In this document: positions 1-64,000 of the stretch, piece by piece
How the letters are laid out: the number at the start of each line of letters is the position of its first letter
Position numbering within the stretch: the first letter of the stretch is position 1
Source of the DNA: Syntrophorhabdaceae bacterium
GTDB taxonomy: Bacteria > Desulfobacterota > Syntrophorhabdia > Syntrophorhabdales > Syntrophorhabdaceae
Length of the DNA: 64,000 nucleotides
Direction: 5' to 3'
Assembly: GCA_963665295.1 (NCBI GenBank)
Contig: OY762209.1
Location: 3,616,001-3,680,000, forward strand
The notes under the pieces: generated by a model
Database searches by the model: none
Told to the model about the DNA's origin: nothing
The model's input: only the letters and a program-made list of their open reading frames with translations
Program-made: the position numbers and the translations under genes

Positions 1-375
1 GGCCAACACGATAACAGGAAGCTCATGGACCCCACAGGCCTCACAAAGGCTGTCGAGCGGTACAATGAGTTTTGTATAAAGGGAAAAGACGAGGACTTTT
101 CACGGGCAGTGAAGACCCTCGGCCCGGTGGCAAAACCTCCCTTTTATGCGCTTCCCCTCTATGCGGGCGGCCCGAACACCAAGGGCGGCATTGCGGCTAA
201 CGCGCGAAGAGAAGTCCTCACGTGGGCCATGAAGCCCATTCCCAGGCTCTATACCGCGGGCGAGATATCCTCGGCCCTGAAATTCGTGTATCAAGGTGGA
301 GGAAACCTCACGGAGTGCCTTGTCTTCGGGAGAATTGCAGGGAGGAATGCGGCGGCCAACACACCGTGGAAGTGA
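1..375 (+). CDS. FAD-binding flavocytochrome c/fumarate reductase-like flavoprotein, C-terminal part (truncated by window start)
   Basis: NTKGGI...PIPRLYTAGE...GGGNLTECLVFGRIAG C-terminal motif; next to a tetraheme cytochrome. Confidence 0.85.
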   Translation, partial: GQHDNRKLMDPTGLTKAVERYNEFCIKGKDEDFSRAVKTLGPVAKPPFYALPLYAGGPNTKGGIAANARREVLTWAMKPIPRLYTAGEISSALKFVYQGGGNLTECLVFGRIAGRNAAANTPWK

Positions 376-405
376 GCCACGCAAAGAGAGGACAAAGGAG
401 CGTGC

Positions 406-822
406 GTGACGTCATTATTGAGGCGATCGGTTCGATGTAGATGGATGGGAATCATTTCCGCCTTTCTTCTCGTGGCGGTTCTCGCGATACCCGTGGGAGT
501 CCTCCGGGGCGGGGAACCGGCAAAGGCGGACCCGAAAATGTCACAGAGCGGCAGGGATGGCTTCCTTGCCGGCCGGCACACTGCGACGGGCATGGACTGT
601 GCGGCCTGCCACAAGGGTTCCCCGGAAAAGAAACCGTCTATGACCGTGTGCCTCGAATGCCACGGGCCTTATGACAAACTTGCGGCGAAAGGGGAAAAAC
701 TGGAGCCCAATCCCCATATGTCACACCTTGGCGAACTTGAGTGCGACAACTGCCACCACGGTCACAAACCCTCGACGGATTACTGCGCCCAATGTCACGC
801 TTTCGGTCTAAAGGTGCCGTAA
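406..822 (+). CDS. Small periplasmic tetraheme cytochrome c
   Basis: Signal peptide; four CxxCH motifs (CAACH, CLECH, CDNCH, CAQCH); AAGGAG before GTG. Confidence 0.9.
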   Translation: MTSLLRRSVRCRWMGIISAFLLVAVLAIPVGVLRGGEPAKADPKMSQSGRDGFLAGRHTATGMDCAACHKGSPEKKPSMTVCLECHGPYDKLAAKGEKLEPNPHMSHLGELECDNCHHGHKPSTDYCAQCHAFGLKVP

Positions 823-927
823 AAGGGGGTGACGAGGCGTGTGACCGGTGAGTGACCAGGGCCGTGTCTCTTGCGGCGGCTGCACGATCGGTTGCATCGC
901 CCCTTCCTGGTGGTATATCTTACTTGT

Positions 928-1188
928 GTGACCAGGATAGACAAGTTGCTGGCGAGGCTTCTGGCGCGCCCCGAAGACTTCTCCTATGATGAATTGAGAC
1001 ACCTTCTGTTCAGGTACGGTTATGAAGAAGTGAGACCGGGGAAGACATCGGGTTCAAGAGTGGGGTTCGTCAACCGGCGGACAAAACATATTATCCACCT
1101 CCACAGACCGCACCCCGGTCCGCACGTGAAGCTCTACCAGATTGAAATGATCATTGATGAACTGAAGGAAATAGGGGTAATCCCATGA
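928..1188 (+). CDS. hicA: HicA family mRNA interferase toxin
   Basis: GKTSGSRVGF...LHRPHP motif; ATGA overlap with HicB; GTG start at 928 inferred. Confidence 0.85.
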   Translation: MTRIDKLLARLLARPEDFSYDELRHLLFRYGYEEVRPGKTSGSRVGFVNRRTKHIIHLHRPHPGPHVKLYQIEMIIDELKEIGVIP

Positions 1189-1409
1189 AAGACATGATGA
1201 GGCATAAAGGATTTGCAGGGTCCGTCCATTTCATCTCAGAGGAAGAGATATTCCATGGAAAGATTGAGGGCATCCCCGACCTCGTTACTTTTGAAGGGTC
1301 CACTATGGAAGACCTCAGACAAGCATTTCACGAGGCCGTCGAAGACTACCTTGCCCTTTGCAGGGAGGTAGGCAAGGAGCCCGGCGAATCGTGCAAGCTC
1401 CCCTTCTGA
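1185..1409 (+). CDS. hicB: HicB family antitoxin (short, no C-terminal DNA-binding domain)
   Basis: HKGFAGSVHF...HGKIEGIPDLVTFEG...AFHEAVEDYL...GKEP. Confidence 0.85.
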   Translation: MKDMMRHKGFAGSVHFISEEEIFHGKIEGIPDLVTFEGSTMEDLRQAFHEAVEDYLALCREVGKEPGESCKLPF

Positions 1410-1468
1410 CCCAGGCATTGAGCGGGCCCGAGAGAGCCATGATGCCCGACCATCCATTTTGACCTTGC

Positions 1469-3163
1469 TCAGAATCCCGACGAATCTGTTCCTGATAACC
1501 ATTTCTTTACCGGCTCCACGGTCCTTTCCAGTATGCCGGAGTCGAAGGGTGATTCCAGTCCCCCTGTTTTGACCAACTCCAGGAAAGGGGCGCTTCCCCC
1601 TGCCTTGCAGAGCCGGAGGTAATCGGACCATGCCGAACCCCGGTCTTCCTGAAACTTCTCCCAATACTGGATGGCGCAGACCTGGGCCAGGGTGTAATCG
1701 ATATAATAAAAGGGCGATTCATAGATGTGCCGTTGACATTGCCAGAACCCACCCTCTTCAAGATAGGCGTTTCCGGAAAAATCACGGTATGGCAGGTATC
1801 TTTTTTCCAGTTCGCGCCACGCGGCAAAGCGCTCAGCGGGCGATAAGCCCGGATTTTCATACACCACATGCTGGAATTCATCCACCAGTGCGCCGTAGGG
1901 GATGAATAGGAGCGCGTCGGAAAGATGCATAAAGCGGTACTTATCGGCCTCGGGGCCGAAGAAGCGGTTCATCCATGGCCAGGTAATGAATTCCATGCTC
2001 ATGGAATGGATCTCGGCGGCTTCCATGGTCGGCCAGACGTATTCCGGGCATTCGAAATCCTTGCTCATGTGTGCCTGAAATGCATGCCCCGCCTCGTGGG
2101 TCAGGACATCCACATCACCGGATGTGCCGTTAAAGTTGGAGAAGATGAAGGGGGCTTTATATTTTGGTATCCAGGAACAGTAACCGCCGCCGGCTTTACC
2201 GGGACGATTTTCGAGGTCCATCAGGCCTTCGTCGAGCATCCGGTCGATGAATTCCCCTGTTTCCTTTGACAGGGCGTGGTACATTTCTCTGCCCTCCCGG
2301 ATAATCTCTTTCGCGCTGCCCTGCGGTGTCGGATTACCGCTTTTAAAACGGAAAGGCAGGTCGTAATAGTAGAGATGGTCCAGGTTCAGCCGGATCCTCT
2401 GGCCCTCCCTCAGCCCGTTGGCAAGCGGCACAATAGTCTTCAGAATAGCGTTGCGGTAGTCCCGGACCATATTCTCGTCATAGTCGAGGCGGGACATCCT
2501 GAGATAGGCGAGGGGAATGAAATTCTTGAAACCCAGCTTAACGGCCATCCGGTTTCTGACGGAAACCAGACTGTCGTAGATCGAATCCAGCCTTTCGCGG
2601 TTCTCCTTAAGAAATCCGAAATAGGCCTCCGAAGCCGAACAACGGGTTTCCCGGTCTGACGATTCGCGGTATGGTCCAAGACCGGACAGATTCAATTTCT
2701 TTCCATGGAAATCAATTTCCGCCGAAGCGAGGAGTTTCATATATTCCGTGCAGAGCCGGTTTTCCTCGGAAAGATCCTCCATAATTTCCGGTCTGAAGGT
2801 TTTCAGCGCCGACTCGGCCAGGGCAAAAAGGTACATTCCGAAGCGTTTCTCCAGATCTCCCCTGAAGCGGGAGGTGGTGAGGGCGCGGTAGTACTCGTTG
2901 ATCAGGGCCTCGTAGCGTGGAGAGTTCTCGTCGAAAAACGACGACTCTCCGTCGTAAAAGGCATCGCCCGTGTCTATGGTCTGCCGTATTCGTGCGAGAC
3001 TCATGGCCGTATCCACGTCCTCGCGGATAAGGTTAATCTCCTTGATGATAGCGGCTTGTTTCCCGCTGCTCTCGGAATTGATAAAGGCATCTATCTTCTC
3101 ACGGAAATCGGACTCCAGTTTATCGAAATCCGGCCTCTCATAAATCATATCGGAAAACCGCAT
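1469..3163 (-). CDS. M3 family oligoendopeptidase (PepF-like)
   Basis: HEAGHAFQ zinc motif, RPGKAGGGYC, EAAEIHSMSME. Confidence 0.93.
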   Translation of the reverse strand: MRFSDMIYERPDFDKLESDFREKIDAFINSESSGKQAAIIKEINLIREDVDTAMSLARIRQTIDTGDAFYDGESSFFDENSPRYEALINEYYRALTTSRFRGDLEKRFGMYLFALAESALKTFRPEIMEDLSEENRLCTEYMKLLASAEIDFHGKKLNLSGLGPYRESSDRETRCSASEAYFGFLKENRERLDSIYDSLVSVRNRMAVKLGFKNFIPLAYLRMSRLDYDENMVRDYRNAILKTIVPLANGLREGQRIRLNLDHLYYYDLPFRFKSGNPTPQGSAKEIIREGREMYHALSKETGEFIDRMLDEGLMDLENRPGKAGGGYCSWIPKYKAPFIFSNFNGTSGDVDVLTHEAGHAFQAHMSKDFECPEYVWPTMEAAEIHSMSMEFITWPWMNRFFGPEADKYRFMHLSDALLFIPYGALVDEFQHVVYENPGLSPAERFAAWRELEKRYLPYRDFSGNAYLEEGGFWQCQRHIYESPFYYIDYTLAQVCAIQYWEKFQEDRGSAWSDYLRLCKAGGSAPFLELVKTGGLESPFDSGILERTVEPVKKWLSGTDSSGF

Positions 3164-3188
3164 AATCCCTCCTTATGGTTCAGCGACA

Positions 3189-3217
3189 AGTATAATGCGT
3201 AAGCGGGATGCTTTCAA
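3189..3217 (-). promoter_or_regulatory. Sigma70-type promoter of the M3 peptidase gene
   Basis: TTGAAA-17 bp-TATACT on the minus strand. Confidence 0.6.
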
Positions 3218-3355
3218 CTGAAACCGCGCCGACAACCGAAGGTTGTTCCATCGGTCGATAGGGGATTTAGTTGGTCATAAACACTTTTCAAGGGCCAGCA
3301 ATATCATTAACGAGAGAGGATTCTGAATCGAAAGCTTCGTGAAGAAGATCCATCT

Positions 3356-3988
3356 GTGCTCAGCAGTTCATGGATTGCGAAACACGTTCCTGCTGCCTGT
3401 CGTTTCATCTCTAACAACATCAGGACCGAGCTTAATCTTATCGACTGGGATAGAGTGACCATTACTCTCAGCCGTAAGTATCAAAAACGTTGGAGGCTGC
3501 ACGGATATAGGAGTCGTAAAACATATGAAGACGAGGCGGAACTCGATAAAGTTCTCAGTGTGTATCGTGATAAGCTCTATGTTTTTATCGCAATGTCAAA
3601 TAAGAAAGAGGAGGGATTGCGACACCAAATAGCCATCGCCCTCGTGCGGGTTTCGCAGAAAGGGAACGTATTGGCCACCCAGCGGCTTGTCGGCCTTCTC
3701 AGATACATCGTCGACGAATGGATTGACCAGCACTTTTTCCTCCGTCGCTGGCGGGGTGCCGAGAGCGAGATCGATGGAGTGATCGAAGGATGCATTCTCA
3801 GGTATCGATACACCGGCACCTTCTTTGGCTATCTTTTCAAAACCTTTGAATATAAGGCGTGTCGATTGAATGCGTTCCTTTCGCTGGACGACTATCTGCC
3901 TCGGACTGACAGGCGAATAGTCGATATTGTGGGACAGGGTTCTGCTAGCGGCGAGGAAATCAGGATGTACAATTCTCGACAAGTATGA
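3356..3988 (+). CDS. Hypothetical protein, C-terminal half resembles sigma-70 region 1.2/2; 5' end possibly eroded
   Basis: ALVRVSQKGN...F.GYLFKT...LSLDD pattern; reading frame open a few codons upstream of GTG. Confidence 0.5.
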   Translation: MLSSSWIAKHVPAACRFISNNIRTELNLIDWDRVTITLSRKYQKRWRLHGYRSRKTYEDEAELDKVLSVYRDKLYVFIAMSNKKEEGLRHQIAIALVRVSQKGNVLATQRLVGLLRYIVDEWIDQHFFLRRWRGAESEIDGVIEGCILRYRYTGTFFGYLFKTFEYKACRLNAFLSLDDYLPRTDRRIVDIVGQGSASGEEIRMYNSRQV

Positions 3989-3996
3989 AGCAAATG

Positions 3997-4281
3997 CTAT
4001 TTGACCAGTTTGCGATGACGGACAAAAGCGCGCTTTTAGGGGGGCATGGAGGGAATGTTGATAGCGGCGCTTGGCCGAAGGGTTCCTTGATCAACGGGCG
4101 ATAGTCTGAGAACTTCTTCTGTCTATTCGATTGCTTTTTGGCCTGCCTGCCGAACGGCGGCGATGACGAAGTCAGTTATAGACCAATTTTGTAGCTCGAC
4201 CGCACGCTTGAGGACGGCTTGTAGCTCCTTGCTGATGCGCACCACTGAAAGATGCAAGGTCGGAGTAGTGGCTGAGCGCAT
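3997..4281 (-). pseudogene. DUF1778/TacA-like RHH antitoxin pseudogene
   Basis: Manual translation MRSATT...VRISKELQAVLKRAVELQNWSITDFVIAAVRQAGQKAIE*TEEVLRLSPVDQ...*KRAFVRHRKLVK; stops at 4123-4125 and 4036-4038. Confidence 0.75.
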
Positions 4282-4337
4282 GATACATTACTCAACAGTC
4301 CCCGAAGCTATTTTGGAAAAGCAAGCCTGCGCCCGCG

Positions 4338-5279
4338 TTACCTGATGTCCTGAGCGCATTTATCTATTTGCGAAACTAGTGCCATGGCCAAATCCTTAAG
4401 CGTCTTGAATTGAATTAGTGCAGGAGTATTGCCCACATATCTGAGGTGCGCCAGAAACAACGAAGATATGTATATCCAAAAAACATCGTCGTTGTTGATT
4501 GTTAACTTGTCTACCATAGACTCTATGCGTCTGGCTATACTTGGGTGAGACTCTGTCCCGGACCAGCCATCCTTACGTGTGATTACCAGCATAAAGAAGA
4601 ACGCGATTCCGATACCGAATGCCCTCTTTGTAGTAAGCCTGTCTATACTGTATCCGCTTGCCCTTGCGTAATCATCCAGTTTGTCGAGCATCAGGCTCTG
4701 CGCAAATGAATCACACTCGATTTCCTCTTCATGGGCATTGGCTGGCGTGTTACTGTCTGTTCGGAGCATGATGTGTTTCACCTCATGAAGAAAGACATAG
4801 GCACCAGCCATACATATTAAGTCGAATACCACAGAACCCTCTGGATCCGACGGCTTTTGATTCACAGGGTTTGGTACTGCCGCAGGCCACAGGAATAGAG
4901 CAGGGTCATCTACGCGGGACAGTTCATAAACCGAGTTTATCAAATCTCTATACTTGGATTCCCCCTCCGCTTGTCCCGGAATTCCGGAAACCGTGTACGC
5001 ATCGAGCTTACCCGTCCGCAACCTCAACCTGGCAAGTGTTGCTGACCACAAATTCAATGCTTGGTTTGCCGCGAAACCAAGCATCCACATCAGATGCATC
5101 GTTCTTTGCGTGAATTTCACTATGCCAAACGGACCAGCCTCTATGGAGAATCCCGGGCGGTCATCACAACGCAAAAAACAGGCACCAAATTCTGCAATAT
5201 ATTCATTTAGAATTTCCTGATTTTCCGGTACGACCCCATCAAAGAGCATTTTTATCTCATGTTCGGAGTCTACTCCCAC
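4338..5279 (-). CDS. lit: Lit-like phage exclusion peptidase (peptidase U49)
   Basis: PGFSIE, WPAAVPNP, AYVFLHEVKH (HExxH), EEEIECDSFA, KRAFGIGIA, SHPSIARRI, collinear with E. coli e14 Lit motifs as recalled. Confidence 0.82.
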   Translation of the reverse strand: MGVDSEHEIKMLFDGVVPENQEILNEYIAEFGACFLRCDDRPGFSIEAGPFGIVKFTQRTMHLMWMLGFAANQALNLWSATLARLRLRTGKLDAYTVSGIPGQAEGESKYRDLINSVYELSRVDDPALFLWPAAVPNPVNQKPSDPEGSVVFDLICMAGAYVFLHEVKHIMLRTDSNTPANAHEEEIECDSFAQSLMLDKLDDYARASGYSIDRLTTKRAFGIGIAFFFMLVITRKDGWSGTESHPSIARRIESMVDKLTINNDDVFWIYISSLFLAHLRYVGNTPALIQFKTLKDLAMALVSQIDKCAQDIR

Positions 5280-5701
5280 CTTTCCTCCTTATGGCAGCGT
5301 GTCTCGGGCTTCTTAGAGCTTCGGGAATTCTTCCATTTTGAGGGACGGGTCCTGTCTTGCAAGGACGAGGTCCTGGTACTGGCTACGAGGATGGCTTTCT
5401 GGGAACAGAATCCTCGGAGATCAGTTGCTCGGGGTAATAAGAGCAAAGACCCGTTTGCCGACCCTGGTGGCTTCCACCTTTATATTCACGTCGGGCAAAA
5501 TCCCCTGGCTATGTTTCCACCAATTAAGATTTTCGGTATTCTCATGTACCTCGAGGCCATAGGAAGCTTCCCAATACGCATCGGTGATCACCGATTTTTC
5601 CGGAACCTCCATATTTTGGTATATCCCCTCCGTGCCAATATAAGTGAGACACTTCCCACCCAATAGTTTAGACTCTTGGGGGCGGGAAGGAAAGAACGAT
5701 C

Positions 5702-6100
5702 GTGGAAGAAAAGAAATCAGTCATGGCATCACCAAGGGTAGTCCCCGATCCGGAAGTACCGGAAAAGGCAGTTCGCCGGAAATTCACCGCGGCGTACAAG
5801 CTCCGTATCCTCAAGGAGGTGGAGAACTGTACCGGGAAGGGTGAGATAGGGGCGCTTCTGCGCAGAGAGGGACTTTATTCATCGAGCCTCACCTCATGGC
5901 GGCGTCAGGTTCACCAGGGCCTCATCCCGAAAAAGAGAGGACCCGTCACACAAAAGCCTGATCCCCTTATCCGTCGCACCATCGAACTGGAAAAGGAGAA
6001 CACGAGGCTCACCCATAAACTGAAACAGGCGGAGCTCATTATCGAGGTCCAAAAAAAAGTGGCCGAGCTGCTCAAGGGGTCGAGCGAGGAGAAGTCATGA
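5702..6100 (+). CDS. IS3-family transposase OrfA (HTH)
   Basis: RRKFTAAYKLRIL...GALLRREGLYSS; A8G slippery run at 6051-6059 with the -1 frame open into OrfB. Confidence 0.88.
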   Translation: MEEKKSVMASPRVVPDPEVPEKAVRRKFTAAYKLRILKEVENCTGKGEIGALLRREGLYSSSLTSWRRQVHQGLIPKKRGPVTQKPDPLIRRTIELEKENTRLTHKLKQAELIIEVQKKVAELLKGSSEEKS

Positions 6101-7095
6101 ACATCACGCAATCGCTTGCCCATGAAGTGGGTATCCGCCCTGCCTGCAACGCCCTCGACGTATCCCGTGCGGGCTTTTACCGGTGGCAGCATCCGAAAGA
6201 GAAGGAACCTTTGAACCGTCTCTCTCCCTTGGCCCTCTCCTTCGGGGAACGGAACGATGTACTTGATATCCTTCATTCGGACCGCTTCATCGATAAAGCA
6301 CCCCGGGAAATCTACGCGGCCCTCCTGGACGAGAAGAGCTATCTCTGTTCAGTGCGCACCATGTACCGGATCCTTGAAGAAGAAGGTGAGCTGAAAGAAA
6401 GGAGGAGGCAGGTCTCCCGTCCCCGGTACGCAAAACCGGAGATCCTCGCGAAGGCGCCCAACGAGGCGTGGAGCTGGGATATCACGAAGCTCAAGGGTTC
6501 CGTAAAATGGACCTACTACTACCTCTATGTGATCCTCGACATCTACAGCCGCTATGTGGTGGGGTGGATGGTGGCCCACAGGGAACTTGCCGCCCTTGCT
6601 CGCAAACTGATCGCGGAGACCTGCGAGAAGCAAATGATAGAGCCCGGTAAGCTCCTGATCCATGCGGACAGGGGGTCGAGTATGACGTCGAAACCCGTCG
6701 CCCTGCTCATGGCCGATCTCGGGGTCACCAAGAGCCATTCGAGGCCTTCGGTCAGTAATGACAACCCCTATTCCGAATCTCAGTTCAAGACCATGAAGTA
6801 CCGGCCCGAGTTCCCTCAAAGGTTCGGCTCCATTGAGGATGCCCGGGCCTTTTGCCAGACATTCTTCCCCTGGTACAATACCGAGCATTACCATTCGGGG
6901 ATAGGTCTTCTCACCCCCGAGGACGTCCATTATGGAAGAGCGTTGAGGATCATTGAAGGTCGTACGGACGTACTGCGGGCTGCGTATGAAAAACATCCGG
7001 AACGGTTCAAGGGGAGGATGCCGAAACCGGCGTCACTGCCTGACGCCGTCTGGATCAATAAGCCATTATCAACGAGCGATGGCGGGGTACACTAA
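6097..7095 (+). CDS. IS3-family transposase OrfB (rve/DDE integrase core)
   Basis: WSWDIT, IHADRGSSM, SNDNPYSESQFKT. Confidence 0.92.
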   Translation: MNITQSLAHEVGIRPACNALDVSRAGFYRWQHPKEKEPLNRLSPLALSFGERNDVLDILHSDRFIDKAPREIYAALLDEKSYLCSVRTMYRILEEEGELKERRRQVSRPRYAKPEILAKAPNEAWSWDITKLKGSVKWTYYYLYVILDIYSRYVVGWMVAHRELAALARKLIAETCEKQMIEPGKLLIHADRGSSMTSKPVALLMADLGVTKSHSRPSVSNDNPYSESQFKTMKYRPEFPQRFGSIEDARAFCQTFFPWYNTEHYHSGIGLLTPEDVHYGRALRIIEGRTDVLRAAYEKHPERFKGRMPKPASLPDAVWINKPLSTSDGGVH

Positions 7096-7981
7096 ATATC
7101 TGATGGAAGTGTCTCATTTTCATTGACACGTTCCGATCTGCAATCCGGATTGTCTAGCTGTCTCATTACTTGCTACTTGTACGGCCCTTAATTTTGGTTC
7201 GAACGGAATGCCTTCTTCAACGGAGAAGAGTTCCATTTGCTTCAGTTGGGACACCCGCCTTTCCTCCTCTTTCTTCAGGCCATAGTCGGCAATCACCAGT
7301 AGCTGGGGAAAAGGAGCTCTGGAAATGGCTCCTCGGATGGTTGCCTCACGGCTGGCGCTGGGACAAACTGTCTTTCTGAGCTCTTCGATAATGTCGAACG
7401 TCAGCCTTTTCGTTGATTTGGTCCTCGCCAGGAGTTCAGGTAAAAAGAGGGGTGTATAAAACGCAAAATCCCCCGCGATCCTATCAGCAAGCTTCTCTTC
7501 AGGTGCTTTCAAATCTTTCGGAGTTCTCCGAAAAAGTGCAGGCTGGCGGGATTCCGTCAGCACATGAGCCACCTCATGCCATTTTGAAAAATAAGCCCTA
7601 GTTTTTTTGAGCCCTCTACAGTCAATCACGGCTACATACTTCCACATTCTTGTGTTCTTTAGCCTTATCAGCACTGCGTCCGTCATCTTATCCAATTGTC
7701 CGGCTAGGTCCGCAAAAATGAGTTCGCCTTGAGAAGTATAGACTCTGGCCAAGTTGGAGATGTCTTGATCGTCATTGACCTCCTCAAAGCGGATGCCTAG
7801 CGCTGAACTTACAATCTCCAACAGGTTGTCGAGATCCTTGAGTTGGGTGAAAGGGGCTATTATCTTTTCGACTTTTCGGACACAGAATTCACGTATGGCC
7901 TTCTCGGGGTCTCTCAGTCTCTTCAGCCCTAAATCCTTAGCCATCCTAAGGACAACCTCAGAATCCTTTAATGCCTTCATT

Positions 7982-8392
7982 TTACTCCAGATAGTCTTTT
8001 AAACGGTCGTACAAGTCCCTCCAGCCTTCCTTCGTCATTTCCGTCTTCTCATTGGAGCTTCTCTTGGCAACAAGAGATCCGTGCGTGGTGAGGAGTGTCA
8101 CCGTGGACTTATACGAGAGTCCGAGCTCCTCGGCTAGTTCGGAAAGCTCCGAGGGTATTTCTGTAGGCCCACGTTTTTTGTCGTTCTGAATTGTCTCACC
8201 CTTCATTAAGTAATCCAACGAGGTGTTTAGAGTGTTGGCGATCTTCAAAAGATACTCTCCGCTAATGCTTGCCTTGTCATTCTCAATCTCACTCAAGAAA
8301 CTCTTGCTTATCCCAGCCTCGTGGGCAAGTCTATCCTGGGTCCATCCCAACGACTGCCTCAATATTTTGATCCTCTCTCCTGGTCTTGGCAT
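7982..8392 (-). CDS. XRE-family HTH repressor (CapH/ImmR-like)
   Basis: GERIKILRQSLGWTQDRLAHEAGISKSFLSEIEND; 1 nt upstream of the HExxH protease gene. Confidence 0.88.
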   Translation of the reverse strand: MPRPGERIKILRQSLGWTQDRLAHEAGISKSFLSEIENDKASISGEYLLKIANTLNTSLDYLMKGETIQNDKKRGPTEIPSELSELAEELGLSYKSTVTLLTTHGSLVAKRSSNEKTEMTKEGWRDLYDRLKDYLE

Positions 8393-8468
8393 TCCGTCAC
8401 CTGCCTCCTTTTCTCAGTTAACCAAAAACGGGATACAGGTTTTCCCATCTCCATAGATGATATTCCTC

Positions 8469-8497
8469 TTGACATCGTCTTTAGCGAACAATATAAT
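8469..8497 (+). promoter_or_regulatory. Perfect consensus sigma70 promoter for the MBL/E2-E1-JAB operon
   Basis: TTGACA (8469-8474)-17 bp-TATAAT (8492-8497). Confidence 0.85.
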
Positions 8498-8555
8498 ATA
8501 TAGCGAACATATACTCTGATAGCTTCGCTATAGAATATCATATGGCACAGCGAGA
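8482..8555. promoter_or_regulatory. Repeated operator half-sites TAGCGAA
   Basis: TAGCGAACA at 8482 and 8501, inverted TTCGCTA at 8524, degenerate CAGCGAGA at 8548. Confidence 0.65.
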
Positions 8556-8565
8556 AGCCTGTCAA
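8537..8565 (-). promoter_or_regulatory. Sigma70 promoter for the HTH/protease operon
   Basis: TTGACA-17 bp-TATGAT on the minus strand. Confidence 0.75.
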
Positions 8566-8599
8566 GTAAATTTGGGTTCATTGTAAGGAGGAGTTGAAA

Positions 8600-9766
8600 A
8601 TGTCATCAACCATAACATTTTTTCCCGTCGGCAATGGTGATATGACCCTCATAAAGTTGGCCGATAAGACCACGATACTTATCGACATTAACTTACGAGA
8701 AATCGCTGAAGATGAACAGGATCCGAGTTGCGATGTGCTAAAAAAATTAAGGGAGAAGCTTGAGAAAGACCTCGAGGGGAGGCCCTATGTAGATGTTTTT
8801 CTCTTAAGCCATCCCGATCAGGACCACTGTAGAGGTCTAAAGAAGTACTTCCATCTCGGACCGTTGGCCGACTACAACACCAAACCTGATGAAGGAGAGG
8901 AATTGAAGATTGTCATTCAGGAGATGTGGTCCTCGCCCATAGTATTTCGAAGGGCAAGCAGGAATAATCCGCTGTGCGAGGACGCGAAGGCATTGAATTC
9001 AGAGGCCAGGAGGAGAGTCAATCTGTTTAAAGAAAAGGGGTCTGCTCTTGGCGGTGATCGAATCATTATCATCGGAGAAGATGAAAACGGGAAAACCGAT
9101 GGCTTGGATGCGATTCTTGTTAAGATAGATGAGGTCTTCAACCGAATTAACGACAAGATGAGTGACGAAATCTCTATGCGGGTCTTGGCACCGTTGCCGT
9201 CACAAGGAGACTCGGAGGAACAGAATCTCAGGAAGAATCATTCGAGCGTGATCCTTCAACTATCGTTCACCGTTGACGGGCGGCAGGACTCTTGCCTGTT
9301 TCTAACCGGTGGAGATGCTGAAGTATACGTTTGGGAAAAAATGTGGGGCAGAAAAAAGGACAGGCCATCCGACCTCAAATATGATCTCCTGTTGAATCCC
9401 CACCATTGTTCGTGGCACTCGCTCTCTTACGACAGTTGGAGCGAAGACGAAGATCCCCAGGTTAACCAAGATGCCAAATCTGCCCTCTCTCAATGCAAGG
9501 CCGGCGCGTTTATTGTTTCCAGCAGCAAGCCCATCAAAGACGACGAAAGCGATCCGCCTTGTTGGGGGGCGAAACAAGAGTATTTGGATATACTGAGGCA
9601 GGCGAAGGGGCAATTCTATTGTACGGGAGAATATCCTACTGAGAAGAACCCTGAGCCATTGACTGTTGTTGCGACAAAGGAAGGTTTCCAACCACCGTCA
9701 AAGAAAAGCGCATCGATGTCTGCGATCATAGCAGGCAGCACAAGAGAACACCACGGCCATGGGTAA
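8600..9766 (+). CDS. Metallo-beta-lactamase-fold hydrolase of a 6A-MBL-type ubiquitin-like module
   Basis: FFPVGNGDMTLI, LSHPDQDH (HxDxDH), GGDAE, PHHCS; ends ...EHHGHG; AGGAGG before ATG 8600. Confidence 0.85.
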   Translation: MSSTITFFPVGNGDMTLIKLADKTTILIDINLREIAEDEQDPSCDVLKKLREKLEKDLEGRPYVDVFLLSHPDQDHCRGLKKYFHLGPLADYNTKPDEGEELKIVIQEMWSSPIVFRRASRNNPLCEDAKALNSEARRRVNLFKEKGSALGGDRIIIIGEDENGKTDGLDAILVKIDEVFNRINDKMSDEISMRVLAPLPSQGDSEEQNLRKNHSSVILQLSFTVDGRQDSCLFLTGGDAEVYVWEKMWGRKKDRPSDLKYDLLLNPHHCSWHSLSYDSWSEDEDPQVNQDAKSALSQCKAGAFIVSSSKPIKDDESDPPCWGAKQEYLDILRQAKGQFYCTGEYPTEKNPEPLTVVATKEGFQPPSKKSASMSAIIAGSTREHHGHG

Positions 9767-12116
9767 ACAAAAGAAAAGGATCTCTACAAAAGGCGGGGAT
9801 ATACGTATAGCCCCCTCCTGCACGAGAGTCCATCCGGAAGCCGAATGTGCTTGGAAGGTAGTTCGCGCCCACCCATCAGTAGCGGGAGAAGTCCCTTTCC
9901 CTGTATTATTGCGGGATGGAGGCTTCCAGATGACTTTCGACATGGATGTGGCTCTGCCTTCAAGGGCCAGAGCAAGGGGGATAAGTCGAACTAGCGTAAG
10001 ATCCAAGGAACAAATTGAGCTCCTGTTTCCTCCCGCGTATCCATACAGGGCTCCACTAATTTTGTTAAGGCCAGATTTCAACAAATTCCTTGCGCACATG
10101 AACCCCGTACTACGGGTTTCGGGAAGAGACTACGTGTCTCCCTGTGTCTACGAAGGCCCGCTCGAGGAGTTGCTCCACGAAGAGGGCGATGGGCTAAGCG
10201 AGATACTCAATCAGCTTTCAGATTGGCTTAGTAAAGCGGCCATCGACGACTTGATAGACACCAGGCAAGGTTGGGAGCCAATCCGTCGAGATCGCCTGTT
10301 GGGGTGGATGACATACGATCTCTCGCGTATCAGGTCACATGCGGAAGATAGAAGGGGTTCGTCAGTATTTCCGTGCAACGTATGGGTATCGACGGGTCCG
10401 GAAGAGACGTTCGGCAATGTATGGGTAGCGGATGAGAAGAAGATGCGCATCACCCCTCTGCTTGTTCGAAGCTGCTTCATGCCGGACGGTAACCAGAGTC
10501 CCTATGGTGCGTGGTATAGATCCTTGACGATCCTCGCATGGGGCGACTCAACATCGATTGTTGGCCGGTATCTTCCTGAGAGCGTCACGAATTTTCGTCA
10601 GCTATGCGAGAGAGCGAAGGATTATGGTCTCCTTGATGTTTTGAGTAGCGCCATCGAAGATCTCAGGTGGGCCGCAAAAGAGGGATCTCGCGACCTTCAC
10701 CGTTTCTTGCTTTCCGTAATTCTCTGCGTCAGAAGGCCCTGTCACTTAATCGGAGATGCTTCGTCGCTTGAGCTCATTCCATATATTGTTTGGTGTGAGA
10801 CCGAGGAATGTGTCGGCCCATTGGGGGAGCCTGTCATAAGAATCGATGCAGATTCAAAGGTTTTGCCACTAGCGCACCGACACAAGGTGACAAAACGGCT
10901 TCTCCAAAAGATGTCGGGCCGGAAAGTGTCAGTGGAAGATGGTCCTATCGTTTGCATCGGCTGTGGAAGTGTAGGCTCCAAAATGGCCATGCATCTTGCC
11001 CGCTCTGGTTATGAGTCCTTCAAGCTCATAGATAGGGCCAGTTTCTCCCCGCATAACATGGCGCGGCACGCGTTGACGGTTGCTTCGCACGCACCGTTGC
11101 CGAAAGCGGTACTTCTTGCTGAAGAGATCAAGCTGCTCGGACTAAGAGCAGAAGGGGTAAACGAGGATATTGTCGACTTAATCAGTGACCAGAACGAGAA
11201 GCTATCCGGCGTTCTCAACAAAGCACGTTTGATCATCGAATCAACCGGGTCTATGGCAGTCAGAGATGTCCTGGTCTCGCTGCCCCCCCGGAGATTTTCG
11301 GGGAGGTTGATGCACACCATACTTTACGAGGAAGGAACCATAGGAGTTATGGCGATCGAGGGCACCGGAAGAAACCCCAACGTGAATGACCTAATCTTGC
11401 AGTTCTATGACGAACAGGTTGATAACGAACGCCTACCGCCTCTTTCTTCTCCGCAAGCTGGAACAAGACGTTATGAGATTGGACTTGGTTGCGGATCGCA
11501 GACAATGATCATGCCTGATACTCGAGTTTCTTTATTCTCTGCGGGAATGGCTGAGCGGGCTGCCCAGATTCTCGAAGGCAATGACGGCGGCCTCTTTGAA
11601 GGAGAGCTTTGGGTAGGGACACTTGACAAGAAAAGGATAGGCGTTTCTTGGAAACTTTGGAAGATTGGGCAGACAAGAATCTTGACCTTCGCGGGAAATA
11701 ATTTGTGGCACATAAGGATACTTGACCGGGCGGCAGAGCAGATGTCTGTGGAGGTAAAGAAGTGGGCAGACCTGGAGACTGGCGGCGTATTGATGGGCAG
11801 AATCTCGTTATACAACCGGTCATTCAATGTTTCGAGGGTGGTAGAAGCTCCTCCCGATTCTATAAGATCAAAGAACTCATTTGTTCTTGGCACCGAAGGA
11901 CTGATGAAGACGGTGCAACGCATACACGAAGAATCGGGCGGGGTGCTCACCTATGTGGGGACCTGGCATAGCCATCCCAAGGGTGGGGCGGCATCATCCA
12001 TCGACAGGAATTGTCTGGAAGAGCTTAGACGGGTTCGCCTTGGGGTGCCGGCGGTGGGTGTGATTTGGACTCCGTCCGGATTTCGAGCAATTGCAGATGA
12101 AGGCAAACTTGCTTAA
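9759..12116 (+). CDS. E2-E1(ThiF)-JAB fusion protein (Cap2/Cap3-like)
   Basis: E2: FPPAYPYRAP..HMNP...PCVYEG; E1: IGCGSVGS, D.ASFSPHNMARH, IIESTGS, GLGCGSQT; JAB: ETGGVLMG, GTWHSHP, SSID. Confidence 0.9.
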   Translation: MGKQKKRISTKGGDIRIAPSCTRVHPEAECAWKVVRAHPSVAGEVPFPVLLRDGGFQMTFDMDVALPSRARARGISRTSVRSKEQIELLFPPAYPYRAPLILLRPDFNKFLAHMNPVLRVSGRDYVSPCVYEGPLEELLHEEGDGLSEILNQLSDWLSKAAIDDLIDTRQGWEPIRRDRLLGWMTYDLSRIRSHAEDRRGSSVFPCNVWVSTGPEETFGNVWVADEKKMRITPLLVRSCFMPDGNQSPYGAWYRSLTILAWGDSTSIVGRYLPESVTNFRQLCERAKDYGLLDVLSSAIEDLRWAAKEGSRDLHRFLLSVILCVRRPCHLIGDASSLELIPYIVWCETEECVGPLGEPVIRIDADSKVLPLAHRHKVTKRLLQKMSGRKVSVEDGPIVCIGCGSVGSKMAMHLARSGYESFKLIDRASFSPHNMARHALTVASHAPLPKAVLLAEEIKLLGLRAEGVNEDIVDLISDQNEKLSGVLNKARLIIESTGSMAVRDVLVSLPPRRFSGRLMHTILYEEGTIGVMAIEGTGRNPNVNDLILQFYDEQVDNERLPPLSSPQAGTRRYEIGLGCGSQTMIMPDTRVSLFSAGMAERAAQILEGNDGGLFEGELWVGTLDKKRIGVSWKLWKIGQTRILTFAGNNLWHIRILDRAAEQMSVEVKKWADLETGGVLMGRISLYNRSFNVSRVVEAPPDSIRSKNSFVLGTEGLMKTVQRIHEESGGVLTYVGTWHSHPKGGAASSIDRNCLEELRRVRLGVPAVGVIWTPSGFRAIADEGKLA

Positions 12117-12235
12117 CTTAACTGATCCTGCCCCGATGATTGAGCATTGAACGTGAAGGAGGACACGATTCTTTGGTTTCCGAGATCGAAGACTATGGCT
12201 GAGGGGTATATATTTATCTTCACGGAGGCACATAT

Positions 12236-12868
12236 TTGACAAAACCACTGAAGGAACAAAATCGTTGGCAGATTTGGCTCATCGTTGCGGTGAATACGGT
12301 TTTTCTATGTGCCTTAGTGCAAGTCGATGCCATTCAGGCCGTAAACTTCCGAACTATTTTCGAAAGTACCGAGAGCTTTCTGTCGCCTGCCCTTGCAATT
12401 ATTGTTTCGACAGCTCTGAATGGGCTATTAAGCGCCGACAACAAGGCACGCTTGGTGTTCTTACGGTGGCGATACGCTTTACCAGGCCATCGCGCTTTCA
12501 CCCAATACGGCAAGTTCGACCCCCGGATTGACCTGGACAAGCTGACAGAGGCTCAGGGTATAATGGTTCCTACCGACCCCACCGAGCAGAATCAGCTCTG
12601 GTATCGTCTCTATAAGACGGTTGAAAATAGTCCTGCCGTCTTGCAGACCCACCGTGATTTCCTCCTTATGAGGGACTATACCGGCTTGGCGGCATTGTTT
12701 GTTCCGTTCCTTGGGGCGATAGGATTCTACGCTATCGCATCTATAACAACGTCTTGCGTCTATTCTCTCTGTCTCCTGGGGCAGTATTTGGTGGTGCGCC
12801 AGGCAGCCGCGCATTATGGTATTCGGATGGTTGCTACTGTTCTTGCTCAGAAAATGATACACCCCTGA
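12236..12868 (+). CDS. Multi-pass membrane protein, putative defence effector
   Basis: About four hydrophobic segments around a soluble loop (LPGHRAF, DPRID, EQNQLWY, HRDFLLMRD); GGAGG before TTG. Confidence 0.7.
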   Translation: MTKPLKEQNRWQIWLIVAVNTVFLCALVQVDAIQAVNFRTIFESTESFLSPALAIIVSTALNGLLSADNKARLVFLRWRYALPGHRAFTQYGKFDPRIDLDKLTEAQGIMVPTDPTEQNQLWYRLYKTVENSPAVLQTHRDFLLMRDYTGLAALFVPFLGAIGFYAIASITTSCVYSLCLLGQYLVVRQAAAHYGIRMVATVLAQKMIHP

Positions 12869-13242
12869 CTAATACATTAATAACCCATGCCTGACGCAAA
12901 GCAAGTTGTGCAGTAACTGTAGATTGTAAAATACATTTGACTCCTTCTTCGCAATAGGAATGGGGGAACCGTTTTCTTGCTCCGCAATTTTCACAACCAC
13001 GACTGCAGATCATTCGGCTCTCTTTTGCAGGACTTCCGGCGATTCGGAGAAGACTACACCGTCAGCCATGGGTCAATTCAATCCGATGAGAGGGGGTCAA
13101 ATGTATTTGATAATCTATTCCTTTTTTATGCGGGTCCCTACGCGTTCTCTGGATTAATAATGGCCCTGATGTCTCCTCGGTGGGTAAACTTTCGGATAGA
13201 TTAAGACATGCATTTATCGTATGCTTGATGGCAGGAGGGGAT

Positions 13243-13788
13243 ATGAAACCCGAGATAGTTGTTAGTATCTGCGCCGTGTTTATTTCGGTATTGTCGCTCG
13301 TACTTTCGGCGTATTATGGGTGGTGCACCCGAGACCATAATAGGCGATCGGTAAAACCGCTGCCTTATGTGTCACCATCCGATTTTGAGAACTTGATATC
13401 GGTTCGCTTGTGGAACTACGGCAATGGGCCATTGATTTTAAAGGACGTCATTGCACGCGGAAACCAGGATGGTGTGTCAGGTCACCTCGTCGATTTACTC
13501 CCGGAGCTTCCGGACGGTCTGTACTTCAATAGTTATGTTAAGATCTTACGCGGTAGGGCCATCCCACCGGGAGGGAGACTTACTCTTGTCGAATTCAGCC
13601 CCGACGTTAATGATATTAAGGCGATCGCATACCGAGAGAAGCTTCGTGATGCCCTTGGGCGCCTATCTGTTGATGTCGATTTTACGGACATTTATGACAC
13701 AGCCTTTCTTACCTACAACAGAGATTTAACATGGTTTCACAGAACGAAACATGCCAATCGGGCGATGCTGCCCCGAAAACATGGTTAA
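13243..13788 (+). CDS. Hypothetical protein with N-terminal TM anchor
   Basis: MKPEIVVSICAVFISVLSLVLS; LWNYGNGP motif; GGAGG RBS. Confidence 0.65.
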   Translation: MKPEIVVSICAVFISVLSLVLSAYYGWCTRDHNRRSVKPLPYVSPSDFENLISVRLWNYGNGPLILKDVIARGNQDGVSGHLVDLLPELPDGLYFNSYVKILRGRAIPPGGRLTLVEFSPDVNDIKAIAYREKLRDALGRLSVDVDFTDIYDTAFLTYNRDLTWFHRTKHANRAMLPRKHG

Positions 13789-14137
13789 CATAGCTGAAGC
13801 ATTCCTCCCTTTTTTCTCGATAGGCGCTCCACTTGGAAGGCCGCGAATGCTGAATCTCGCCGTTCTTCGGACAACTTCCACGCTGTGAAATGGATAAAAG
13901 CATCTATGTTATGTTCGACAGCTCCACTGAATACACTATTCCGGGCAATGGCTTTGTCAAGCTCTAAGAATTCCTTCTTACGACCTCCGACGCGTCCTTC
14001 GTTGGCCAAGTGGAGATCAGCGTAAAAATAGCCACTGCCAATTCGATTCATTATTGTCAAATTCAAAATACGTTCGGTCGAGATAAGGCTGCGTTGTGTG
14101 AACTGGGAGGGAAAGGTGAGGAAATACGGGTGGTTAT

Positions 14138-14223
14138 GGGGAGGGGGGATCGGGAAGGGGAGGGGTTTAGAATATTAAACGGGGAAAGAGGGCGGTCGGG
14201 AAAAAGCGGGGAGAGGGGGAGGG
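14138..14223 (+). repeat. G-rich low-complexity tract with two canonical G-quadruplex motifs
   Basis: GGGGAGGGGGGATCGGGAAGGGGAGGGG (14138-14165) and a six-G-run cluster (14181-14223). Confidence 0.6.
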
Positions 14224-14425
14224 ATGCGAAACGAAGCAGGACAAAAAGAAATACAAAAGAGGGTGGGACGAGAATTCTTGGAGAGGGGCGTGTCAAAGTT
14301 TGGCACGGCACTGCATGTGAGGCGCCTCCGATCTGTTCTGCTCACTCCGGCGCAGGTCTTCACGAATTGCACCAACACGGTTCTACCGCTCAGCGCTGAA
14401 GCAAATCGATTTTGTCGTGACGGAT

Positions 14426-14693
14426 TCAATCGCCAATCGTGTGGCGTCCCCTCAATAACGTTCCTCCCCCCCTCTCCTCCGTGACCAGTTCGCTCATAGG
14501 CTTGCCGGCAACGCGAATGGAGTCCCTGAATTTCTTCTGATCCGCCAATATCTCCTTTCTTTCGGAGGATACAGGAACGAGGCGAGCCACACGTTTGCCA
14601 TGGCTGGTAATGATCACCTCCTCACCGGCTATGACCCGTTCGAGAAGAGAGCTGAATTTGGCCCTTGCTTCTTTCACTCCAATCTCCAGACAT
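14426..14693 (-). pseudogene. Phd/YefM antitoxin, orphan, with damaged start and aberrant C-terminus
   Basis: (LEIG)VKEARAKFSSLLERVIAGEEVIITSHGKRVARLVP; ATG out of frame by 1 nt; no toxin downstream. Confidence 0.7.
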
Positions 14694-14947
14694 CCTCCCG
14701 TTCAATGGCCGACGTGCACCATCAGGAAATAATCCCATGCTCTATGCGAAGAATCAGTTGTTCCACTTCTCGGGCGCCGCCGTCAGCCTGGAGTACATCG
14801 ATCGCGATAGCGCCACCGAGACCGTGCTGTGGGGTCCGGACATCCGCCGATAGCGCGGCGAATCGTCGATTATTTTCTTGGTTTACAGGTGACCGGAATA
14901 TTGATTAAACATAGTCTGGAATAACAGTGAGCTTAGACTATGAGGCC

Positions 14948-15751
14948 TCAGGCAATATCGATTCTTCGGTCGAGATACCCGACCTGTTCTTCATAGTAGG
15001 AATCCCAGTACCCGCCATACCGACTCCTGATGAAACTCGAAAACCTTTCGGCCATTCCCCGTTGTTCGTGCTTATCGGTTAGAATAAAGTAGGCCCTGGG
15101 ACTATATGGCCAATAGCGAAGGGCAAATATCTTGCCGCTTGGGTTGACATGTTCTCTCAATTGGTCAACCCTTGCCCGAATCTGATTCTCATGAGTCCCG
15201 TTTCGGTTGAGGTGGTGATAAATGACTGTGACATCTTTGTCTTTTGTCAATATGGACACTTCTGAGTAATAGGTAAACTTTCCCGCTTTGAGCTGACTTA
15301 TCTTCGAGCATGAAGGTATTTCCAGACCGTTGTCTGGATCAAGAAATATTACGTTGCACCCAGATACCTTCAAGGCGGCCCTCCTCAGCCAGCGCTTTCT
15401 GTTAGCTTCCCTTTCTCCCTTGTCCTTTTCGCGTTGGGAAGGATATTTTAGATGAAAATCGAGCGGTTCAGAAAAATAAACGGTATTCCCGGGAAGTAGT
15501 CCTGCTTTTTCAAGAGCTGTGACGGAGCGATGACCACGCACTATCTCCGACAACTTCTCGCAAAGGTCATCGTCGCAGCACCGAAAGGCACGGTTCGTTG
15601 AATAGTCTACGTGCCGACCATCGTCGTTGTGGGATTCATCAGGGAAGAGGTACCAAATTACCCCTAATCGGTTCTTGGGATCGCTCAGCAAATAACGCAG
15701 GAGCAAGAACTTCCCGAAGTCTCCGACATCCCCGGCATATCTGTTTTGCAT
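14948..15751 (-). CDS. Hypothetical protein, possible SAM-dependent methyltransferase fold (RlmJ-like motifs)
   Basis: RYAGDVGDFGK near the N-terminus and VIFLDPDNG. Confidence 0.6.
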   Translation of the reverse strand: MQNRYAGDVGDFGKFLLLRYLLSDPKNRLGVIWYLFPDESHNDDGRHVDYSTNRAFRCCDDDLCEKLSEIVRGHRSVTALEKAGLLPGNTVYFSEPLDFHLKYPSQREKDKGEREANRKRWLRRAALKVSGCNVIFLDPDNGLEIPSCSKISQLKAGKFTYYSEVSILTKDKDVTVIYHHLNRNGTHENQIRARVDQLREHVNPSGKIFALRYWPYSPRAYFILTDKHEQRGMAERFSSFIRSRYGGYWDSYYEEQVGYLDRRIDIA

Positions 15752-15807
15752 ATCCTCTTGCCACCTTTATTTTAAATTACCACCAGCCGCAAACACCAAG
15801 CCCTCGT

Positions 15808-17631
15808 TTACTCCACTGTCACGCTCTTTGCCAGGTTCCGGGGCTGGTCTACGTCGGTACCGCGGAAGTTGGCGATGTGGTACGCGAGGAGTTGGAGGGG
15901 CACAATCGCGAGTATGGGCTGCAACTCGTAAATGGTCTCCGGGAATACGAAGGTTGTCTCCACCCTTGACGCCATTTCGTGGTCATCGTCGTCGGTAAAG
16001 AGCAGGGTCTTGCCTCTTCTGGTGATTGCTTCTTCCATGTTGCTGCACGTCTTCTTGTACGTGTGGTCTCTGGGGGAGACGACGACGATAGGCAGATTTT
16101 CATCTATCAGAGCGATAGGTCCGTGCTTCATCTCTCCCGCCGCATACGCCTCGGCGTGGATATAGGATATCTCCTTCAGCTTGAGGGCGCCTTCCAGGAC
16201 CGTGGGATAGTTGATACCTCTCCCCAGGTAGAGGAAATCTTTGTAATTCATGTACTTCCGGGCGAATTCCTCCACTTTGGAAGCCCCGTCGAGAATAGTC
16301 TGTATCTTGTGAGGCACCTTCTTGATCTCTCCGATAAAATCCCTCACTTCATCAGCATTCATGATGCCGAGTTTCCTCCCCACGTGAAGCATGAGGAGAT
16401 AAAGGACGGCAATCTGGGTGGTAAATGCCTTTGTGGAAGCGACGCCGATCTCGGGCCCGGCATGGGTGAATATCACTCCGTCGCACTCCCTCGCAAGGGT
16501 GCTTCCGAGGACGTTGCAGATGCACAACGTGTAAGCTCCGTTCCTTTTGCCTTCCTTCATGGCGGCGATGGTATCCGCTGTCTCTCCCGACTGGGAAATG
16601 AGGATGAGCATGTGGTCTTTGGTGATGATGGGATCCCTGTACCTGAACTCGGACGCGATGTCCGTCTCCACGGGTATCCGGAGGTTTGCTTCAAACATCT
16701 GCTTGCCTATCATACACGCGTGGTACGAGGTGCCGCAGGCGACCATCCATATTTTCGTTATATTGCCGAGATCGGGCAGTTCCAATTCCTCAAAATCGAC
16801 CTCGCCTTTTTCTTCCTTGATTCTGCCGATAAGGGTCTCGGAAATGGCCCGTGGCTGCTCAAAAATTTCCTTGAGCATAAAGTGCCTGTAGCCGCCCTTT
16901 TCGGCCATGGCTCCGCTCCAGTTGACCTCATGGATTTTACGCTCCACGGGCAGACCGTTCGTCGTGGTGAGGGTGAAACCGCCGTTCTTGAAAACGGCCA
17001 TGTCATTATCTTCCATGAATATGAACCGGTTCGTCCGGTTGAGGACAGCGGGCACGTCGCTCGCAATGAAGTACTCGCCGACCCCCACACCTATGACAAG
17101 GGGACTCTCTTTCTTTGCCGCGATCATGGTCCTTTCGCCTTCTCTTATTATGCCAAGGGCATAAGACCCCTTCATCTCACCCAGGGACGCTCTCACGGCT
17201 TCGACAAAGTCGAGACCTTTGTCCAGGTAGCTCGTGATGAGATGGGGAATGACCTCGGTGTCCGTGTCGGAAAGGAACTCGTGACCGGCCTTCTTCAGCT
17301 TCTCTCTCAGCTCCATATAATTTTCCACGATGCCGTTGTGGACCACAACCACGTCGCCTGCGCGATGGGGATGGGCGTTTCTTTCGGAGGGGGTTCCGTG
17401 GGTCGCCCACCGCGTGTGGGCGAGGCCGAGGGACCCTTTGAAGGAGTCCGTGCCGCACACCTCTTTACGCAACTCGTCAACCTTGCCCTTCTTGCGTCCT
17501 ATCTCTATCTTGCCTTCGTGCCATATGGCGATCCCCGCCGAATCATATCCCCTGTATTCAAGTCTTTTCAAAGCGTCAATGAGCATATCGCATGCTTCTT
17601 CGCTACCCTTGTAGCCGACTATCCCGCACAT
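15808..17631 (-). CDS. glmS: Glutamine--fructose-6-phosphate transaminase
   Basis: MCGIVG, HTRWATHG, C-terminal PRNLAKSVTVE. Confidence 0.99.
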   Translation of the reverse strand: MCGIVGYKGSEEACDMLIDALKRLEYRGYDSAGIAIWHEGKIEIGRKKGKVDELRKEVCGTDSFKGSLGLAHTRWATHGTPSERNAHPHRAGDVVVVHNGIVENYMELREKLKKAGHEFLSDTDTEVIPHLITSYLDKGLDFVEAVRASLGEMKGSYALGIIREGERTMIAAKKESPLVIGVGVGEYFIASDVPAVLNRTNRFIFMEDNDMAVFKNGGFTLTTTNGLPVERKIHEVNWSGAMAEKGGYRHFMLKEIFEQPRAISETLIGRIKEEKGEVDFEELELPDLGNITKIWMVACGTSYHACMIGKQMFEANLRIPVETDIASEFRYRDPIITKDHMLILISQSGETADTIAAMKEGKRNGAYTLCICNVLGSTLARECDGVIFTHAGPEIGVASTKAFTTQIAVLYLLMLHVGRKLGIMNADEVRDFIGEIKKVPHKIQTILDGASKVEEFARKYMNYKDFLYLGRGINYPTVLEGALKLKEISYIHAEAYAAGEMKHGPIALIDENLPIVVVSPRDHTYKKTCSNMEEAITRRGKTLLFTDDDDHEMASRVETTFVFPETIYELQPILAIVPLQLLAYHIANFRGTDVDQPRNLAKSVTVE

Positions 17632-18983
17632 TATTTTTTCCTCCGTCCGTACCCATCTATATGTTTCTGGGGAGCCCGAGTGACTGCCAGGGCGTTCTCG
17701 GGAACATCCTTGGTAATGGTCGAACCTGCGCCGATGACCGCGTTCCTGCCTATCTTCAGGGGAGCCACGAGCGCTGCGTTGCTGCCTATGAATACATTGT
17801 CTTCCATAACCGTCCTGTGTTTCTTCTTCCCGTCATAATTACAAGTTATTGTGCCTGCCCCTATGTTAACGGCCCGGCCTATCTCGGAGTCACCGATATA
17901 GGCGAGGTGGTTTGCCTTGGTGCCCTCGTCCAGGGTTGAGTTTTTCACCTCGACGAAGTTTCCTATATGCACATTCTTCCCGATCGAGGTGGTTGGTCTC
18001 AGGCGGGAGAAGGGTCCTACCTTCGCCCCCTCCTCTATTACAGCCCCGTCTATGCTCACAAAACCTTCAACCTCGACGTTGTCCTTGAGGGTGGACTCTT
18101 TTATCACGGAATTCGGGCCGATGGTAACGTTTTCTCCTATTGTGGTGTTTCCATAGATATGACAGTTCGGGGAGACCACCGTGTCCCTTCCTATGGTGAC
18201 GCGGGCGTCGATGTAGACGCTGCGGTCCAGAAATGTGACCCCTTTTGCGAGAAGGCCGTCCAATATGCGATCCTTCATGGCTATGTTGGCTTCCATCAGT
18301 TCTTTCCGGGTGTTTATGCCGAGTACCTCGGAGGCCTCTCCGTGATGATAGACGCCCACGCTTTTACCCTGTTTTTCCGCGACGGTGCATATGTCGGTGA
18401 GATAATATTCATTCTTTCTGTTGTCGGGGGTGATGGCCTTCAGGAATTCGAAGGCTGTTCGGGGAATGATGCAGATTCCCGTGTTAATTGTCCGGATCAG
18501 CCGCTCGTCGTCCGTGGCGTCTTTCTCTTCCACGATCCGCCGTATCCGTTCACCCTCTATGACTACGCGGCCGTAACCCGTGGGATTGGCCACATCCGTA
18601 ACCATGAATGTGATATCGCCGCTTTTCTCGAAGGAGTCGAGAAAAGATTTGAGTGTGTCGGTCCGGATAAGGGGCACGTCGCCGTAGAGAACGAGGACAG
18701 GGCCGTCTTTGAGCAGGCCTTCCGTGGTGAGGAGGGCGTGGGCGGTGCCCTTCTGTTCGGCCTGGAGTGCGAAGCGGACGTTGCGGTCCTTAAGATGCTC
18801 CTCTATCTGTTCCTTCGCGTGTCCCACAACCACTATGATATTTTCAGGGGAAAGTTCCCCGGCCCTTTCGACTACGTGGCCGATCATGGTGGTTCCCATG
18901 ATCTTATGCATGACCTTGGCCTTAGCGGATACCATCCTCTCGCCTTTACCTGCGGCGAGTATTACTATGTTAAGCCCCTTCAT
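17631..18983 (-). CDS. glmU: Bifunctional UDP-GlcNAc pyrophosphorylase/acetyltransferase
   Basis: ILAAGKGERM, hexapeptide repeats, GAGTITCNYDG; start set at MKGLNIV. Confidence 0.97.
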   Translation of the reverse strand: MKGLNIVILAAGKGERMVSAKAKVMHKIMGTTMIGHVVERAGELSPENIIVVVGHAKEQIEEHLKDRNVRFALQAEQKGTAHALLTTEGLLKDGPVLVLYGDVPLIRTDTLKSFLDSFEKSGDITFMVTDVANPTGYGRVVIEGERIRRIVEEKDATDDERLIRTINTGICIIPRTAFEFLKAITPDNRKNEYYLTDICTVAEKQGKSVGVYHHGEASEVLGINTRKELMEANIAMKDRILDGLLAKGVTFLDRSVYIDARVTIGRDTVVSPNCHIYGNTTIGENVTIGPNSVIKESTLKDNVEVEGFVSIDGAVIEEGAKVGPFSRLRPTTSIGKNVHIGNFVEVKNSTLDEGTKANHLAYIGDSEIGRAVNIGAGTITCNYDGKKKHRTVMEDNVFIGSNAALVAPLKIGRNAVIGAGSTITKDVPENALAVTRAPQKHIDGYGRRKK

Positions 18984-19710
18984 TGCGTATTTCCTCCTTC
19001 TTTCCAAAAATTCGAGTGATGACGATGCTGATTTCGTAGAGCCCCCAAAGCGGTATTACCATGAGCAGTTGGCTCGCCAGGTCCGGCGGCGTAATGATGG
19101 CGCTCAGGATAAATATGCCAAGTATCGCGTACCTTCTCTTGGATGAAAGCATCTTCGCATTGATGATACGCGCCTTGGTAAGGTAAAAGGCCACGAGGGG
19201 CAATTCGAAGATCAGGCCGAAGACAAGGAGGAGCTTGAGGGTAAGGTTCATGTAGTTCTTCAGGTCAGGCATGGGGATAATGAAATCCGCGGCATAACTG
19301 ACGAAAAATCGATAAGTAACGGGCATAACGATGAAGTAGCAGAAAATGGCGCCCGCGAGGAAGCACAAGCTGCCGAAGATGATGAAGGGATAGACGAATT
19401 TCTTTTCCTTTTCATAGAGCCCCGGCGCAATGAACATCCAGAATTCATACAAGATGACGGGCGCCCCCGCAAAGAGCGCCATAACGAAGGATATCTTGAA
19501 ATAGGTGATGAAGGCTTCCGTGATACCCGTAAAAATAAAAGAGCTTTTGGCAGGCATCACCTTTATGAAAGGCTGCATCAGGATGGCGAACACCTTTTCT
19601 TTGAAGTAATAAGTAAAGACAAAGGCAATAGCAATGGCGACGATGCAGACGAGAAGCCTATCCCTCAGTTCCTTCAGATGGGAAGTAAATGGAAGTTTGT
19701 CGTCGGTCAT
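18970..19710 (-). CDS. tatC: Twin-arginine translocase subunit C
   Basis: HLKELRDRL, FIAPGLYEKEK, ITPPD. Confidence 0.96.
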   Translation of the reverse strand: MTDDKLPFTSHLKELRDRLLVCIVAIAIAFVFTYYFKEKVFAILMQPFIKVMPAKSSFIFTGITEAFITYFKISFVMALFAGAPVILYEFWMFIAPGLYEKEKKFVYPFIIFGSLCFLAGAIFCYFIVMPVTYRFFVSYAADFIIPMPDLKNYMNLTLKLLLVFGLIFELPLVAFYLTKARIINAKMLSSKRRYAILGIFILSAIITPPDLASQLLMVIPLWGLYEISIVITRIFGKKEEIRNEGA

Positions 19711-19994
19711 GCGCCCTTTTTCTCATCTTTTCCGCCCTGTTCTGATGGTTCGTCTTTCTTTGTTTCCGTAACAGTGGGAACATGGCTTTCCGCTATTTCC
19801 TCGGGTTTCTTCGTCACCGGTTCTTCCTGGATAACCTCTTCGTCGAAGGTCTCCTTCACCTCGTCTGCCATCCTCTTGAAGTCATTGAAGGCTTTCCCGA
19901 GGGACCGGGCAAGTTCGGGCAGCTTCGAAGGGCCCACAACGAGAAGGGCCACTATCAATATAATGATTATTTCGGGGAGTCCCAATCCAAACAT
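19707..19994 (-). CDS. tatB: Twin-arginine translocase TatA/TatB subunit
   Basis: MFGLGLPEIIIIL...VVGPSKLPELARSLGK. Confidence 0.85.
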   Translation of the reverse strand: MFGLGLPEIIIILIVALLVVGPSKLPELARSLGKAFNDFKRMADEVKETFDEEVIQEEPVTKKPEEIAESHVPTVTETKKDEPSEQGGKDEKKGA

Positions 19995-20101
19995 GATGAT
20001 AAATTATCATAAAAAGATGGAGATATAAATGGCAATCAAAATAAACGGGTGGAGGGCATCCATATTTTTGCAGGAAAGGGAGATTTTTTTTACTCCCCCT
20101 C

Positions 20102-20155
20102 TTGACAATAATTATTATCACCTTAAATTGAATATAAGTTAATAATAATTCTAAG
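20102..20155 (+). promoter_or_regulatory. perR promoter with overlapping Fur/Per-box-like AT-rich sites
   Basis: TTGACA at 20102; CAATAATTATTATCA (20106-20120, near the 7-1-7 TGATAATnATTATCA consensus); second TAATAATAATTCTAA downstream. Confidence 0.6.
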
Positions 20156-20166
20156 TAGAGGCGTTT

Positions 20167-20571
20167 ATGAGTTTAGGCAGTAACGATGAATTGAAGCTTA
20201 CCCCCCAGAGGCTCGCAATTCTGAAATACCTCGATAATAACAAGGAGCACCCGTCAGCGGCGGATATACATAAAGCCATGTCACGAAATTTCCCCACCAT
20301 GTCGCTCGCGACGGTCTACAACACACTTAAGGTGCTGAAACGGTTAAAGAATATACAGGAGCTTTCCATAGATTCCGATAAGAGGAGGTTTGACCCCGAT
20401 ACGGGAGATCATAACCACCTTATCTGTATAAAGTGTAAAAAGATCGTGGACGTGAAGCATGAGTTCAGGCTCGATATTCCCGACGCCGAAAAGCAGGAGT
20501 TCGAGATCATAGGTAACCATGTGGATTTTTACGGTGTATGTCCGGAATGCCGTAATCGGAAGAAGACCTGA
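20167..20571 (+). CDS. perR: Fur-family regulator, PerR-like
   Basis: LTPQRLAIL, HPSA, SLATVYNTL, HNHLICIKC, CPEC; heads oxidative-stress genes. Confidence 0.85.
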   Translation: MSLGSNDELKLTPQRLAILKYLDNNKEHPSAADIHKAMSRNFPTMSLATVYNTLKVLKRLKNIQELSIDSDKRRFDPDTGDHNHLICIKCKKIVDVKHEFRLDIPDAEKQEFEIIGNHVDFYGVCPECRNRKKT

Positions 20572-20673
20572 GACAGTCGTGCGTGAGGACGGGCCCGGCC
20601 CATGAGGAGCAGGGCGGTCCCCGGCACAGGGCGGTTTTAGCATATTTTACTTTTAAAATGGGCGAGGAGGCGA

Positions 20674-22014
20674 ATGATGGATGTTCTGTTGCTCTCACGA
20701 TTGCAGTTCGCGGTGGCCACTTATTTTCACTTCTTGTTCGTCCCTCTCACCTTGGGACTGTCCATACTGCTCGCGGTTATGGAGGTCACCTATGTGAGGA
20801 CCGGGGACCCCGTGTACAAGGCAATGACGAAGTTCTGGGGCAGGCTATTCCTGATCAACTTTGTCATAGGAGTGGCGACGGGGATAACCCTTGAATTTCA
20901 GTTCGGCACCAACTGGTCGAGGTACTCACGGTATGTGGGGGATATATTCGGTCCCCTTCTGGCTGTGGAGGCCACAGTGGCCTTTTTTCTTGAATCGACG
21001 TTTATCGCGGTGTGGGCCTTCGGTTGGAGGCGCCTGTCTCCACGGGTTCATGCGTTGAGTATCTGTCTCGTGGCGATTGCCGCCAATATTTCGGCCTTCT
21101 GGATACTGATCGCCAATTCATGGATGCAAAGCCCCGTCGGATTTGTGATGAAGAACGGGAGACCGGTGCTGAACGACCTGATTGCCGTCATCAGCCAGGG
21201 GTATGCCTGGCTCACGATCATGCACACCCTTGGCGCCGCCTATATCCTCGCAGGGTTCTTCGTGATGGGCATAAGCGCGTACCACATACTTCACAAAAGG
21301 GACCTTGCCTTCTTCCTCAAGTCCTTCAGGATTGCCCTCGTCTTTGCCCTTGTCTTCTCCATCTTTGAGGTGGTGGAGGGGCATATGCACGGTGCGAATC
21401 TCGCGTACAAACAGCCTGCAAAACTCGCTTCCCTGGAGTCTCACTGGACAACCGGGCCCAACGCGCCCCTCTATCTCTTTCTCATTCCGGACCCCGACAA
21501 AGATCGGAACCTGGTGGAGATCGGAGCGATCCCCGGCGGGCTAAGCATCCTGGCGCACCATACACCCTCTGCCGTGGTAAAAGGGCTCAAAGACATCCCG
21601 AAGGATGAGCGACCTCCTGTGACGGCAACCTTTCTTTCGTTTCGTCTCATGGTAGCGCTCGGAATGGTCTTTCTCCTTCTCACCATTATCGGGTGGTTCC
21701 GGAGGAAGAAACTGGAAGAAAGCGGCCCGTTTCTCAAGGTAATGCTCTATGCGATACCCCTTCCATATATTGCGTGCGGCCTGGGATGGACCGTCACCGA
21801 GGTGGGACGTCAGCCATGGATCGTGTACGGGCTTATGAAAACAGCCGACGCAGTCTCGCCCGTGTCGGCCGGCCAGGTTGCGGTCTCCCTCGTCGCATTC
21901 ACGGTGGTTTATTCGCTCCTTGGTGTAACCGCCTTCTATCTCATATCAAAATACGCCCGGAGAGGCCCCGGGGCTTTGCTCAACGCCGCTACGGAAGGAA
22001 GGAGGGTTGACTGA
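20674..22014 (+). CDS. cydA: Cytochrome bd ubiquinol oxidase subunit I
   Basis: LSRLQFA..HFLFVPLT, EFQFGTNW, QPAK, EVGRQPW. Confidence 0.97.
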   Translation: MMDVLLLSRLQFAVATYFHFLFVPLTLGLSILLAVMEVTYVRTGDPVYKAMTKFWGRLFLINFVIGVATGITLEFQFGTNWSRYSRYVGDIFGPLLAVEATVAFFLESTFIAVWAFGWRRLSPRVHALSICLVAIAANISAFWILIANSWMQSPVGFVMKNGRPVLNDLIAVISQGYAWLTIMHTLGAAYILAGFFVMGISAYHILHKRDLAFFLKSFRIALVFALVFSIFEVVEGHMHGANLAYKQPAKLASLESHWTTGPNAPLYLFLIPDPDKDRNLVEIGAIPGGLSILAHHTPSAVVKGLKDIPKDERPPVTATFLSFRLMVALGMVFLLLTIIGWFRRKKLEESGPFLKVMLYAIPLPYIACGLGWTVTEVGRQPWIVYGLMKTADAVSPVSAGQVAVSLVAFTVVYSLLGVTAFYLISKYARRGPGALLNAATEGRRVD

Positions 22015-23039
22015 TGCTTGAGACTATATGGTTCGTTCTCTGGGGGTTGTTGTGGGCCATTTATTTCATGCTCGACGGTTTTGACCTCGGAGTAGGCATG
22101 CTCATGCCCTTTGCCGCGAGGACCGAGGCGGAGAAGCGTCTCGTCTATCATTCCATCGGACCCTTCTGGGACGGGAACGAAGTATGGCTTATCACCGCGG
22201 GCGGGGTAACCTTTGCCGCGTTCCCGGGGGCCTACGCTGTTCTGTTCAGTTCGTTTTATTCGCCCCTCATGCTCGTTCTCTTCGGTCTTATTTTGCGGGC
22301 CGTTTCTCTTGAGTTAAGGGGTAAGGTGGAAACGGACGGGGCCCGTAAGCTCTGGGATACCTGCCTTGCTATCGGCAGTTTTGTTCCGGCCCTGCTCCTG
22401 GGTGTTGCTTTCGCGAACATATTCGAGGGCATCCCCATAGATGGAGAGGGTCTGTTTCACGGGACCATATTCACCCTCCTCAATCCATACGGCCTGATGG
22501 GAGGGGTACTCTATCTTGCCCTGTTCCTCATGCATGGCTCGCTCTGGCTCAACCTGAAGCTGGAGGGCGATATTCAGGCCCGGACCATGGGGATGTCACG
22601 GAGGTTGTGGCCCGTGGTGGTGCTCTTCGCGGTGGTCTTTCTGGTGCTCACTGCGGTCCGGACAAAATTGTTTGCAATCTATGCCGCGAACCCGGTTCTG
22701 TTCCTGATCCTTTTAGGCACTCTCTGCGCCTTGTTCCTTACGCGGTTCTATATAGGTAAGTCCGCCTGGCTGAAAGCGTGGTGGACTCATGGGCTGACGA
22801 TAGTAGGGACCACGCTCTTCGGGGTGGTGGGACTCTACCCGAACCTGCTCCCGTCGAGCCTCAATGAAGCCTTCAACGTCACCATATATAATGCGGCATC
22901 GAGTCCGTTGACTCTCAAGATTATGCTCGTGGTAGCCTTGATCTTCGTGCCTGTCGTGCTCCTCTATCAGGGGTGGGTATACAGGGTATTCGGGGGAAAG
23001 GCGAAAGACGATAGTCTTGATTACGAAGACGGATATTAA
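22014..23039 (+). CDS. cydB: Cytochrome bd ubiquinol oxidase subunit II
   Basis: LDGFDLG, GPFWDGNEVWL. Confidence 0.97.
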   Translation: MLETIWFVLWGLLWAIYFMLDGFDLGVGMLMPFAARTEAEKRLVYHSIGPFWDGNEVWLITAGGVTFAAFPGAYAVLFSSFYSPLMLVLFGLILRAVSLELRGKVETDGARKLWDTCLAIGSFVPALLLGVAFANIFEGIPIDGEGLFHGTIFTLLNPYGLMGGVLYLALFLMHGSLWLNLKLEGDIQARTMGMSRRLWPVVVLFAVVFLVLTAVRTKLFAIYAANPVLFLILLGTLCALFLTRFYIGKSAWLKAWWTHGLTIVGTTLFGVVGLYPNLLPSSLNEAFNVTIYNAASSPLTLKIMLVVALIFVPVVLLYQGWVYRVFGGKAKDDSLDYEDGY

Positions 23040-23082
23040 GTCATGAAGTATAGAAACTAACTAACTACAGGAGGAGACACGT

Positions 23083-23457
23083 ATGGCTGAAAGACTGGAA
23101 GTGTACAAATGTGAGATTTGCGGACATATTATCGAGGTGCTTCACGGCGGGGTGGGACAGCTTGTGTGCTGCAACCAGCCGATGACGTTGATGAAAGAAA
23201 ATACGGTCGACGCGTCATTGGAAAAACACGTGCCCGTGATCGAAACCACGCCTGACGGCATCAGGGTCAAGGTGGGGGCCGTAGCCCATCCCATGGAGGA
23301 AAAACACTACATCGAGTGGGTCGAGATTATCGCGGATGGGAAGGCGTATCGTCAATTCCTGTCTCCCGGCGGCAACCCGGAAGCATTCTTTCCGGTGAAA
23401 GCGGAGAATGTCACCGCGAGAGAATACTGCAATCTCCACGGGCTATGGAAGTCGTGA
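23083..23457 (+). CDS. dfx: Desulfoferrodoxin (2Fe superoxide reductase)
   Basis: YKCEICG..CC, EKHVP, HPM, CNLHGLW. Confidence 0.96.
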
Positions 23458-23543
23458 GAGAAGAGGCGGCTATAGAGTAAAGGGCCTGCCGGTGTCGGCT
23501 GTAGGGCCGATTAAGGGCGAATTTTATCCATAAGGAGGGACAT

Positions 23544-24119
23544 GTGAAGGGATTGAAGGGCACAAAAACAGAACAGAATCTCCTGGCAAGTTTTGCAGGG
23601 GAATCGCAGGCGAGGAACAGATACACCTATTTTGCCTCGGAGGCAAAGAAGGCCGGCTATGAGCAGATATCCTGGATCTTTCAGGACACGGCGGATAACG
23701 AGAAAGAGCATGCGAAAAGGTTTTTCAAGTTCCTCGAAGGAGGGATGGTGGAGATAACCGCCTCGTACCCCGCCGGTACAATAGGCACGACCCTTGAGAA
23801 CCTCAAAGAGGCGGCGGACGGTGAGAATCTCGAATATACCACCCTCTATCCTGAATTTGCCAGGGTAGCGGACGAGGAAGGGTTTCCGGAGATCGCAGAG
23901 GTGTTCAGGGAAGTGTCCAAGGTGGAGGCCGGCCACGAAAAGAGGTACCTCACCCTCATGAGTAACATAGAGAACGGGAGAGTCTTCAAGAGGGATAAGC
24001 CTGTGAAGTGGCGGTGCAGAAATTGCGGGTACGTGTCGGAAGGGCCGGAGGCGCCCGACGAATGTCCTGCCTGCGCACATCCCCAGGCGTACCAGGAGTT
24101 ACTTGCTGAGAACTATTGA
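23544..24119 (+). CDS. rbr: Rubrerythrin
   Basis: FAGESQARNRY, EKEHA, CRNCG...CPACAHP. Confidence 0.97.
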   Translation: MKGLKGTKTEQNLLASFAGESQARNRYTYFASEAKKAGYEQISWIFQDTADNEKEHAKRFFKFLEGGMVEITASYPAGTIGTTLENLKEAADGENLEYTTLYPEFARVADEEGFPEIAEVFREVSKVEAGHEKRYLTLMSNIENGRVFKRDKPVKWRCRNCGYVSEGPEAPDECPACAHPQAYQELLAENY

Positions 24120-24146
24120 TCCGCCATAGGGCGGCATAGAATTTGT

Positions 24147-24190
24147 ACGAAGGCCCAGGGTCCGCCACGTCGGCTGCCATGGGCCTTCGT
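24147..24190. terminator. Inverted repeat downstream of rbr
   Basis: ACGAAGGCCCA...TGGGCCTTCGT; long loop, no clear U-tract. Confidence 0.35.
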
Positions 24191-24248
24191 CCTACACGAG
24201 AAATACGTCTTTTTCCTTGACACCGCTCTTTCCCATCTGTTAGGTTTT

Positions 24249-24872
24249 GTGCTTATGGACCGGCAAGAAATCCGGAAAATCTACAGTCGGTACGCGGCTG
24301 TCTACGATGTGATTTTTGCAAAGTGGTTCTTTCCCAGAATCAAGCTCGGTCTGGAAAAGATAGGTATAAAGGCGGGAGACAGAATTATCGAGGTGGGAGT
24401 AGGGACGGGTTTGTCTCTGTCTCTTTATCCGCCGTCCTGTAAAGTGATGGCAATCGATATCACAAGGGAAATGCTGAAGAAGGCGAAGCAGAAGAAAGAG
24501 AAATACGGCTTCGATCACGTCTCTCTCTTTGAGATGGACGCCGAAACCATAGGCTTTGCCGATGACAGTTTCGACCACGCCGTGTTGCCTTTCGTGGTGA
24601 GCGTGGTGTCCAACCCGGTCAAAATGATGTCGGAGGTCAAAAGGATAACGAAGAATAACGGTACGATCATCGTCGTAAACCACTTCAGCAGCGGGAACGC
24701 AATACTGGCGGGACTGGAAAAGCTCTTTTCCCCCTTATTCCTGCAACTGGGGTGGAAGGCTGCGGTGCCCTTGGAATTACTGGCCAATCACTGTGGTCTT
24801 CATATCGAGGAGATCTCAAAGAAACACAAATTCGATCTTTGGTCTGTCCTATACGCCACAAACAAGAAATAA
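24249..24872 (+). CDS. Class I SAM methyltransferase (PmtA-like phospholipid N-methyltransferase)
   Basis: YSRYAAVYD, IEVGVGTG, EMDA. Confidence 0.8.
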   Translation: MLMDRQEIRKIYSRYAAVYDVIFAKWFFPRIKLGLEKIGIKAGDRIIEVGVGTGLSLSLYPPSCKVMAIDITREMLKKAKQKKEKYGFDHVSLFEMDAETIGFADDSFDHAVLPFVVSVVSNPVKMMSEVKRITKNNGTIIVVNHFSSGNAILAGLEKLFSPLFLQLGWKAAVPLELLANHCGLHIEEISKKHKFDLWSVLYATNKK

Positions 24873-24875
24873 CTC

Positions 24876-25691
24876 ATGAAAATAGCCGGAATACAGTTCG
24901 CATGCTCCAAGGATAAAGAGAAGAATACGGAAAAGGCGCTGAAGATCGTCGATATGGCCATCGAGGCGGGGGCAGAAATTATCTGTTTGCAGGAGCTTTT
25001 TAACCTGCCCTGGTTTCCCAAAGGCAAGGACGAGCAGGCCTTCTCCATGGCTGAACCGGTCGAAGGGGATCTGGTGAAGCGGATACAGGATAAGAGCGCG
25101 TCAAGCAACACGGTGATCCTCGTACCTCTCTTTGAAAAGGAAGGTCCCCGCTACTTCAATAGTTGTGTTGTTGTCGATCGGGGCGAAGTAAAGGGGGTAT
25201 ACAGGAAGATTCACGTCCCTGATATCCCGTTGTGGGAGGAGAAATTTTACTTTTCCACCGGCGATAAGGGGTTTCCCGTGTTTGAAACCTCCCGCGGAAA
25301 GGTAGGGGTCCAGATATCGTGGGATAACCTTTTTCAGGAAGGGACGAGAATACTCTCTCTGAAGGGCGCTGATATGGTGTTTGCTCCCACTGCGTGCGCT
25401 TTCAAATCGCAGCATATATGGCAGACCGTCATATCGGGGAACGCCATCACCAATGGCCTCTATGTGATGAGGATCAACAGGGTGGGAAGCGAGGATGTCC
25501 AGGATTTCTATGGCATGAGCTTCTGCGTGAACCCTGAGGGAGAGCTTATTGGCGGTCCCACCGGGGGCGGCGACAGCGTGCTGCTCGCGGACGTGGACCT
25601 GGAGTATTTGAAGCAGGTGAGGAGGGAATGGCCTATAATGAGAGAGAGAAGGCCGGACCTTTACAAAGAGATATTAATGGAGGCCCTATGA
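24876..25691 (+). CDS. Carbon-nitrogen hydrolase (AguB-like) with Ser at the catalytic Cys position
   Basis: CLQELF, YRKIHVP, EKFYF, GVQISWD. Confidence 0.85.
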   Translation: MKIAGIQFACSKDKEKNTEKALKIVDMAIEAGAEIICLQELFNLPWFPKGKDEQAFSMAEPVEGDLVKRIQDKSASSNTVILVPLFEKEGPRYFNSCVVVDRGEVKGVYRKIHVPDIPLWEEKFYFSTGDKGFPVFETSRGKVGVQISWDNLFQEGTRILSLKGADMVFAPTACAFKSQHIWQTVISGNAITNGLYVMRINRVGSEDVQDFYGMSFCVNPEGELIGGPTGGGDSVLLADVDLEYLKQVRREWPIMRERRPDLYKEILMEAL

Positions 25692-25858
25692 GTGATGAAC
25701 CTCCCGTTTGCACCATATGTGCGTGGAGAAAGGATTGTCAGAAAAGGTTTCTGAAAAGCCGCGAAATCAAATTGAGGTGTCCTGATTTTGCAAAGGACCT
25801 GTCGATAAAGAATACGGAGAAAGCGGATGCTGAAAAGAAAGATAGCGGCCATAATTGA
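25688..25858 (+). CDS. Small Cys-rich hypothetical protein
   Basis: CTICAWRKDC...CPDF; ATGA overlap upstream and overlap with argS. Confidence 0.6.
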   Translation: MSDEPPVCTICAWRKDCQKRFLKSREIKLRCPDFAKDLSIKNTEKADAEKKDSGHN

Positions 25859-27485
25859 AGGCTCGCTGGATAGTTACAGGGCAAAAGGGGCAATACCCCC
25901 GGACCTCGTTCTAAAACCTATTATTGAATCCCCCAGAGAAGAGGGATTTGGCGATTATTCCTCGAATATTGCCTTTTTCCTCGCGCCGAAATTCAGGAAG
26001 AGCCCTCCCGAGATAGCGAAAATGCTCGTTGAAGCCATGGTCTTTGACGATGTATGCGACAAGGTGGAAGTGGCCGGCAAGGGGTTCATCAATTTTTACC
26101 TCAAGGACGGGGCTTGGCGAAAGGCCCTGAAGGAAGTGCATGACGCAGGCGTGGGTTCTCTTTACCCGGACGTGGGACGCGGCAGGAAAGCCCTCATAGA
26201 GTTTGTAAGCTCAAACCCCACGGGGCCGCTGCATATAGGCCACGGAAGAGGGGCTGCGGTGGGCGATGTCCTCGCCAACCTGATGAAGAAGACGGGCTAT
26301 GACGTGGTGAAAGAATACTACGTCAATGATGCGGGGAAGCAGATACAAACCCTGGGTGAATCGACCTACCTCAGATGGAAAGAATCGAGGGGAGAAACCG
26401 TCGAATACGGGAAAAACCTTTACCAGGGAGACTACGTAAAAGATATCGCCGCCCTCATTGTCGAGAAGGGTGTTGAAGTGCCGGAAGGCAGGGACGAGGC
26501 GGTGAAGCTCATGGCCTCCTTTGCGGCTGAAGTGGTAATGAAGAGCATTGAAGAAGACCTCGAAGCCTTCGGTGTAAAATTTGACAATTACTTCAGGGAG
26601 TCATCCCTCTATGAGAGGGGCATTGTGGAGGAAACCCTGGAACTGCTCAAGAAAAAAGACTATGCATACGAGAAGGACGATGCCTTGTGGTTCCGGACGA
26701 GCCTCTTTGAAAAGGACGAAGACAGGGTCCTTATCAAGTCGGACGGGGAAAAGACCTATTTTGCTTCGGATATTGCCTACCATCGTGACAAACTCGACAG
26801 GGGTTTCGACCTGCTCGTTGACATCTGGGGTTCCGACCATCACGGGTATATTCCGAGAATGAAGGCCGGCCTGAATGCCCTCGGAAGAGACAAAGAGGCA
26901 TTAAAAGTCCTTCTTATTCAGTTTGTGACCCTGCTGAAGGATGGGAAACCGGTAGGGATGTCGACCAGATCAGGAGAGTTTACCACCTTGAGGGAGGTCC
27001 TGGACGAGGTCGGAACGGATGCGGCGAGATTCTTCTTTCTCATGAGAAAGAGCGACGCCCATCTGGAGTTCGACCTTGACCTTGCGAAAAAGACGTCGAA
27101 TGAGAACCCTGTTTATTATGTCCAGTATGCCCATGCAAGAATCGAGAGCATTTTCAGGAAAGCGGGAGAGAGCGGCATTGACCTGGGATTGGTGGACAGG
27201 GCCAATACGGACCTTCTTACGCTTAAGGAGGAGATGAACCTGATCAAGGCCATTCTTGAGTATCACGATGTCCTTGAAGGCGGGGCGCGGAGTTCCGAGC
27301 CTCATCGTGTAACCTTCTACCTCCTCGATCTTGTAGGGAAGTTCCACAGTTACTATAATAAAGCCAGAGTGGTAAGCGATGATACCGAACTAACCCTCGC
27401 CAGGTTGTTTCTCCTCAGGATGTTGCAGGAGATTATCAGGGACGGATTGGCTATTCTCGGTGTGTCCGCGCCCGAGAAGATGTAA
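25827..27485 (+). CDS. argS: Arginine--tRNA ligase
   Basis: EFVSSNPTGPLHIGHGRG, MSTRSG, YVQYAHAR. Confidence 0.98.
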   Translation: MLKRKIAAIIEGSLDSYRAKGAIPPDLVLKPIIESPREEGFGDYSSNIAFFLAPKFRKSPPEIAKMLVEAMVFDDVCDKVEVAGKGFINFYLKDGAWRKALKEVHDAGVGSLYPDVGRGRKALIEFVSSNPTGPLHIGHGRGAAVGDVLANLMKKTGYDVVKEYYVNDAGKQIQTLGESTYLRWKESRGETVEYGKNLYQGDYVKDIAALIVEKGVEVPEGRDEAVKLMASFAAEVVMKSIEEDLEAFGVKFDNYFRESSLYERGIVEETLELLKKKDYAYEKDDALWFRTSLFEKDEDRVLIKSDGEKTYFASDIAYHRDKLDRGFDLLVDIWGSDHHGYIPRMKAGLNALGRDKEALKVLLIQFVTLLKDGKPVGMSTRSGEFTTLREVLDEVGTDAARFFFLMRKSDAHLEFDLDLAKKTSNENPVYYVQYAHARIESIFRKAGESGIDLGLVDRANTDLLTLKEEMNLIKAILEYHDVLEGGARSSEPHRVTFYLLDLVGKFHSYYNKARVVSDDTELTLARLFLLRMLQEIIRDGLAILGVSAPEKM

Positions 27486-27518
27486 TGACGAGACTGATGG
27501 GGCGCTAAAGGAGCAGAG

Positions 27519-28142
27519 ATGGAGAAATCCAAGAGCAAGACAAGAGAATACGCAGAATCACTGATTATCGCGGCTATCATCGCCTTTTTCGTGAGAAGTT
27601 TTTTTATCCAGGCTTTCAAGATCCCCTCGAGTTCCATGGAGCCGACCCTCCTTATCGGCGACCATCTCCTGGTTAACCGTATGAGTTATGTGGTGAAGGT
27701 CCCCTTTACCGACATAGTGATACTGAATACCGGCAAACCGAAGAGGGGGGATGTGGTGGTCTTCCGCTATCCCGTGGACACGAGCAAGGACTTCATCAAG
27801 AGGGTAATCGCCACGGAAGGCGATAAAGTGGAGATAAGGGACAAGGCTGTCTATATCAACGGGAAGAAGACGAGCGACCCCTGGGGGCGCTATGTCGATG
27901 AGGCAATCGTACCGGCCTTCCTTTCGCCGAAGGACAACCTGGCTCCCGTTGTAGTCCCCAAGGACTCGTATTTTGTCATGGGCGACAACAGGGACAGAAG
28001 TCTTGACAGCAGGTTCTGGGGCTTTGTGAAGAAGGAGCTTTTTGTAGGTAAAGCGCTCGTGATCTATTTTTCGTGGGACGGCAATTCACAGGATCTGCTC
28101 CACTACATACGGTGGGAGAGATTGGGCAAACTGATCAAGTAG
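27519..28142 (+). CDS. lepB: Signal peptidase I
   Basis: IPSSSMEPTL, FIKRVI, GDNRDRSLDSRFWG. Confidence 0.96.
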   Translation: MEKSKSKTREYAESLIIAAIIAFFVRSFFIQAFKIPSSSMEPTLLIGDHLLVNRMSYVVKVPFTDIVILNTGKPKRGDVVVFRYPVDTSKDFIKRVIATEGDKVEIRDKAVYINGKKTSDPWGRYVDEAIVPAFLSPKDNLAPVVVPKDSYFVMGDNRDRSLDSRFWGFVKKELFVGKALVIYFSWDGNSQDLLHYIRWERLGKLIK

Positions 28143-28213
28143 GCAGGACCTCCGTACATGGTTTTTTTGATTGATGTGTGGTACAATTTTTGAATGATAA
28201 CGTATGGAGTTTT

Positions 28214-29884
28214 ATGAAAAAATGGATTCTCGTTTCCCTTCTGTTCCTCCTCGTTTTTCCTTTAACGCCCGCATCGGGAACTGATTATTCGGCGTCGGTC
28301 CTCTCATTCCTGAAAGGCTACAGAACGGAAGTTCGCGGTCAGTACGACGCGGCTATGGAGTTCTATAATTCCGCCCTTAAGGCAGACCCCGGTTCCGCCG
28401 ACATAAGGACCGGGCTTGCCCTGCTTTATATCAAGAAGGGGGAAGTGAGAAAGGCAGAGGAACTGCTCAGGCAGGCCATAGAGATCAATGGAAAGAGCAG
28501 GAACGCGCTCATTCTCCTCGGGAGCCTCTACTCGGCAACGGGTCAGGCGAGGAAAGCCAAACCCCTGTATGAGAAATGTATCGAACTGGACGGCGAGGAC
28601 ACCGAGGCGTACCTTTATCTCAGTTCGATATACATTGCGGAGAAGGATTTTGCGGCAGCATTGAAGACCTACCAGAAGATCCTCTCCTATGACGACGATA
28701 ATGTGTTGACCCTATACTACATAGGGAGACTGAATGCCGAACTGAAAGAGTACGAAAAGGCAAAGACCTACTTCAATAAAGCGCTCAGCCTCAAGCCCAA
28801 TTTTGAGCCGGCCCTCCTTGATCTGGGCACCATCTACGAGATAGAGGGTAGCTTCGACAAGGCTATCGAGGTCTATCAGAAGATACTGATCATGGACCCG
28901 GGGAATAAGAAGGCGCTGTCGAGGATCGCTGCCCTGTACGTGCGAAAAGGGCAGTATGACAGGGCCATTCACGAATTCGAGAAGCTTTCCGACATGGACA
29001 AGGGGGATGTGTCGATCAGGGTCAAAATAGGTCTTCTTCACCTTGAAGAAGGAAGATATGACGAGGCAATCAGAGAGTTTAACTTTCTTCTCGCGTCTCA
29101 ACCTAATAACAGCGCGGTGCGCTATTACCTTGCCATCGCGTGGAGGGAGAAAGGAGACTCAAGGGAAGCGATAAACCAACTGTTGAAGATTGACCCGAAG
29201 TCGGAAGAATTTTCCGACGCAATGAAGAGCCTTACCTTCCTCTATATAAAAACAGGGGCCTTTGACGAAGGCATAGAAAAAATAAAGGGCCTGGTTGCGG
29301 AGAAGAAGGACGATGTGGACTTCCATATCCTCCTTTCAACACTGTACGAGGAAAAGGGCGAGTACCTGTCGGGTATCGGGACCCTCGAGGAAGTAAGGGC
29401 AAAACACCCCGATAATATTGACGTAATATATCAGATCGGGATGTTGTACGAGAAGGCAGGCAATACGGATAAAGCCTTGGAGTACATGGGGGAGGTGCTC
29501 AAACTGGACCCTGAATATGCGCATGCCCTCAATTTCATCGGTTATACCTGGGCGGAAAAAGGCATTAACCTCGACAAAGCAGAGGACATGGTAAAGAGGG
29601 CATTAAAAAAGAGACCGGATGACGGTTATATCCTGGACAGTATAGGCTGGGTCTATTACAAGAAGGGGAATTACAAAATGGCCCTCACGGAGATATTGAA
29701 GGCGTACCAGAAGTTGCCTGACGATCCGACCATCGCGGAACACCTGGGGGATGTTTATATGGGGCTGGGAGAATATCGGAAGGCCCTGGACTTGTTTGCC
29801 GCATCATCCAAGCTTGAAAAGAAGGAAGACAAGAAGAAGCTCCTTGAAAAGAAAATGAAGGAAGTCCAGCAGAAGATAAAGTGA
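28214..29884 (+). CDS. Exported TPR-repeat protein
   Basis: Signal peptide; many TPRs; ALNFIGY, DSIGWVYYK, EHLGD. Confidence 0.88.
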   Translation: MKKWILVSLLFLLVFPLTPASGTDYSASVLSFLKGYRTEVRGQYDAAMEFYNSALKADPGSADIRTGLALLYIKKGEVRKAEELLRQAIEINGKSRNALILLGSLYSATGQARKAKPLYEKCIELDGEDTEAYLYLSSIYIAEKDFAAALKTYQKILSYDDDNVLTLYYIGRLNAELKEYEKAKTYFNKALSLKPNFEPALLDLGTIYEIEGSFDKAIEVYQKILIMDPGNKKALSRIAALYVRKGQYDRAIHEFEKLSDMDKGDVSIRVKIGLLHLEEGRYDEAIREFNFLLASQPNNSAVRYYLAIAWREKGDSREAINQLLKIDPKSEEFSDAMKSLTFLYIKTGAFDEGIEKIKGLVAEKKDDVDFHILLSTLYEEKGEYLSGIGTLEEVRAKHPDNIDVIYQIGMLYEKAGNTDKALEYMGEVLKLDPEYAHALNFIGYTWAEKGINLDKAEDMVKRALKKRPDDGYILDSIGWVYYKKGNYKMALTEILKAYQKLPDDPTIAEHLGDVYMGLGEYRKALDLFAASSKLEKKEDKKKLLEKKMKEVQQKIK

Positions 29885-30396
29885 AAAGAGGACTGATATG
29901 GATATGTGTATTGTTCCTCCTTTCGGGATGCGCCTTGCTTCCCACCAAAGCTCGCCAAATAGACTGGCCTGAGAAAATACAATACATGGAAGCCCTGTGC
30001 GAACTGGACATGGCGTGGAAGGACATGAACTACACCGGTTCCATGTCGCTCAAGGTCGACTATCCCGAGCAGTTCCAGTTTGAGGTCTACGGTCCTTTCG
30101 GAGACACCATAGTATATTTGAAAAAGGACAGGGGTGCATTTCTGCTCCTCGCCGGGGACGAAAAGTTTACCGATGAAAAGGCTTTTGAAAAGAAGTTTGA
30201 TATTAAATTGAGCGAGTTTGTGGACGATATCACTTTCCACAGCCAGGGAGACGCGAACACGGCAGGGAAGACGGTCGTGAGAGACCGTTACCGCGTAACA
30301 TATCAACTGGGCGGAAATACGAGCAGGATCTGTTGGCAGGGGGCTGAAGGCAGGATATGTGTAAGGTTCCTGGACGCGCGCTTCAGTAAAGAGTGA
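29881..30396 (+). CDS. Lipoprotein, LolB-like
   Basis: LSGC lipobox; EVYGPFG; follows the TPR gene. Confidence 0.6.
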   Translation: MKRGLIWICVLFLLSGCALLPTKARQIDWPEKIQYMEALCELDMAWKDMNYTGSMSLKVDYPEQFQFEVYGPFGDTIVYLKKDRGAFLLLAGDEKFTDEKAFEKKFDIKLSEFVDDITFHSQGDANTAGKTVVRDRYRVTYQLGGNTSRICWQGAEGRICVRFLDARFSKE

Positions 30397-30400
30397 TCCT

Positions 30401-31462
30401 GTGGAAAAGGTTATTATCGGTTCATGTGCAGACTATGACGTAGTGCGCATAAAAGACTTCCTTGCAAAGGGCTTTCGGGAATCCGGTTTTGAGATAAGAG
30501 GCGGGAGAGTCCTGTTGAAGCCCAATCTCCTCAGCGGTAAAGCTCCCGGGAAAGCGGTCACAACCCATCCGGCAATAATCAGAGCCCTCGGCGAGTTACT
30601 CCTCGACGCGGGGTGCACAGTTTATGTTGGAGATAGTCCTGGCTATGAATCAACCGAGAAAGTTCTTCAATTATCTGGTATTATGGATGTTGTTAAAAGT
30701 ATTGGATTAAGTGTTGCCAATTTTGATGGCAGAATTATTAAGAAAAATGATGGCATTTCGCCCTACAAAGCCTTCACTTTCGGAGAAGACCCTCGGTTGT
30801 ACGACGGGATCATCAATTTACCCAAATTAAAGACCCACACCATGATGGGACTTACCCTGGGGGTCAAGAATACCTTCGGCTTCATCCCCTCCAAAGAGAA
30901 AGCGAGATGGCACCTGAGGGCCGGCAAGGACAGGTTGCTCTTTGCGGCGGTTCTCATAGACATCCATAACCTCGTGAAACCCTCGCTCACGGTTCTTGAC
31001 GGGATCACGGGCATGGACGGTCAAGGGCCCTCCAGCGGGAGGCCACGGCAACTCGGGATGGTTGCCATGTCCCGGGACGCATATGCCCTTGACAGGGCCG
31101 TGGAAGGCATCGTAGGGCTTTCTACTCCGTTGCCCATCAGTGAAGTGGCGAAGGAGCACGGCCTGTTGGGGGACTACGATCTGGTTGATTTCGGGGCTCC
31201 CCCTATAGAGGCATTCAAAATGGCCGATGAGATGGACACGGACTGGCCTTTGCCGGACTTTGCCAAGAGGATTCTCAAGAATTTTTTCGTGAGAAAACCA
31301 AAATTACGCAAAAAGTTGTGCAAGGGTTGTGAGTTGTGTGTTAACGTCTGTCCGGCAAAGGCGCTGGTCATGGTGGGGGGACTGCCTTCATTCGATTATA
31401 AGTCATGTATCCGTTGCTATTGCTGCCAGGAGATGTGTCCTGAAGGGAGCATAAGAGTATAA
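30401..31462 (+). CDS. DUF362 protein with C-terminal 2x[4Fe-4S] ferredoxin domain
   Basis: VLLKPNLL, TTHP, INLPKLKTH, CKGCELCVNVCP, CIRCYCCQEMCP. Confidence 0.9.
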   Translation: MEKVIIGSCADYDVVRIKDFLAKGFRESGFEIRGGRVLLKPNLLSGKAPGKAVTTHPAIIRALGELLLDAGCTVYVGDSPGYESTEKVLQLSGIMDVVKSIGLSVANFDGRIIKKNDGISPYKAFTFGEDPRLYDGIINLPKLKTHTMMGLTLGVKNTFGFIPSKEKARWHLRAGKDRLLFAAVLIDIHNLVKPSLTVLDGITGMDGQGPSSGRPRQLGMVAMSRDAYALDRAVEGIVGLSTPLPISEVAKEHGLLGDYDLVDFGAPPIEAFKMADEMDTDWPLPDFAKRILKNFFVRKPKLRKKLCKGCELCVNVCPAKALVMVGGLPSFDYKSCIRCYCCQEMCPEGSIRV

Positions 31463-31479
31463 ACAAGAGGGAGAGAAAC

Positions 31480-31779
31480 ATGAAAGAGATAGCTCAGGAA
31501 AGATGCAGAAGGTGCGGTGAAGAGGGCCGGGAGGTAGGCGTGAGGGGTGAGGGTACAGGTGAGCCGACCGTGCTCTGTGCGGACTGCCTGGAGGCGGTGT
31601 ATCCCGAGGGGAGAGGACTGCCGGTCGCCATGGACATGGACGGAAACCTTTACTTCATAAATAAGCCCAAGAACTGCATGATCATACTGTTTGCTTACGG
31701 CGATACGCCCTATACGGCGTGTACGGAAGTGAGCCTTGAAGACGAAGAGGAGTGCGGTTGCGGCTTTACGCTCTGTTAA
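31480..31779 (+). CDS. Small Cys-rich hypothetical protein
   Basis: CRRC...CADC; purine-rich RBS. Confidence 0.55.
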   Translation: MKEIAQERCRRCGEEGREVGVRGEGTGEPTVLCADCLEAVYPEGRGLPVAMDMDGNLYFINKPKNCMIILFAYGDTPYTACTEVSLEDEEECGCGFTLC

Positions 31780-31811
31780 CCCGGATGGGTGGCTGTCATG
31801 GGGACAGGCGG

Positions 31812-32051
31812 TCATCCTCCCCCAAGAGGAGGGAATACGCTTATCACGTCGCCGTCCCGGGCAAGGTAGCTTTCGTCCACATGAGAGCCCTTCACTAAAA
31901 TGATCCTCGGCGCATCAGAGGGGAATCCCAGGTCCGCCATAATCTCGGCGGCCGTTTTTTCCCCCTGGAAGCTTAGCTTTACGGCGAAACCCGCGCGGCC
32001 TTCCGGGAGATAATCCCTGAAGGCTCCAAAGAGCCTGAGTTCTATTTCCAT
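31812..32051 (-). CDS. MoaD/ThiS family sulfur carrier
   Basis: C-terminal DGDVISVFPPLGGG; start MEIELRLFG. Confidence 0.88.
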   Translation of the reverse strand: MEIELRLFGAFRDYLPEGRAGFAVKLSFQGEKTAAEIMADLGFPSDAPRIILVKGSHVDESYLARDGDVISVFPPLGGG

Positions 32052-32079
32052 CAATTCGAGAGACCCGAAGCCTTGAAAT

Positions 32080-32346
32080 TCATTCTTTACCCGGACACGG
32101 GAGGGCTTCGAAATCCTTCCCGTCAAAGAGGAAAAGTCTCTCGATCCTGAGGTCGCCGACGAAACGCATAGCTTCTTCCAGTTCGTCGTAGAGCCGTATG
32201 CAGGAGCCGCAATCCGAGCTAAGGTTTCTCGGGATAGGCATCAGTTCGAAGCTACACCCTTGCTCGGTGAGTTTTTTCTCCGCCTTGAGTACATCATGGA
32301 TTGTGGAGAATAGTAAGTAGTATGAGCGTTCGCTATCCTTGTCCAA
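32080..32346 (-). CDS. DUF3343 family protein
   Basis: FSTIHDVLKAEKKL...PIPRNLSSDCG; start inferred. Confidence 0.78.
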   Translation of the reverse strand: MDKDSERSYYLLFSTIHDVLKAEKKLTEQGCSFELMPIPRNLSSDCGSCIRLYDELEEAMRFVGDLRIERLFLFDGKDFEALPCPGKE

Positions 32347-33466
32347 TTGCTTTGACCACCCCCAGAAATGCGGAAATATCCCGTCGTGTTGTGAAATAGC
32401 CCGGAGAAACACGTACCGTTCCGTTGGGAAAGGTACCGATCGTTTTGTGAGCCGCGGGTGAGCAGTGAAGCCCCACGCGGACATAGATACCCTTTCTGTT
32501 CAGCTCGTAGCCCACTTCAGAGGGCAGCCTGTCCGCCACGTTGAAGGAAATCACCGGGATGTTCGTGCCTTTCCCGTGGTTTCCGTAGACCGTTATGTTC
32601 CCCGCATCTTGCAGACCCCGGAGGATACTCTTGACCAGGGTTCTCTCTTTTTTCGCTATTGTCTCCAATCCTGTGTTTTCAATGAAGGTAAGACTGCCCA
32701 GAAGGGCGGCTATTCCGGGTGTATTGGGTGTGCCGCTTTCGTACTTGTCGGGAAGGAAAGCGGGCTGTTCCATGGATTCCGATCCGCTCCCCGTCCCTCC
32801 GAATCTGAGTGGTGTAGGATCGACCCCTCTGTTCAGGTATAGCGCGCCGAGACCCTGCAAACCGTATAGTGATTTGTGGCAGGAGAAACAGAGGACGTCG
32901 ATATGGTCCGCTTCCACGTCGATGGGGATGGACCCGATAGTCTGACAGGCGTCGACGATGAGAAGTATGTCGTTTGCGTACCCTTTGATGGGGTGTAGAT
33001 CCTGAACGGTCCCGGTTACGTTGGAACCATGGTTGACGATTATAGCCCGGGTGTTTTTCCGGATGAGGGCGCGGACACGGTCGGGGTCAAGTTCTCCCGA
33101 GGGTGAGCACCGGGCAATCGACACCTCAACCTTCCTGTGCTGTTGGAGAAAGGTGAGAGGCCTCATGACGGAGTTATGCTCCATTGAAGTGGTAATAACG
33201 TGGTCGGACTCGCCGATCAACCCCAGGATGGCGAGGTTGAGAGAATCCGTACCGTTCTGAGTGAAGATCATCCGTTCCGAATCGTGGCCGTTAACAAGCT
33301 TTGTCAACTTCTCCCTGGCCTGGAAAATGGTCCTTGCAGCGTCCACGGAAGCCTTATGACCGCCCCGGCCGGGATTGCCTCCTACGTTTCTGACGAAATC
33401 GTTCAAATATGTAGTCGTTTGACGCGGCTTTGGGTGCGATGTGGCGGAATTATCGAGATAAATCAT
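32333..33466 (-). CDS. Class V PLP enzyme, cysteine desulfurase/selenocysteine lyase family
   Basis: IYLDNSATS, FSCHK, ESGTPN, RVGLHCSP. Confidence 0.9.
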   Translation of the reverse strand: MIYLDNSATSHPKPRQTTTYLNDFVRNVGGNPGRGGHKASVDAARTIFQAREKLTKLVNGHDSERMIFTQNGTDSLNLAILGLIGESDHVITTSMEHNSVMRPLTFLQQHRKVEVSIARCSPSGELDPDRVRALIRKNTRAIIVNHGSNVTGTVQDLHPIKGYANDILLIVDACQTIGSIPIDVEADHIDVLCFSCHKSLYGLQGLGALYLNRGVDPTPLRFGGTGSGSESMEQPAFLPDKYESGTPNTPGIAALLGSLTFIENTGLETIAKKERTLVKSILRGLQDAGNITVYGNHGKGTNIPVISFNVADRLPSEVGYELNRKGIYVRVGLHCSPAAHKTIGTFPNGTVRVSPGYFTTRRDISAFLGVVKAIGQG

Positions 33467-33543
33467 AGTTTATTGCGAAATGGGCCAACTCAAAGATACT
33501 GCGGGCGGCCGGGTTTCATGCCCCCTCTTAAAGATTACCTGAA

Positions 33544-34134
33544 TCAGGGTTTGATGACATTCGTGGCCTCGAGAAAGGAGGAGGCTATCTCATACATATT
33601 GCTTATACGGCCAACCGCGACCTTTTCCTTGATGTGGAAGAAATCAAGGCACAGTCCGCAGGCGAGGATATCCGCGCCGAGACCCGCCAATTCAGTGAGA
33701 AGGTTGACACACTCCGACCCTTCCGCAACCAGTTTGACCCCTCCATTCACAAAGACAACCCTCCAGGGTGTAACGTCGAGGTCCTTTAAGGTGCTAAGGA
33801 AGGATTTCATCAGGACTCTGCCTAATTCGTCGTCGCCCCGGCCGATAGTATCGCCATTGATGAAGACCAGGAGCTTTTTGCCCTGGACGCCGGTTTGCGT
33901 GTCGGACGAACCGGTCCTCGCCCCCTTGAGAATGTACTGTTTGCCGCCCCCCTCCTGTCCGGAGGTAACCGAAAAGCCACGGGAGGAAAGGAAACGCGTA
34001 ACGTTTCCCACGGCAACGTCATTGTCGAGGATTATCTCGATTTCGTCGACGGGATTCCCATCAAGGAACTTTTTTGTCTCCAGGACGGGGACGGGACATG
34101 TCATACCTTGCAGGTCAAGTCTGTTCACCTCCAT
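33544..34134 (-). CDS. yedF: Selenium metabolism protein YedF (TusA + DsrE domains)
   Basis: LDLQGMTCPVPV, GRGDDELG..LM, CGLCLDF, SNMYEI; true start may be GTG 34128. Confidence 0.88.
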   Translation of the reverse strand: MEVNRLDLQGMTCPVPVLETKKFLDGNPVDEIEIILDNDVAVGNVTRFLSSRGFSVTSGQEGGGKQYILKGARTGSSDTQTGVQGKKLLVFINGDTIGRGDDELGRVLMKSFLSTLKDLDVTPWRVVFVNGGVKLVAEGSECVNLLTELAGLGADILACGLCLDFFHIKEKVAVGRISNMYEIASSFLEATNVIKP

Positions 34135-34558
34135 ATTATAAGGGAATATTTCCCATCACGCAAATGAATAGTACGAATGTGTAGAGACCATTCATGCAAT
34201 GAATGAATTACAACCATCTCCGATGTGTATACAAAAGTCAACAACTTGTTGCTTTTTAACGATTGTTTTGTTATAAATACATTGTTAGACAGGGATCGAA
34301 GGCGCTCCCTGTGTTCAAAATCACAACCGCTTGGCTAAAGAGGACCGGTTGTTGTCATGCGGTGTAAGAGATCTATGGGTCATGGCATTGAGGCCTCAAA
34401 GAAAGAAACGCTTTGAACATTTCGTCCCGGTGGGCGGGATCACCTGCCGACATTCCACAACCATATAACGGAAGACAGCTATAACGCATATCCTGCGTGA
34501 TTCTCGAAGGGGGTCACTGGTACGGATGATGTGCGGATATCTTAATAGGAGGTTAGTC

Positions 34559-35836
34559 ATGAGTAAGGTAGAGGTTTTTGAGAACAGACCGCCCGTTCTG
34601 GGAATTAACGGAATGGGCAGAATCGGAAAGCTGAGTCTGTGGCACCATATCGGCAGGAAGTACTTCAAGGAGATCGTGGTAAACCCGGGTCGGGAGGTAG
34701 GGAAGGACCTGTCTGCAATAGCCCAGCTTATCGAGAAAGATGCCACATATGGACTGCTTCACAAGTTTCTTTATGGCATAAAGGCAGAGCGCCTTATTGA
34801 GATAGTTGATGATAAGAACGGCAAGTTGCTGATCGACGGAATCCCGGTAACGGTGCTCCGGGAAGCAAGGAACCCGAAGGACATCCGATGGCGCGACTAC
34901 GGTGTTGAGATTGTTGCGGAATGTACCGGCAAATTCGGAGACCCTACGGTAGCGCCCGACAGTGAAAAAGGGTCCATCAAGGGGCACCTGGAAAGCGGCG
35001 CGAGGGTAGTCATCAACTCTTCTGCCTTCAAGATCAAGAACAAGGCCCTGTCCATGCCGGATGACGCGGTAACACTCATTTACGGCATCAACCACCACGC
35101 CTTTGACCCGAAAAAGCACAGGCTCATATCGGCTGCCTCCTGCACGACCACTGGACTTGCCCACATGGTAAAACCGCTCCTTGACAACGAGGATACGAGC
35201 ATGATCCTTACCGCCTCCATGTCTACGGTGCATGCGGTGACAAACACCCAGAGCGTGCTCGACAATGTGCCCAAGGCCGGAGAGAAGGACCTGCGGAAAA
35301 ACAGGAGTATTCTGAATAACATCATTCTTACGTCTACCAACGCAGCCGACGCGCTGGCGCAGGTAATCCCACAGGTGAAGGATATAGGCTTTATGGCGGA
35401 TTCCATTCGGGTCCCGACCACCACGGAGTCGCTGATAGTGCTGAACGCCACTTTCCAGCCCAGGATGAGCAAGGATAAAGCCGCGTCTTCGATTACCACG
35501 AAGACGATCAACGACCTTTATAAGCGGGTTTCGGACAACGATCCCGAGCGGTTGGTGCGCTACACGGAGGAACAGAATGTGTCAACCGACCTGATAGGGG
35601 TGAATGCTGCGATTGTCATAGAAGGGCAGTTTAACCATAGCCGTATCGCCTTTATGTCGATCGATCTGTCACAGGTGCCCGACATTCCTGATGCACTGGT
35701 TCAGGCCCTTAAGAGCCAGCAGATCAAGGTTCCTGTGGTCCATGCCAAGATTTTCGGATGGTACGATAACGAATATGGAAGCTATACAAACAGGATGGGC
35801 GACTTGACTGTATACGCCCACAAAACGCTATTGTAA
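34559..35836 (+). CDS. gap: Glyceraldehyde-3-phosphate dehydrogenase variant
   Basis: GINGMGRIG, ECTG, SAASCTTTGL, WYDNE. Confidence 0.85.
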   Translation: MSKVEVFENRPPVLGINGMGRIGKLSLWHHIGRKYFKEIVVNPGREVGKDLSAIAQLIEKDATYGLLHKFLYGIKAERLIEIVDDKNGKLLIDGIPVTVLREARNPKDIRWRDYGVEIVAECTGKFGDPTVAPDSEKGSIKGHLESGARVVINSSAFKIKNKALSMPDDAVTLIYGINHHAFDPKKHRLISAASCTTTGLAHMVKPLLDNEDTSMILTASMSTVHAVTNTQSVLDNVPKAGEKDLRKNRSILNNIILTSTNAADALAQVIPQVKDIGFMADSIRVPTTTESLIVLNATFQPRMSKDKAASSITTKTINDLYKRVSDNDPERLVRYTEEQNVSTDLIGVNAAIVIEGQFNHSRIAFMSIDLSQVPDIPDALVQALKSQQIKVPVVHAKIFGWYDNEYGSYTNRMGDLTVYAHKTLL

Positions 35837-35843
35837 ATTGAGA

Positions 35844-35888
35844 CCGGGTTTCGTATTTCAGACGCGTCAGGCGTAGTGCGAAACCCGG
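35844..35888. terminator. Hairpin between convergent gap and PPDK-like genes
   Basis: CCGGGTTTCG...CGAAACCCGG. Confidence 0.45.
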
Positions 35889-35914
35889 ATACGTGTGCTG
35901 TCGTTGTGGGCCCG

Positions 35915-38900
35915 TCAGAGGGTTATTCTAAAAGGTTCCTCGGATTTGCTTTCGTGACTCCCCAGATAGACCGAACCGCTCCAGCCGTCGATGCTTATGA
36001 AGTCGCCTCCCTTGATAACGTGATTGTCGATCAGGCTGTAGCCCTCAGCCTCGTAGACCCGGAGTTTGTTGAACCCCACCACGCCCACCTTGTTGAGTTG
36101 GGGTATGGTGACGGCCGCATGAGACGTGCCGCCGCCCTTCGCGGTGAGAATACCCTCGACCTGCAGGATAACACCCACGTCTTCCGAAACGGTGTCAGGC
36201 CGTATGAGAATGAGTTTTGTTCCAGGTTCCCGCTGACGGTAGTACTTGATCTCCTCCTCGGAGTAGACAGCCCTCCCTGAGAGCGCTCCGCCGCTCACTC
36301 CTATACCGGCGCCGATCAAGGATTCCTGGAGGGACGGAGCGTCGCGGAATATCCTGAGCCCCCGTGCCTCAGTCTGAGTCATATCCCTGGTCTGGAGAAT
36401 GTGAAGTCCATCCCTCGTGGGGCTTTCAAAAGTGAACTCTATTTCCTGATGGTGGAATCCTTTTTCGTAGATGATAATGTCCGCGAGCCTTACGAGTTCT
36501 TTGTAAATGTCGGGGAAACGTTCCTCAAGGGAGATTGCGGACCCCCTTCGTTCGGCGATCCTCTGGTTCCGGGAAATAGGGTAGGTCTCCACCAGACCCG
36601 ACACGATGTCGTCTCCCTGAACGCCGAAGATAAAATCGCCATACAAGGCGACCTCGGATGAGGACCCTTTCGGGTTCCTGGTGAAGATTACCCCTGACCC
36701 GGAGTCTTCGTTGAGGTTTCCGAATACCATGGCCTGCACTATTACCGCAGTGCCCCATTCATTGGAGAGATGCATTTCACGGCGATAGATCGTCGCCTGC
36801 TCCGAATACCATGACGCAAACACTTGAAGGATCGCTTTTTGGAGCTGCTCCGAAGGGTTATCGGTGACGTCTATCCCCCTTTCGCTCATGGCGCGCTTAT
36901 AGGACAAGGCGATCTGCCTCATTTGCTCGGCGTTGAACTGTATCTTCCTGTCGATATTGTATTTGAATTTGAAATCGCTGATAATCCTGTCGAAAAAGTT
37001 ACGGTCGAGATTCTGGAACATACCCCAGGTCTGGAGAAACCGCCTGTAGGAATCCCATGCGGCCCACTCGAATCCCTTCTTCTTGCTGAGACCTTCCGCA
37101 ATGGCTTCGTTGATACCTACGTTGAGAAATGAATGCATCATGCCCGGAAGAGAGATGGTGGCGCCGCTCCTCACGGAGAGAAGGAGAGGGTTTTCGGGGT
37201 CGCCGTATTTCTTTCCCACCACTTTTTCGAGCTTGAGTATCTCACTGTTGATCCGGTAGGCCATATCATTGAAGATGTACTTGTACCCTAAAACCGCCTC
37301 ATAGCTTCTGAATACCTCGGTGGTGATGATGAAGCCGGGTGGGATAGGGAAATTAAGAGCGGCAAGCTCCTTGAGAAAATACCCTTTGTTCCCGATGAGG
37401 ATCTGGTTGTCGATGTGCACGTTCCTCTTGTAGATGGGGGAGATTGTCAATTCAGGCGTGTAGGCCATCACAAGATTAAGAATCTGTTTGTTATCTTTGA
37501 ATTTTTCAAGCTCTGCATTGAGGGTGCTTATGATTGCGTTGACCAGATTGTCGAGTACCTGCAGGCCGAAGGACGAGGAGATAATCGACCTGAAGAAATC
37601 TTCCGAGGCCTGGTACACTGCCTGCTGGTCTCCACCCGCGGGGGGAGGGGCCGTTTCCGTCTTGCCTGTGAATTCCTGATTCTGACGGATGATAATAGGG
37701 AGATTAAGGCTGTGGGCGTCAATGTAATAGTCTTTTATGATGTCTCGTATCCCTTTCGAGATAAACTGGAAAATGTCGATGTACTGGTCTACGGAGAACT
37801 GCTTGAGTTGAAGGGCACTGGTAATGTATTTCATTTTGGAGACAAGGCCTTCGGTGGCGATGCCTTCAAGTTCCAGGGCCTTCACGTAGAGCCACAGGTA
37901 CCTGTGGATTCTCGTAAGGGTGCTCTTGGTGATGAACTTAAGATTAAGGGACTGTATCAATTCCTCGAAGAGGGTGGTGGCATAGTTCTCAAGGCGGAAA
38001 GAAAGTCCCACGGCTTCGAACTTCTCTTCCTGGTACGTGCCGTACATGGACGGAATACCTGCGGCTATGTGCCGTTTATGGTAGATGTTTTCGAAATAAG
38101 CTGTCTTTTTCGGTGACGTGATTCTCTCCTTCAGGGCGGAAAGGAAGCCGAGGATGATCACGAGGCTCTGATAATAGTTTTTGCCGTGGATGTGCCTCTT
38201 GAGGGAACGGATCTTGGGTAGGCTGAAGATGCCTGTCGTTTCAAGGTCCTTGAGTAAATCGATAGGGAGAAAATTATACTTTTTGTAGAGAAGCTGATAA
38301 AGCCTGATTATGAGTTGTGCACGCTCCCTGTCCCGTTCGGGAGCGCCCTTTATGTGCTGTATCTCCCTTTGAGTCCTGGCCATATCCCAGTTGAGAAATT
38401 CAAGAGGATCGCCGTGTATCTTAGGAAAAACTACTGCAAATATCGTGTGCATCCCGTCGAAATACTCGCCCTCGCTCTCCACCTGATCGAAGACCTCGGA
38501 AGGGAGGTGACCCTTGATGAACTTCTTGTCCCCTGTATCCCAGAACCGGAAAATATCCTCTACAAAGGTTACGAGCAGGCTGTTGCTCTCCACGTGCGAT
38601 TGTTTGCGGAGATAGAAGACCAGTTTGTCGTTTCTCCGGGACAGCTCGTCAACCTTGGTGGAAGTCTCCCGGAGCTCTCCTTCTGCACCTATCTCGCTAA
38701 AATATATGGGGAATATCCTGAGTAGCTGCTTCACGAGATTGTACGCAGGCTGGATGTCGGAATTCAGGAGGCCCGATATATCTTTTTGGAGCAGGTCTGT
38801 GTCCTTTACAAAAACCCCGCCGGTCTTCAGATTGATGATGAGAGCGGACAGCAGTCTTTTGGCCCACCTCGGCCTCAAGGCAATAATGCCGAGCCACGAG

Positions 38901-40135
38901 CGGATGTTCATGATGTGGGAAGGGTTCACCTTTACCTGCCATTCCGTGGTGGAACCCGCAACTTCGGGGTGCTGAAACCCGAAAAGAACCAACTCTTCGA
39001 TCATGGTGTCCACAAGGGGGTGATTCCCTTGATCGAATACCTCCTTGGCTAGGGTGGTGATGCAATCGATTACCGCGCCGCTGTGCTCGGGCGACGTGCT
39101 TCTTTTGAGGAGAGAGAAGACCTTCTTCACAAAATCCTTGAGGTTCCCCTTGTCCTCTTCCTTGAAGACCATTCTGAGACACCTGTTGATCTCCTGGAGA
39201 AGGTGATTGTGCATATCCGAGAGTCCTGAGACGCCCATCATGCTAAAAAGGAAATCAAGTTTCACAATATGCTGGCGGCCGAAGAAGCCCTGGGATCGTT
39301 CGAGCTTGTCGGCGACCAGGAAATAGCCGTTTACTATCTGGGTGTCGTCGGGCATGGCAAGATAGGCTGTGACTCGGTCTGCCTCAACTGGAAAGGTTCC
39401 CGCGGCCGTATCATCCAGTCTGGCAAGAAGGATTTTAAGGTTCTCATGGCTTAAAGGGCGGACAAGGTCCTCGAAGGTGCGCGCCACCTCGTCGTCCTCC
39501 GTCCCCGGCGCGAACCAGCAGGCCGGGTCCGGCTGGGTAAGCCAGAAGAGATATGTTTCCCTGAAGAAATCGTGGAGCAGCAAGTCAAGGGATTCCAGGG
39601 GAATGACAACGTCCGCCTGGGCTGCGGACTTCACGAGGTTCTTCATATAGGTGGAGCTTTTACGAAAGAGAACGCCCCCTTCGCTGTATGCCTTTCGCAG
39701 GGATTGAGTGAAGAGAGGGAAAAGGGCGAGGTTCCGTGGGAGAAGGTCCCGGCTGCCCTCCACGATAGTCACCATGTAGTCAAATGCATAACGAATCGCC
39801 GTGTCCTTGATCCCTTCACCTGGAGCAGAGGCAATGATATCAAAATAGATGTCGAGGATGATGCCCAGGGCCTTCAGCCCGTCGGCATGCATGTTGACTT
39901 CATAGAAGTCGCCTATGGAAAGCGTCCTGAGTTCCTTAAGAACGTACTCCCAGTTGACGTAAGGGTGATTGAGTTCAATGAGGAGGTCGCTTGTGCGCCT
40001 GGAAACACCATAGTGACTTTCCACGGCCTGGAGGAGGGGTCCGTACTTCTCGGGGATTTCCACCTTTGCAGCGGTCCTCTCCAGGTTCACTTCCAAAGCT
40101 GATGACTTCAAGGTCTTCAACTGCGATTCATCCAT
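35915..40135 (-). CDS. Large PPDK/PEP-utilising-like protein (long N-terminal domain + ATP-grasp + phospho-His domain)
   Basis: IGNKG, PPGFIITT, PLLLSVRSGA, QAMVFGN, QGDDIVSG, GGGTSHAAV; no C-terminal TIM barrel. Confidence 0.85.
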   Translation of the reverse strand: MDESQLKTLKSSALEVNLERTAAKVEIPEKYGPLLQAVESHYGVSRRTSDLLIELNHPYVNWEYVLKELRTLSIGDFYEVNMHADGLKALGIILDIYFDIIASAPGEGIKDTAIRYAFDYMVTIVEGSRDLLPRNLALFPLFTQSLRKAYSEGGVLFRKSSTYMKNLVKSAAQADVVIPLESLDLLLHDFFRETYLFWLTQPDPACWFAPGTEDDEVARTFEDLVRPLSHENLKILLARLDDTAAGTFPVEADRVTAYLAMPDDTQIVNGYFLVADKLERSQGFFGRQHIVKLDFLFSMMGVSGLSDMHNHLLQEINRCLRMVFKEEDKGNLKDFVKKVFSLLKRSTSPEHSGAVIDCITTLAKEVFDQGNHPLVDTMIEELVLFGFQHPEVAGSTTEWQVKVNPSHIMNIRSWLGIIALRPRWAKRLLSALIINLKTGGVFVKDTDLLQKDISGLLNSDIQPAYNLVKQLLRIFPIYFSEIGAEGELRETSTKVDELSRRNDKLVFYLRKQSHVESNSLLVTFVEDIFRFWDTGDKKFIKGHLPSEVFDQVESEGEYFDGMHTIFAVVFPKIHGDPLEFLNWDMARTQREIQHIKGAPERDRERAQLIIRLYQLLYKKYNFLPIDLLKDLETTGIFSLPKIRSLKRHIHGKNYYQSLVIILGFLSALKERITSPKKTAYFENIYHKRHIAAGIPSMYGTYQEEKFEAVGLSFRLENYATTLFEELIQSLNLKFITKSTLTRIHRYLWLYVKALELEGIATEGLVSKMKYITSALQLKQFSVDQYIDIFQFISKGIRDIIKDYYIDAHSLNLPIIIRQNQEFTGKTETAPPPAGGDQQAVYQASEDFFRSIISSSFGLQVLDNLVNAIISTLNAELEKFKDNKQILNLVMAYTPELTISPIYKRNVHIDNQILIGNKGYFLKELAALNFPIPPGFIITTEVFRSYEAVLGYKYIFNDMAYRINSEILKLEKVVGKKYGDPENPLLLSVRSGATISLPGMMHSFLNVGINEAIAEGLSKKKGFEWAAWDSYRRFLQTWGMFQNLDRNFFDRIISDFKFKYNIDRKIQFNAEQMRQIALSYKRAMSERGIDVTDNPSEQLQKAILQVFASWYSEQATIYRREMHLSNEWGTAVIVQAMVFGNLNEDSGSGVIFTRNPKGSSSEVALYGDFIFGVQGDDIVSGLVETYPISRNQRIAERRGSAISLEERFPDIYKELVRLADIIIYEKGFHHQEIEFTFESPTRDGLHILQTRDMTQTEARGLRIFRDAPSLQESLIGAGIGVSGGALSGRAVYSEEEIKYYRQREPGTKLILIRPDTVSEDVGVILQVEGILTAKGGGTSHAAVTIPQLNKVGVVGFNKLRVYEAEGYSLIDNHVIKGGDFISIDGWSGSVYLGSHESKSEEPFRITL

Positions 40136-40189
40136 GGGTCCACCTCTTTTGACCGGCAGGTCCACTGCCCGATTGAGTGACCGACAAAG

Positions 40190-40219
40190 AAAAAAAAGGG
40201 GGGTGGTATAGACCACCCC
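40190..40219 (-). terminator. Rho-independent terminator after etfA
   Basis: GGGGTGGT-ATAG-ACCACCCC stem with an A-run on the left (U-tract on minus strand). Confidence 0.75.
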
Positions 40220-40242
40220 GCCTCATCTCGGTTACTTCACCG

Positions 40243-41229
40243 TTACTTGCTAAGCTTGTTCTTGAAAATCTCAACCAGTTTCGGGACCATCTGGTTGTAG
40301 TCAGCGATAATGCCGAAGCTCGCTGCCTTGAAGATCGGGGCATCGGGATCCTTGTTGATCGCAACGATGTAATCGGATGTCCTCATGCCCGCGAGATGCT
40401 GTATGGCGCCGGAGATGCCGCAAGCGATGTATATCTTCGGTTTTACGGTCTTGCCTGTCTGGCCGACCTGATGTTCCTGAGGTATCCAGCCTGAATCGAC
40501 GGCTGCACGGGAAGCGCCTACTGCGCCGCCGAGTACGTCTGCAAGCTGTCTGATAACGTCAAACCCTTCGGGTTTGCCCAAACCTCTGCCGCCTGACACG
40601 ATAATGTCGGCTTCGACGAGGTTGACTGACGTCGCGGACTTGATGAACTCAAGTACCTTGGTGTTCAGTTCTTCTTCGGCGACTGCGAAGGACTCTTTGA
40701 CCGTCTCGCCGCTCTTGGATGCATCCTTCTCGGCCGGGGCGAATGCTTTCGGCCTGACGGTTGCGATCTGGGGCTGCGCCTTCTCGTTCACTACGGTGAC
40801 GGTGAAGTTTCCGCCAAAGGCTGCTCTCGTCATTTTCAGTTTGCCGCCGTCAACTGCAAGGCCTATGGTGTCGGTGCAAAGCCCGCTCTGAAGCAGCGCG
40901 GCTGCAGCAGCCGAAACATCGGTGCCCTGGCTGGTGGCCCTGAAAAGAGCGACTTCCGGTTTGTACTTCTCAAGCAGGAAGGCCGCGGCTTTGGCATACG
41001 CATCCGGCCTGAATCCTTTGAAGACCGCCCCATCCACGGTGTACACTTTTGAAGCGCCATAGTAGAACGCTTCTGTCGCAATGCTGTCAACGTTTTCCCC
41101 TATGACAAAGGCGCATAGATTGGAGCCCAGGTCACCCGCCAACTTTTTGCCGATGCCCAGAAGCTCAAAGGACATGGGGGAAATATCTTCGTACTTATGT
41201 TCTATATATACCCATACATCGTTAGCCAT
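40243..41229 (-). CDS. etfA: Electron transfer flavoprotein alpha subunit
   Basis: [30 protein letters not shown]. Confidence 0.96.
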
Positions 41230-41247
41230 TGTAGTCCCTCCATCCGG

Positions 41248-42045
41248 TTATTTTATAATTTTCAAGTCTATCAGTTTATCCACGAGTGAAGCTGCCACTT
41301 CATCAATTTCACCCTTAAGAATCTCACCGGCCCCTCTTGGAGGCGGTACGGCGATCTCAACGACCTTCGTAGATGAACCGTCAGTTCCCACCTTGCTCTT
41401 GTCGACTCCGAGATCATCGGCGGTCCACTGGGGAATGGCAATTTTGGAAGCTTTCCTGATGCCCATGAGGTTGGGCAGCCGGGGCTCGTTGATACCCTTG
41501 ATGACCGATACGACTGCGGGCAGTTTCGCCTCGACAACTTCAATACCGCCTTCAATGGCTCTTTCGACAACGATCTTCTTTGCTCCTGCGTCGATGGAAC
41601 GGACCTTGGAGACAAAAGTCAACTGGCTGAAACCGAGAACCGTTGCAAGTGAGGCTCCGAGGACGCCCGTGTTGCCATCAGTCGACTGTTTTCCGCAGAA
41701 GACCACGTCCACATCGCCTATCTTCTTGATGCCGGCGGCAAGCACAAGCGCGGTGGCGTATGTATCCGAACCCGCAAATGCGGGATCCGTAAGCTGATAC
41801 ACTGAATTTACTGTCAGGGCAAGGGCGTTTCTCAGGACGTCGGCGGCCTTTTCCGGACCCATTGTGATTGCGATGATCTCGCCGTCATAGTTTTCCTTTG
41901 TGAGAAGGGCTTCTTCCAGTGCGAACTCATCGAACGGGTTGGTTATTGAATCCATTCCGTCTCTTTTCAGCATGCCCTTTGGAATGTCCCATTTCACCTC
42001 AGCTTCGGTGTCGGGAACCTGTTTTATACACGCTACTATTTTCAC
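41248..42045 (-). CDS. etfB: Electron transfer flavoprotein beta subunit
   Basis: CIKQVPD, NPFDEFALE, GKQSTDG, INEPR. Confidence 0.96.
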   Translation of the reverse strand: MKIVACIKQVPDTEAEVKWDIPKGMLKRDGMDSITNPFDEFALEEALLTKENYDGEIIAITMGPEKAADVLRNALALTVNSVYQLTDPAFAGSDTYATALVLAAGIKKIGDVDVVFCGKQSTDGNTGVLGASLATVLGFSQLTFVSKVRSIDAGAKKIVVERAIEGGIEVVEAKLPAVVSVIKGINEPRLPNLMGIRKASKIAIPQWTADDLGVDKSKVGTDGSSTKVVEIAVPPPRGAGEILKGEIDEVAASLVDKLIDLKIIK

Positions 42046-42063
42046 AGTGTCCTCCTTGGTGTT

Positions 42064-42846
42064 TTATTGACCCTTAAAAGTGGGTTTTCTTTTTTCCACA
42101 AAGGCAGTCATGCCTTCCTTTTGATCGTGGGTGGCAAAGCAAAGCCCGAAATCTCTGGCTTCCAGCATGAGCGCCTCATCCATACTCAGATAGAGACTTT
42201 TGTTTATGCACTCTTTGGCAAGTCCCATGGAAAAAGGACCATTCGACCTGATCTGGGCGGCCATGGCCATCACTTCGCTCATGAGCTGATCGTGAGGGAC
42301 CACTTTATTAATGAGACCCATTTCATATGCTTCCTGTGCGCCTATTGTTCTTGCCGTGAATATCAGTTCCTTGGCCTTCGCGAGTCCCGCGAGTTTTGCG
42401 GTTCTCTGAGTGCCGCCGAACCCGGGAAATATACCGAGGGTCGTCTCGGGAAATCCCACCTTTGCCTTGTCGGATGCGTAAATGATGTCGCACGCGAGGG
42501 CAACTTCGAAACCGCCGCCCAGGGCATAGCCGTTTACCGCCGCGATAACGGGTTTCGGCATATTTTCCAGGGTAGCGAAGGCATCGTGGCCTCTCTGGGA
42601 GAAGGCCATGCCTTCGATGGCGGTCAGATCCTTCATCTCAAGTATGTCGGCGCCTGCAATAAATGCCTTGCCGCCTTCCCCTGTCACGATCACTACCCGG
42701 ACATCGGGGTTGCTGCCCAGCTTCTCGCCTGCGTCTTTAATCTCGACGAGTGTTTCCGAGTTGAGCGCGTTTAATGCCTTGGGCCTGTTAATTTTCAGAA
42801 TCCCTATGCCGTCGCTTATCTCAACAATTAAGTTCTTGTAATCCAT
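42064..42846 (-). CDS. crt: Enoyl-CoA hydratase (crotonase)
   Basis: NRPKALNAL, AFIAGAD, ALGGGFE, PGFGGTQR. Confidence 0.9.
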   Translation of the reverse strand: MDYKNLIVEISDGIGILKINRPKALNALNSETLVEIKDAGEKLGSNPDVRVVIVTGEGGKAFIAGADILEMKDLTAIEGMAFSQRGHDAFATLENMPKPVIAAVNGYALGGGFEVALACDIIYASDKAKVGFPETTLGIFPGFGGTQRTAKLAGLAKAKELIFTARTIGAQEAYEMGLINKVVPHDQLMSEVMAMAAQIRSNGPFSMGLAKECINKSLYLSMDEALMLEARDFGLCFATHDQKEGMTAFVEKRKPTFKGQ

Positions 42847-42849
42847 GTT

Positions 42850-44133
42850 TTACGCCTCACTCTCGACAATCGCCGCCAGACCCTGCCCACCGCCGATACA
42901 CATGGAGATGAGTCCATACTTGAGGCCGAGCCGCTGCATCTGATAGAGCGCGGTCGTAACGAGCCTTGCGCCTGTGCAGCCGATGGGATGTCCGAGGGAT
43001 ATGCCGCCGCCGAACATGTTGCATTTGTCTGTGTTGACATTCAGTTCTCTTATACACGCGATGGACTGGGATGCGAAAGCCTCATTCAGTTCGATCATGT
43101 CGATCTGATCAAGAGTGAGACCTGCCTTTTTCAAGGCTTTTCTGATGGCCGGTATCGGGCCGAGTCCCATGAACTGGGGGTCTACGCCGCCACCTGCGTA
43201 TGCGATGACCTTTCCCATGGGTTTGATGCCGAGTGCATTTGCTTTCTCCCTTGTCATGAGCACTGCGGCGGAAGCTGCATCGTTCAGGCCGGATGCGTTA
43301 CCGGCGGTCACTGTTCCACCCTTTTTGAAAGCCGTTCCGAGTTTGGCCATCTTTTCCATGCTCGTGTCCATGGGCCTCTCATCGGTGTCGAAGATAATGG
43401 GGTCGCCTTTCTTCTGGGGGATTTTTACCGGAATGATCTCGTTCTTGAAGAGTCCCTCTTTTATGGCCTTTCTTGCCCGCTGATGACTTACAAGGCTGAA
43501 CATATCCTGTTCTTCTCTGGTTATGCCGTAGCGCTCAGCGATGTTCTCGGCGGTTACTCCCATGTGGTATCCGTAGAAAATCTCCCACACGCCGTCAAGG
43601 ACCATAAGGTCGACCATCTTGGTGTCGAACATACGGGCTCCCCATCTGGCGGAGGGTACTATAAAGGGTGCGAGGCTCATGTTTTCCATGCCGCCCGCCA
43701 CAACTACATCGTTATCGCCCGTGGCGATGGACTGGACGCCGTTTATGATGGCCTTCAATCCCGAAGAACAGACTTTGTTGATCGTATAGGCGTTGGTTTC
43801 CTTGGGAACGCCTGCAAAAATGGATGCCTGTCTTGCGGAGTTCTGGCCAAGGCCGCCCTGAAGGACGTTGCCCATGATAACTTCATCGATTTCCACTTCT
43901 TTCAGGCTGCTGTCGAAATCATAATACTTTGCTTCAAGATCCGTATCGGTCTTGCCGCCGAATGTGTCGGGAGCCACATCTTTGTCTTTGGTTTTTGAAG
44001 GCCTTATTCCCGCCCTCTTTATCGCCTCATTAATAGCGAGTCCACCAAGCTTAACAACGGGTACATCCTTTAAAGAAGCTCCGAAGCTGCCGATTGCCGT
44101 TCTTGCACACGATACTATTACTACCTCTCTCAT
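42850..44133 (-). CDS. Acetyl-CoA C-acetyltransferase (thiolase)
   Basis: NKVCSSG, NEAFA, GHPIGCTG, CIGGGQG. Confidence 0.96.
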   Translation of the reverse strand: MREVVIVSCARTAIGSFGASLKDVPVVKLGGLAINEAIKRAGIRPSKTKDKDVAPDTFGGKTDTDLEAKYYDFDSSLKEVEIDEVIMGNVLQGGLGQNSARQASIFAGVPKETNAYTINKVCSSGLKAIINGVQSIATGDNDVVVAGGMENMSLAPFIVPSARWGARMFDTKMVDLMVLDGVWEIFYGYHMGVTAENIAERYGITREEQDMFSLVSHQRARKAIKEGLFKNEIIPVKIPQKKGDPIIFDTDERPMDTSMEKMAKLGTAFKKGGTVTAGNASGLNDAASAAVLMTREKANALGIKPMGKVIAYAGGGVDPQFMGLGPIPAIRKALKKAGLTLDQIDMIELNEAFASQSIACIRELNVNTDKCNMFGGGISLGHPIGCTGARLVTTALYQMQRLGLKYGLISMCIGGGQGLAAIVESEA

Positions 44134-44159
44134 AACCCTCTCCTTTCGATCAAGTCAAG

Positions 44160-44177
44160 TTGAAAAAAAATTCACAA
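44160..44177. promoter_or_regulatory. Putative Rex operator upstream of the thiolase operon
   Basis: TTGAAAAAAAATTCACAA, 12/14 match to TTGTGAA-N4-TTCACAA. Confidence 0.4.
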
Positions 44178-44358
44178 TCTTTTTTATCGTAAACGCGACA
44201 GTTTGTCAATGAATTTTAGCGGGTTTGGACTTAATTTCCGACAAGATGGCGATATACAAGGGGCCCGGGCCCGACGGTCCAATTTGTGGTCCCGCGGGAG
44301 TTTATGGTTTACTTTTTATGGGGGTCTGTTAAAATGTAGACGTACAGGAGGTGCGTGG

Positions 44359-44778
44359 ATGAATTGGAAAATAAGTATGCTCTTGGTTATCGCTCTGTGT
44401 ACATTTCCGGCGATCAGCCGCAGCGCGGGCGTAGTGGAGGAGGATGGCCATAAGTGGCAGGAGTACCACAAGAATAATCGCGCCGTGGTATTCTACTATG
44501 AAAAGGATTCCGTAGTCTTCGGCGCCGACGGCGTCATCAAGGTATGGAGGAAGCGTGAGTTCCCCATCAGGTCGCAGCAGAGGAGCATTATTGCCCTTGA
44601 AGAGATAGATTGTTACAAACAACAATATCGATCCGTCCAACTGAAGGTAGTGAACTGGGACGACACGGCCGAGACCTTCGACCGCGTGGGGGACTGGTCC
44701 ACCATCTTTTCGGAGTCCCCGGAGGAGTACTTTCTTGATAATGTCTGCACAGAACTGAAGAAAAAGAAGAAGAAATAG
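44359..44778 (+). CDS. Exported hypothetical protein (surface-adhesin-E-like)
   Basis: Signal peptide; IKVW, EIDC, C-terminal Cys; GGAGG RBS. Confidence 0.65.
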   Translation: MNWKISMLLVIALCTFPAISRSAGVVEEDGHKWQEYHKNNRAVVFYYEKDSVVFGADGVIKVWRKREFPIRSQQRSIIALEEIDCYKQQYRSVQLKVVNWDDTAETFDRVGDWSTIFSESPEEYFLDNVCTELKKKKKK

Positions 44779-44837
44779 ACGGACATACCGGAGTTGCCCG
44801 AAAAGGGCTCCGGCATGACTGAGCGGTGACGGCAGGC

Positions 44838-46880
44838 ATGGACGAGCTGAACAATGAAGACGACTTAAGAAGGCCCGACCCCGACGCCCTTCTCAGGGAA
44901 ATAAAGCGCGGAGACCAAAAAAGAGGAAGATTGAAGATATTCCTGGGGTATGCCCCGGGAGTGGGGAAGACGTACGCAATGCTCCAGGAAGCCCACGTTC
45001 TGAAAGACCGTGGCGAAGATGTCGTAGTCGGCATTGTGGAAACTCATAAGAGGTCCGAGACCGTGGCATTGACGGAGGGTCTCGAAACTTTGCCGAGGCA
45101 GCGCCTGGAATACGAGGGCATCGAAATTGAGGAGATGGACCTCGACGGGATCCTCGCACGCCGTCCGTGCATAGTCCTCGTGGACGAACTTGCCCATACC
45201 AATGCGCCCGACACCCGCCATCCCAAACGTTATCAGGATGTAGAGGAACTGATCGCCAATGGGATCGACGTCTACACTACCGTCAATATCCAGCACTTCG
45301 AGAGCCAGGTTGACGTGGTGGCGAGGATTACCGGGGTCAGGGTACAGGAGAACGTACCTGATTCCATTCTCGAGTCCGCCGACGAAGTACAGGTCATCGA
45401 TATCCCTCTGGAAGAGCTTTCCCTCAGGCTGAAGGAGGGGAAGGTCTACATACCCGAACAGGCGAAGCTCGCGATGGAGGGCTATTTCCAGCGCGGGAAC
45501 CTTGTGGCGCTCAGGGAACTCACCCTTACTCTTGTTGCCCGTAAAATGGACACCGAGCTTTTGAATTACATGAAGTCGAAGGCTATTGCCGGCCCATGGC
45601 CGGCAGGGGAGAGGCTGGTAGTGTGCATCGCACCTAACCCCTACGCACTTCAACTGCTCAGACGCGCTTACAAGATAGCCACGGATGCCCATGCGGAATG
45701 GTATGCGGTTTACGTTTCCACACCGGGTGTGAAGGACCTGTCGAACGCGGAAAAGGCGTATCTTACTGCGGCACTCAATCTGGCGGAGGAACTGGGGGCA
45801 AAGGCCCTGACCCTTTCGGGAGGCGATGTGGCCGATGAAGTACTTCGCTTTGCCCGGGAATATAATATAACCCGGGTTGTAATCGGCAAGCCCCTGCGCT
45901 CGACGATCAGGTCGCTGTGGAGAGGGTCCCCGGTAAATCGGTTGCTGCGCGCAAGGGCCGATTTCGAGATACATCTTATCACTCCTGCCCGGGAAAAGCC
46001 GGAGGTCCTGGAAAAACAGAAGCACGGTGCATTCAGGCTTGATTTCAAAGGTTATGGGCTGACGCTCGGCATGGTTGCCGCCGTCACCATGCTCAACCTT
46101 CTTCTCCAGACCATTATGGACCCGAAATCACTTGTCTTCATCTATCTGATTGTGACCATCGCGAGCGCCCTGTTCTTCGGGAGGGTAGCGTCGCTGGTCG
46201 GATCTGTGGTCGGTCTGCTGACCTTTGATTTCCTTTTTGTGGAGCCCAGGTACAGGTTTACTATGTACCATGCGAATGATGTGGTGAATGTGCTCATATT
46301 CTTTCTTACTTCTGTTGTGGTAGGGCAGCTTGTGAAAACAACACGCGAGCAGAACCTGACGCTCCAACTCCGGTTGAGACGCATAACGCTTATCGAGGAG
46401 ATGAGCAGGGAATTCATGTCCATGCCCCCTGTTGAGCAGTTGGTGGGCGGTTTTGTCCATGACCCGAAAGAGTGGAGCGGCTTTCTTTCCCTCCTGCGCA
46501 CGACGGTGCTTGATGAAATAAGCCACGTAGCCACAAAATATATCGCGAGGATTATCGACTCCCCCTCTTTTGTGCTCTTTACAGGGGAGGGGGGGAAACT
46601 CAGGGTGTGGGCTCGCAGCAATCCCGACCTGGACCTCAGTTCCCATGAGGTGACAGTGGCGGAGTGGGTCTGCGCCCATGGGGAGATGGCCGGCGCGGGC
46701 ACTCAGACCCTTTCCAATATCGAAACCTTTTTCATACCAATGCAAACTCTTGAGGAAACGGTGGGGGTGATTGGTGTCCGGTGCGATTTCCGGGGCCTTC
46801 TCCTGGACCAGCGCCGCCTTCTGAGCGCCATTTCAAACCTGTCATCCCTTGCCGTGGCGCGGTGGGTAAACGTTAAGTGA
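44838..46880 (+). CDS. kdpD: KdpD N-terminal sensor (KdpD domain, Usp, TM, GAF) without a kinase domain
   Basis: GRLKIFLGYAPGVGKTYAML, VDELAHTN, KRYQDV; ends after the GAF region. Confidence 0.88.
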   Translation: MDELNNEDDLRRPDPDALLREIKRGDQKRGRLKIFLGYAPGVGKTYAMLQEAHVLKDRGEDVVVGIVETHKRSETVALTEGLETLPRQRLEYEGIEIEEMDLDGILARRPCIVLVDELAHTNAPDTRHPKRYQDVEELIANGIDVYTTVNIQHFESQVDVVARITGVRVQENVPDSILESADEVQVIDIPLEELSLRLKEGKVYIPEQAKLAMEGYFQRGNLVALRELTLTLVARKMDTELLNYMKSKAIAGPWPAGERLVVCIAPNPYALQLLRRAYKIATDAHAEWYAVYVSTPGVKDLSNAEKAYLTAALNLAEELGAKALTLSGGDVADEVLRFAREYNITRVVIGKPLRSTIRSLWRGSPVNRLLRARADFEIHLITPAREKPEVLEKQKHGAFRLDFKGYGLTLGMVAAVTMLNLLLQTIMDPKSLVFIYLIVTIASALFFGRVASLVGSVVGLLTFDFLFVEPRYRFTMYHANDVVNVLIFFLTSVVVGQLVKTTREQNLTLQLRLRRITLIEEMSREFMSMPPVEQLVGGFVHDPKEWSGFLSLLRTTVLDEISHVATKYIARIIDSPSFVLFTGEGGKLRVWARSNPDLDLSSHEVTVAEWVCAHGEMAGAGTQTLSNIETFFIPMQTLEETVGVIGVRCDFRGLLLDQRRLLSAISNLSSLAVARWVNVK

Positions 46881-47307
46881 TATTACCGGAACTTTGCCGG
46901 CTCATTAACTCCTCTTCGAATCCCCACATCCTCAGTCGGTCATCCGCCTGGATTTCACTCTCCTGACCTGCAAACCTGTTCTTGTCGTAGTGGCCGAGAT
47001 ATAGATGGGCAAATTCGTGGGCAATGATATACATGATCTCATGGGGAGGACACTTGCTGAAATTGGTGACAAAGACGACGAGCGCCCGATCGCCCCTTCC
47101 CGGAGCATAGAACAGGGAATCAAGGCCTAACACGGTATTTCCCGTGGTCTTGAGTATGTGCACATTCTTCTCGTATACAATCGATTTCAGATCGCGGAAG
47201 GGAATACGCATGAGGCATTCTCTCAGATAATAGATGAAATTGAAATCATCGGAGCCGATGATCCTGTCCGTCATCTGATCTATCAATAGCTCTTTCTCAG
47301 GATTCAT
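46873..47307 (-). CDS. Small HExxH metallopeptidase-like protein
   Basis: IIAHEFAHLYLGH...ESEIQADD. Confidence 0.65.
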   Translation of the reverse strand: MNPEKELLIDQMTDRIIGSDDFNFIYYLRECLMRIPFRDLKSIVYEKNVHILKTTGNTVLGLDSLFYAPGRGDRALVVFVTNFSKCPPHEIMYIIAHEFAHLYLGHYDKNRFAGQESEIQADDRLRMWGFEEELMSRQSSGNIT

Positions 47308-47324
47308 CGACGGCCTTCCTATGG

Positions 47325-47924
47325 TCAACGCGGCAGGCCCGTCCTGACATGTTTCCGGCCCAAATCATCGAGGGCCAGGTTGAGGAGGAGCACATTGACC
47401 CTGTCCTCGCCCATGAAGCGAAGGAGGGAAGGTTCAATGTGGCGCTCGACCAGACCCTGGAGTTCCTCTTCCGTGAGCCTTCGCGCTCTCGCTACCCTGC
47501 TTATCTGAACCATTGCCGCTTGAGGGGTGATATGGGGGTCGAGTCCGCTGGCGGAAGCGAGGACGAGGTCGGCAGGGACCGGGACGTCCCGGGGAATGCG
47601 GTTTTCTTCACGGACCTTCAGGACCCGCTTACCCACAAGGTCAAGGAATTTTGCGTTTGAAGGGCCGGAGTTGCTTCCACCGGAATTGCCGGCATCATAC
47701 GGTTTTTCCAAGGCAGAGGGACGGCCGTGGAAGTATCCGACGGTGGTGAACTGCTGTCCGATAAGGGAGGACCCCATTATTTCCTTATCGAATGTGATGA
47801 GACTCCCGTTGGCTTCCTTGCGGAATTCGAGGTGAGCTATTCCTGTAATAACGATTGGATAGGCGATACCTGTGAGAAGTGACATTATAACGAACATGCG
47901 CAGGGACCGGATTAATTCTTTCAT
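47325..47924 (-). CDS. kdpC: K+-transporting ATPase subunit C
   Basis: ANGSLI, IGQQF, YFHGRPSA, SASGLDPHI. Confidence 0.96.
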   Translation of the reverse strand: MKELIRSLRMFVIMSLLTGIAYPIVITGIAHLEFRKEANGSLITFDKEIMGSSLIGQQFTTVGYFHGRPSALEKPYDAGNSGGSNSGPSNAKFLDLVGKRVLKVREENRIPRDVPVPADLVLASASGLDPHITPQAAMVQISRVARARRLTEEELQGLVERHIEPSLLRFMGEDRVNVLLLNLALDDLGRKHVRTGLPR

Positions 47925-47933
47925 CTCTTCCTC

Positions 47934-49970
47934 CTATGCAAGATGCAGGAACACGATGAGCAGGTCTATCATCTTTATTCCCACAAAAGGCAGTATGAGT
48001 CCCCCAACGCCATAGATGAGGAGATTGCGCCACAGGAGTGTCATGGCGGCCACGGGACGGTATTTGATGCCCTTGAGTGACAGGGGAATGAGAAGGGGGA
48101 TGATTACGGCGTTAAATATTATCGCCGAGAGGACGGCGCTGTTCGGTGTGGAAAGCCACATGATATTGAGAATGCCCAGCATGGGGAACGAAGGGACAAA
48201 GATAGCGGGTATGATGGCGAAGTATTTTGCCACATCGTTGGCGACGCTGAAGGTAGTAAGGGCCCCTCTGGTCATGAGTATTTGCTTCCCGATCTCGACG
48301 ATATCGAGAAGCTTGGTCGGGTTGGAATCGAGGTCGACCATGTTGGCCGCTTCTCTGGACGCCTGAGTTCCCGCATTCATCGCAACGGCCACGTCGGCCT
48401 GGGCAAGGGCAGGGGCGTCGTTGGTCCCGTCTCCGATCATGGCCACCAGGTTGCCCTCGGCCTGATACTTACGGATCAGGTTCAGTTTCTCCTCAGGGCG
48501 GGCCTGGGCCACGAAATCGTCGATCCCTGCTTCAGCCGCAATCGCGGCGGCGGTAAGGGGGTTGTCCCCTGTTATCATTATGGAGCGTATCCCGAGCAGG
48601 CGAAGCTGGGAGAGTCGTTCTTTTATCCCTTCCTTGAGAACATCTTTGAGATATACCACACCCAGGGCCCTCGCGGAATCGGCCACTACAAGAGGCGTTC
48701 CCCCTTCACGGGCTACTCTGTCCACGGCCTTGGAAATACTTCCGTCCACCACTCCACCCTTTCCCTGCACGAACGCGGTGACTGCGTCCGTGGCCCCCTT
48801 ACGTATCTCCCTGTCATTCCAGGTTATACCGCTCATGCGGAGTTCGGGGGTAAAAGGGATGAACCTTGCGTCGGGTGCCGTCTTGATATCGCGACCTCTG
48901 ATATCGAGACGGTGTTTCGCCAAAGCGACAATGCTTCGTCCTTCGGGTGTTTCGTCGGCAAGAGACCCGAGAAGGGCTGCCTCGATCAATTCTTCATCCC
49001 TAACGCCGGAGGCCGGGATGAAATCCGTCGCCATGCGGTTCCCTAAAGTGATTGTCCCCGTCTTATCCAGGAGAACTACGTTTACATCGCCCGACGCTTC
49101 AACGGCGCGTCCGCTCAAGGCAATCACATTGTGCTGGATGAGACGGTCCATCCCCGCGATGCCGATAGCAGGGAGAAGCCCCCCTATGGTGGTAGGGATA
49201 AGACAGACGAGAAGGGCCACAAGCACGGGCAGCGTAACCACTGCGCCGGTGTATTTTGCGAAAGGCGCCAGGGTGCCCACTACCACGACAAAAAGCACGG
49301 TGAGACCGACCAGAAGAATCTCGAGGGCCCGCTCATTCGGCGTCTTCTGCCGGCTGGCGCTTTCCACCATGGAGATCATGTGGTCAAGAAACGTTTCGCC
49401 CGGGTTGGCCGTAATGCGGATGGTAATGCGTCCGGACAGGATGCGTGTACCGCCGGTCACGCCGGTACGGTCGCCCTTTGCTTCCCGTATCACGGGCGCC
49501 GACTCGCCCGTGACGGCCGATTCATCCACAAGGGCCACTCCTTCCTCTATTTCTCCATCGCCGGGTATGGGGTCGTTGTCTTCCGCGACCACGAGGTCGC
49601 CCTTTCGGAGAGAGAGGGCAGGGATGGTTTCGGTTTGTCCTTCGCAAGTCAGGCGCTTGGCGTATGCCTCGCTTTGAGCGCGTCTCAACGTCTCGGCCTG
49701 CGCTTTGCCCCGGCCTTCGGCGAGAGCTTCGGCAAAATTGGCGAACAAGACGGTAAACCATAGCCAGACGCTGATATGGATGTTGAACCCGAAGGGACCG
49801 CCGTAGATCAGATTGTTGACGGATATCGCCGTGGTGATGACCGACACCATTTCCACCACGAACATGACGGGGTTATGCCACAAGACCCGCGGGTCGAGGC
49901 GGAGAAAGGCCCCTTTTACTGAGGAACTTATCAAGTCGCCCTGCCAGAATTTGATTTTGTCGTTTTCCAC
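47934..49970 (-). CDS. kdpB: K+-transporting ATPase subunit B
   Basis: [21 protein letters not shown]. Confidence 0.98.
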
Positions 49971-49982
49971 AGTTATTTCCTC

Positions 49983-51686
49983 CTAGAAAGTGCGGCCGGC
50001 AAGGATCAGCAGATGTTCGAGAAACGGGCCGAGCACGAGGGATGGAAAAAACGTGAGGGCACCGACAATAAGAACGACCCCTACAAGGAGGGCGGCAAAG
50101 AGCGGGCTTGCCGTGGGAAAGGTGGCCGAGCTCGGAGGCACGCTCTTCTTCGCGGAGAGCGATCCCGCGATGGCCAGGGCGGGCAAAATGGTGAGAAAGC
50201 GTCCTACAAGCATGACAAAGCCCGTGGTAAGGTTATAGAATACCGTGTTGGCGTTGAGTCCCGCGAAGGCCGACCCGTTGTTTCCTGCGGCGGAGAAGAA
50301 AGCGTAGAGAATCTCGGAAAGGCCGTGGGGCCCGGCATTTCCGAGGCTGGAAAGACCCGCGGAGGTGAAAACGGCCACGCTCGCGAAGATAAGGGACGCG
50401 ACGGCAGGGGCGATGACGGCGATCACCGCCATGACCATCTCTCTCACCTCAAGTTTCTTGCCGAGGAACTCCGGGGTGCGTCCTATCATGAGACCTGCGA
50501 GAAACATGGCGAGAATCGCGTACATGAGCATACCGATGAGACCGACACCCACACCGCCGAAGATCACCTCCCCCACAGCCATGTTAAACATGTATATGAG
50601 ACCGGTAAAAGGCATCATGCTGTCGTGCATCGCATTTACCGACCCGTTTGACGTGGCGGAAGTCGCCTGACCCCAGAGGGCGGAAGGGCCCACGCCGAAC
50701 CTTATTTCTTTGCCTTCCAGATTGATGCCGCCCGTAACTCCCGATTTCACGAGAAGCGGATTTCCACTCCACTCGGCCCATTGCGTGACACCTAACCCGA
50801 TCACGAAAAGCACCATCATGGAGGCAAAGATCGCCCAGCCCTGGCGTCGGTTATTGACCATGTGTCCGAAGGTGAAGGGTAGGGCCACGGGTATGAGCAG
50901 GATGGCAAGTATTTCCATAAAACCGGAGAGAGGCGTGGGGTTCTCAAAGGGGTGGGCCGAATTTGCGTTGAAAAAACCGCCTCCATTCGACCCGAGTTGC
51001 TTGACGGCGATCTGTGAGGCTGCGGGGCCCACGGCGATAATCTGCTCAGATCCTTCCAGGGTGTGGGCCTTCACAGAGGGATTGAAGGTCTGCACCACTC
51101 CTTGAGAGAGGAGGAGGACGGCGAAGATAATGGTGAGAGGAAGGAGAATGTAGAGTACGGAACGGGTCATGTCTACCCAGAAATTGCCCACGGTATTTTT
51201 CAGTGTGTATGTGAAGCCCCGTATGAGAGGGATCATGACCGCCATTCCCACTGCCGAGGAGACGAAGTTCTGGACCGTGAGTCCCACCATCTGGGTAAAA
51301 TAACTCATAGTCGATTCGCCCCCGTAAGCCTGCCAATTAGTGTTGGTCACGAAGGATATGGCGGCATTTACCGCCGTATCCCAGCGGACGCCTTCAAACC
51401 CGTTTGGGTTGAGGGGGAGCCGACCCTGCATGACCTGGAGCAGGAAGAGTATGAGGATGCCGATTGCATTGAAGAGAAGAAAAGCGAGGGAATACTGCTT
51501 CCAGGTCATTTCCTCGTTCTTTCTCACCCCTGAGAGACGGTAGATTCCTGACTCGACAGGAAGCAACGCGAAGCTCAGAAGAGTACGCCGTCCTGTATAG
51601 ACCTTTGCCATATAACTGCCCAAAGGTATGGCCAAGGCCATGAGAACGGTAAAAAATACACCCATATACAAAATGTTGCCCGTCAT
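49983..51686 (-). CDS. kdpA: K+-transporting ATPase subunit A
   Basis: TNTNWQAY, NGGGFFNANSAHPFENP, SNGS, NNGSAF; start set at MTGNIL. Confidence 0.97.
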   Translation of the reverse strand: MTGNILYMGVFFTVLMALAIPLGSYMAKVYTGRRTLLSFALLPVESGIYRLSGVRKNEEMTWKQYSLAFLLFNAIGILILFLLQVMQGRLPLNPNGFEGVRWDTAVNAAISFVTNTNWQAYGGESTMSYFTQMVGLTVQNFVSSAVGMAVMIPLIRGFTYTLKNTVGNFWVDMTRSVLYILLPLTIIFAVLLLSQGVVQTFNPSVKAHTLEGSEQIIAVGPAASQIAVKQLGSNGGGFFNANSAHPFENPTPLSGFMEILAILLIPVALPFTFGHMVNNRRQGWAIFASMMVLFVIGLGVTQWAEWSGNPLLVKSGVTGGINLEGKEIRFGVGPSALWGQATSATSNGSVNAMHDSMMPFTGLIYMFNMAVGEVIFGGVGVGLIGMLMYAILAMFLAGLMIGRTPEFLGKKLEVREMVMAVIAVIAPAVASLIFASVAVFTSAGLSSLGNAGPHGLSEILYAFFSAAGNNGSAFAGLNANTVFYNLTTGFVMLVGRFLTILPALAIAGSLSAKKSVPPSSATFPTASPLFAALLVGVVLIVGALTFFPSLVLGPFLEHLLILAGRTF

Positions 51687-51772
51687 TGCGCTGATCCTCC
51701 CTATGGGAAATGCCCATGAAAAGATTTTAAGCATTTCAGTATAAGTTTGGTGTCAAGAGATAGAGGCTAAAC

Positions 51773-51789
51773 GTAAAGAAGAAATAAAG
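51773..51789 (-). promoter_or_regulatory. Putative KdpE-binding site
   Basis: Minus strand CTTTATTTCTTCTTTAC resembles the E. coli TTTATACTTTTTTTACA box; TATACT at 51738-51743. Confidence 0.55.
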
Positions 51790-51808
51790 ATGGCAGCATG
51801 GAGGCGAC

Positions 51809-52501
51809 TCAGTCGCTTGTGACAAGCCTGTACCCTACGCCCGATTCAGTTATGATGAATACGGGCTGTGACGGGTCCGCCTCGATCTTCCTGCGTATCT
51901 GACCGATATAGATGCGGAGGTAATGGGTTTCGTCCTGGAAATTAGGCCCCCATATGGCGCGGAGAAGCTGGCGATGGGTGACTACCCGTCCTGCCTTGAG
52001 GGCGAGATACTTGAGAATGTCGTACTCCGTGGGTGTGAACTTGACCTCTTTCCCTCTAACCAGGACATTGCGACGGGCCATATCGAGGGTCAGTTCTCCG
52101 AAGGTAAGAACCGGTTCATCTTCTGTTTTGGCGGTGTGTCTGAGAGCCACGCGGATCCGGGCGAGAAGTTCTCCCATGCTGAACGGTTTGGTCACATAGT
52201 CGTCTGCGCCGGCATCAAGGGCCTTGATCTTGTCACTCTCGTGCTCTCGCACGGAGAGGACGATGATCGGGGTTGCGGTCCACTCCCGGAGTCTCGTGAT
52301 CACTTCGATGCCGTCTATGTCGAGCAGACCGAGGTCCAAAATAATAAGATCCGGATGGAACATAGTCGTACGGTTCAGGCCTTCGTGGCCCGACGCCGCC
52401 TCGGCGATACCATATCCATAGCCTGACAGGGCTGTGGAGAGCATGCGCCGGATCTGTTTTTCATCATCTATCACCAATATACGGGCGCCATCAGATTCCA
52501 T
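51809..52501 (-). CDS. kdpE: Response regulator KdpE
   Basis: VIDDE, ILDLGL, GADDYVTKPF, HYLRIYIGQIRRKIE. Confidence 0.93.
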   Translation of the reverse strand: MESDGARILVIDDEKQIRRMLSTALSGYGYGIAEAASGHEGLNRTTMFHPDLIILDLGLLDIDGIEVITRLREWTATPIIVLSVREHESDKIKALDAGADDYVTKPFSMGELLARIRVALRHTAKTEDEPVLTFGELTLDMARRNVLVRGKEVKFTPTEYDILKYLALKAGRVVTHRQLLRAIWGPNFQDETHYLRIYIGQIRRKIEADPSQPVFIITESGVGYRLVTSD

Positions 52502-54083
52502 AATCTGCTCCTTCCTCAGTGTGAGGTCCGCCTGGGGGTTTCCCGATCACGGGCAGGGAAAAGGTAAACCGATTGCCATACTCCGGAGAGGGGTCCACCC
52601 ATATTTTGCCGCCGTGGGCTTCAATAATTCCCTTGCAGATAGAAAGGCCGAGCCCGGTCCCCCCAATCTGTTTCGAGTAATGCAATCGGTAGAATTTGTC
52701 GAATACACGCTCCCGCTCTGTGGCGGGAACAGGCGGACTTTGATCCGTCACGGTAAAACAGAGCGACTCATCCCTGTAAAGGGCGAAGACGGAAATATCG
52801 CTGCCCTGAGGAGAATACTTGGCGGCGTTTTCCAGCAGGTTTATCACCACGTGTTCGATAAGCCCGAAATCTATACTCACAAGAGGAAGGTCCGAAGGGA
52901 TATCGATATGCAACGGGTGGTCCTGAAGGACATCTTTGAGTTCCCTGAGGGCAACTCCCAGGATGTCCTGAATATCGCACCACTGTTTGTTCAGCCTTAA
53001 CATGCCGCCCTCGAGCCTCACCATATCAAGGAGATTTGCCACGAAATGGTTCATGCGCACGGCTTCTTCCTTAATTGTCTGCAATAGAACCGTTTTGGTT
53101 TCCGCGTCGTATGGGGTATCTCCGGAGAGCAGACTCGTCACGGCGCCCGTAATTGAGGCGAGAGGTGTGCGAAGGTCGTGAGAGATGGAATTAAGCAACG
53201 CAGCATGGAGTTTTTCCGATTCAGCGAGCCACTGCGCCTGCTCTGCTTCCTTCGCGAGGTGCACCCTGATTATGGCCACTGCTCCGAGGTTTGCGAAAGC
53301 CTCGATAAGCTGCCTCTGCTCGGAGCCGAACCCGTCGGTATTCGCGTTAAACCGGATGGCAAGGACCGCCAGGGTCTTATCTTCGATGGAGATTGGGAAA
53401 AAGGTCAGGTCCGTTCCCCTGAGAGTGTCCGTCCCCTTTCCCGCGTACCGGCCGTGCTGGAAGACCCAGTGCGCTACGGCCCGCTCTCTGTCGTCAGCCA
53501 GGGCCATACCGGGAGACGAGGAAACTATCTCGCGAAGGGGTCCGACATCGGTTTCAGGCGACAGCACGATCGCCTCGCCGTCCACGGCGTGAGCAATAGT
53601 CGTTACGAAGGTCTCCAGCACCTGAATGAGGTCCGTTTTGGCGGCGATTTCCCGGCTCAAGCTATACAGGGCCAGCGTTCTCCTCTCACGCAGGAGCGCC
53701 TTTTCCGCTTCATCGCGAAGTCGTGTTGCCATCGTTCCTGTCACCAGCGCCACGAGCAGGTAAATGGCAAACACAAAAATATAGCGTATCTCCTCTACTG
53801 CGAAGGTGAGGTAGGGGGGGACGAAAAAGAAATCGAATGCCAGTACCCCGAGGAATGAGGCAAAGAGGGAGGGGCCTCGACCCCATCGCACCGCGCTCAC
53901 GAGCACCGGCAGGAGATATAATAGTGAGATGTTTATCCGGTCAAGGATGGGGTCGAAAGCCTTGCCTAACCCGGTAATGAACGCAACGGCGAGGAAAGAC
54001 CAGAGATAGAGCCTGAGAGAATCAATGAGCGGGCGGGGTGTATCTACCGACACCTTGTTTCCTTTCTTGTCTTCGCCATCCAT
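52491..54083 (-). CDS. kdpD: KdpD-type histidine kinase (TM + GAF + HisKA + HATPase) without the N-terminal KdpD/Usp domains
   Basis: AFDFFFVPP, SISHDLRTPL, NLLENAAKYS, GTGLGL. Confidence 0.88.
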   Translation of the reverse strand: MDGEDKKGNKVSVDTPRPLIDSLRLYLWSFLAVAFITGLGKAFDPILDRINISLLYLLPVLVSAVRWGRGPSLFASFLGVLAFDFFFVPPYLTFAVEEIRYIFVFAIYLLVALVTGTMATRLRDEAEKALLRERRTLALYSLSREIAAKTDLIQVLETFVTTIAHAVDGEAIVLSPETDVGPLREIVSSSPGMALADDRERAVAHWVFQHGRYAGKGTDTLRGTDLTFFPISIEDKTLAVLAIRFNANTDGFGSEQRQLIEAFANLGAVAIIRVHLAKEAEQAQWLAESEKLHAALLNSISHDLRTPLASITGAVTSLLSGDTPYDAETKTVLLQTIKEEAVRMNHFVANLLDMVRLEGGMLRLNKQWCDIQDILGVALRELKDVLQDHPLHIDIPSDLPLVSIDFGLIEHVVINLLENAAKYSPQGSDISVFALYRDESLCFTVTDQSPPVPATERERVFDKFYRLHYSKQIGGTGLGLSICKGIIEAHGGKIWVDPSPEYGNRFTFSLPVIGKPPGGPHTEEGADYGI

Positions 54084-54237
54084 AAAAGTACCGTCTTCGT
54101 TTTTTTCATGATATAACAGTTCCCCGACGGAATCTATGGTTAATTCCGGCAGTCGGTGCGCTGGAAAGGGCGGAACCGCCTTCCTTGCGACAGGTCTGAG
54201 ACAGGGAAGGCGAGGCCATGAAAGCCTCCGAACTAGT

Positions 54238-56158
54238 CTGAAGTTCCCCGCCCAATATTAACCCATCACCTTGATATTCCAATGATTATGGCAGAAATTG
54301 ATTTCCCGTTACTGGCTACAGTCCGAGGAGGGCAAGGGCGCGGGCCTGGAGAGGTGTCGGATCAGTAAGAAGGGTGAAGGCCGGGGCCATGGAGTCCAAA
54401 ACCATCCTGCACCGGTTTTTGCATCGGGTCCCCAGTGCGGCAAGGAGGGTACGGAAGCTCTGGACGGGAAGGCCGTCAGGGGTGAGCTTGGTGGTCTTCT
54501 TTTTCTTTGCGGAAGAAGATGACTCCGCGGGCTTTACCGGGTCTCTCGTCGTTCGTGAGAGGGGAAGCTCCTCATCGTCGAAGAGCAGCGGCGTAAGGGC
54601 CTCCCTCATATGCCACTCTACGTAATAGGCGAGGGTGCAGAGAAAGATGTGGGCTCGCACGTGATCCTCGGTACGGTGGTGAATGGGACGGACGAGAAGA
54701 TCGATGCCCTTCAAGGTCCTGAAGGCCCGCTCTACCCGGGCAAGGTTCTTGTAGTTCCGTACCACATCGGCGGGAGGAAGGGCTGGTTCACTCGTACGGA
54801 TCACATAGATCCCGTCGAGGGCTTCTTCTTCGGTGATTGACTCCTCGTTCCGGGCGAATGAGAAGGACCCGTCTCCGATGGTAAGGATAAAGTGCTTCGC
54901 CATCTTGTGATCGTTGACTACCGCGCCGACTTTCTTCCCTATCTCCGCTGCGGAAAGAGGCGTCCTTGTCCTTCTCCCGACCGCCCGTACAATGGAGGAC
55001 AACTTCTTTTCCGTCACATCGAGGAGCGCGTTTCTTTTCCTCTTTCTCTCTTCGGCAAGAAGGGGGTTGAAGCAAGCGATGAGCCTTTCCCCCGGATACT
55101 CGGGAGAGGTGATTTCCGCAAAGTCCTGGGTATCGAAGAGGGACATCTGGATGCTCCCCTGTCCCACAAGCTCGCGTATGGCGGAAGACCTGAGGGCCGA
55201 TATCCACCCTATGCCGGGCATCTCCTTTATCTTTGTAATCTGTGTCTCCGTAAGCATGCCCCTGTCGCCCACGAGGACGAGGTGATCGAGACCGAATCTT
55301 TCTTTGAGCTTTGCCGTCTGGTCGGGAATGGTAGAGGGATCGCCCGTATTCCCCGGATAGACGGTAACTGCAACAGGTCGGCCTTCGTGATCGGTGAGTA
55401 CTCCATAGACGATGATCCTCTTTCCCTTTTCATCCCGGTCATGGCCGAACTGCGCAAGGGGACAGGTGTGGCCCTCGTAGTAACTGCTCGTCACATCGTA
55501 GAGCACGAGCGAGCCCTCGGTAAGGTGCTTATTCGCCAGCTTCTTCTCGATCCGCTCCTGTCTTGCCAAAAGCCAGTCCAGGGCATCATAGAGTTCGTCC
55601 TCATCGGCATCTGCAACCGAGAGTTCCTCCGCCACCGAAGTAGTATGCCAGAGCCTCGTAGTTGCTAATTTCGATGAGGGGTGGATGAGGCGTTCCACGA
55701 TCATGGCGATTACGAGGTCTCTCTCCCTTCCAGGCTTCGAGGCAATGACCGTATCAAGGCCAAGCTTCTTTATTGTCCCGAGTATGGCCTCCACATGGCC
55801 GTGGGGGAGAGACTGCTCAACCTTAAAGGCTTCCTTCGGAGAGACGAGAGACTCCCCTTTCAATACACGCCTCAAGAGCTCGATCTTCTCTTCCGGCCAA
55901 TCAGTGAGGTTTGCGACTGTCTTCTTCTTTATCTTTTTGCCTTCCCTCCATGCCTCCCTCAAGAGGATGGCGGGCCGGGAGTTGCGGTTGGGGATGCTTT
56001 CGATGTACATGGAACATATATAGCAAATAGCTTACCTACATGTCAAGTACATAATGCACTATTACATGGCAACAAGTAGAAGATATGATTATCACCCTAT
56101 TCCCGTCATTTCAACGGGATAGAGTGATATTGGGGGGATTTCACAGGGGGAACTTCGG
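54238..56158 (-). mobile_element. IS1634-family insertion sequence
   Basis: IRs CTGAAGTTCCCC / GGGGAACTTCGG, each flanked by ACTAGT (54232-54237, 56159-56164). Confidence 0.85.
54316..56010 (-). CDS. IS1634-family transposase
   Basis: LYDVTSSYYEG, LVGDRGM, YKNLARVERAFRTLK, RPIHHR. Confidence 0.93.
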   Translation of the reverse strand: MYIESIPNRNSRPAILLREAWREGKKIKKKTVANLTDWPEEKIELLRRVLKGESLVSPKEAFKVEQSLPHGHVEAILGTIKKLGLDTVIASKPGRERDLVIAMIVERLIHPSSKLATTRLWHTTSVAEELSVADADEDELYDALDWLLARQERIEKKLANKHLTEGSLVLYDVTSSYYEGHTCPLAQFGHDRDEKGKRIIVYGVLTDHEGRPVAVTVYPGNTGDPSTIPDQTAKLKERFGLDHLVLVGDRGMLTETQITKIKEMPGIGWISALRSSAIRELVGQGSIQMSLFDTQDFAEITSPEYPGERLIACFNPLLAEERKRKRNALLDVTEKKLSSIVRAVGRRTRTPLSAAEIGKKVGAVVNDHKMAKHFILTIGDGSFSFARNEESITEEEALDGIYVIRTSEPALPPADVVRNYKNLARVERAFRTLKGIDLLVRPIHHRTEDHVRAHIFLCTLAYYVEWHMREALTPLLFDDEELPLSRTTRDPVKPAESSSSAKKKKTTKLTPDGLPVQSFRTLLAALGTRCKNRCRMVLDSMAPAFTLLTDPTPLQARALALLGL

Positions 56159-56159
56159 A

Positions 56160-57083
56160 CTAGTGATCAGGCTCGGGGTGAACGGTAACATCGGAACCGG
56201 GCAGGACCCTACGGATCGCAGCCTCTATCTCCTCCGTCAGGTCGTGGGCCTGTCTCAGCGTCAGGTCGCCACTGATGTATACGTGCAGGTCGACGAAAAA
56301 TTGACTGCCCGCAGTGCGAATGCGGACGCTGTGGCAATTGAGGACGTCCGGCAGTGCTTGCACCGCGTCGACGATCTTCTCTTCAGCGCCGACGGGCGCT
56401 GAATCGAGGAGGGCATTGATGGTCCGAATGCCCAGTTTTGCGCTTATCTGGATTACTATCAGGCCTACTATGATGGCCGCCACCGTGTCCGCATAGTGAA
56501 GAAAGGGGTACGCATTTAACCACTCATGCAACTTTACGCAAAAGAGTCCCAGAAGTACTACCCCGGAACTCCAGATGTCGGTGCCAAAGTGCAGGGCGTC
56601 GGCCTCAAGGGCCTGACTGTTGAATTCTCGCGCGGTACGATAAAGCATGCGGGATCTTGAGAAATCGACTGCAATCGATACGACTATGACGGCGAAAGAC
56701 CATATATTGACCTCAATCTCGATTTTGCCGGAGACGATACGCTGAACTGCGGTATAGATAATCCAGAAACACGTGACAAGCAAAAGGATTGTCTCGATGA
56801 AGGCCGAGATGTTCTCTACCTTGCCGTGGCCGTATGGATGCTCATGATCCGCAGGTTTGTCGGATTTCCTCACCGCCACTGCCGTTATTATGGCTGCCAC
56901 AAGGTCCAAGCCTGAATGGGCGGCTTCAGCAAGCAGACCAAGGCTTCCCGTGATGAGGCCGACGACGAGCTTGAACCCGGTCAGGGCAAAGGCGGCAGCC
57001 ACCGAACTACCCGCGACCCGTTGCTTTTTATGTTGTCCTTTGGTCTTCACTGAACTCTTGGCTCTCATGGGAAAAGCAATCAC
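56160..57083 (-). CDS. Cation diffusion facilitator transporter (FieF-like)
   Basis: AEAAHSGLD, KPADHEHPYGHGKVE, ADALHFGTD, VHPEP. Confidence 0.92.
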   Translation of the reverse strand: MIAFPMRAKSSVKTKGQHKKQRVAGSSVAAAFALTGFKLVVGLITGSLGLLAEAAHSGLDLVAAIITAVAVRKSDKPADHEHPYGHGKVENISAFIETILLLVTCFWIIYTAVQRIVSGKIEIEVNIWSFAVIVVSIAVDFSRSRMLYRTAREFNSQALEADALHFGTDIWSSGVVLLGLFCVKLHEWLNAYPFLHYADTVAAIIVGLIVIQISAKLGIRTINALLDSAPVGAEEKIVDAVQALPDVLNCHSVRIRTAGSQFFVDLHVYISGDLTLRQAHDLTEEIEAAIRRVLPGSDVTVHPEPDH

Positions 57084-57104
57084 TCCTTATTGCAAGTAAT
57101 CGTT

Positions 57105-57265
57105 GAAACCGTCTTGTCTCCAAAACCGCGACGCGGAGTGAGAGTGTTTCTTCCGGCCGTACAGGTTTGAGCCGGCGCACCTCGTCCGTGCAGGGTGAGC
57201 CTATGGCGGCCACGGTACGTAGTCCTCCGGGTATCGTTCATTGACCGGGGCAGCGAAGGGGGCAC
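57105..57265 (-). pseudogene. MaoC-like dehydratase remnant with internal deletion
   Basis: ERYPEDYVP in one frame joined to GSPCTDEVRRLKPVRPEETLSLRVAVLETR in another. Confidence 0.55.
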
Positions 57266-57489
57266 TACCCAGTTCGGTTCTTCCCTGTTTGAAATAATGG
57301 GCTGTTCCTGTACGCCATAATCCTTCGGACTCCCGGGCATTTGGTGCCTCTATGTTCTTAAAGGAGATTGGGGGCCCGGGTCAAGGAAAAAAGTATTAAA
57401 TAAAAGTTTATTGCAACTTATTTGATAGCGTTTTATAATATAGCAAGGGGATGAGGATCAGGCTCTTGTGATCAAAAGGAGGTACGTCC

Positions 57490-57921
57490 GTGAAGAAATC
57501 TATCCTTTTATCCGTTATAGTGGCAGGGGTCATAGCTGTTTGCGTCGCAGGGACATCATTGTGGTCCGCAACGACCCAACCCGAGAGTGCATCCGCGACG
57601 GCAGGCGAGGTTACGTGTCCCGCAAGCGGATCAAACCCCTATGTGAGTTCGACTTTTCCATCCAATACCTTGTTGCAGGCGATTGTTTTTAATGCGTACC
57701 CCACGGCAAAAGGCGCCCCGATGAAGTTCATGGGGAAGTTTCAGGCCAGCGGCACCGGGGTATATACGTGGAATGCTTACTCCTACGCGAGTGCGACAGG
57801 GGATTTTAACCTTTATTCGATAAACCTCGTAAAGACGGACACGAACTACTGGCTTTACACCTTTACCATTAGTACCACTACGTGTAGCGGACTTCTGCAG
57901 AAAACGTATACTACGAACTGA
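57490..57921 (+). CDS. Exported hypothetical protein
   Basis: Signal peptide; AGGAGG RBS. Confidence 0.7.
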   Translation: MKKSILLSVIVAGVIAVCVAGTSLWSATTQPESASATAGEVTCPASGSNPYVSSTFPSNTLLQAIVFNAYPTAKGAPMKFMGKFQASGTGVYTWNAYSYASATGDFNLYSINLVKTDTNYWLYTFTISTTTCSGLLQKTYTTN

Positions 57922-57995
57922 GAGCGAAGGGCCTGAGGCGCCCGCGAATCACGGGGCCCCGGACCGCGCTTCTTTGCAAATGTGCCCCTGAAGGC

Positions 57996-58415
57996 TCACT
58001 CCAGAAAGGGGAGCTTCTCCTTCTTTCTGTATACAAGCGCCTGACACAGCGCGATTAAACCCTCTTCGTCCCTTACCGTGATTTGATACGTGGCAGTCTT
58101 CCGACCCTTGTTCATTTCCCTGGATTCCGCCTGAAGGAGTGAATTCTTTTTCGCGGGTTTGATGTAAGTGATGTTCATGTTGAGGGCGACAGCCATGGTC
58201 CCATGACTGTTTGAGGATATCTCGAAGGCCTCGTCGATCAGGGAAAAGACGGCGCCGCCGTGGGCGATGTTATGGATATTGTCCATTGCGTCGGTGTACA
58301 TCATTTCGCAGAGGGCGTAGCCCTCATCGACGTCGATGAGACGGATATTGAGGAATTTGGCAAAGGGTTCTTCCGTGACCTTCTTGATGAATATCTGTCT
58401 TGTTTCCGTGTCCAT
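57996..58415 (-). CDS. PaaI-family acyl-CoA thioesterase
   Basis: NIHNIAHGGAVFSLID hotdog motif. Confidence 0.9.
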   Translation of the reverse strand: MDTETRQIFIKKVTEEPFAKFLNIRLIDVDEGYALCEMMYTDAMDNIHNIAHGGAVFSLIDEAFEISSNSHGTMAVALNMNITYIKPAKKNSLLQAESREMNKGRKTATYQITVRDEEGLIALCQALVYRKKEKLPFLE

Positions 58416-58449
58416 AGTCGATCTCCTTTATTTTTACGTTAGGCCTTTT

Positions 58450-59661
58450 TTAGGCCTTCTTTTTCAATATGAGGGATCCTGCGGCTCCGATGATGGAGAC
58501 AAAGGCGGACAGGAGGAATGCGTTGGTGAAGTTCCCTGTTGCGTCCTTAATCCACCCGGCCACGGCAGGACCGAATGCCTGCCCTATGCCGAAGAAAAGG
58601 GTAATGAACCCCAGTCCGGCAGGCGCGAGCCTTCCTCCTACGGAATCGCCCGCTGCCGCAGCCATGATCGCCGGTATTGAGAACGCGGTGATGCCGAAGA
58701 TGACTGCAGAGAGGTAAAACCCGACGGGACCCTTCCAGAAGGCAAAGATCAGATACGAGAGAGCCAGGGTCAGATACGCGAACATGGCGCCGTACCTCCG
58801 CCCGAGCACGTCGGAAATACCGCCCCAGACGACGCCGCAGAAGATGCTGAAGAAACCGAGCAACGCAAAGATTCCCCCGGCGGCCTTGGGGGCCAGCCCC
58901 ATCTCCTTGGTAAGGTAGGCCACAAAAAAGGTGAGATAAATAATGTAAGAGAACCCATACATGAAGTAGACGCAGCCGAGTTTCCAGATTTCCTTCTCTC
59001 CCACCACGTCCTTCCATGCGGAAAAGAGGGTGACTTTAGGGCCCCCTTTCGATTCTTCCGCGCCGCCGAATACGCTGAGCCCCATCTCTGCGGGGTTATC
59101 CCTGAGGAGGCAATAGCATACGAGGGAAAGGACAAAGACTATGGCACCCATGAGATACCAGGCATACCTCCAGCCTTCCTGGCCGTACCTGGTGATGAAG
59201 AAAGGAAGAATAAGTCCCGATATGGAAAGCCCTATGCCGATGCCTGCGGCAACGATGCCCGTTGCGAGGCCTCTCTTCTTGGCTACGAACCATGCAGCGG
59301 GAAGTGCCATCATGGGGACATAGCTCGCGCCGTTGCCCATACCGGTGATGAGCCGCATAAGAAAAGCAAACCCGAAGGATTCGGAAAGGCCGGTAAGGAA
59401 CAGGCTGATTCCCATGACGAGAAGGGAAACGAGGGTGACTTTTCTTACTCCGAACCGCGCCGCCAGAAACCCTCCGATTACCGCGAGACAGAGATATCCG
59501 ATAAAGTTGCCTGTGGCTATGAGACCTACCTGGGTGTAATCAAGAGACAGGCCTTCCTTCATCGAAGGAAGTATTACGGAATAAGACATCCTGCCGAATC
59601 CGTGAGAAAGGACGACGACCAAAGTTCCCGTAAAAGCCACGATCCACGCGTAATGTACCAT
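58450..59661 (-). CDS. MFS transporter (YbfB/YjiJ-like)
   Basis: GFGRMSY, NFIGYL, GISDVLGRR; about 12 TM segments. Confidence 0.88.
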   Translation of the reverse strand: MVHYAWIVAFTGTLVVVLSHGFGRMSYSVILPSMKEGLSLDYTQVGLIATGNFIGYLCLAVIGGFLAARFGVRKVTLVSLLVMGISLFLTGLSESFGFAFLMRLITGMGNGASYVPMMALPAAWFVAKKRGLATGIVAAGIGIGLSISGLILPFFITRYGQEGWRYAWYLMGAIVFVLSLVCYCLLRDNPAEMGLSVFGGAEESKGGPKVTLFSAWKDVVGEKEIWKLGCVYFMYGFSYIIYLTFFVAYLTKEMGLAPKAAGGIFALLGFFSIFCGVVWGGISDVLGRRYGAMFAYLTLALSYLIFAFWKGPVGFYLSAVIFGITAFSIPAIMAAAAGDSVGGRLAPAGLGFITLFFGIGQAFGPAVAGWIKDATGNFTNAFLLSAFVSIIGAAGSLILKKKA

Positions 59662-59688
59662 GGATAACCCCCTTGCGTAAGCATTGCA

Positions 59689-60444
59689 TCAGGAAATGCC
59701 TGACAGCATGTCGCTCATACGCTTCGCGGCCTCGCCAAGATGGGCGATTACGGACGGAAGCACCTTGTCGTGAAGCGAATCCGATAATCCTACAACCCAC
59801 AAAAGCCCCCTAAGCTTGCCGTCCCGAAAAACGGGAGCGGTGACGGCCCGCACCCCTTCGCGGAATTCTTCAAGATTGAGGGCATACCCGTACCGCCTTG
59901 CCTTTTCAACTTCGCGAAGAAGCCCGTCTATGTCGGTGATGCTCTTGGCGGTGTAATGGGGAAGAGGTTTGTCTTTCAGGTAATCGCGAATCTCCGGATC
60001 AGTCATGGTACTGAGGTAGACCTTAAGGAGCGCGGGAGTCATAATGGGAAAGAGGGCGCCCACAGGCGTGGCGATGGTGAATTCCTTTTTCCCTTCGACT
60101 ACCTGTACTACCCTCACCCTGTCACCTTCTACAACCCCCAGGCAGATTGTCTCATCCACAAGCTCCGAGAGACTTTCCATAAAAGGCCTCACCAGGATAC
60201 TGAACTCCGTGGCAAGGAGGGTCTCCTTCGAGAACCGGATCAGGCCTTCTGCCACGCGATACTGTTTGGTCGCCCGGTCCTGTTCGAGGAAACCTTCTTC
60301 CTTGAGGGCCCCAAGTATTCCGAAGGCAGTGCTTTTGTTGAGACCGAGGTTCTTCGATATCTCGCTCACTCCCGCGGGTTTTTCGCGGTGGACTATAAAA
60401 CGGAGGACCCCTATGGCCTTTCTTACGGCATCGGCACTATACAT
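59689..60444 (-). CDS. IclR-family transcriptional regulator
   Basis: GVSEISKNLGLNKSTAFGIL, GYALNLEEF..GVRAVTAPV. Confidence 0.92.
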   Translation of the reverse strand: MYSADAVRKAIGVLRFIVHREKPAGVSEISKNLGLNKSTAFGILGALKEEGFLEQDRATKQYRVAEGLIRFSKETLLATEFSILVRPFMESLSELVDETICLGVVEGDRVRVVQVVEGKKEFTIATPVGALFPIMTPALLKVYLSTMTDPEIRDYLKDKPLPHYTAKSITDIDGLLREVEKARRYGYALNLEEFREGVRAVTAPVFRDGKLRGLLWVVGLSDSLHDKVLPSVIAHLGEAAKRMSDMLSGIS

Positions 60445-60566
60445 GTTCGTTATAGTGAATTATATGCCTTGTATCAAACCTGTCAAGCTAATTATGCTTG
60501 ACATATAACACCATAATGGATAAAGAGTTAAATATGGTATATCGATTAGCGTTCGGTATAAAGAAT
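60445..60566. promoter_or_regulatory. Divergent promoter region with two putative IclR operators
   Basis: GTTCGTTATAGTGAAT (60445-60460) and GTTCGGTATAAAGAAT (60551-60566); minus-strand TTGACA-16-TATAAT. Confidence 0.6.
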
Positions 60567-60577
60567 AGGAGGCCGGC

Positions 60578-61462
60578 ATGACGAAAGAACATCTCGACAT
60601 GAGGGGATTTCTTATAATGGTTATCCTGACCTTGCTGTGGGGAATAAACTATCCCGCAGTCAAGATATCGAACGCGGGGTTCTCTCCCATCTTCAACTCT
60701 TTTCTCAGGTCGTCCATTGCCTCCCTCCTGGGCATTGCATATTGCATAAGGATAAAGGAGCCTTTTTTTCACAAGGACATCCGTCTGTTCCACGGCTTCA
60801 TGGTGGGACTCTTCTTTGGGCTGGAATTCGTCTGTATTTATCTGGGGATGTATTACACCGACTCGGCGCGGGCGGTGATACTTATCAATATCTCCCCCTT
60901 TGTCGTGGTTATAGGGGCGTATGTCTTTCTCAAAGAAAACCTGAGTGTCAGGAAAGTGGCAGGGCTTATACTGGCGTTCGCGGGATTGTATCTGGTATTT
61001 CGCGGGAAACCGAGGACATGGACGCCATCCATGCTGACAGGAGACCTCCTTGAGATAGGTGGGGCAGTCTTCTGGGGGGCGACCACCGTCTATATCAAGA
61101 AGTACCTGGCGGAAAGGGTCCATCCTATTCACACATTTCTCTATCAACTCGTCTTTTCCGTCCCTGTCACCTTTGTGTGCGCCCTTCTCCTTGAGGACAA
61201 GTGGATATTGGACGTCAATGCCACGATACTTGGCGCCCTCTTGTATTCTTCGGTGATTGTGGCCTTTATCTCGTATTTTGTCTGGTTTAAGCTGATCCAC
61301 GTGTACCCTGTGTCGGAACTCGCGGTCTTTACATTTCTTATGCCGGTCTTCGGCGTTGCCGCGGGAGCTCTCATCCTTAAGGAGCAGCTTACCTTCGGGC
61401 TCCTGGCAGGACTTTGTGCTGTCAGTATAGGCATCTATATAACGAACAAACGAGCCCGGTAA
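60578..61462 (+). CDS. EamA/DMT family transporter
   Basis: LLWGINYPAVK; two EamA repeats. Confidence 0.9.
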   Translation: MTKEHLDMRGFLIMVILTLLWGINYPAVKISNAGFSPIFNSFLRSSIASLLGIAYCIRIKEPFFHKDIRLFHGFMVGLFFGLEFVCIYLGMYYTDSARAVILINISPFVVVIGAYVFLKENLSVRKVAGLILAFAGLYLVFRGKPRTWTPSMLTGDLLEIGGAVFWGATTVYIKKYLAERVHPIHTFLYQLVFSVPVTFVCALLLEDKWILDVNATILGALLYSSVIVAFISYFVWFKLIHVYPVSELAVFTFLMPVFGVAAGALILKEQLTFGLLAGLCAVSIGIYITNKRAR

Positions 61463-61770
61463 GGAAGAAACCGCTCCCGCGGTCCGGGCAACCGGCCCTG
61501 CCGGGTATTACCCGAAAACGATCTACAGATCCTCTCGGTCAGCCGTGCTCCATTGACATGCCCGCAGGAGAACACTAAATAGTGACTATGTGGTGCGAGG
61601 CAGCCGGTTAGGGGCAGGGTGGCGCAAAGGGGGCTTTCCGCCGGAAAAAAGGGAATACCGCGCGAGGAGACGGAAGTGATGGGGCACCCCCCGGGGGAAG
61701 AAATCCGATCTTCTTGACGGGGCCATCTGTGTGGGATATCCTGTTGACCAGTGTTTGAGGGGTAAAACGA

Positions 61771-62244
61771 ATGACTTTTCAAATTAAGGCAAATCCGATA
61801 GGTATCATCCATTCTCTCTACACCACAAAAGATGAGACCCCTATACAGGGAGTCATGGCTCCCGACGGGTTCGCCAGGGTCGAGATTTTCCCCGAGTACG
61901 CGGAGGGACTCAAGGACATTGAGGCATTCACTCACATCTTTCTCATCTACGCCTTCGACAGGGCGGGACCGGTCACGCTTGTTCGCCCCACGTTTCTCGA
62001 TGACAAACCGCACGGGGTGTTCGCGTCCCGGCATCCGTGCCGTCCTTCGGGACTTGGCCTCACGGTGGTCAGGCTTGTCGGCCGGGAGGGTAATATCCTC
62101 CACGTGAGCGGGATAGATGTACTGGACAGGACGCCTCTTGTCGACATCAAGCCCTACGTACGGAGATTTGATTGTTTCCCTGAAGCGTCGGAGGGATGGG
62201 TTTCAGGTGTGGTTGAAAGACCGAAACCGGAAGGCAGAGAATAG
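61771..62244 (+). CDS. tsaA: tRNA (N6-threonylcarbamoyladenosine-37) methyltransferase TrmO
   Basis: PIGIIHS, GVFASRHPCRP, LDRTPLVDIKPY. Confidence 0.9.
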   Translation: MTFQIKANPIGIIHSLYTTKDETPIQGVMAPDGFARVEIFPEYAEGLKDIEAFTHIFLIYAFDRAGPVTLVRPTFLDDKPHGVFASRHPCRPSGLGLTVVRLVGREGNILHVSGIDVLDRTPLVDIKPYVRRFDCFPEASEGWVSGVVERPKPEGRE

Positions 62245-62278
62245 ACCGGCCTGAATCCTGGCCGGGAAGGACTGAAAC

Positions 62279-62695
62279 GTGAATAAAGAAGCGGAGTTGA
62301 TCCATTGCCATACCTTGACGCAGAGTGAAGGCGGCTACGAAATCGGCGCGGTGGTCTATGAACTCGGCAACGACTGTCTTATTATACTCCATGGGGGGTC
62401 AAAGCCCCATATAGGAGCAATAGGGATGGGCCAGGTGAGAGTGAGTTTGAAAGATCCCGGCAAAGTCGCCGCGACAAGTTCGGTCTTTACCTACGTGGGT
62501 CATAAAGAGGATGTAATAGCCAAGGGCTTGTCGGAGGAAATTACCCGCAGGCTCGGAAGAAATACGGTGATCGTGGCCGGGGTTCATTGGGATGATCTGC
62601 CTGAGGAAGGGATAAGGACTGTCACGAATATCTGCCGGTCTTTGAGCGACAGGATAGTGGAGAAATTGGCCCGACCCGGTCGTGAATCTTCGTGA
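62279..62695 (+). CDS. LpdD-like hypothetical protein
   Basis: GGSKPHIGA, GHKED, VAGVHWD. Confidence 0.65.
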   Translation: MNKEAELIHCHTLTQSEGGYEIGAVVYELGNDCLIILHGGSKPHIGAIGMGQVRVSLKDPGKVAATSSVFTYVGHKEDVIAKGLSEEITRRLGRNTVIVAGVHWDDLPEEGIRTVTNICRSLSDRIVEKLARPGRESS

Positions 62696-62813
62696 CATGG
62701 GGAGAGAACAGCCCTCGAATGATACGAATAAGCGGTAGGTACTCTCCCTGTCCGTAGCGTGAGGAAACAGGAAGTTCGCTGACGGATGCCCGGCGACAAA
62801 AGAATGGTGGCGG

Positions 62814-64000
62814 ATGCTTAACAGGAACTGTGTGGGTAAAACAACACTTATCACAATACAGGCAATTCTCTTCCTCTGGATATTGTCCGTTGCAACGGCC
62901 GCGGCGTCGGCAAGGGACGAAGCCGTCCTTCGTTCCACGCTGCCAAACGGACTCAGGGTGGTCATTGTGCGGAACACCCTTGCCCCCGTTGTCTCCATGG
63001 TCGTTAATTACCTCGTAGGCTCCAACGAGGAACCCGAAGAATTTCCCGGCATGGCCCATGCCCAGGAGCATATGATGTTCCGGGGGAGCCCGGGTCTTAA
63101 CGCGGACCAGCTTGCCAACATTATGTCCGCCCTGGGAGGAATATTCAATGCCCGGACCAGACAGACAGTGACTCAGTATTTCCTCACGGTCCCCTCCAAA
63201 GACCTCGATGTGGCCCTCCATACCGAGGCAGTCCGCATGCGGGGTGTGATTGACAGTGAACCGCTCTGGTGCAGGGAGCGAGGCGCCATTGAACAGGAGG
63301 TGGCCGAGGATGTGTCTGATCCGGAGTATCTCTCCGACGAACATATGCTCTCTCATATATTCAGAGGTACCCCTTACGCGCATACGCCCCTCGGGTCCGT
63401 CTCCTCCTTTGAGAAGACTACCGGAGCCATGCTGAAAGAGTTTCATGATACCTGGTATGTGCCCAACAACGCGATCCTTGTAATTGTAGGTGACGTGAAA
63501 CCCCGGAAGGCACTCAGCCGGGTCCGAAAGTTTTTCGGACCCATCCCCGGAAGAGCGATTCGAAAGCGGCCGGAGGTCTGCCCCGTTCCCGCGGAGCCGG
63601 AGACGTTGTATCTCAAAACGGATCAGTCTTATGGCATGGCCAGGGTCTCTTTCCGCATGCCCGGGAGCGACAGCTCCGATTTTCCCGCGAGCCAGATATT
63701 GGCCGATGTCCTGAACAGTCAGCGGGGAAGTCTCTTCTCTCTGGTACCCGAGGGCAAGGCGTTCTACGCGGGCTTCAGCCTCAACGCGCTGCCCTGCGCC
63801 GGCACGGGCAGTGCCGTTATCGCATTTCCAAAGGGAGCCGATGCCTCAGCCCTGGCGCGAGAGATTCGAAATATCCTTAAGAAAGATGTAGAGAAGGGTT
63901 TTTCGCCTGAGCTTGTGGAGGCTTCCAAACGTGTCCGGCTCACGAAGACGGAGCTGAGGAAGAATTCAATACAGGGTCTGGCGGCTGCGTGGTCAAACTC
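62814..64000 (+). CDS. M16 family zinc protease (pitrilysin-like), truncated by window end; absent from the ORF track
   Basis: Manual translation: signal peptide, TLPNGLRVVIV, VGSNEE..PGMAHAQEHMMFRGS (HxxEH). Confidence 0.9.
   Translation, partial: MLNRNCVGKTTLITIQAILFLWILSVATAAASARDEAVLRSTLPNGLRVVIVRNTLAPVVSMVVNYLVGSNEEPEEFPGMAHAQEHMMFRGSPGLNADQLANIMSALGGIFNARTRQTVTQYFLTVPSKDLDVALHTEAVRMRGVIDSEPLWCRERGAIEQEVAEDVSDPEYLSDEHMLSHIFRGTPYAHTPLGSVSSFEKTTGAMLKEFHDTWYVPNNAILVIVGDVKPRKALSRVRKFFGPIPGRAIRKRPEVCPVPAEPETLYLKTDQSYGMARVSFRMPGSDSSDFPASQILADVLNSQRGSLFSLVPEGKAFYAGFSLNALPCAGTGSAVIAFPKGADASALAREIRNILKKDVEKGFSPELVEASKRVRLTKTELRKNSIQGLAAAWSN

Follow-up and report, generated by a model that had tools for sequence, protein, structure and literature searches.

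A probable mobile 6A-MBL cassette with a CapH/CapP-like regulator pair broken by an IS3-family element

Main

In the window studied here, a 64,000-nucleotide stretch of a Syntrophorhabdaceae genome, two divergent arms of genes meet at one control region, which raises the question of what is wired together at this locus. A sequence-only reading had proposed that one CapH/CapP switch governs a 6A-MBL module to the right and, to the left, a Lit peptidase as a co-induced, translation-targeting abortive-infection arm, and it took the combination to be undescribed. Every open reading frame (ORF) on its gene list was found in place, and the motifs it quoted (PCVYEG, GLGCG, WHSHP, SHPDQDH, HEVAH and HEVKH) all occur in the translations. 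We divide the locus differently. With a probability of roughly 0.78, five genes form a mobile cassette, a member of 6A-MBL under CapH/CapP-type control, in which capP and capH point leftward and MBL, cap2_3 (an E2-E1-JAB fusion) and the gene for a four-helix membrane protein rightward; Lit is an independent neighbour, and capP is cut by an insertion sequence (IS), with the switch probably locked off. The core architecture is not new, and the proposal of an undescribed combination falls: Lau et al. 2022 drew the same layout, their Fig. 6F legend and text describing a ‘6a’ system made up of CapP, CapH, a metallohydrolase, E2-E1-JAB and a second hypothetical protein.

A 6A-MBL enzyme and its E2-E1-JAB fusion

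The first gene of the rightward arm (8600–9766, + strand, ORF start 8594/8600) encodes a 388-aa enzyme with a ComEC-like metallo-beta-lactamase (MBL) fold, which matches NCBIfam model NF058524 (6A-MBL_enzyme) at 441.1 bits against a cut-off of 220 (E 2.7e-132). Its stop is overlapped by 8 bases by the start of cap2_3 (9759–12116, + strand), whose 785-aa product is a Cap2_3-type E2-E1-JAB fusion that scores 520.7 bits against NF058523 (6A-MBL_cap2_3, cut-off 320) and contains the Pfam domains Prok-E2_A (residues 37–180, 1e-20), ThiF (396–504, 1e-10) and Prok-JAB (658–755, 3.2e-9). With both predicted proteins above their cut-offs, these curated models assign the pair to 6A-MBL, as had been proposed; equally, no CD-NTase is found among the ORFs scanned (1–19700). 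The fusion matches Cap2 structures weakly in sequence. The E2 and E1 cysteines are present in 8 of 9 aligned homologues, and GCGSVGSK, ETGG and WHSH..S..D are invariant, as are the JAB residues E, HxH, S and D. In the MBL, alignment of relatives shows H71, D75, H76, D239, H268 and H269 to be invariant. The predicted catalytic residues of both proteins are thus intact and conserved.

The AlphaFold2 (AF2) model of the MBL (pLDDT 90), whose top fold match in the PDB is the ComEC MBL domain 9ic4 (E 1.1e-13), ends in a disordered tail, residues 369–388, with His-Gly (HG) as the last residues. A C-terminal glycine is found in 100 of 120 relatives and an HG end in 97; a further 18 carry HG followed by 1–11 more residues, and 2 are truncated. 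MBLs that are paired with homologues of the membrane protein (TM210, described below) at loci without E2-E1-JAB end differently: none of 18 ends in HG, and 14 end in VE[DE]Y[DTS], with -VEDYD in 10 and otherwise E or T variants and one extra S. The glycine tail of the MBL itself is therefore the likely conjugated end, in the manner of Cap2 substrates, and the data point to the His-Gly tail as marking the enzyme as the conjugated species in 6A-MBL. Passages of Ye et al. 2024 on MBL pathways likewise have the system’s own enzyme conjugated through an E2-E1 fusion. Because this tail likely serves as the conjugated end, no ubiquitin-like gene is expected, and the missing separate ubiquitin-like gene, which the sequence-only reading had noted, is a gap that the tail would fill. 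The contrast between HG in ligase-bearing systems and -VEDYD in MBLs paired with the membrane protein alone offers clean mutants for testing.

An IS3 element inside capP and an intact relative

A related genome, G152, carries the cassette intact and in the same order: capP (347 aa), capH, MBL, E2-E1-JAB and TM210. DNA identity between the two is 76.6% over 7136–12856 and 79% over 5416–5625, and no homology is found past the stop codon of capP at one end or that of TM210 at the other.

In the window, capP is interrupted by an IS3-family element of 1510 bp (5626–7135, + strand), identified by rve and IS3 transposase matches and by further copies in the genome, with orfA at 5702–6100 and orfB at 6097–7095 (both + strand, IS3-family transposase matches) and terminal inverted repeats at 5631–5656 and 7105–7130. 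Its ends were set from the genome-wide copies and not from the inverted repeats alone: nine further copies, full or near-full and 100% identical, one of them 40 bases short, share the ends 5626/7135. A 3-bp target duplication, ATC, flanks the element, with one copy at 5623–5625. This element has recently spread in the genome. Contigs from the DNA runs break at the IS ends, where depth is about 12-fold higher, and none of them bridges the site as an IS-free allele would.

The element lies inside capP and not between genes. The 5′ part of capP (7136–7980, − strand; about 282 codons, with the HEVAH zinc motif) is annotated as an ORF at 7120–7980, which continues to 7120 through IS-derived codons. 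The 3′ fragment (5421–5625, − strand), 66 codons plus a stop at 5421–5423, was recognized from its stop-free translation and its match to G152 CapP; it is 70% identical to the C terminus of that protein, where it is contiguous with the N-terminal part, the latter being 83% identical to its counterpart here. A 135-aa ORF (5259–5666, + strand) runs antisense to the 3′ fragment. The insertion deprives capP of its final 67 codons, and the switch is therefore probably locked off in this genome. Together, the intact G152 cassette and the broken one form a natural on/off pair for studies of CapH/CapP control.

Lit as a probably independent neighbour

Beyond the capP stop lies a gene for a 313-aa Lit-like peptidase U49 with an HEVKH motif (4338–5279, − strand), supported by Pfam Peptidase_U49 (E 9.6e-10; 38.9 bits against a cut-off of 23.9), PADLOC Lit (E 1.7e-15) and NCBIfam Lit, which aligns residues 6–309 of 313 at E 4.1e-50, its 170.7 bits falling below the cut-off of 274. 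The case for Lit as a second, co-induced arm of the switch is one of position. Lit is co-directional with capH and capP, it begins 141 bp past the capP stop, and the consensus scan predicts neither a terminator nor a promoter between them; before the insertion, transcription may have read through from capP into Lit. In G152 the same relative place, 138 bp after capP, is taken by PD-Lambda-3_B (E 3.5e-132), a single-gene defence protein, which could hint at a variable slot.

Comparison of the loci argues the other way. The two cassettes are homologous only as far as the capP stop, and Lit is found at none of 93 related loci (0/13 in genomes and 0/80 in metagenomes). Of the two genes added to the known module in the sequence-only reading, TM210 recurs beside MBL/E2-E1-JAB and Lit does not. 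Other capP homologues are followed by a recombinase or by convergent helicase and transfer genes. Across 400 other genomes of the phylum, one further Lit homologue was found, by itself on a conjugative element. With the IS in place, 1.5 kb of transposase genes in antisense orientation lies between Lit and the promoter. We consider a composite of 6A-MBL and a Lit arm under one switch unlikely. Lit appears to be an independent single-gene defence gene, next door by chance within a variable island that lies 3′ of glmS.

The CapH/CapP-like pair and its control region

A gene for an XRE helix-turn-helix (HTH) repressor, capH-like and 136 aa in length (7982–8392, − strand; HTH_3 E 2.3e-18, PADLOC capH E 1.1e-11), is followed by the HExxH peptidase gene capP (PADLOC capP E 6.6e-6, no Pfam match), the two lying upstream of and divergent from the MBL operon. 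The predicted HTH/peptidase pair is CapH/CapP-like, as had been proposed, with a weak match on the CapP side. No member of the peptidase family matches Pfam Peptidase_M78 (6/6 without a match, best E 0.19), a search of PDB sequences returns no CapP or IrrE match even with a profile, and alignment to a canonical M78 peptidase with hhalign is confined to the HExxH region (E 0.0056). No cysteine is seen at the place of the CapP switch, between the HExxH motif and the invariant Glu that follows it. The same family adjoins DUF3892 and E1/JAB operons, matching the description in the text of Lau et al.

Between the arms lies a shared 207-bp control region (8393–8599). A consensus scan predicts a rightward promoter, TTGACA-17-TATAAT, at 8469–8497 (+ strand, 12/12) and a leftward one at 8565–8537 (− strand, 11/12); these facing promoters are the two best-scoring sites of a scan that found 7 sites overall against 8.2 expected in shuffled sequence. 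Copies of the repeat TAGCGAA at 8482 and 8501, and an inverted one at 8524–8530, overlap both predicted promoters, and a ribosome-binding site, AAGGAGG, lies at 8585–8591. The region is the best conserved part of the cassette, with 93% identity to G152 where the cassette as a whole has 77%, and promoters and repeats are all kept there except for one rightward −10 base (TATAAT here, TATACT in G152).

Regulators at 6A-MBL loci vary (WYL, a sigma factor with an M78 peptidase, or none nearby), and it is for this reason from position alone that we infer control by the HTH/peptidase pair. The pair could instead be of a generic ImmR/ImmA type, regulating a mobile element, with no control over the MBL operon and adjacent to it through shared carriage; the weakness of the CapP-model match, the missing Pfam M78 match, the mobility of the cassette, which sits in differing contexts in the two genomes, and the lack of such a pair at many 6A-MBL loci would all fit. 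Against this, pair and operon travel together as a conserved unit (capH is 79% identical to its G152 homologue at the protein level), the DNA between them is conserved above all else, the repeats are placed over both promoters, and the same regulator layout is reported for 6a, CBASS and Bub operons. We regard the generic regulator as more doubtful still than the Lit arm, and CapH/CapP-type control as the better account.

A membrane partner of ComEC-like MBLs

The last gene of the cassette (12236–12868, + strand), 120 bp past cap2_3, encodes TM210, a 210-aa membrane protein whose AF2 model (pLDDT 83.5) is all helical with four long helices, in agreement with its hydrophobic stretches. It matches nothing in Pfam, PADLOC or NCBIfam, its fold has no match in the PDB (best E 0.9), and none of the 522 clusters of its relatives is named. 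Its gene neighbourhoods are more telling. In 74 informative metagenome loci, a ComEC-like MBL gene lies directly upstream of the TM210 family gene in 60, and the family gene follows E2-E1-JAB or JAB in 9; an MBL-fold or E2-E1-JAB gene is thus adjacent in 69 of the 74, and also in all three plasmid regions viewed, with varied gene orders. In one of the three plasmid layouts, TM210 is on the divergent arm beside a WYL regulator. Among 6A-MBL loci in genomes it is present in 6 of 13 (6 of 9 distinct), plus G152; absent from 3 of the 9 distinct loci, it is not obligatory. The sequence-only reading had treated the membrane protein as an extra effector. Given that the family recurs directly after ComEC-like MBLs, TM210 is a recurrent partner of these enzymes and not an add-on. 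Least probable of the alternatives is that TM210 has nothing to do functionally with MBL/Cap2_3, being either an unrelated passenger or a small defence gene in its own right, since its absence from a third of the distinct loci, its omission from the two-gene definitions of NCBIfam and of the passages in Iyer et al. 2006, and its 120-bp distance from cap2_3 are outweighed by the adjacency in differing orders just described and by a rate of divergence from G152 (75% identity) similar to that of the other cassette genes (69–84%).

Three further observations concern TM210 itself. Lys6 is invariant in 44/44 aligned relatives, yet was set aside as a conjugation acceptor, as most members seen in context occur without E2-E1-JAB; 40 rows of the alignment are database rows whose gene context lies outside that statement. 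A 243-aa gene of locus L007 was rejected as a distant TM210 (hhalign E 0.22). Complex prediction for MBL and TM210 gave a score of 0.00, which is evidence neither way.

As a locus this is an unremarkable case of a system already described, here put out of action by the IS. What may prove useful is a comparative by-product, the indication of a conserved membrane partner in 6A-MBL. We put at even odds the broader proposal that ComEC-like MBL plus TM210 is a widespread two-gene defence module, of which 6A-MBL is a ‘type II’ form, with Cap2_3 added and the tail changed from -VEDYD to -HG for conjugation of the enzyme itself, in parallel with type I and type II CBASS. TM210 would then be a third 6A-MBL component, as effector or membrane partner, and if so the current two-gene definitions omit it. 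A literature search that did not cover van den Berg et al. 2024 found no publication describing the MBL–TM210 pairing.

Proposed working of the cassette

The following scheme is drawn by analogy. CapH bound to the TAGCGAA repeats over the facing promoters would hold both arms off. Single-stranded DNA from damage or infection would activate the CapP peptidase, which would cut CapH and free the operon. The E1 domain of Cap2_3 may then adenylate the C-terminal glycine of the MBL itself, which would be passed via the E1 and E2 cysteines onto a target and the enzyme thereby primed. The JAB domain may trim short extensions past His-Gly and may also undo conjugation. The ComEC-like MBL would be the nucleic-acid-cutting effector, and the membrane protein, as its regular partner, could be an anchor or regulator or else a membrane effector. 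Anti-phage activity of 6A-MBL has reportedly been described by van den Berg and colleagues in 2024.

Comparison with known systems

Lit of the Escherichia coli e14 prophage is a peptidase U49 that cuts EF-Tu. The product of the neighbour gene here has the HExxH motif as well and aligns with the NCBIfam Lit model over its full length, at a score under the equivalog cut-off. PDC-M48, a PADLOC candidate system whose component B is an MBL, resembles the cassette in that most metagenome loci have a TM210 homologue directly 3′ of an MBL of the PDC-M48B type (E down to 1e-105). Those MBLs, however, end in -VEDYD and not in -HG and have no E2-E1-JAB, and the window MBL was rejected as a PDC-M48B type, since its match is weak (E 1.5e-6) and N-terminal only (residues 6–84), whereas true members score 1e-83 to 1e-105.

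With type II CBASS the cassette shares E2-E1 ligase and JAB peptidase activities predicted to act on the C terminus of the system’s own enzyme, a membrane protein that is often the last gene, and CapH/CapP or WYL regulators as an option. It differs in having E2, E1 and JAB joined in one chain, a ComEC-like hydrolase as its enzyme and no CD-NTase among the ORFs scanned; because of that absence, no cyclic-nucleotide signal is expected. The closest likeness is to 6A-MBL (NF058523/NF058524), the ‘6a’ operon of the passages in Iyer et al. 2006, with an MBL followed by E2-E1-JAB, the genes overlapping here. To the two-gene definitions the locus adds the CapH/CapP pair, with capP broken by the IS, and the conserved four-helix membrane gene. 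The Methylobacterium oxalidis ‘6a’ operon in Fig. 6F of Lau et al. 2022 presents the same set, CapP-like, CapH-like, metallohydrolase, E2-E1-JAB and a trailing hypothetical, with one extra hypothetical gene before the metallohydrolase and with the trailing gene matched to TM210 by position only.

The cassette belongs to the 6A-MBL system

The rightward arm of the locus encodes an MBL-fold protein, an E2–E1–JAB fusion (9759–12116, +) and a 210-residue, four-helix membrane protein, hereafter TM210 (12236–12868, +). Leftward lie an XRE HTH protein (CapH-like, 7982–8392, −), an HExxH peptidase (CapP-like, 7120–7980, −) and a Lit-like peptidase U49 (4338–5279, −). ORF listing and family scans confirmed every gene named in the sequence-only reading. 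The MBL start is most likely ATG 8600 (+), which is conserved in the alignment with G152, a genome from a different genus of the same family, where TTG 8594 is not. The ‘6A-MBL’ anti-phage system has its own curated models in NCBIfam release 20. With 441 bits against a cut-off of 220 for the window MBL, and 521 bits against 320 for the fusion, both proteins are members of this named, known system, as had been proposed. Homologues of the fusion conserve the E2 cysteine, the nucleotide loop and cysteine of E1 and the metal site of JAB.

Gene order in G152 is the same: capP, capH, MBL, E2–E1–JAB and the membrane gene, with DNA identity of 76.6% over 7136–12856 and 79% over 5416–5625. Homology runs from the capP stop codon to the end of the TM210 gene; flanking DNA on either side is unrelated, and pepF and glmS, the housekeeping neighbours in the window, lie on other contigs in G152. 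The cassette sits in an island, about 3200–15800, directly downstream of glmS (15808–17631, −), after which come glmU and tatC. Tn7-type elements classically attach at this position. Alignment with another genome of this genus begins only at the glmS stop, and the island has no counterpart there. Four island ORFs have no family (3356–3988, 13180–13788, 14010–14399 and 14948–15751).

Lit as a probable independent neighbour

The proposal that Lit forms a second arm of the switch did not hold up. Its place in G152 is occupied by a PD-Lambda-3_B protein (E = 3.5 × 10^−132), and Lit is absent from all 13 genome loci and all 80 metagenome loci related to the cassette. Of the two genes expected to recur with the module, TM210 does so in related loci and Lit does not in those covered. 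The sole other Lit homologue among 400 other genomes of the phylum has a serine recombinase and genes for type IV secretion as neighbours and lacks an HTH/peptidase pair. Some read-through from capP into Lit may have occurred before the insertion described below, because the 141-bp gap between them has no terminator or promoter consensus. We read Lit as an independent neighbour within a defence island.

An insertion sequence splits capP

Between Lit and the HExxH peptidase lies an IS3-family element, placed at 5626–7135 by the common ends of its genome-wide copies, with inverted repeats at 5631–5656 and 7105–7130 and a flanking ATC target duplication (5623–5625 and 7136–7138). The peptidase reading frame resumes exactly past the element, into 5621–5424, and both parts are contiguous in G152 as a single 347-residue ORF; the window protein thus lacks its last 67 residues, several of which are conserved. 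The sequence-only reading had found the peptidase gene and missed its broken state. In public DNA runs, contigs end at both boundaries of the element and depth over it rises about 12-fold. Ten full or near-full copies, this one included, are present in the 5.5-Mb genome, all of them 100% identical, along with one 50-base fragment, which points to a recent transposition burst. A 135-residue ORF (5259–5666, +), antisense to the capP 3′ fragment and the end of the element, has no family match and is most likely not a gene.

A probable CapH/CapP-type switch

In PADLOC the HTH protein matches the capH model (E = 1.1 × 10^−11) and the peptidase weakly matches the capP model (E = 6.6 × 10^−6), in agreement with the CapH/CapP-type pair first suggested. 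No member of the peptidase family reaches Pfam Peptidase_M78, and sequence and profile searches of the PDB with the peptidase did not find CapP or IrrE. In other genomes the same family adjoins DUF3892 genes and E1/JAB genes, contexts listed for CapH/CapP by Lau et al. (2022).

The 207-bp intergenic region contains the two best consensus promoters of a scan that gave no overall excess (7 sites versus 8.2 in shuffled sequence). They face each other, the rightward one being TTGACA-17-TATAAT (8469–8497) and the opposite one an 11/12 match (8565–8537), and three TAGCGAA repeats overlap them. Identity to G152 reaches 93% in this region, compared with 77% for the whole cassette, and all sites are kept there except for one rightward −10 base (TATACT). 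Position and conservation make predicted CapH control of both arms well supported. The closest relative of the window fusion in the genome collection (L007:4974–6724, 52% identity) lacks a divergent HTH pair. Its MBL is instead preceded, on the same strand, by a sigma-70-type factor, a 210-residue protein of unknown family and a short M78 peptidase, which may be a different regulatory module.

The MBL tail and proposed self-conjugation

Among the 120 closest MBL cluster representatives, 100 end in glycine (97 in His-Gly), 18 carry 1–11 residues beyond His-Gly and 2 are truncated; both tail forms recur among the 11 homologues taken from loci. Such tails fit a model in which the MBL is itself conjugated, with E1 adenylating the terminal glycine of the MBL and JAB trimming precursors extended past His-Gly; this would account for the absence of a ubiquitin-like gene. 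The structure model is confident (pLDDT 90, pTM 0.90) apart from the tail, residues 369–388, which is disordered. The closest solved fold is the ComEC MBL domain (9ic4, E = 1.1 × 10^−13), then Pce and RNase J, making nucleic-acid or phosphodiester hydrolysis the likely predicted activity.

TM210 as a partner of ComEC-like MBLs

No Pfam, PADLOC or NCBIfam family covers TM210, and its fold has no match in the PDB. Its relatives form 522 clusters. The model consists entirely of helices, four of them long, and the loop joining helices 2 and 3 is conserved and basic and probably lies in the cytoplasm. TM210 follows the E2–E1–JAB gene in G152 and also in 6 of the 13 genome loci; as L009–L013 are 99.9% identical, this means 6 of 9 distinct ones. 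The stretch shared by L009–L013 spans 18 kb and includes HipBA-like genes and one JetD-like gene besides a 6A-MBL pair. Its records carry the names of five different genera of alphaproteobacteria, which reflects a mobile element of very recent spread or else mislabelled or contaminated assemblies.

Six of the 80 metagenome loci found with the TM210 family are too short upstream to judge. In the other 74, the gene directly upstream is a PDC-M48B-type, ComEC-like MBL (60), an E2–E1–JAB or JAB gene (9), an ORF without family match (4) or a WYL regulator (1). Annotated plasmids show three layouts: MBL–TM; MBL–E2–E1–JAB–TM–MBL; and MBL–E2–E1–JAB divergent from WYL–TM. None of 18 MBLs paired with TM210 without a ligase ends in His-Gly; 14 end in VE[DE]Y[DTS], 10 of them in -VEDYD. 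These neighbourhoods identify TM210 as a regular partner of this MBL branch, with or without a ligase, and a candidate anchor, regulator or membrane effector.

The conserved acidic terminus PF..VE[DE]Y[DTS], mostly -VEDYD, occurs on PDC-M48B-type MBLs preceding TM210 in L029, L032, L040 and 11 other loci, and may serve as a docking motif. Some 6A-MBL operons are followed by a second MBL gene, of the PDC-M48B type (L014:10873–11904; L007:11693–12568; the Burkholderia glumae plasmid L113, 6725–7804), in two cases directly after TM210. On an Acinetobacter ursingii plasmid (L114, 881–6651) the E2–E1–JAB gene precedes a DUF6338 protein, and the TM210 homologue follows a WYL regulator on the divergent arm, an order shared by L083. 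Two metagenome loci (L088:2409–9609 and L056:110–6655) place a CapH/CapP pair before longer operons ending in a PDC-M48B MBL and TM210, with an MBL-like and an E1/JAB gene in L088 and a phosphoesterase and a 593-residue protein of unknown family in L056. Upstream of several PDC-M48B–TM210 pairs is a 626–641-residue HATPase_c_3 protein with a weak PADLOC MzaB match (L040:5119–6999; L070:654–2579; L077:5222–7147), and in L044 and L073 DndB-like genes are found there.

Comparison with known systems

The view that the combination was undescribed gives way to published architectures. Iyer et al. (2006) define ‘6a’ as a two-gene operon of an E2–E1–JAB protein and a specialised MBL, and Lau et al. 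(2022) give a Methylobacterium ‘6a’ locus with CapP-like, CapH-like, hypothetical, metallohydrolase, E2–E1–JAB and second hypothetical genes. Ye et al. (2024) describe conjugation of the pathway’s own enzyme through an E2–E1 fusion in type II CBASS, Pycsar and ‘MBL’ pathways, and CapH plus CapP beside 31% of Bub operons; a 2026 review credits the anti-phage activity of 6A-MBL to van den Berg et al. (2024). The cassette core is thus a known system with a published architecture, and what is modestly new is the MBL–TM210 partnership and the contrast in MBL tails. MBL–TM210 loci without and with a ligase recall type I and type II CBASS, respectively.
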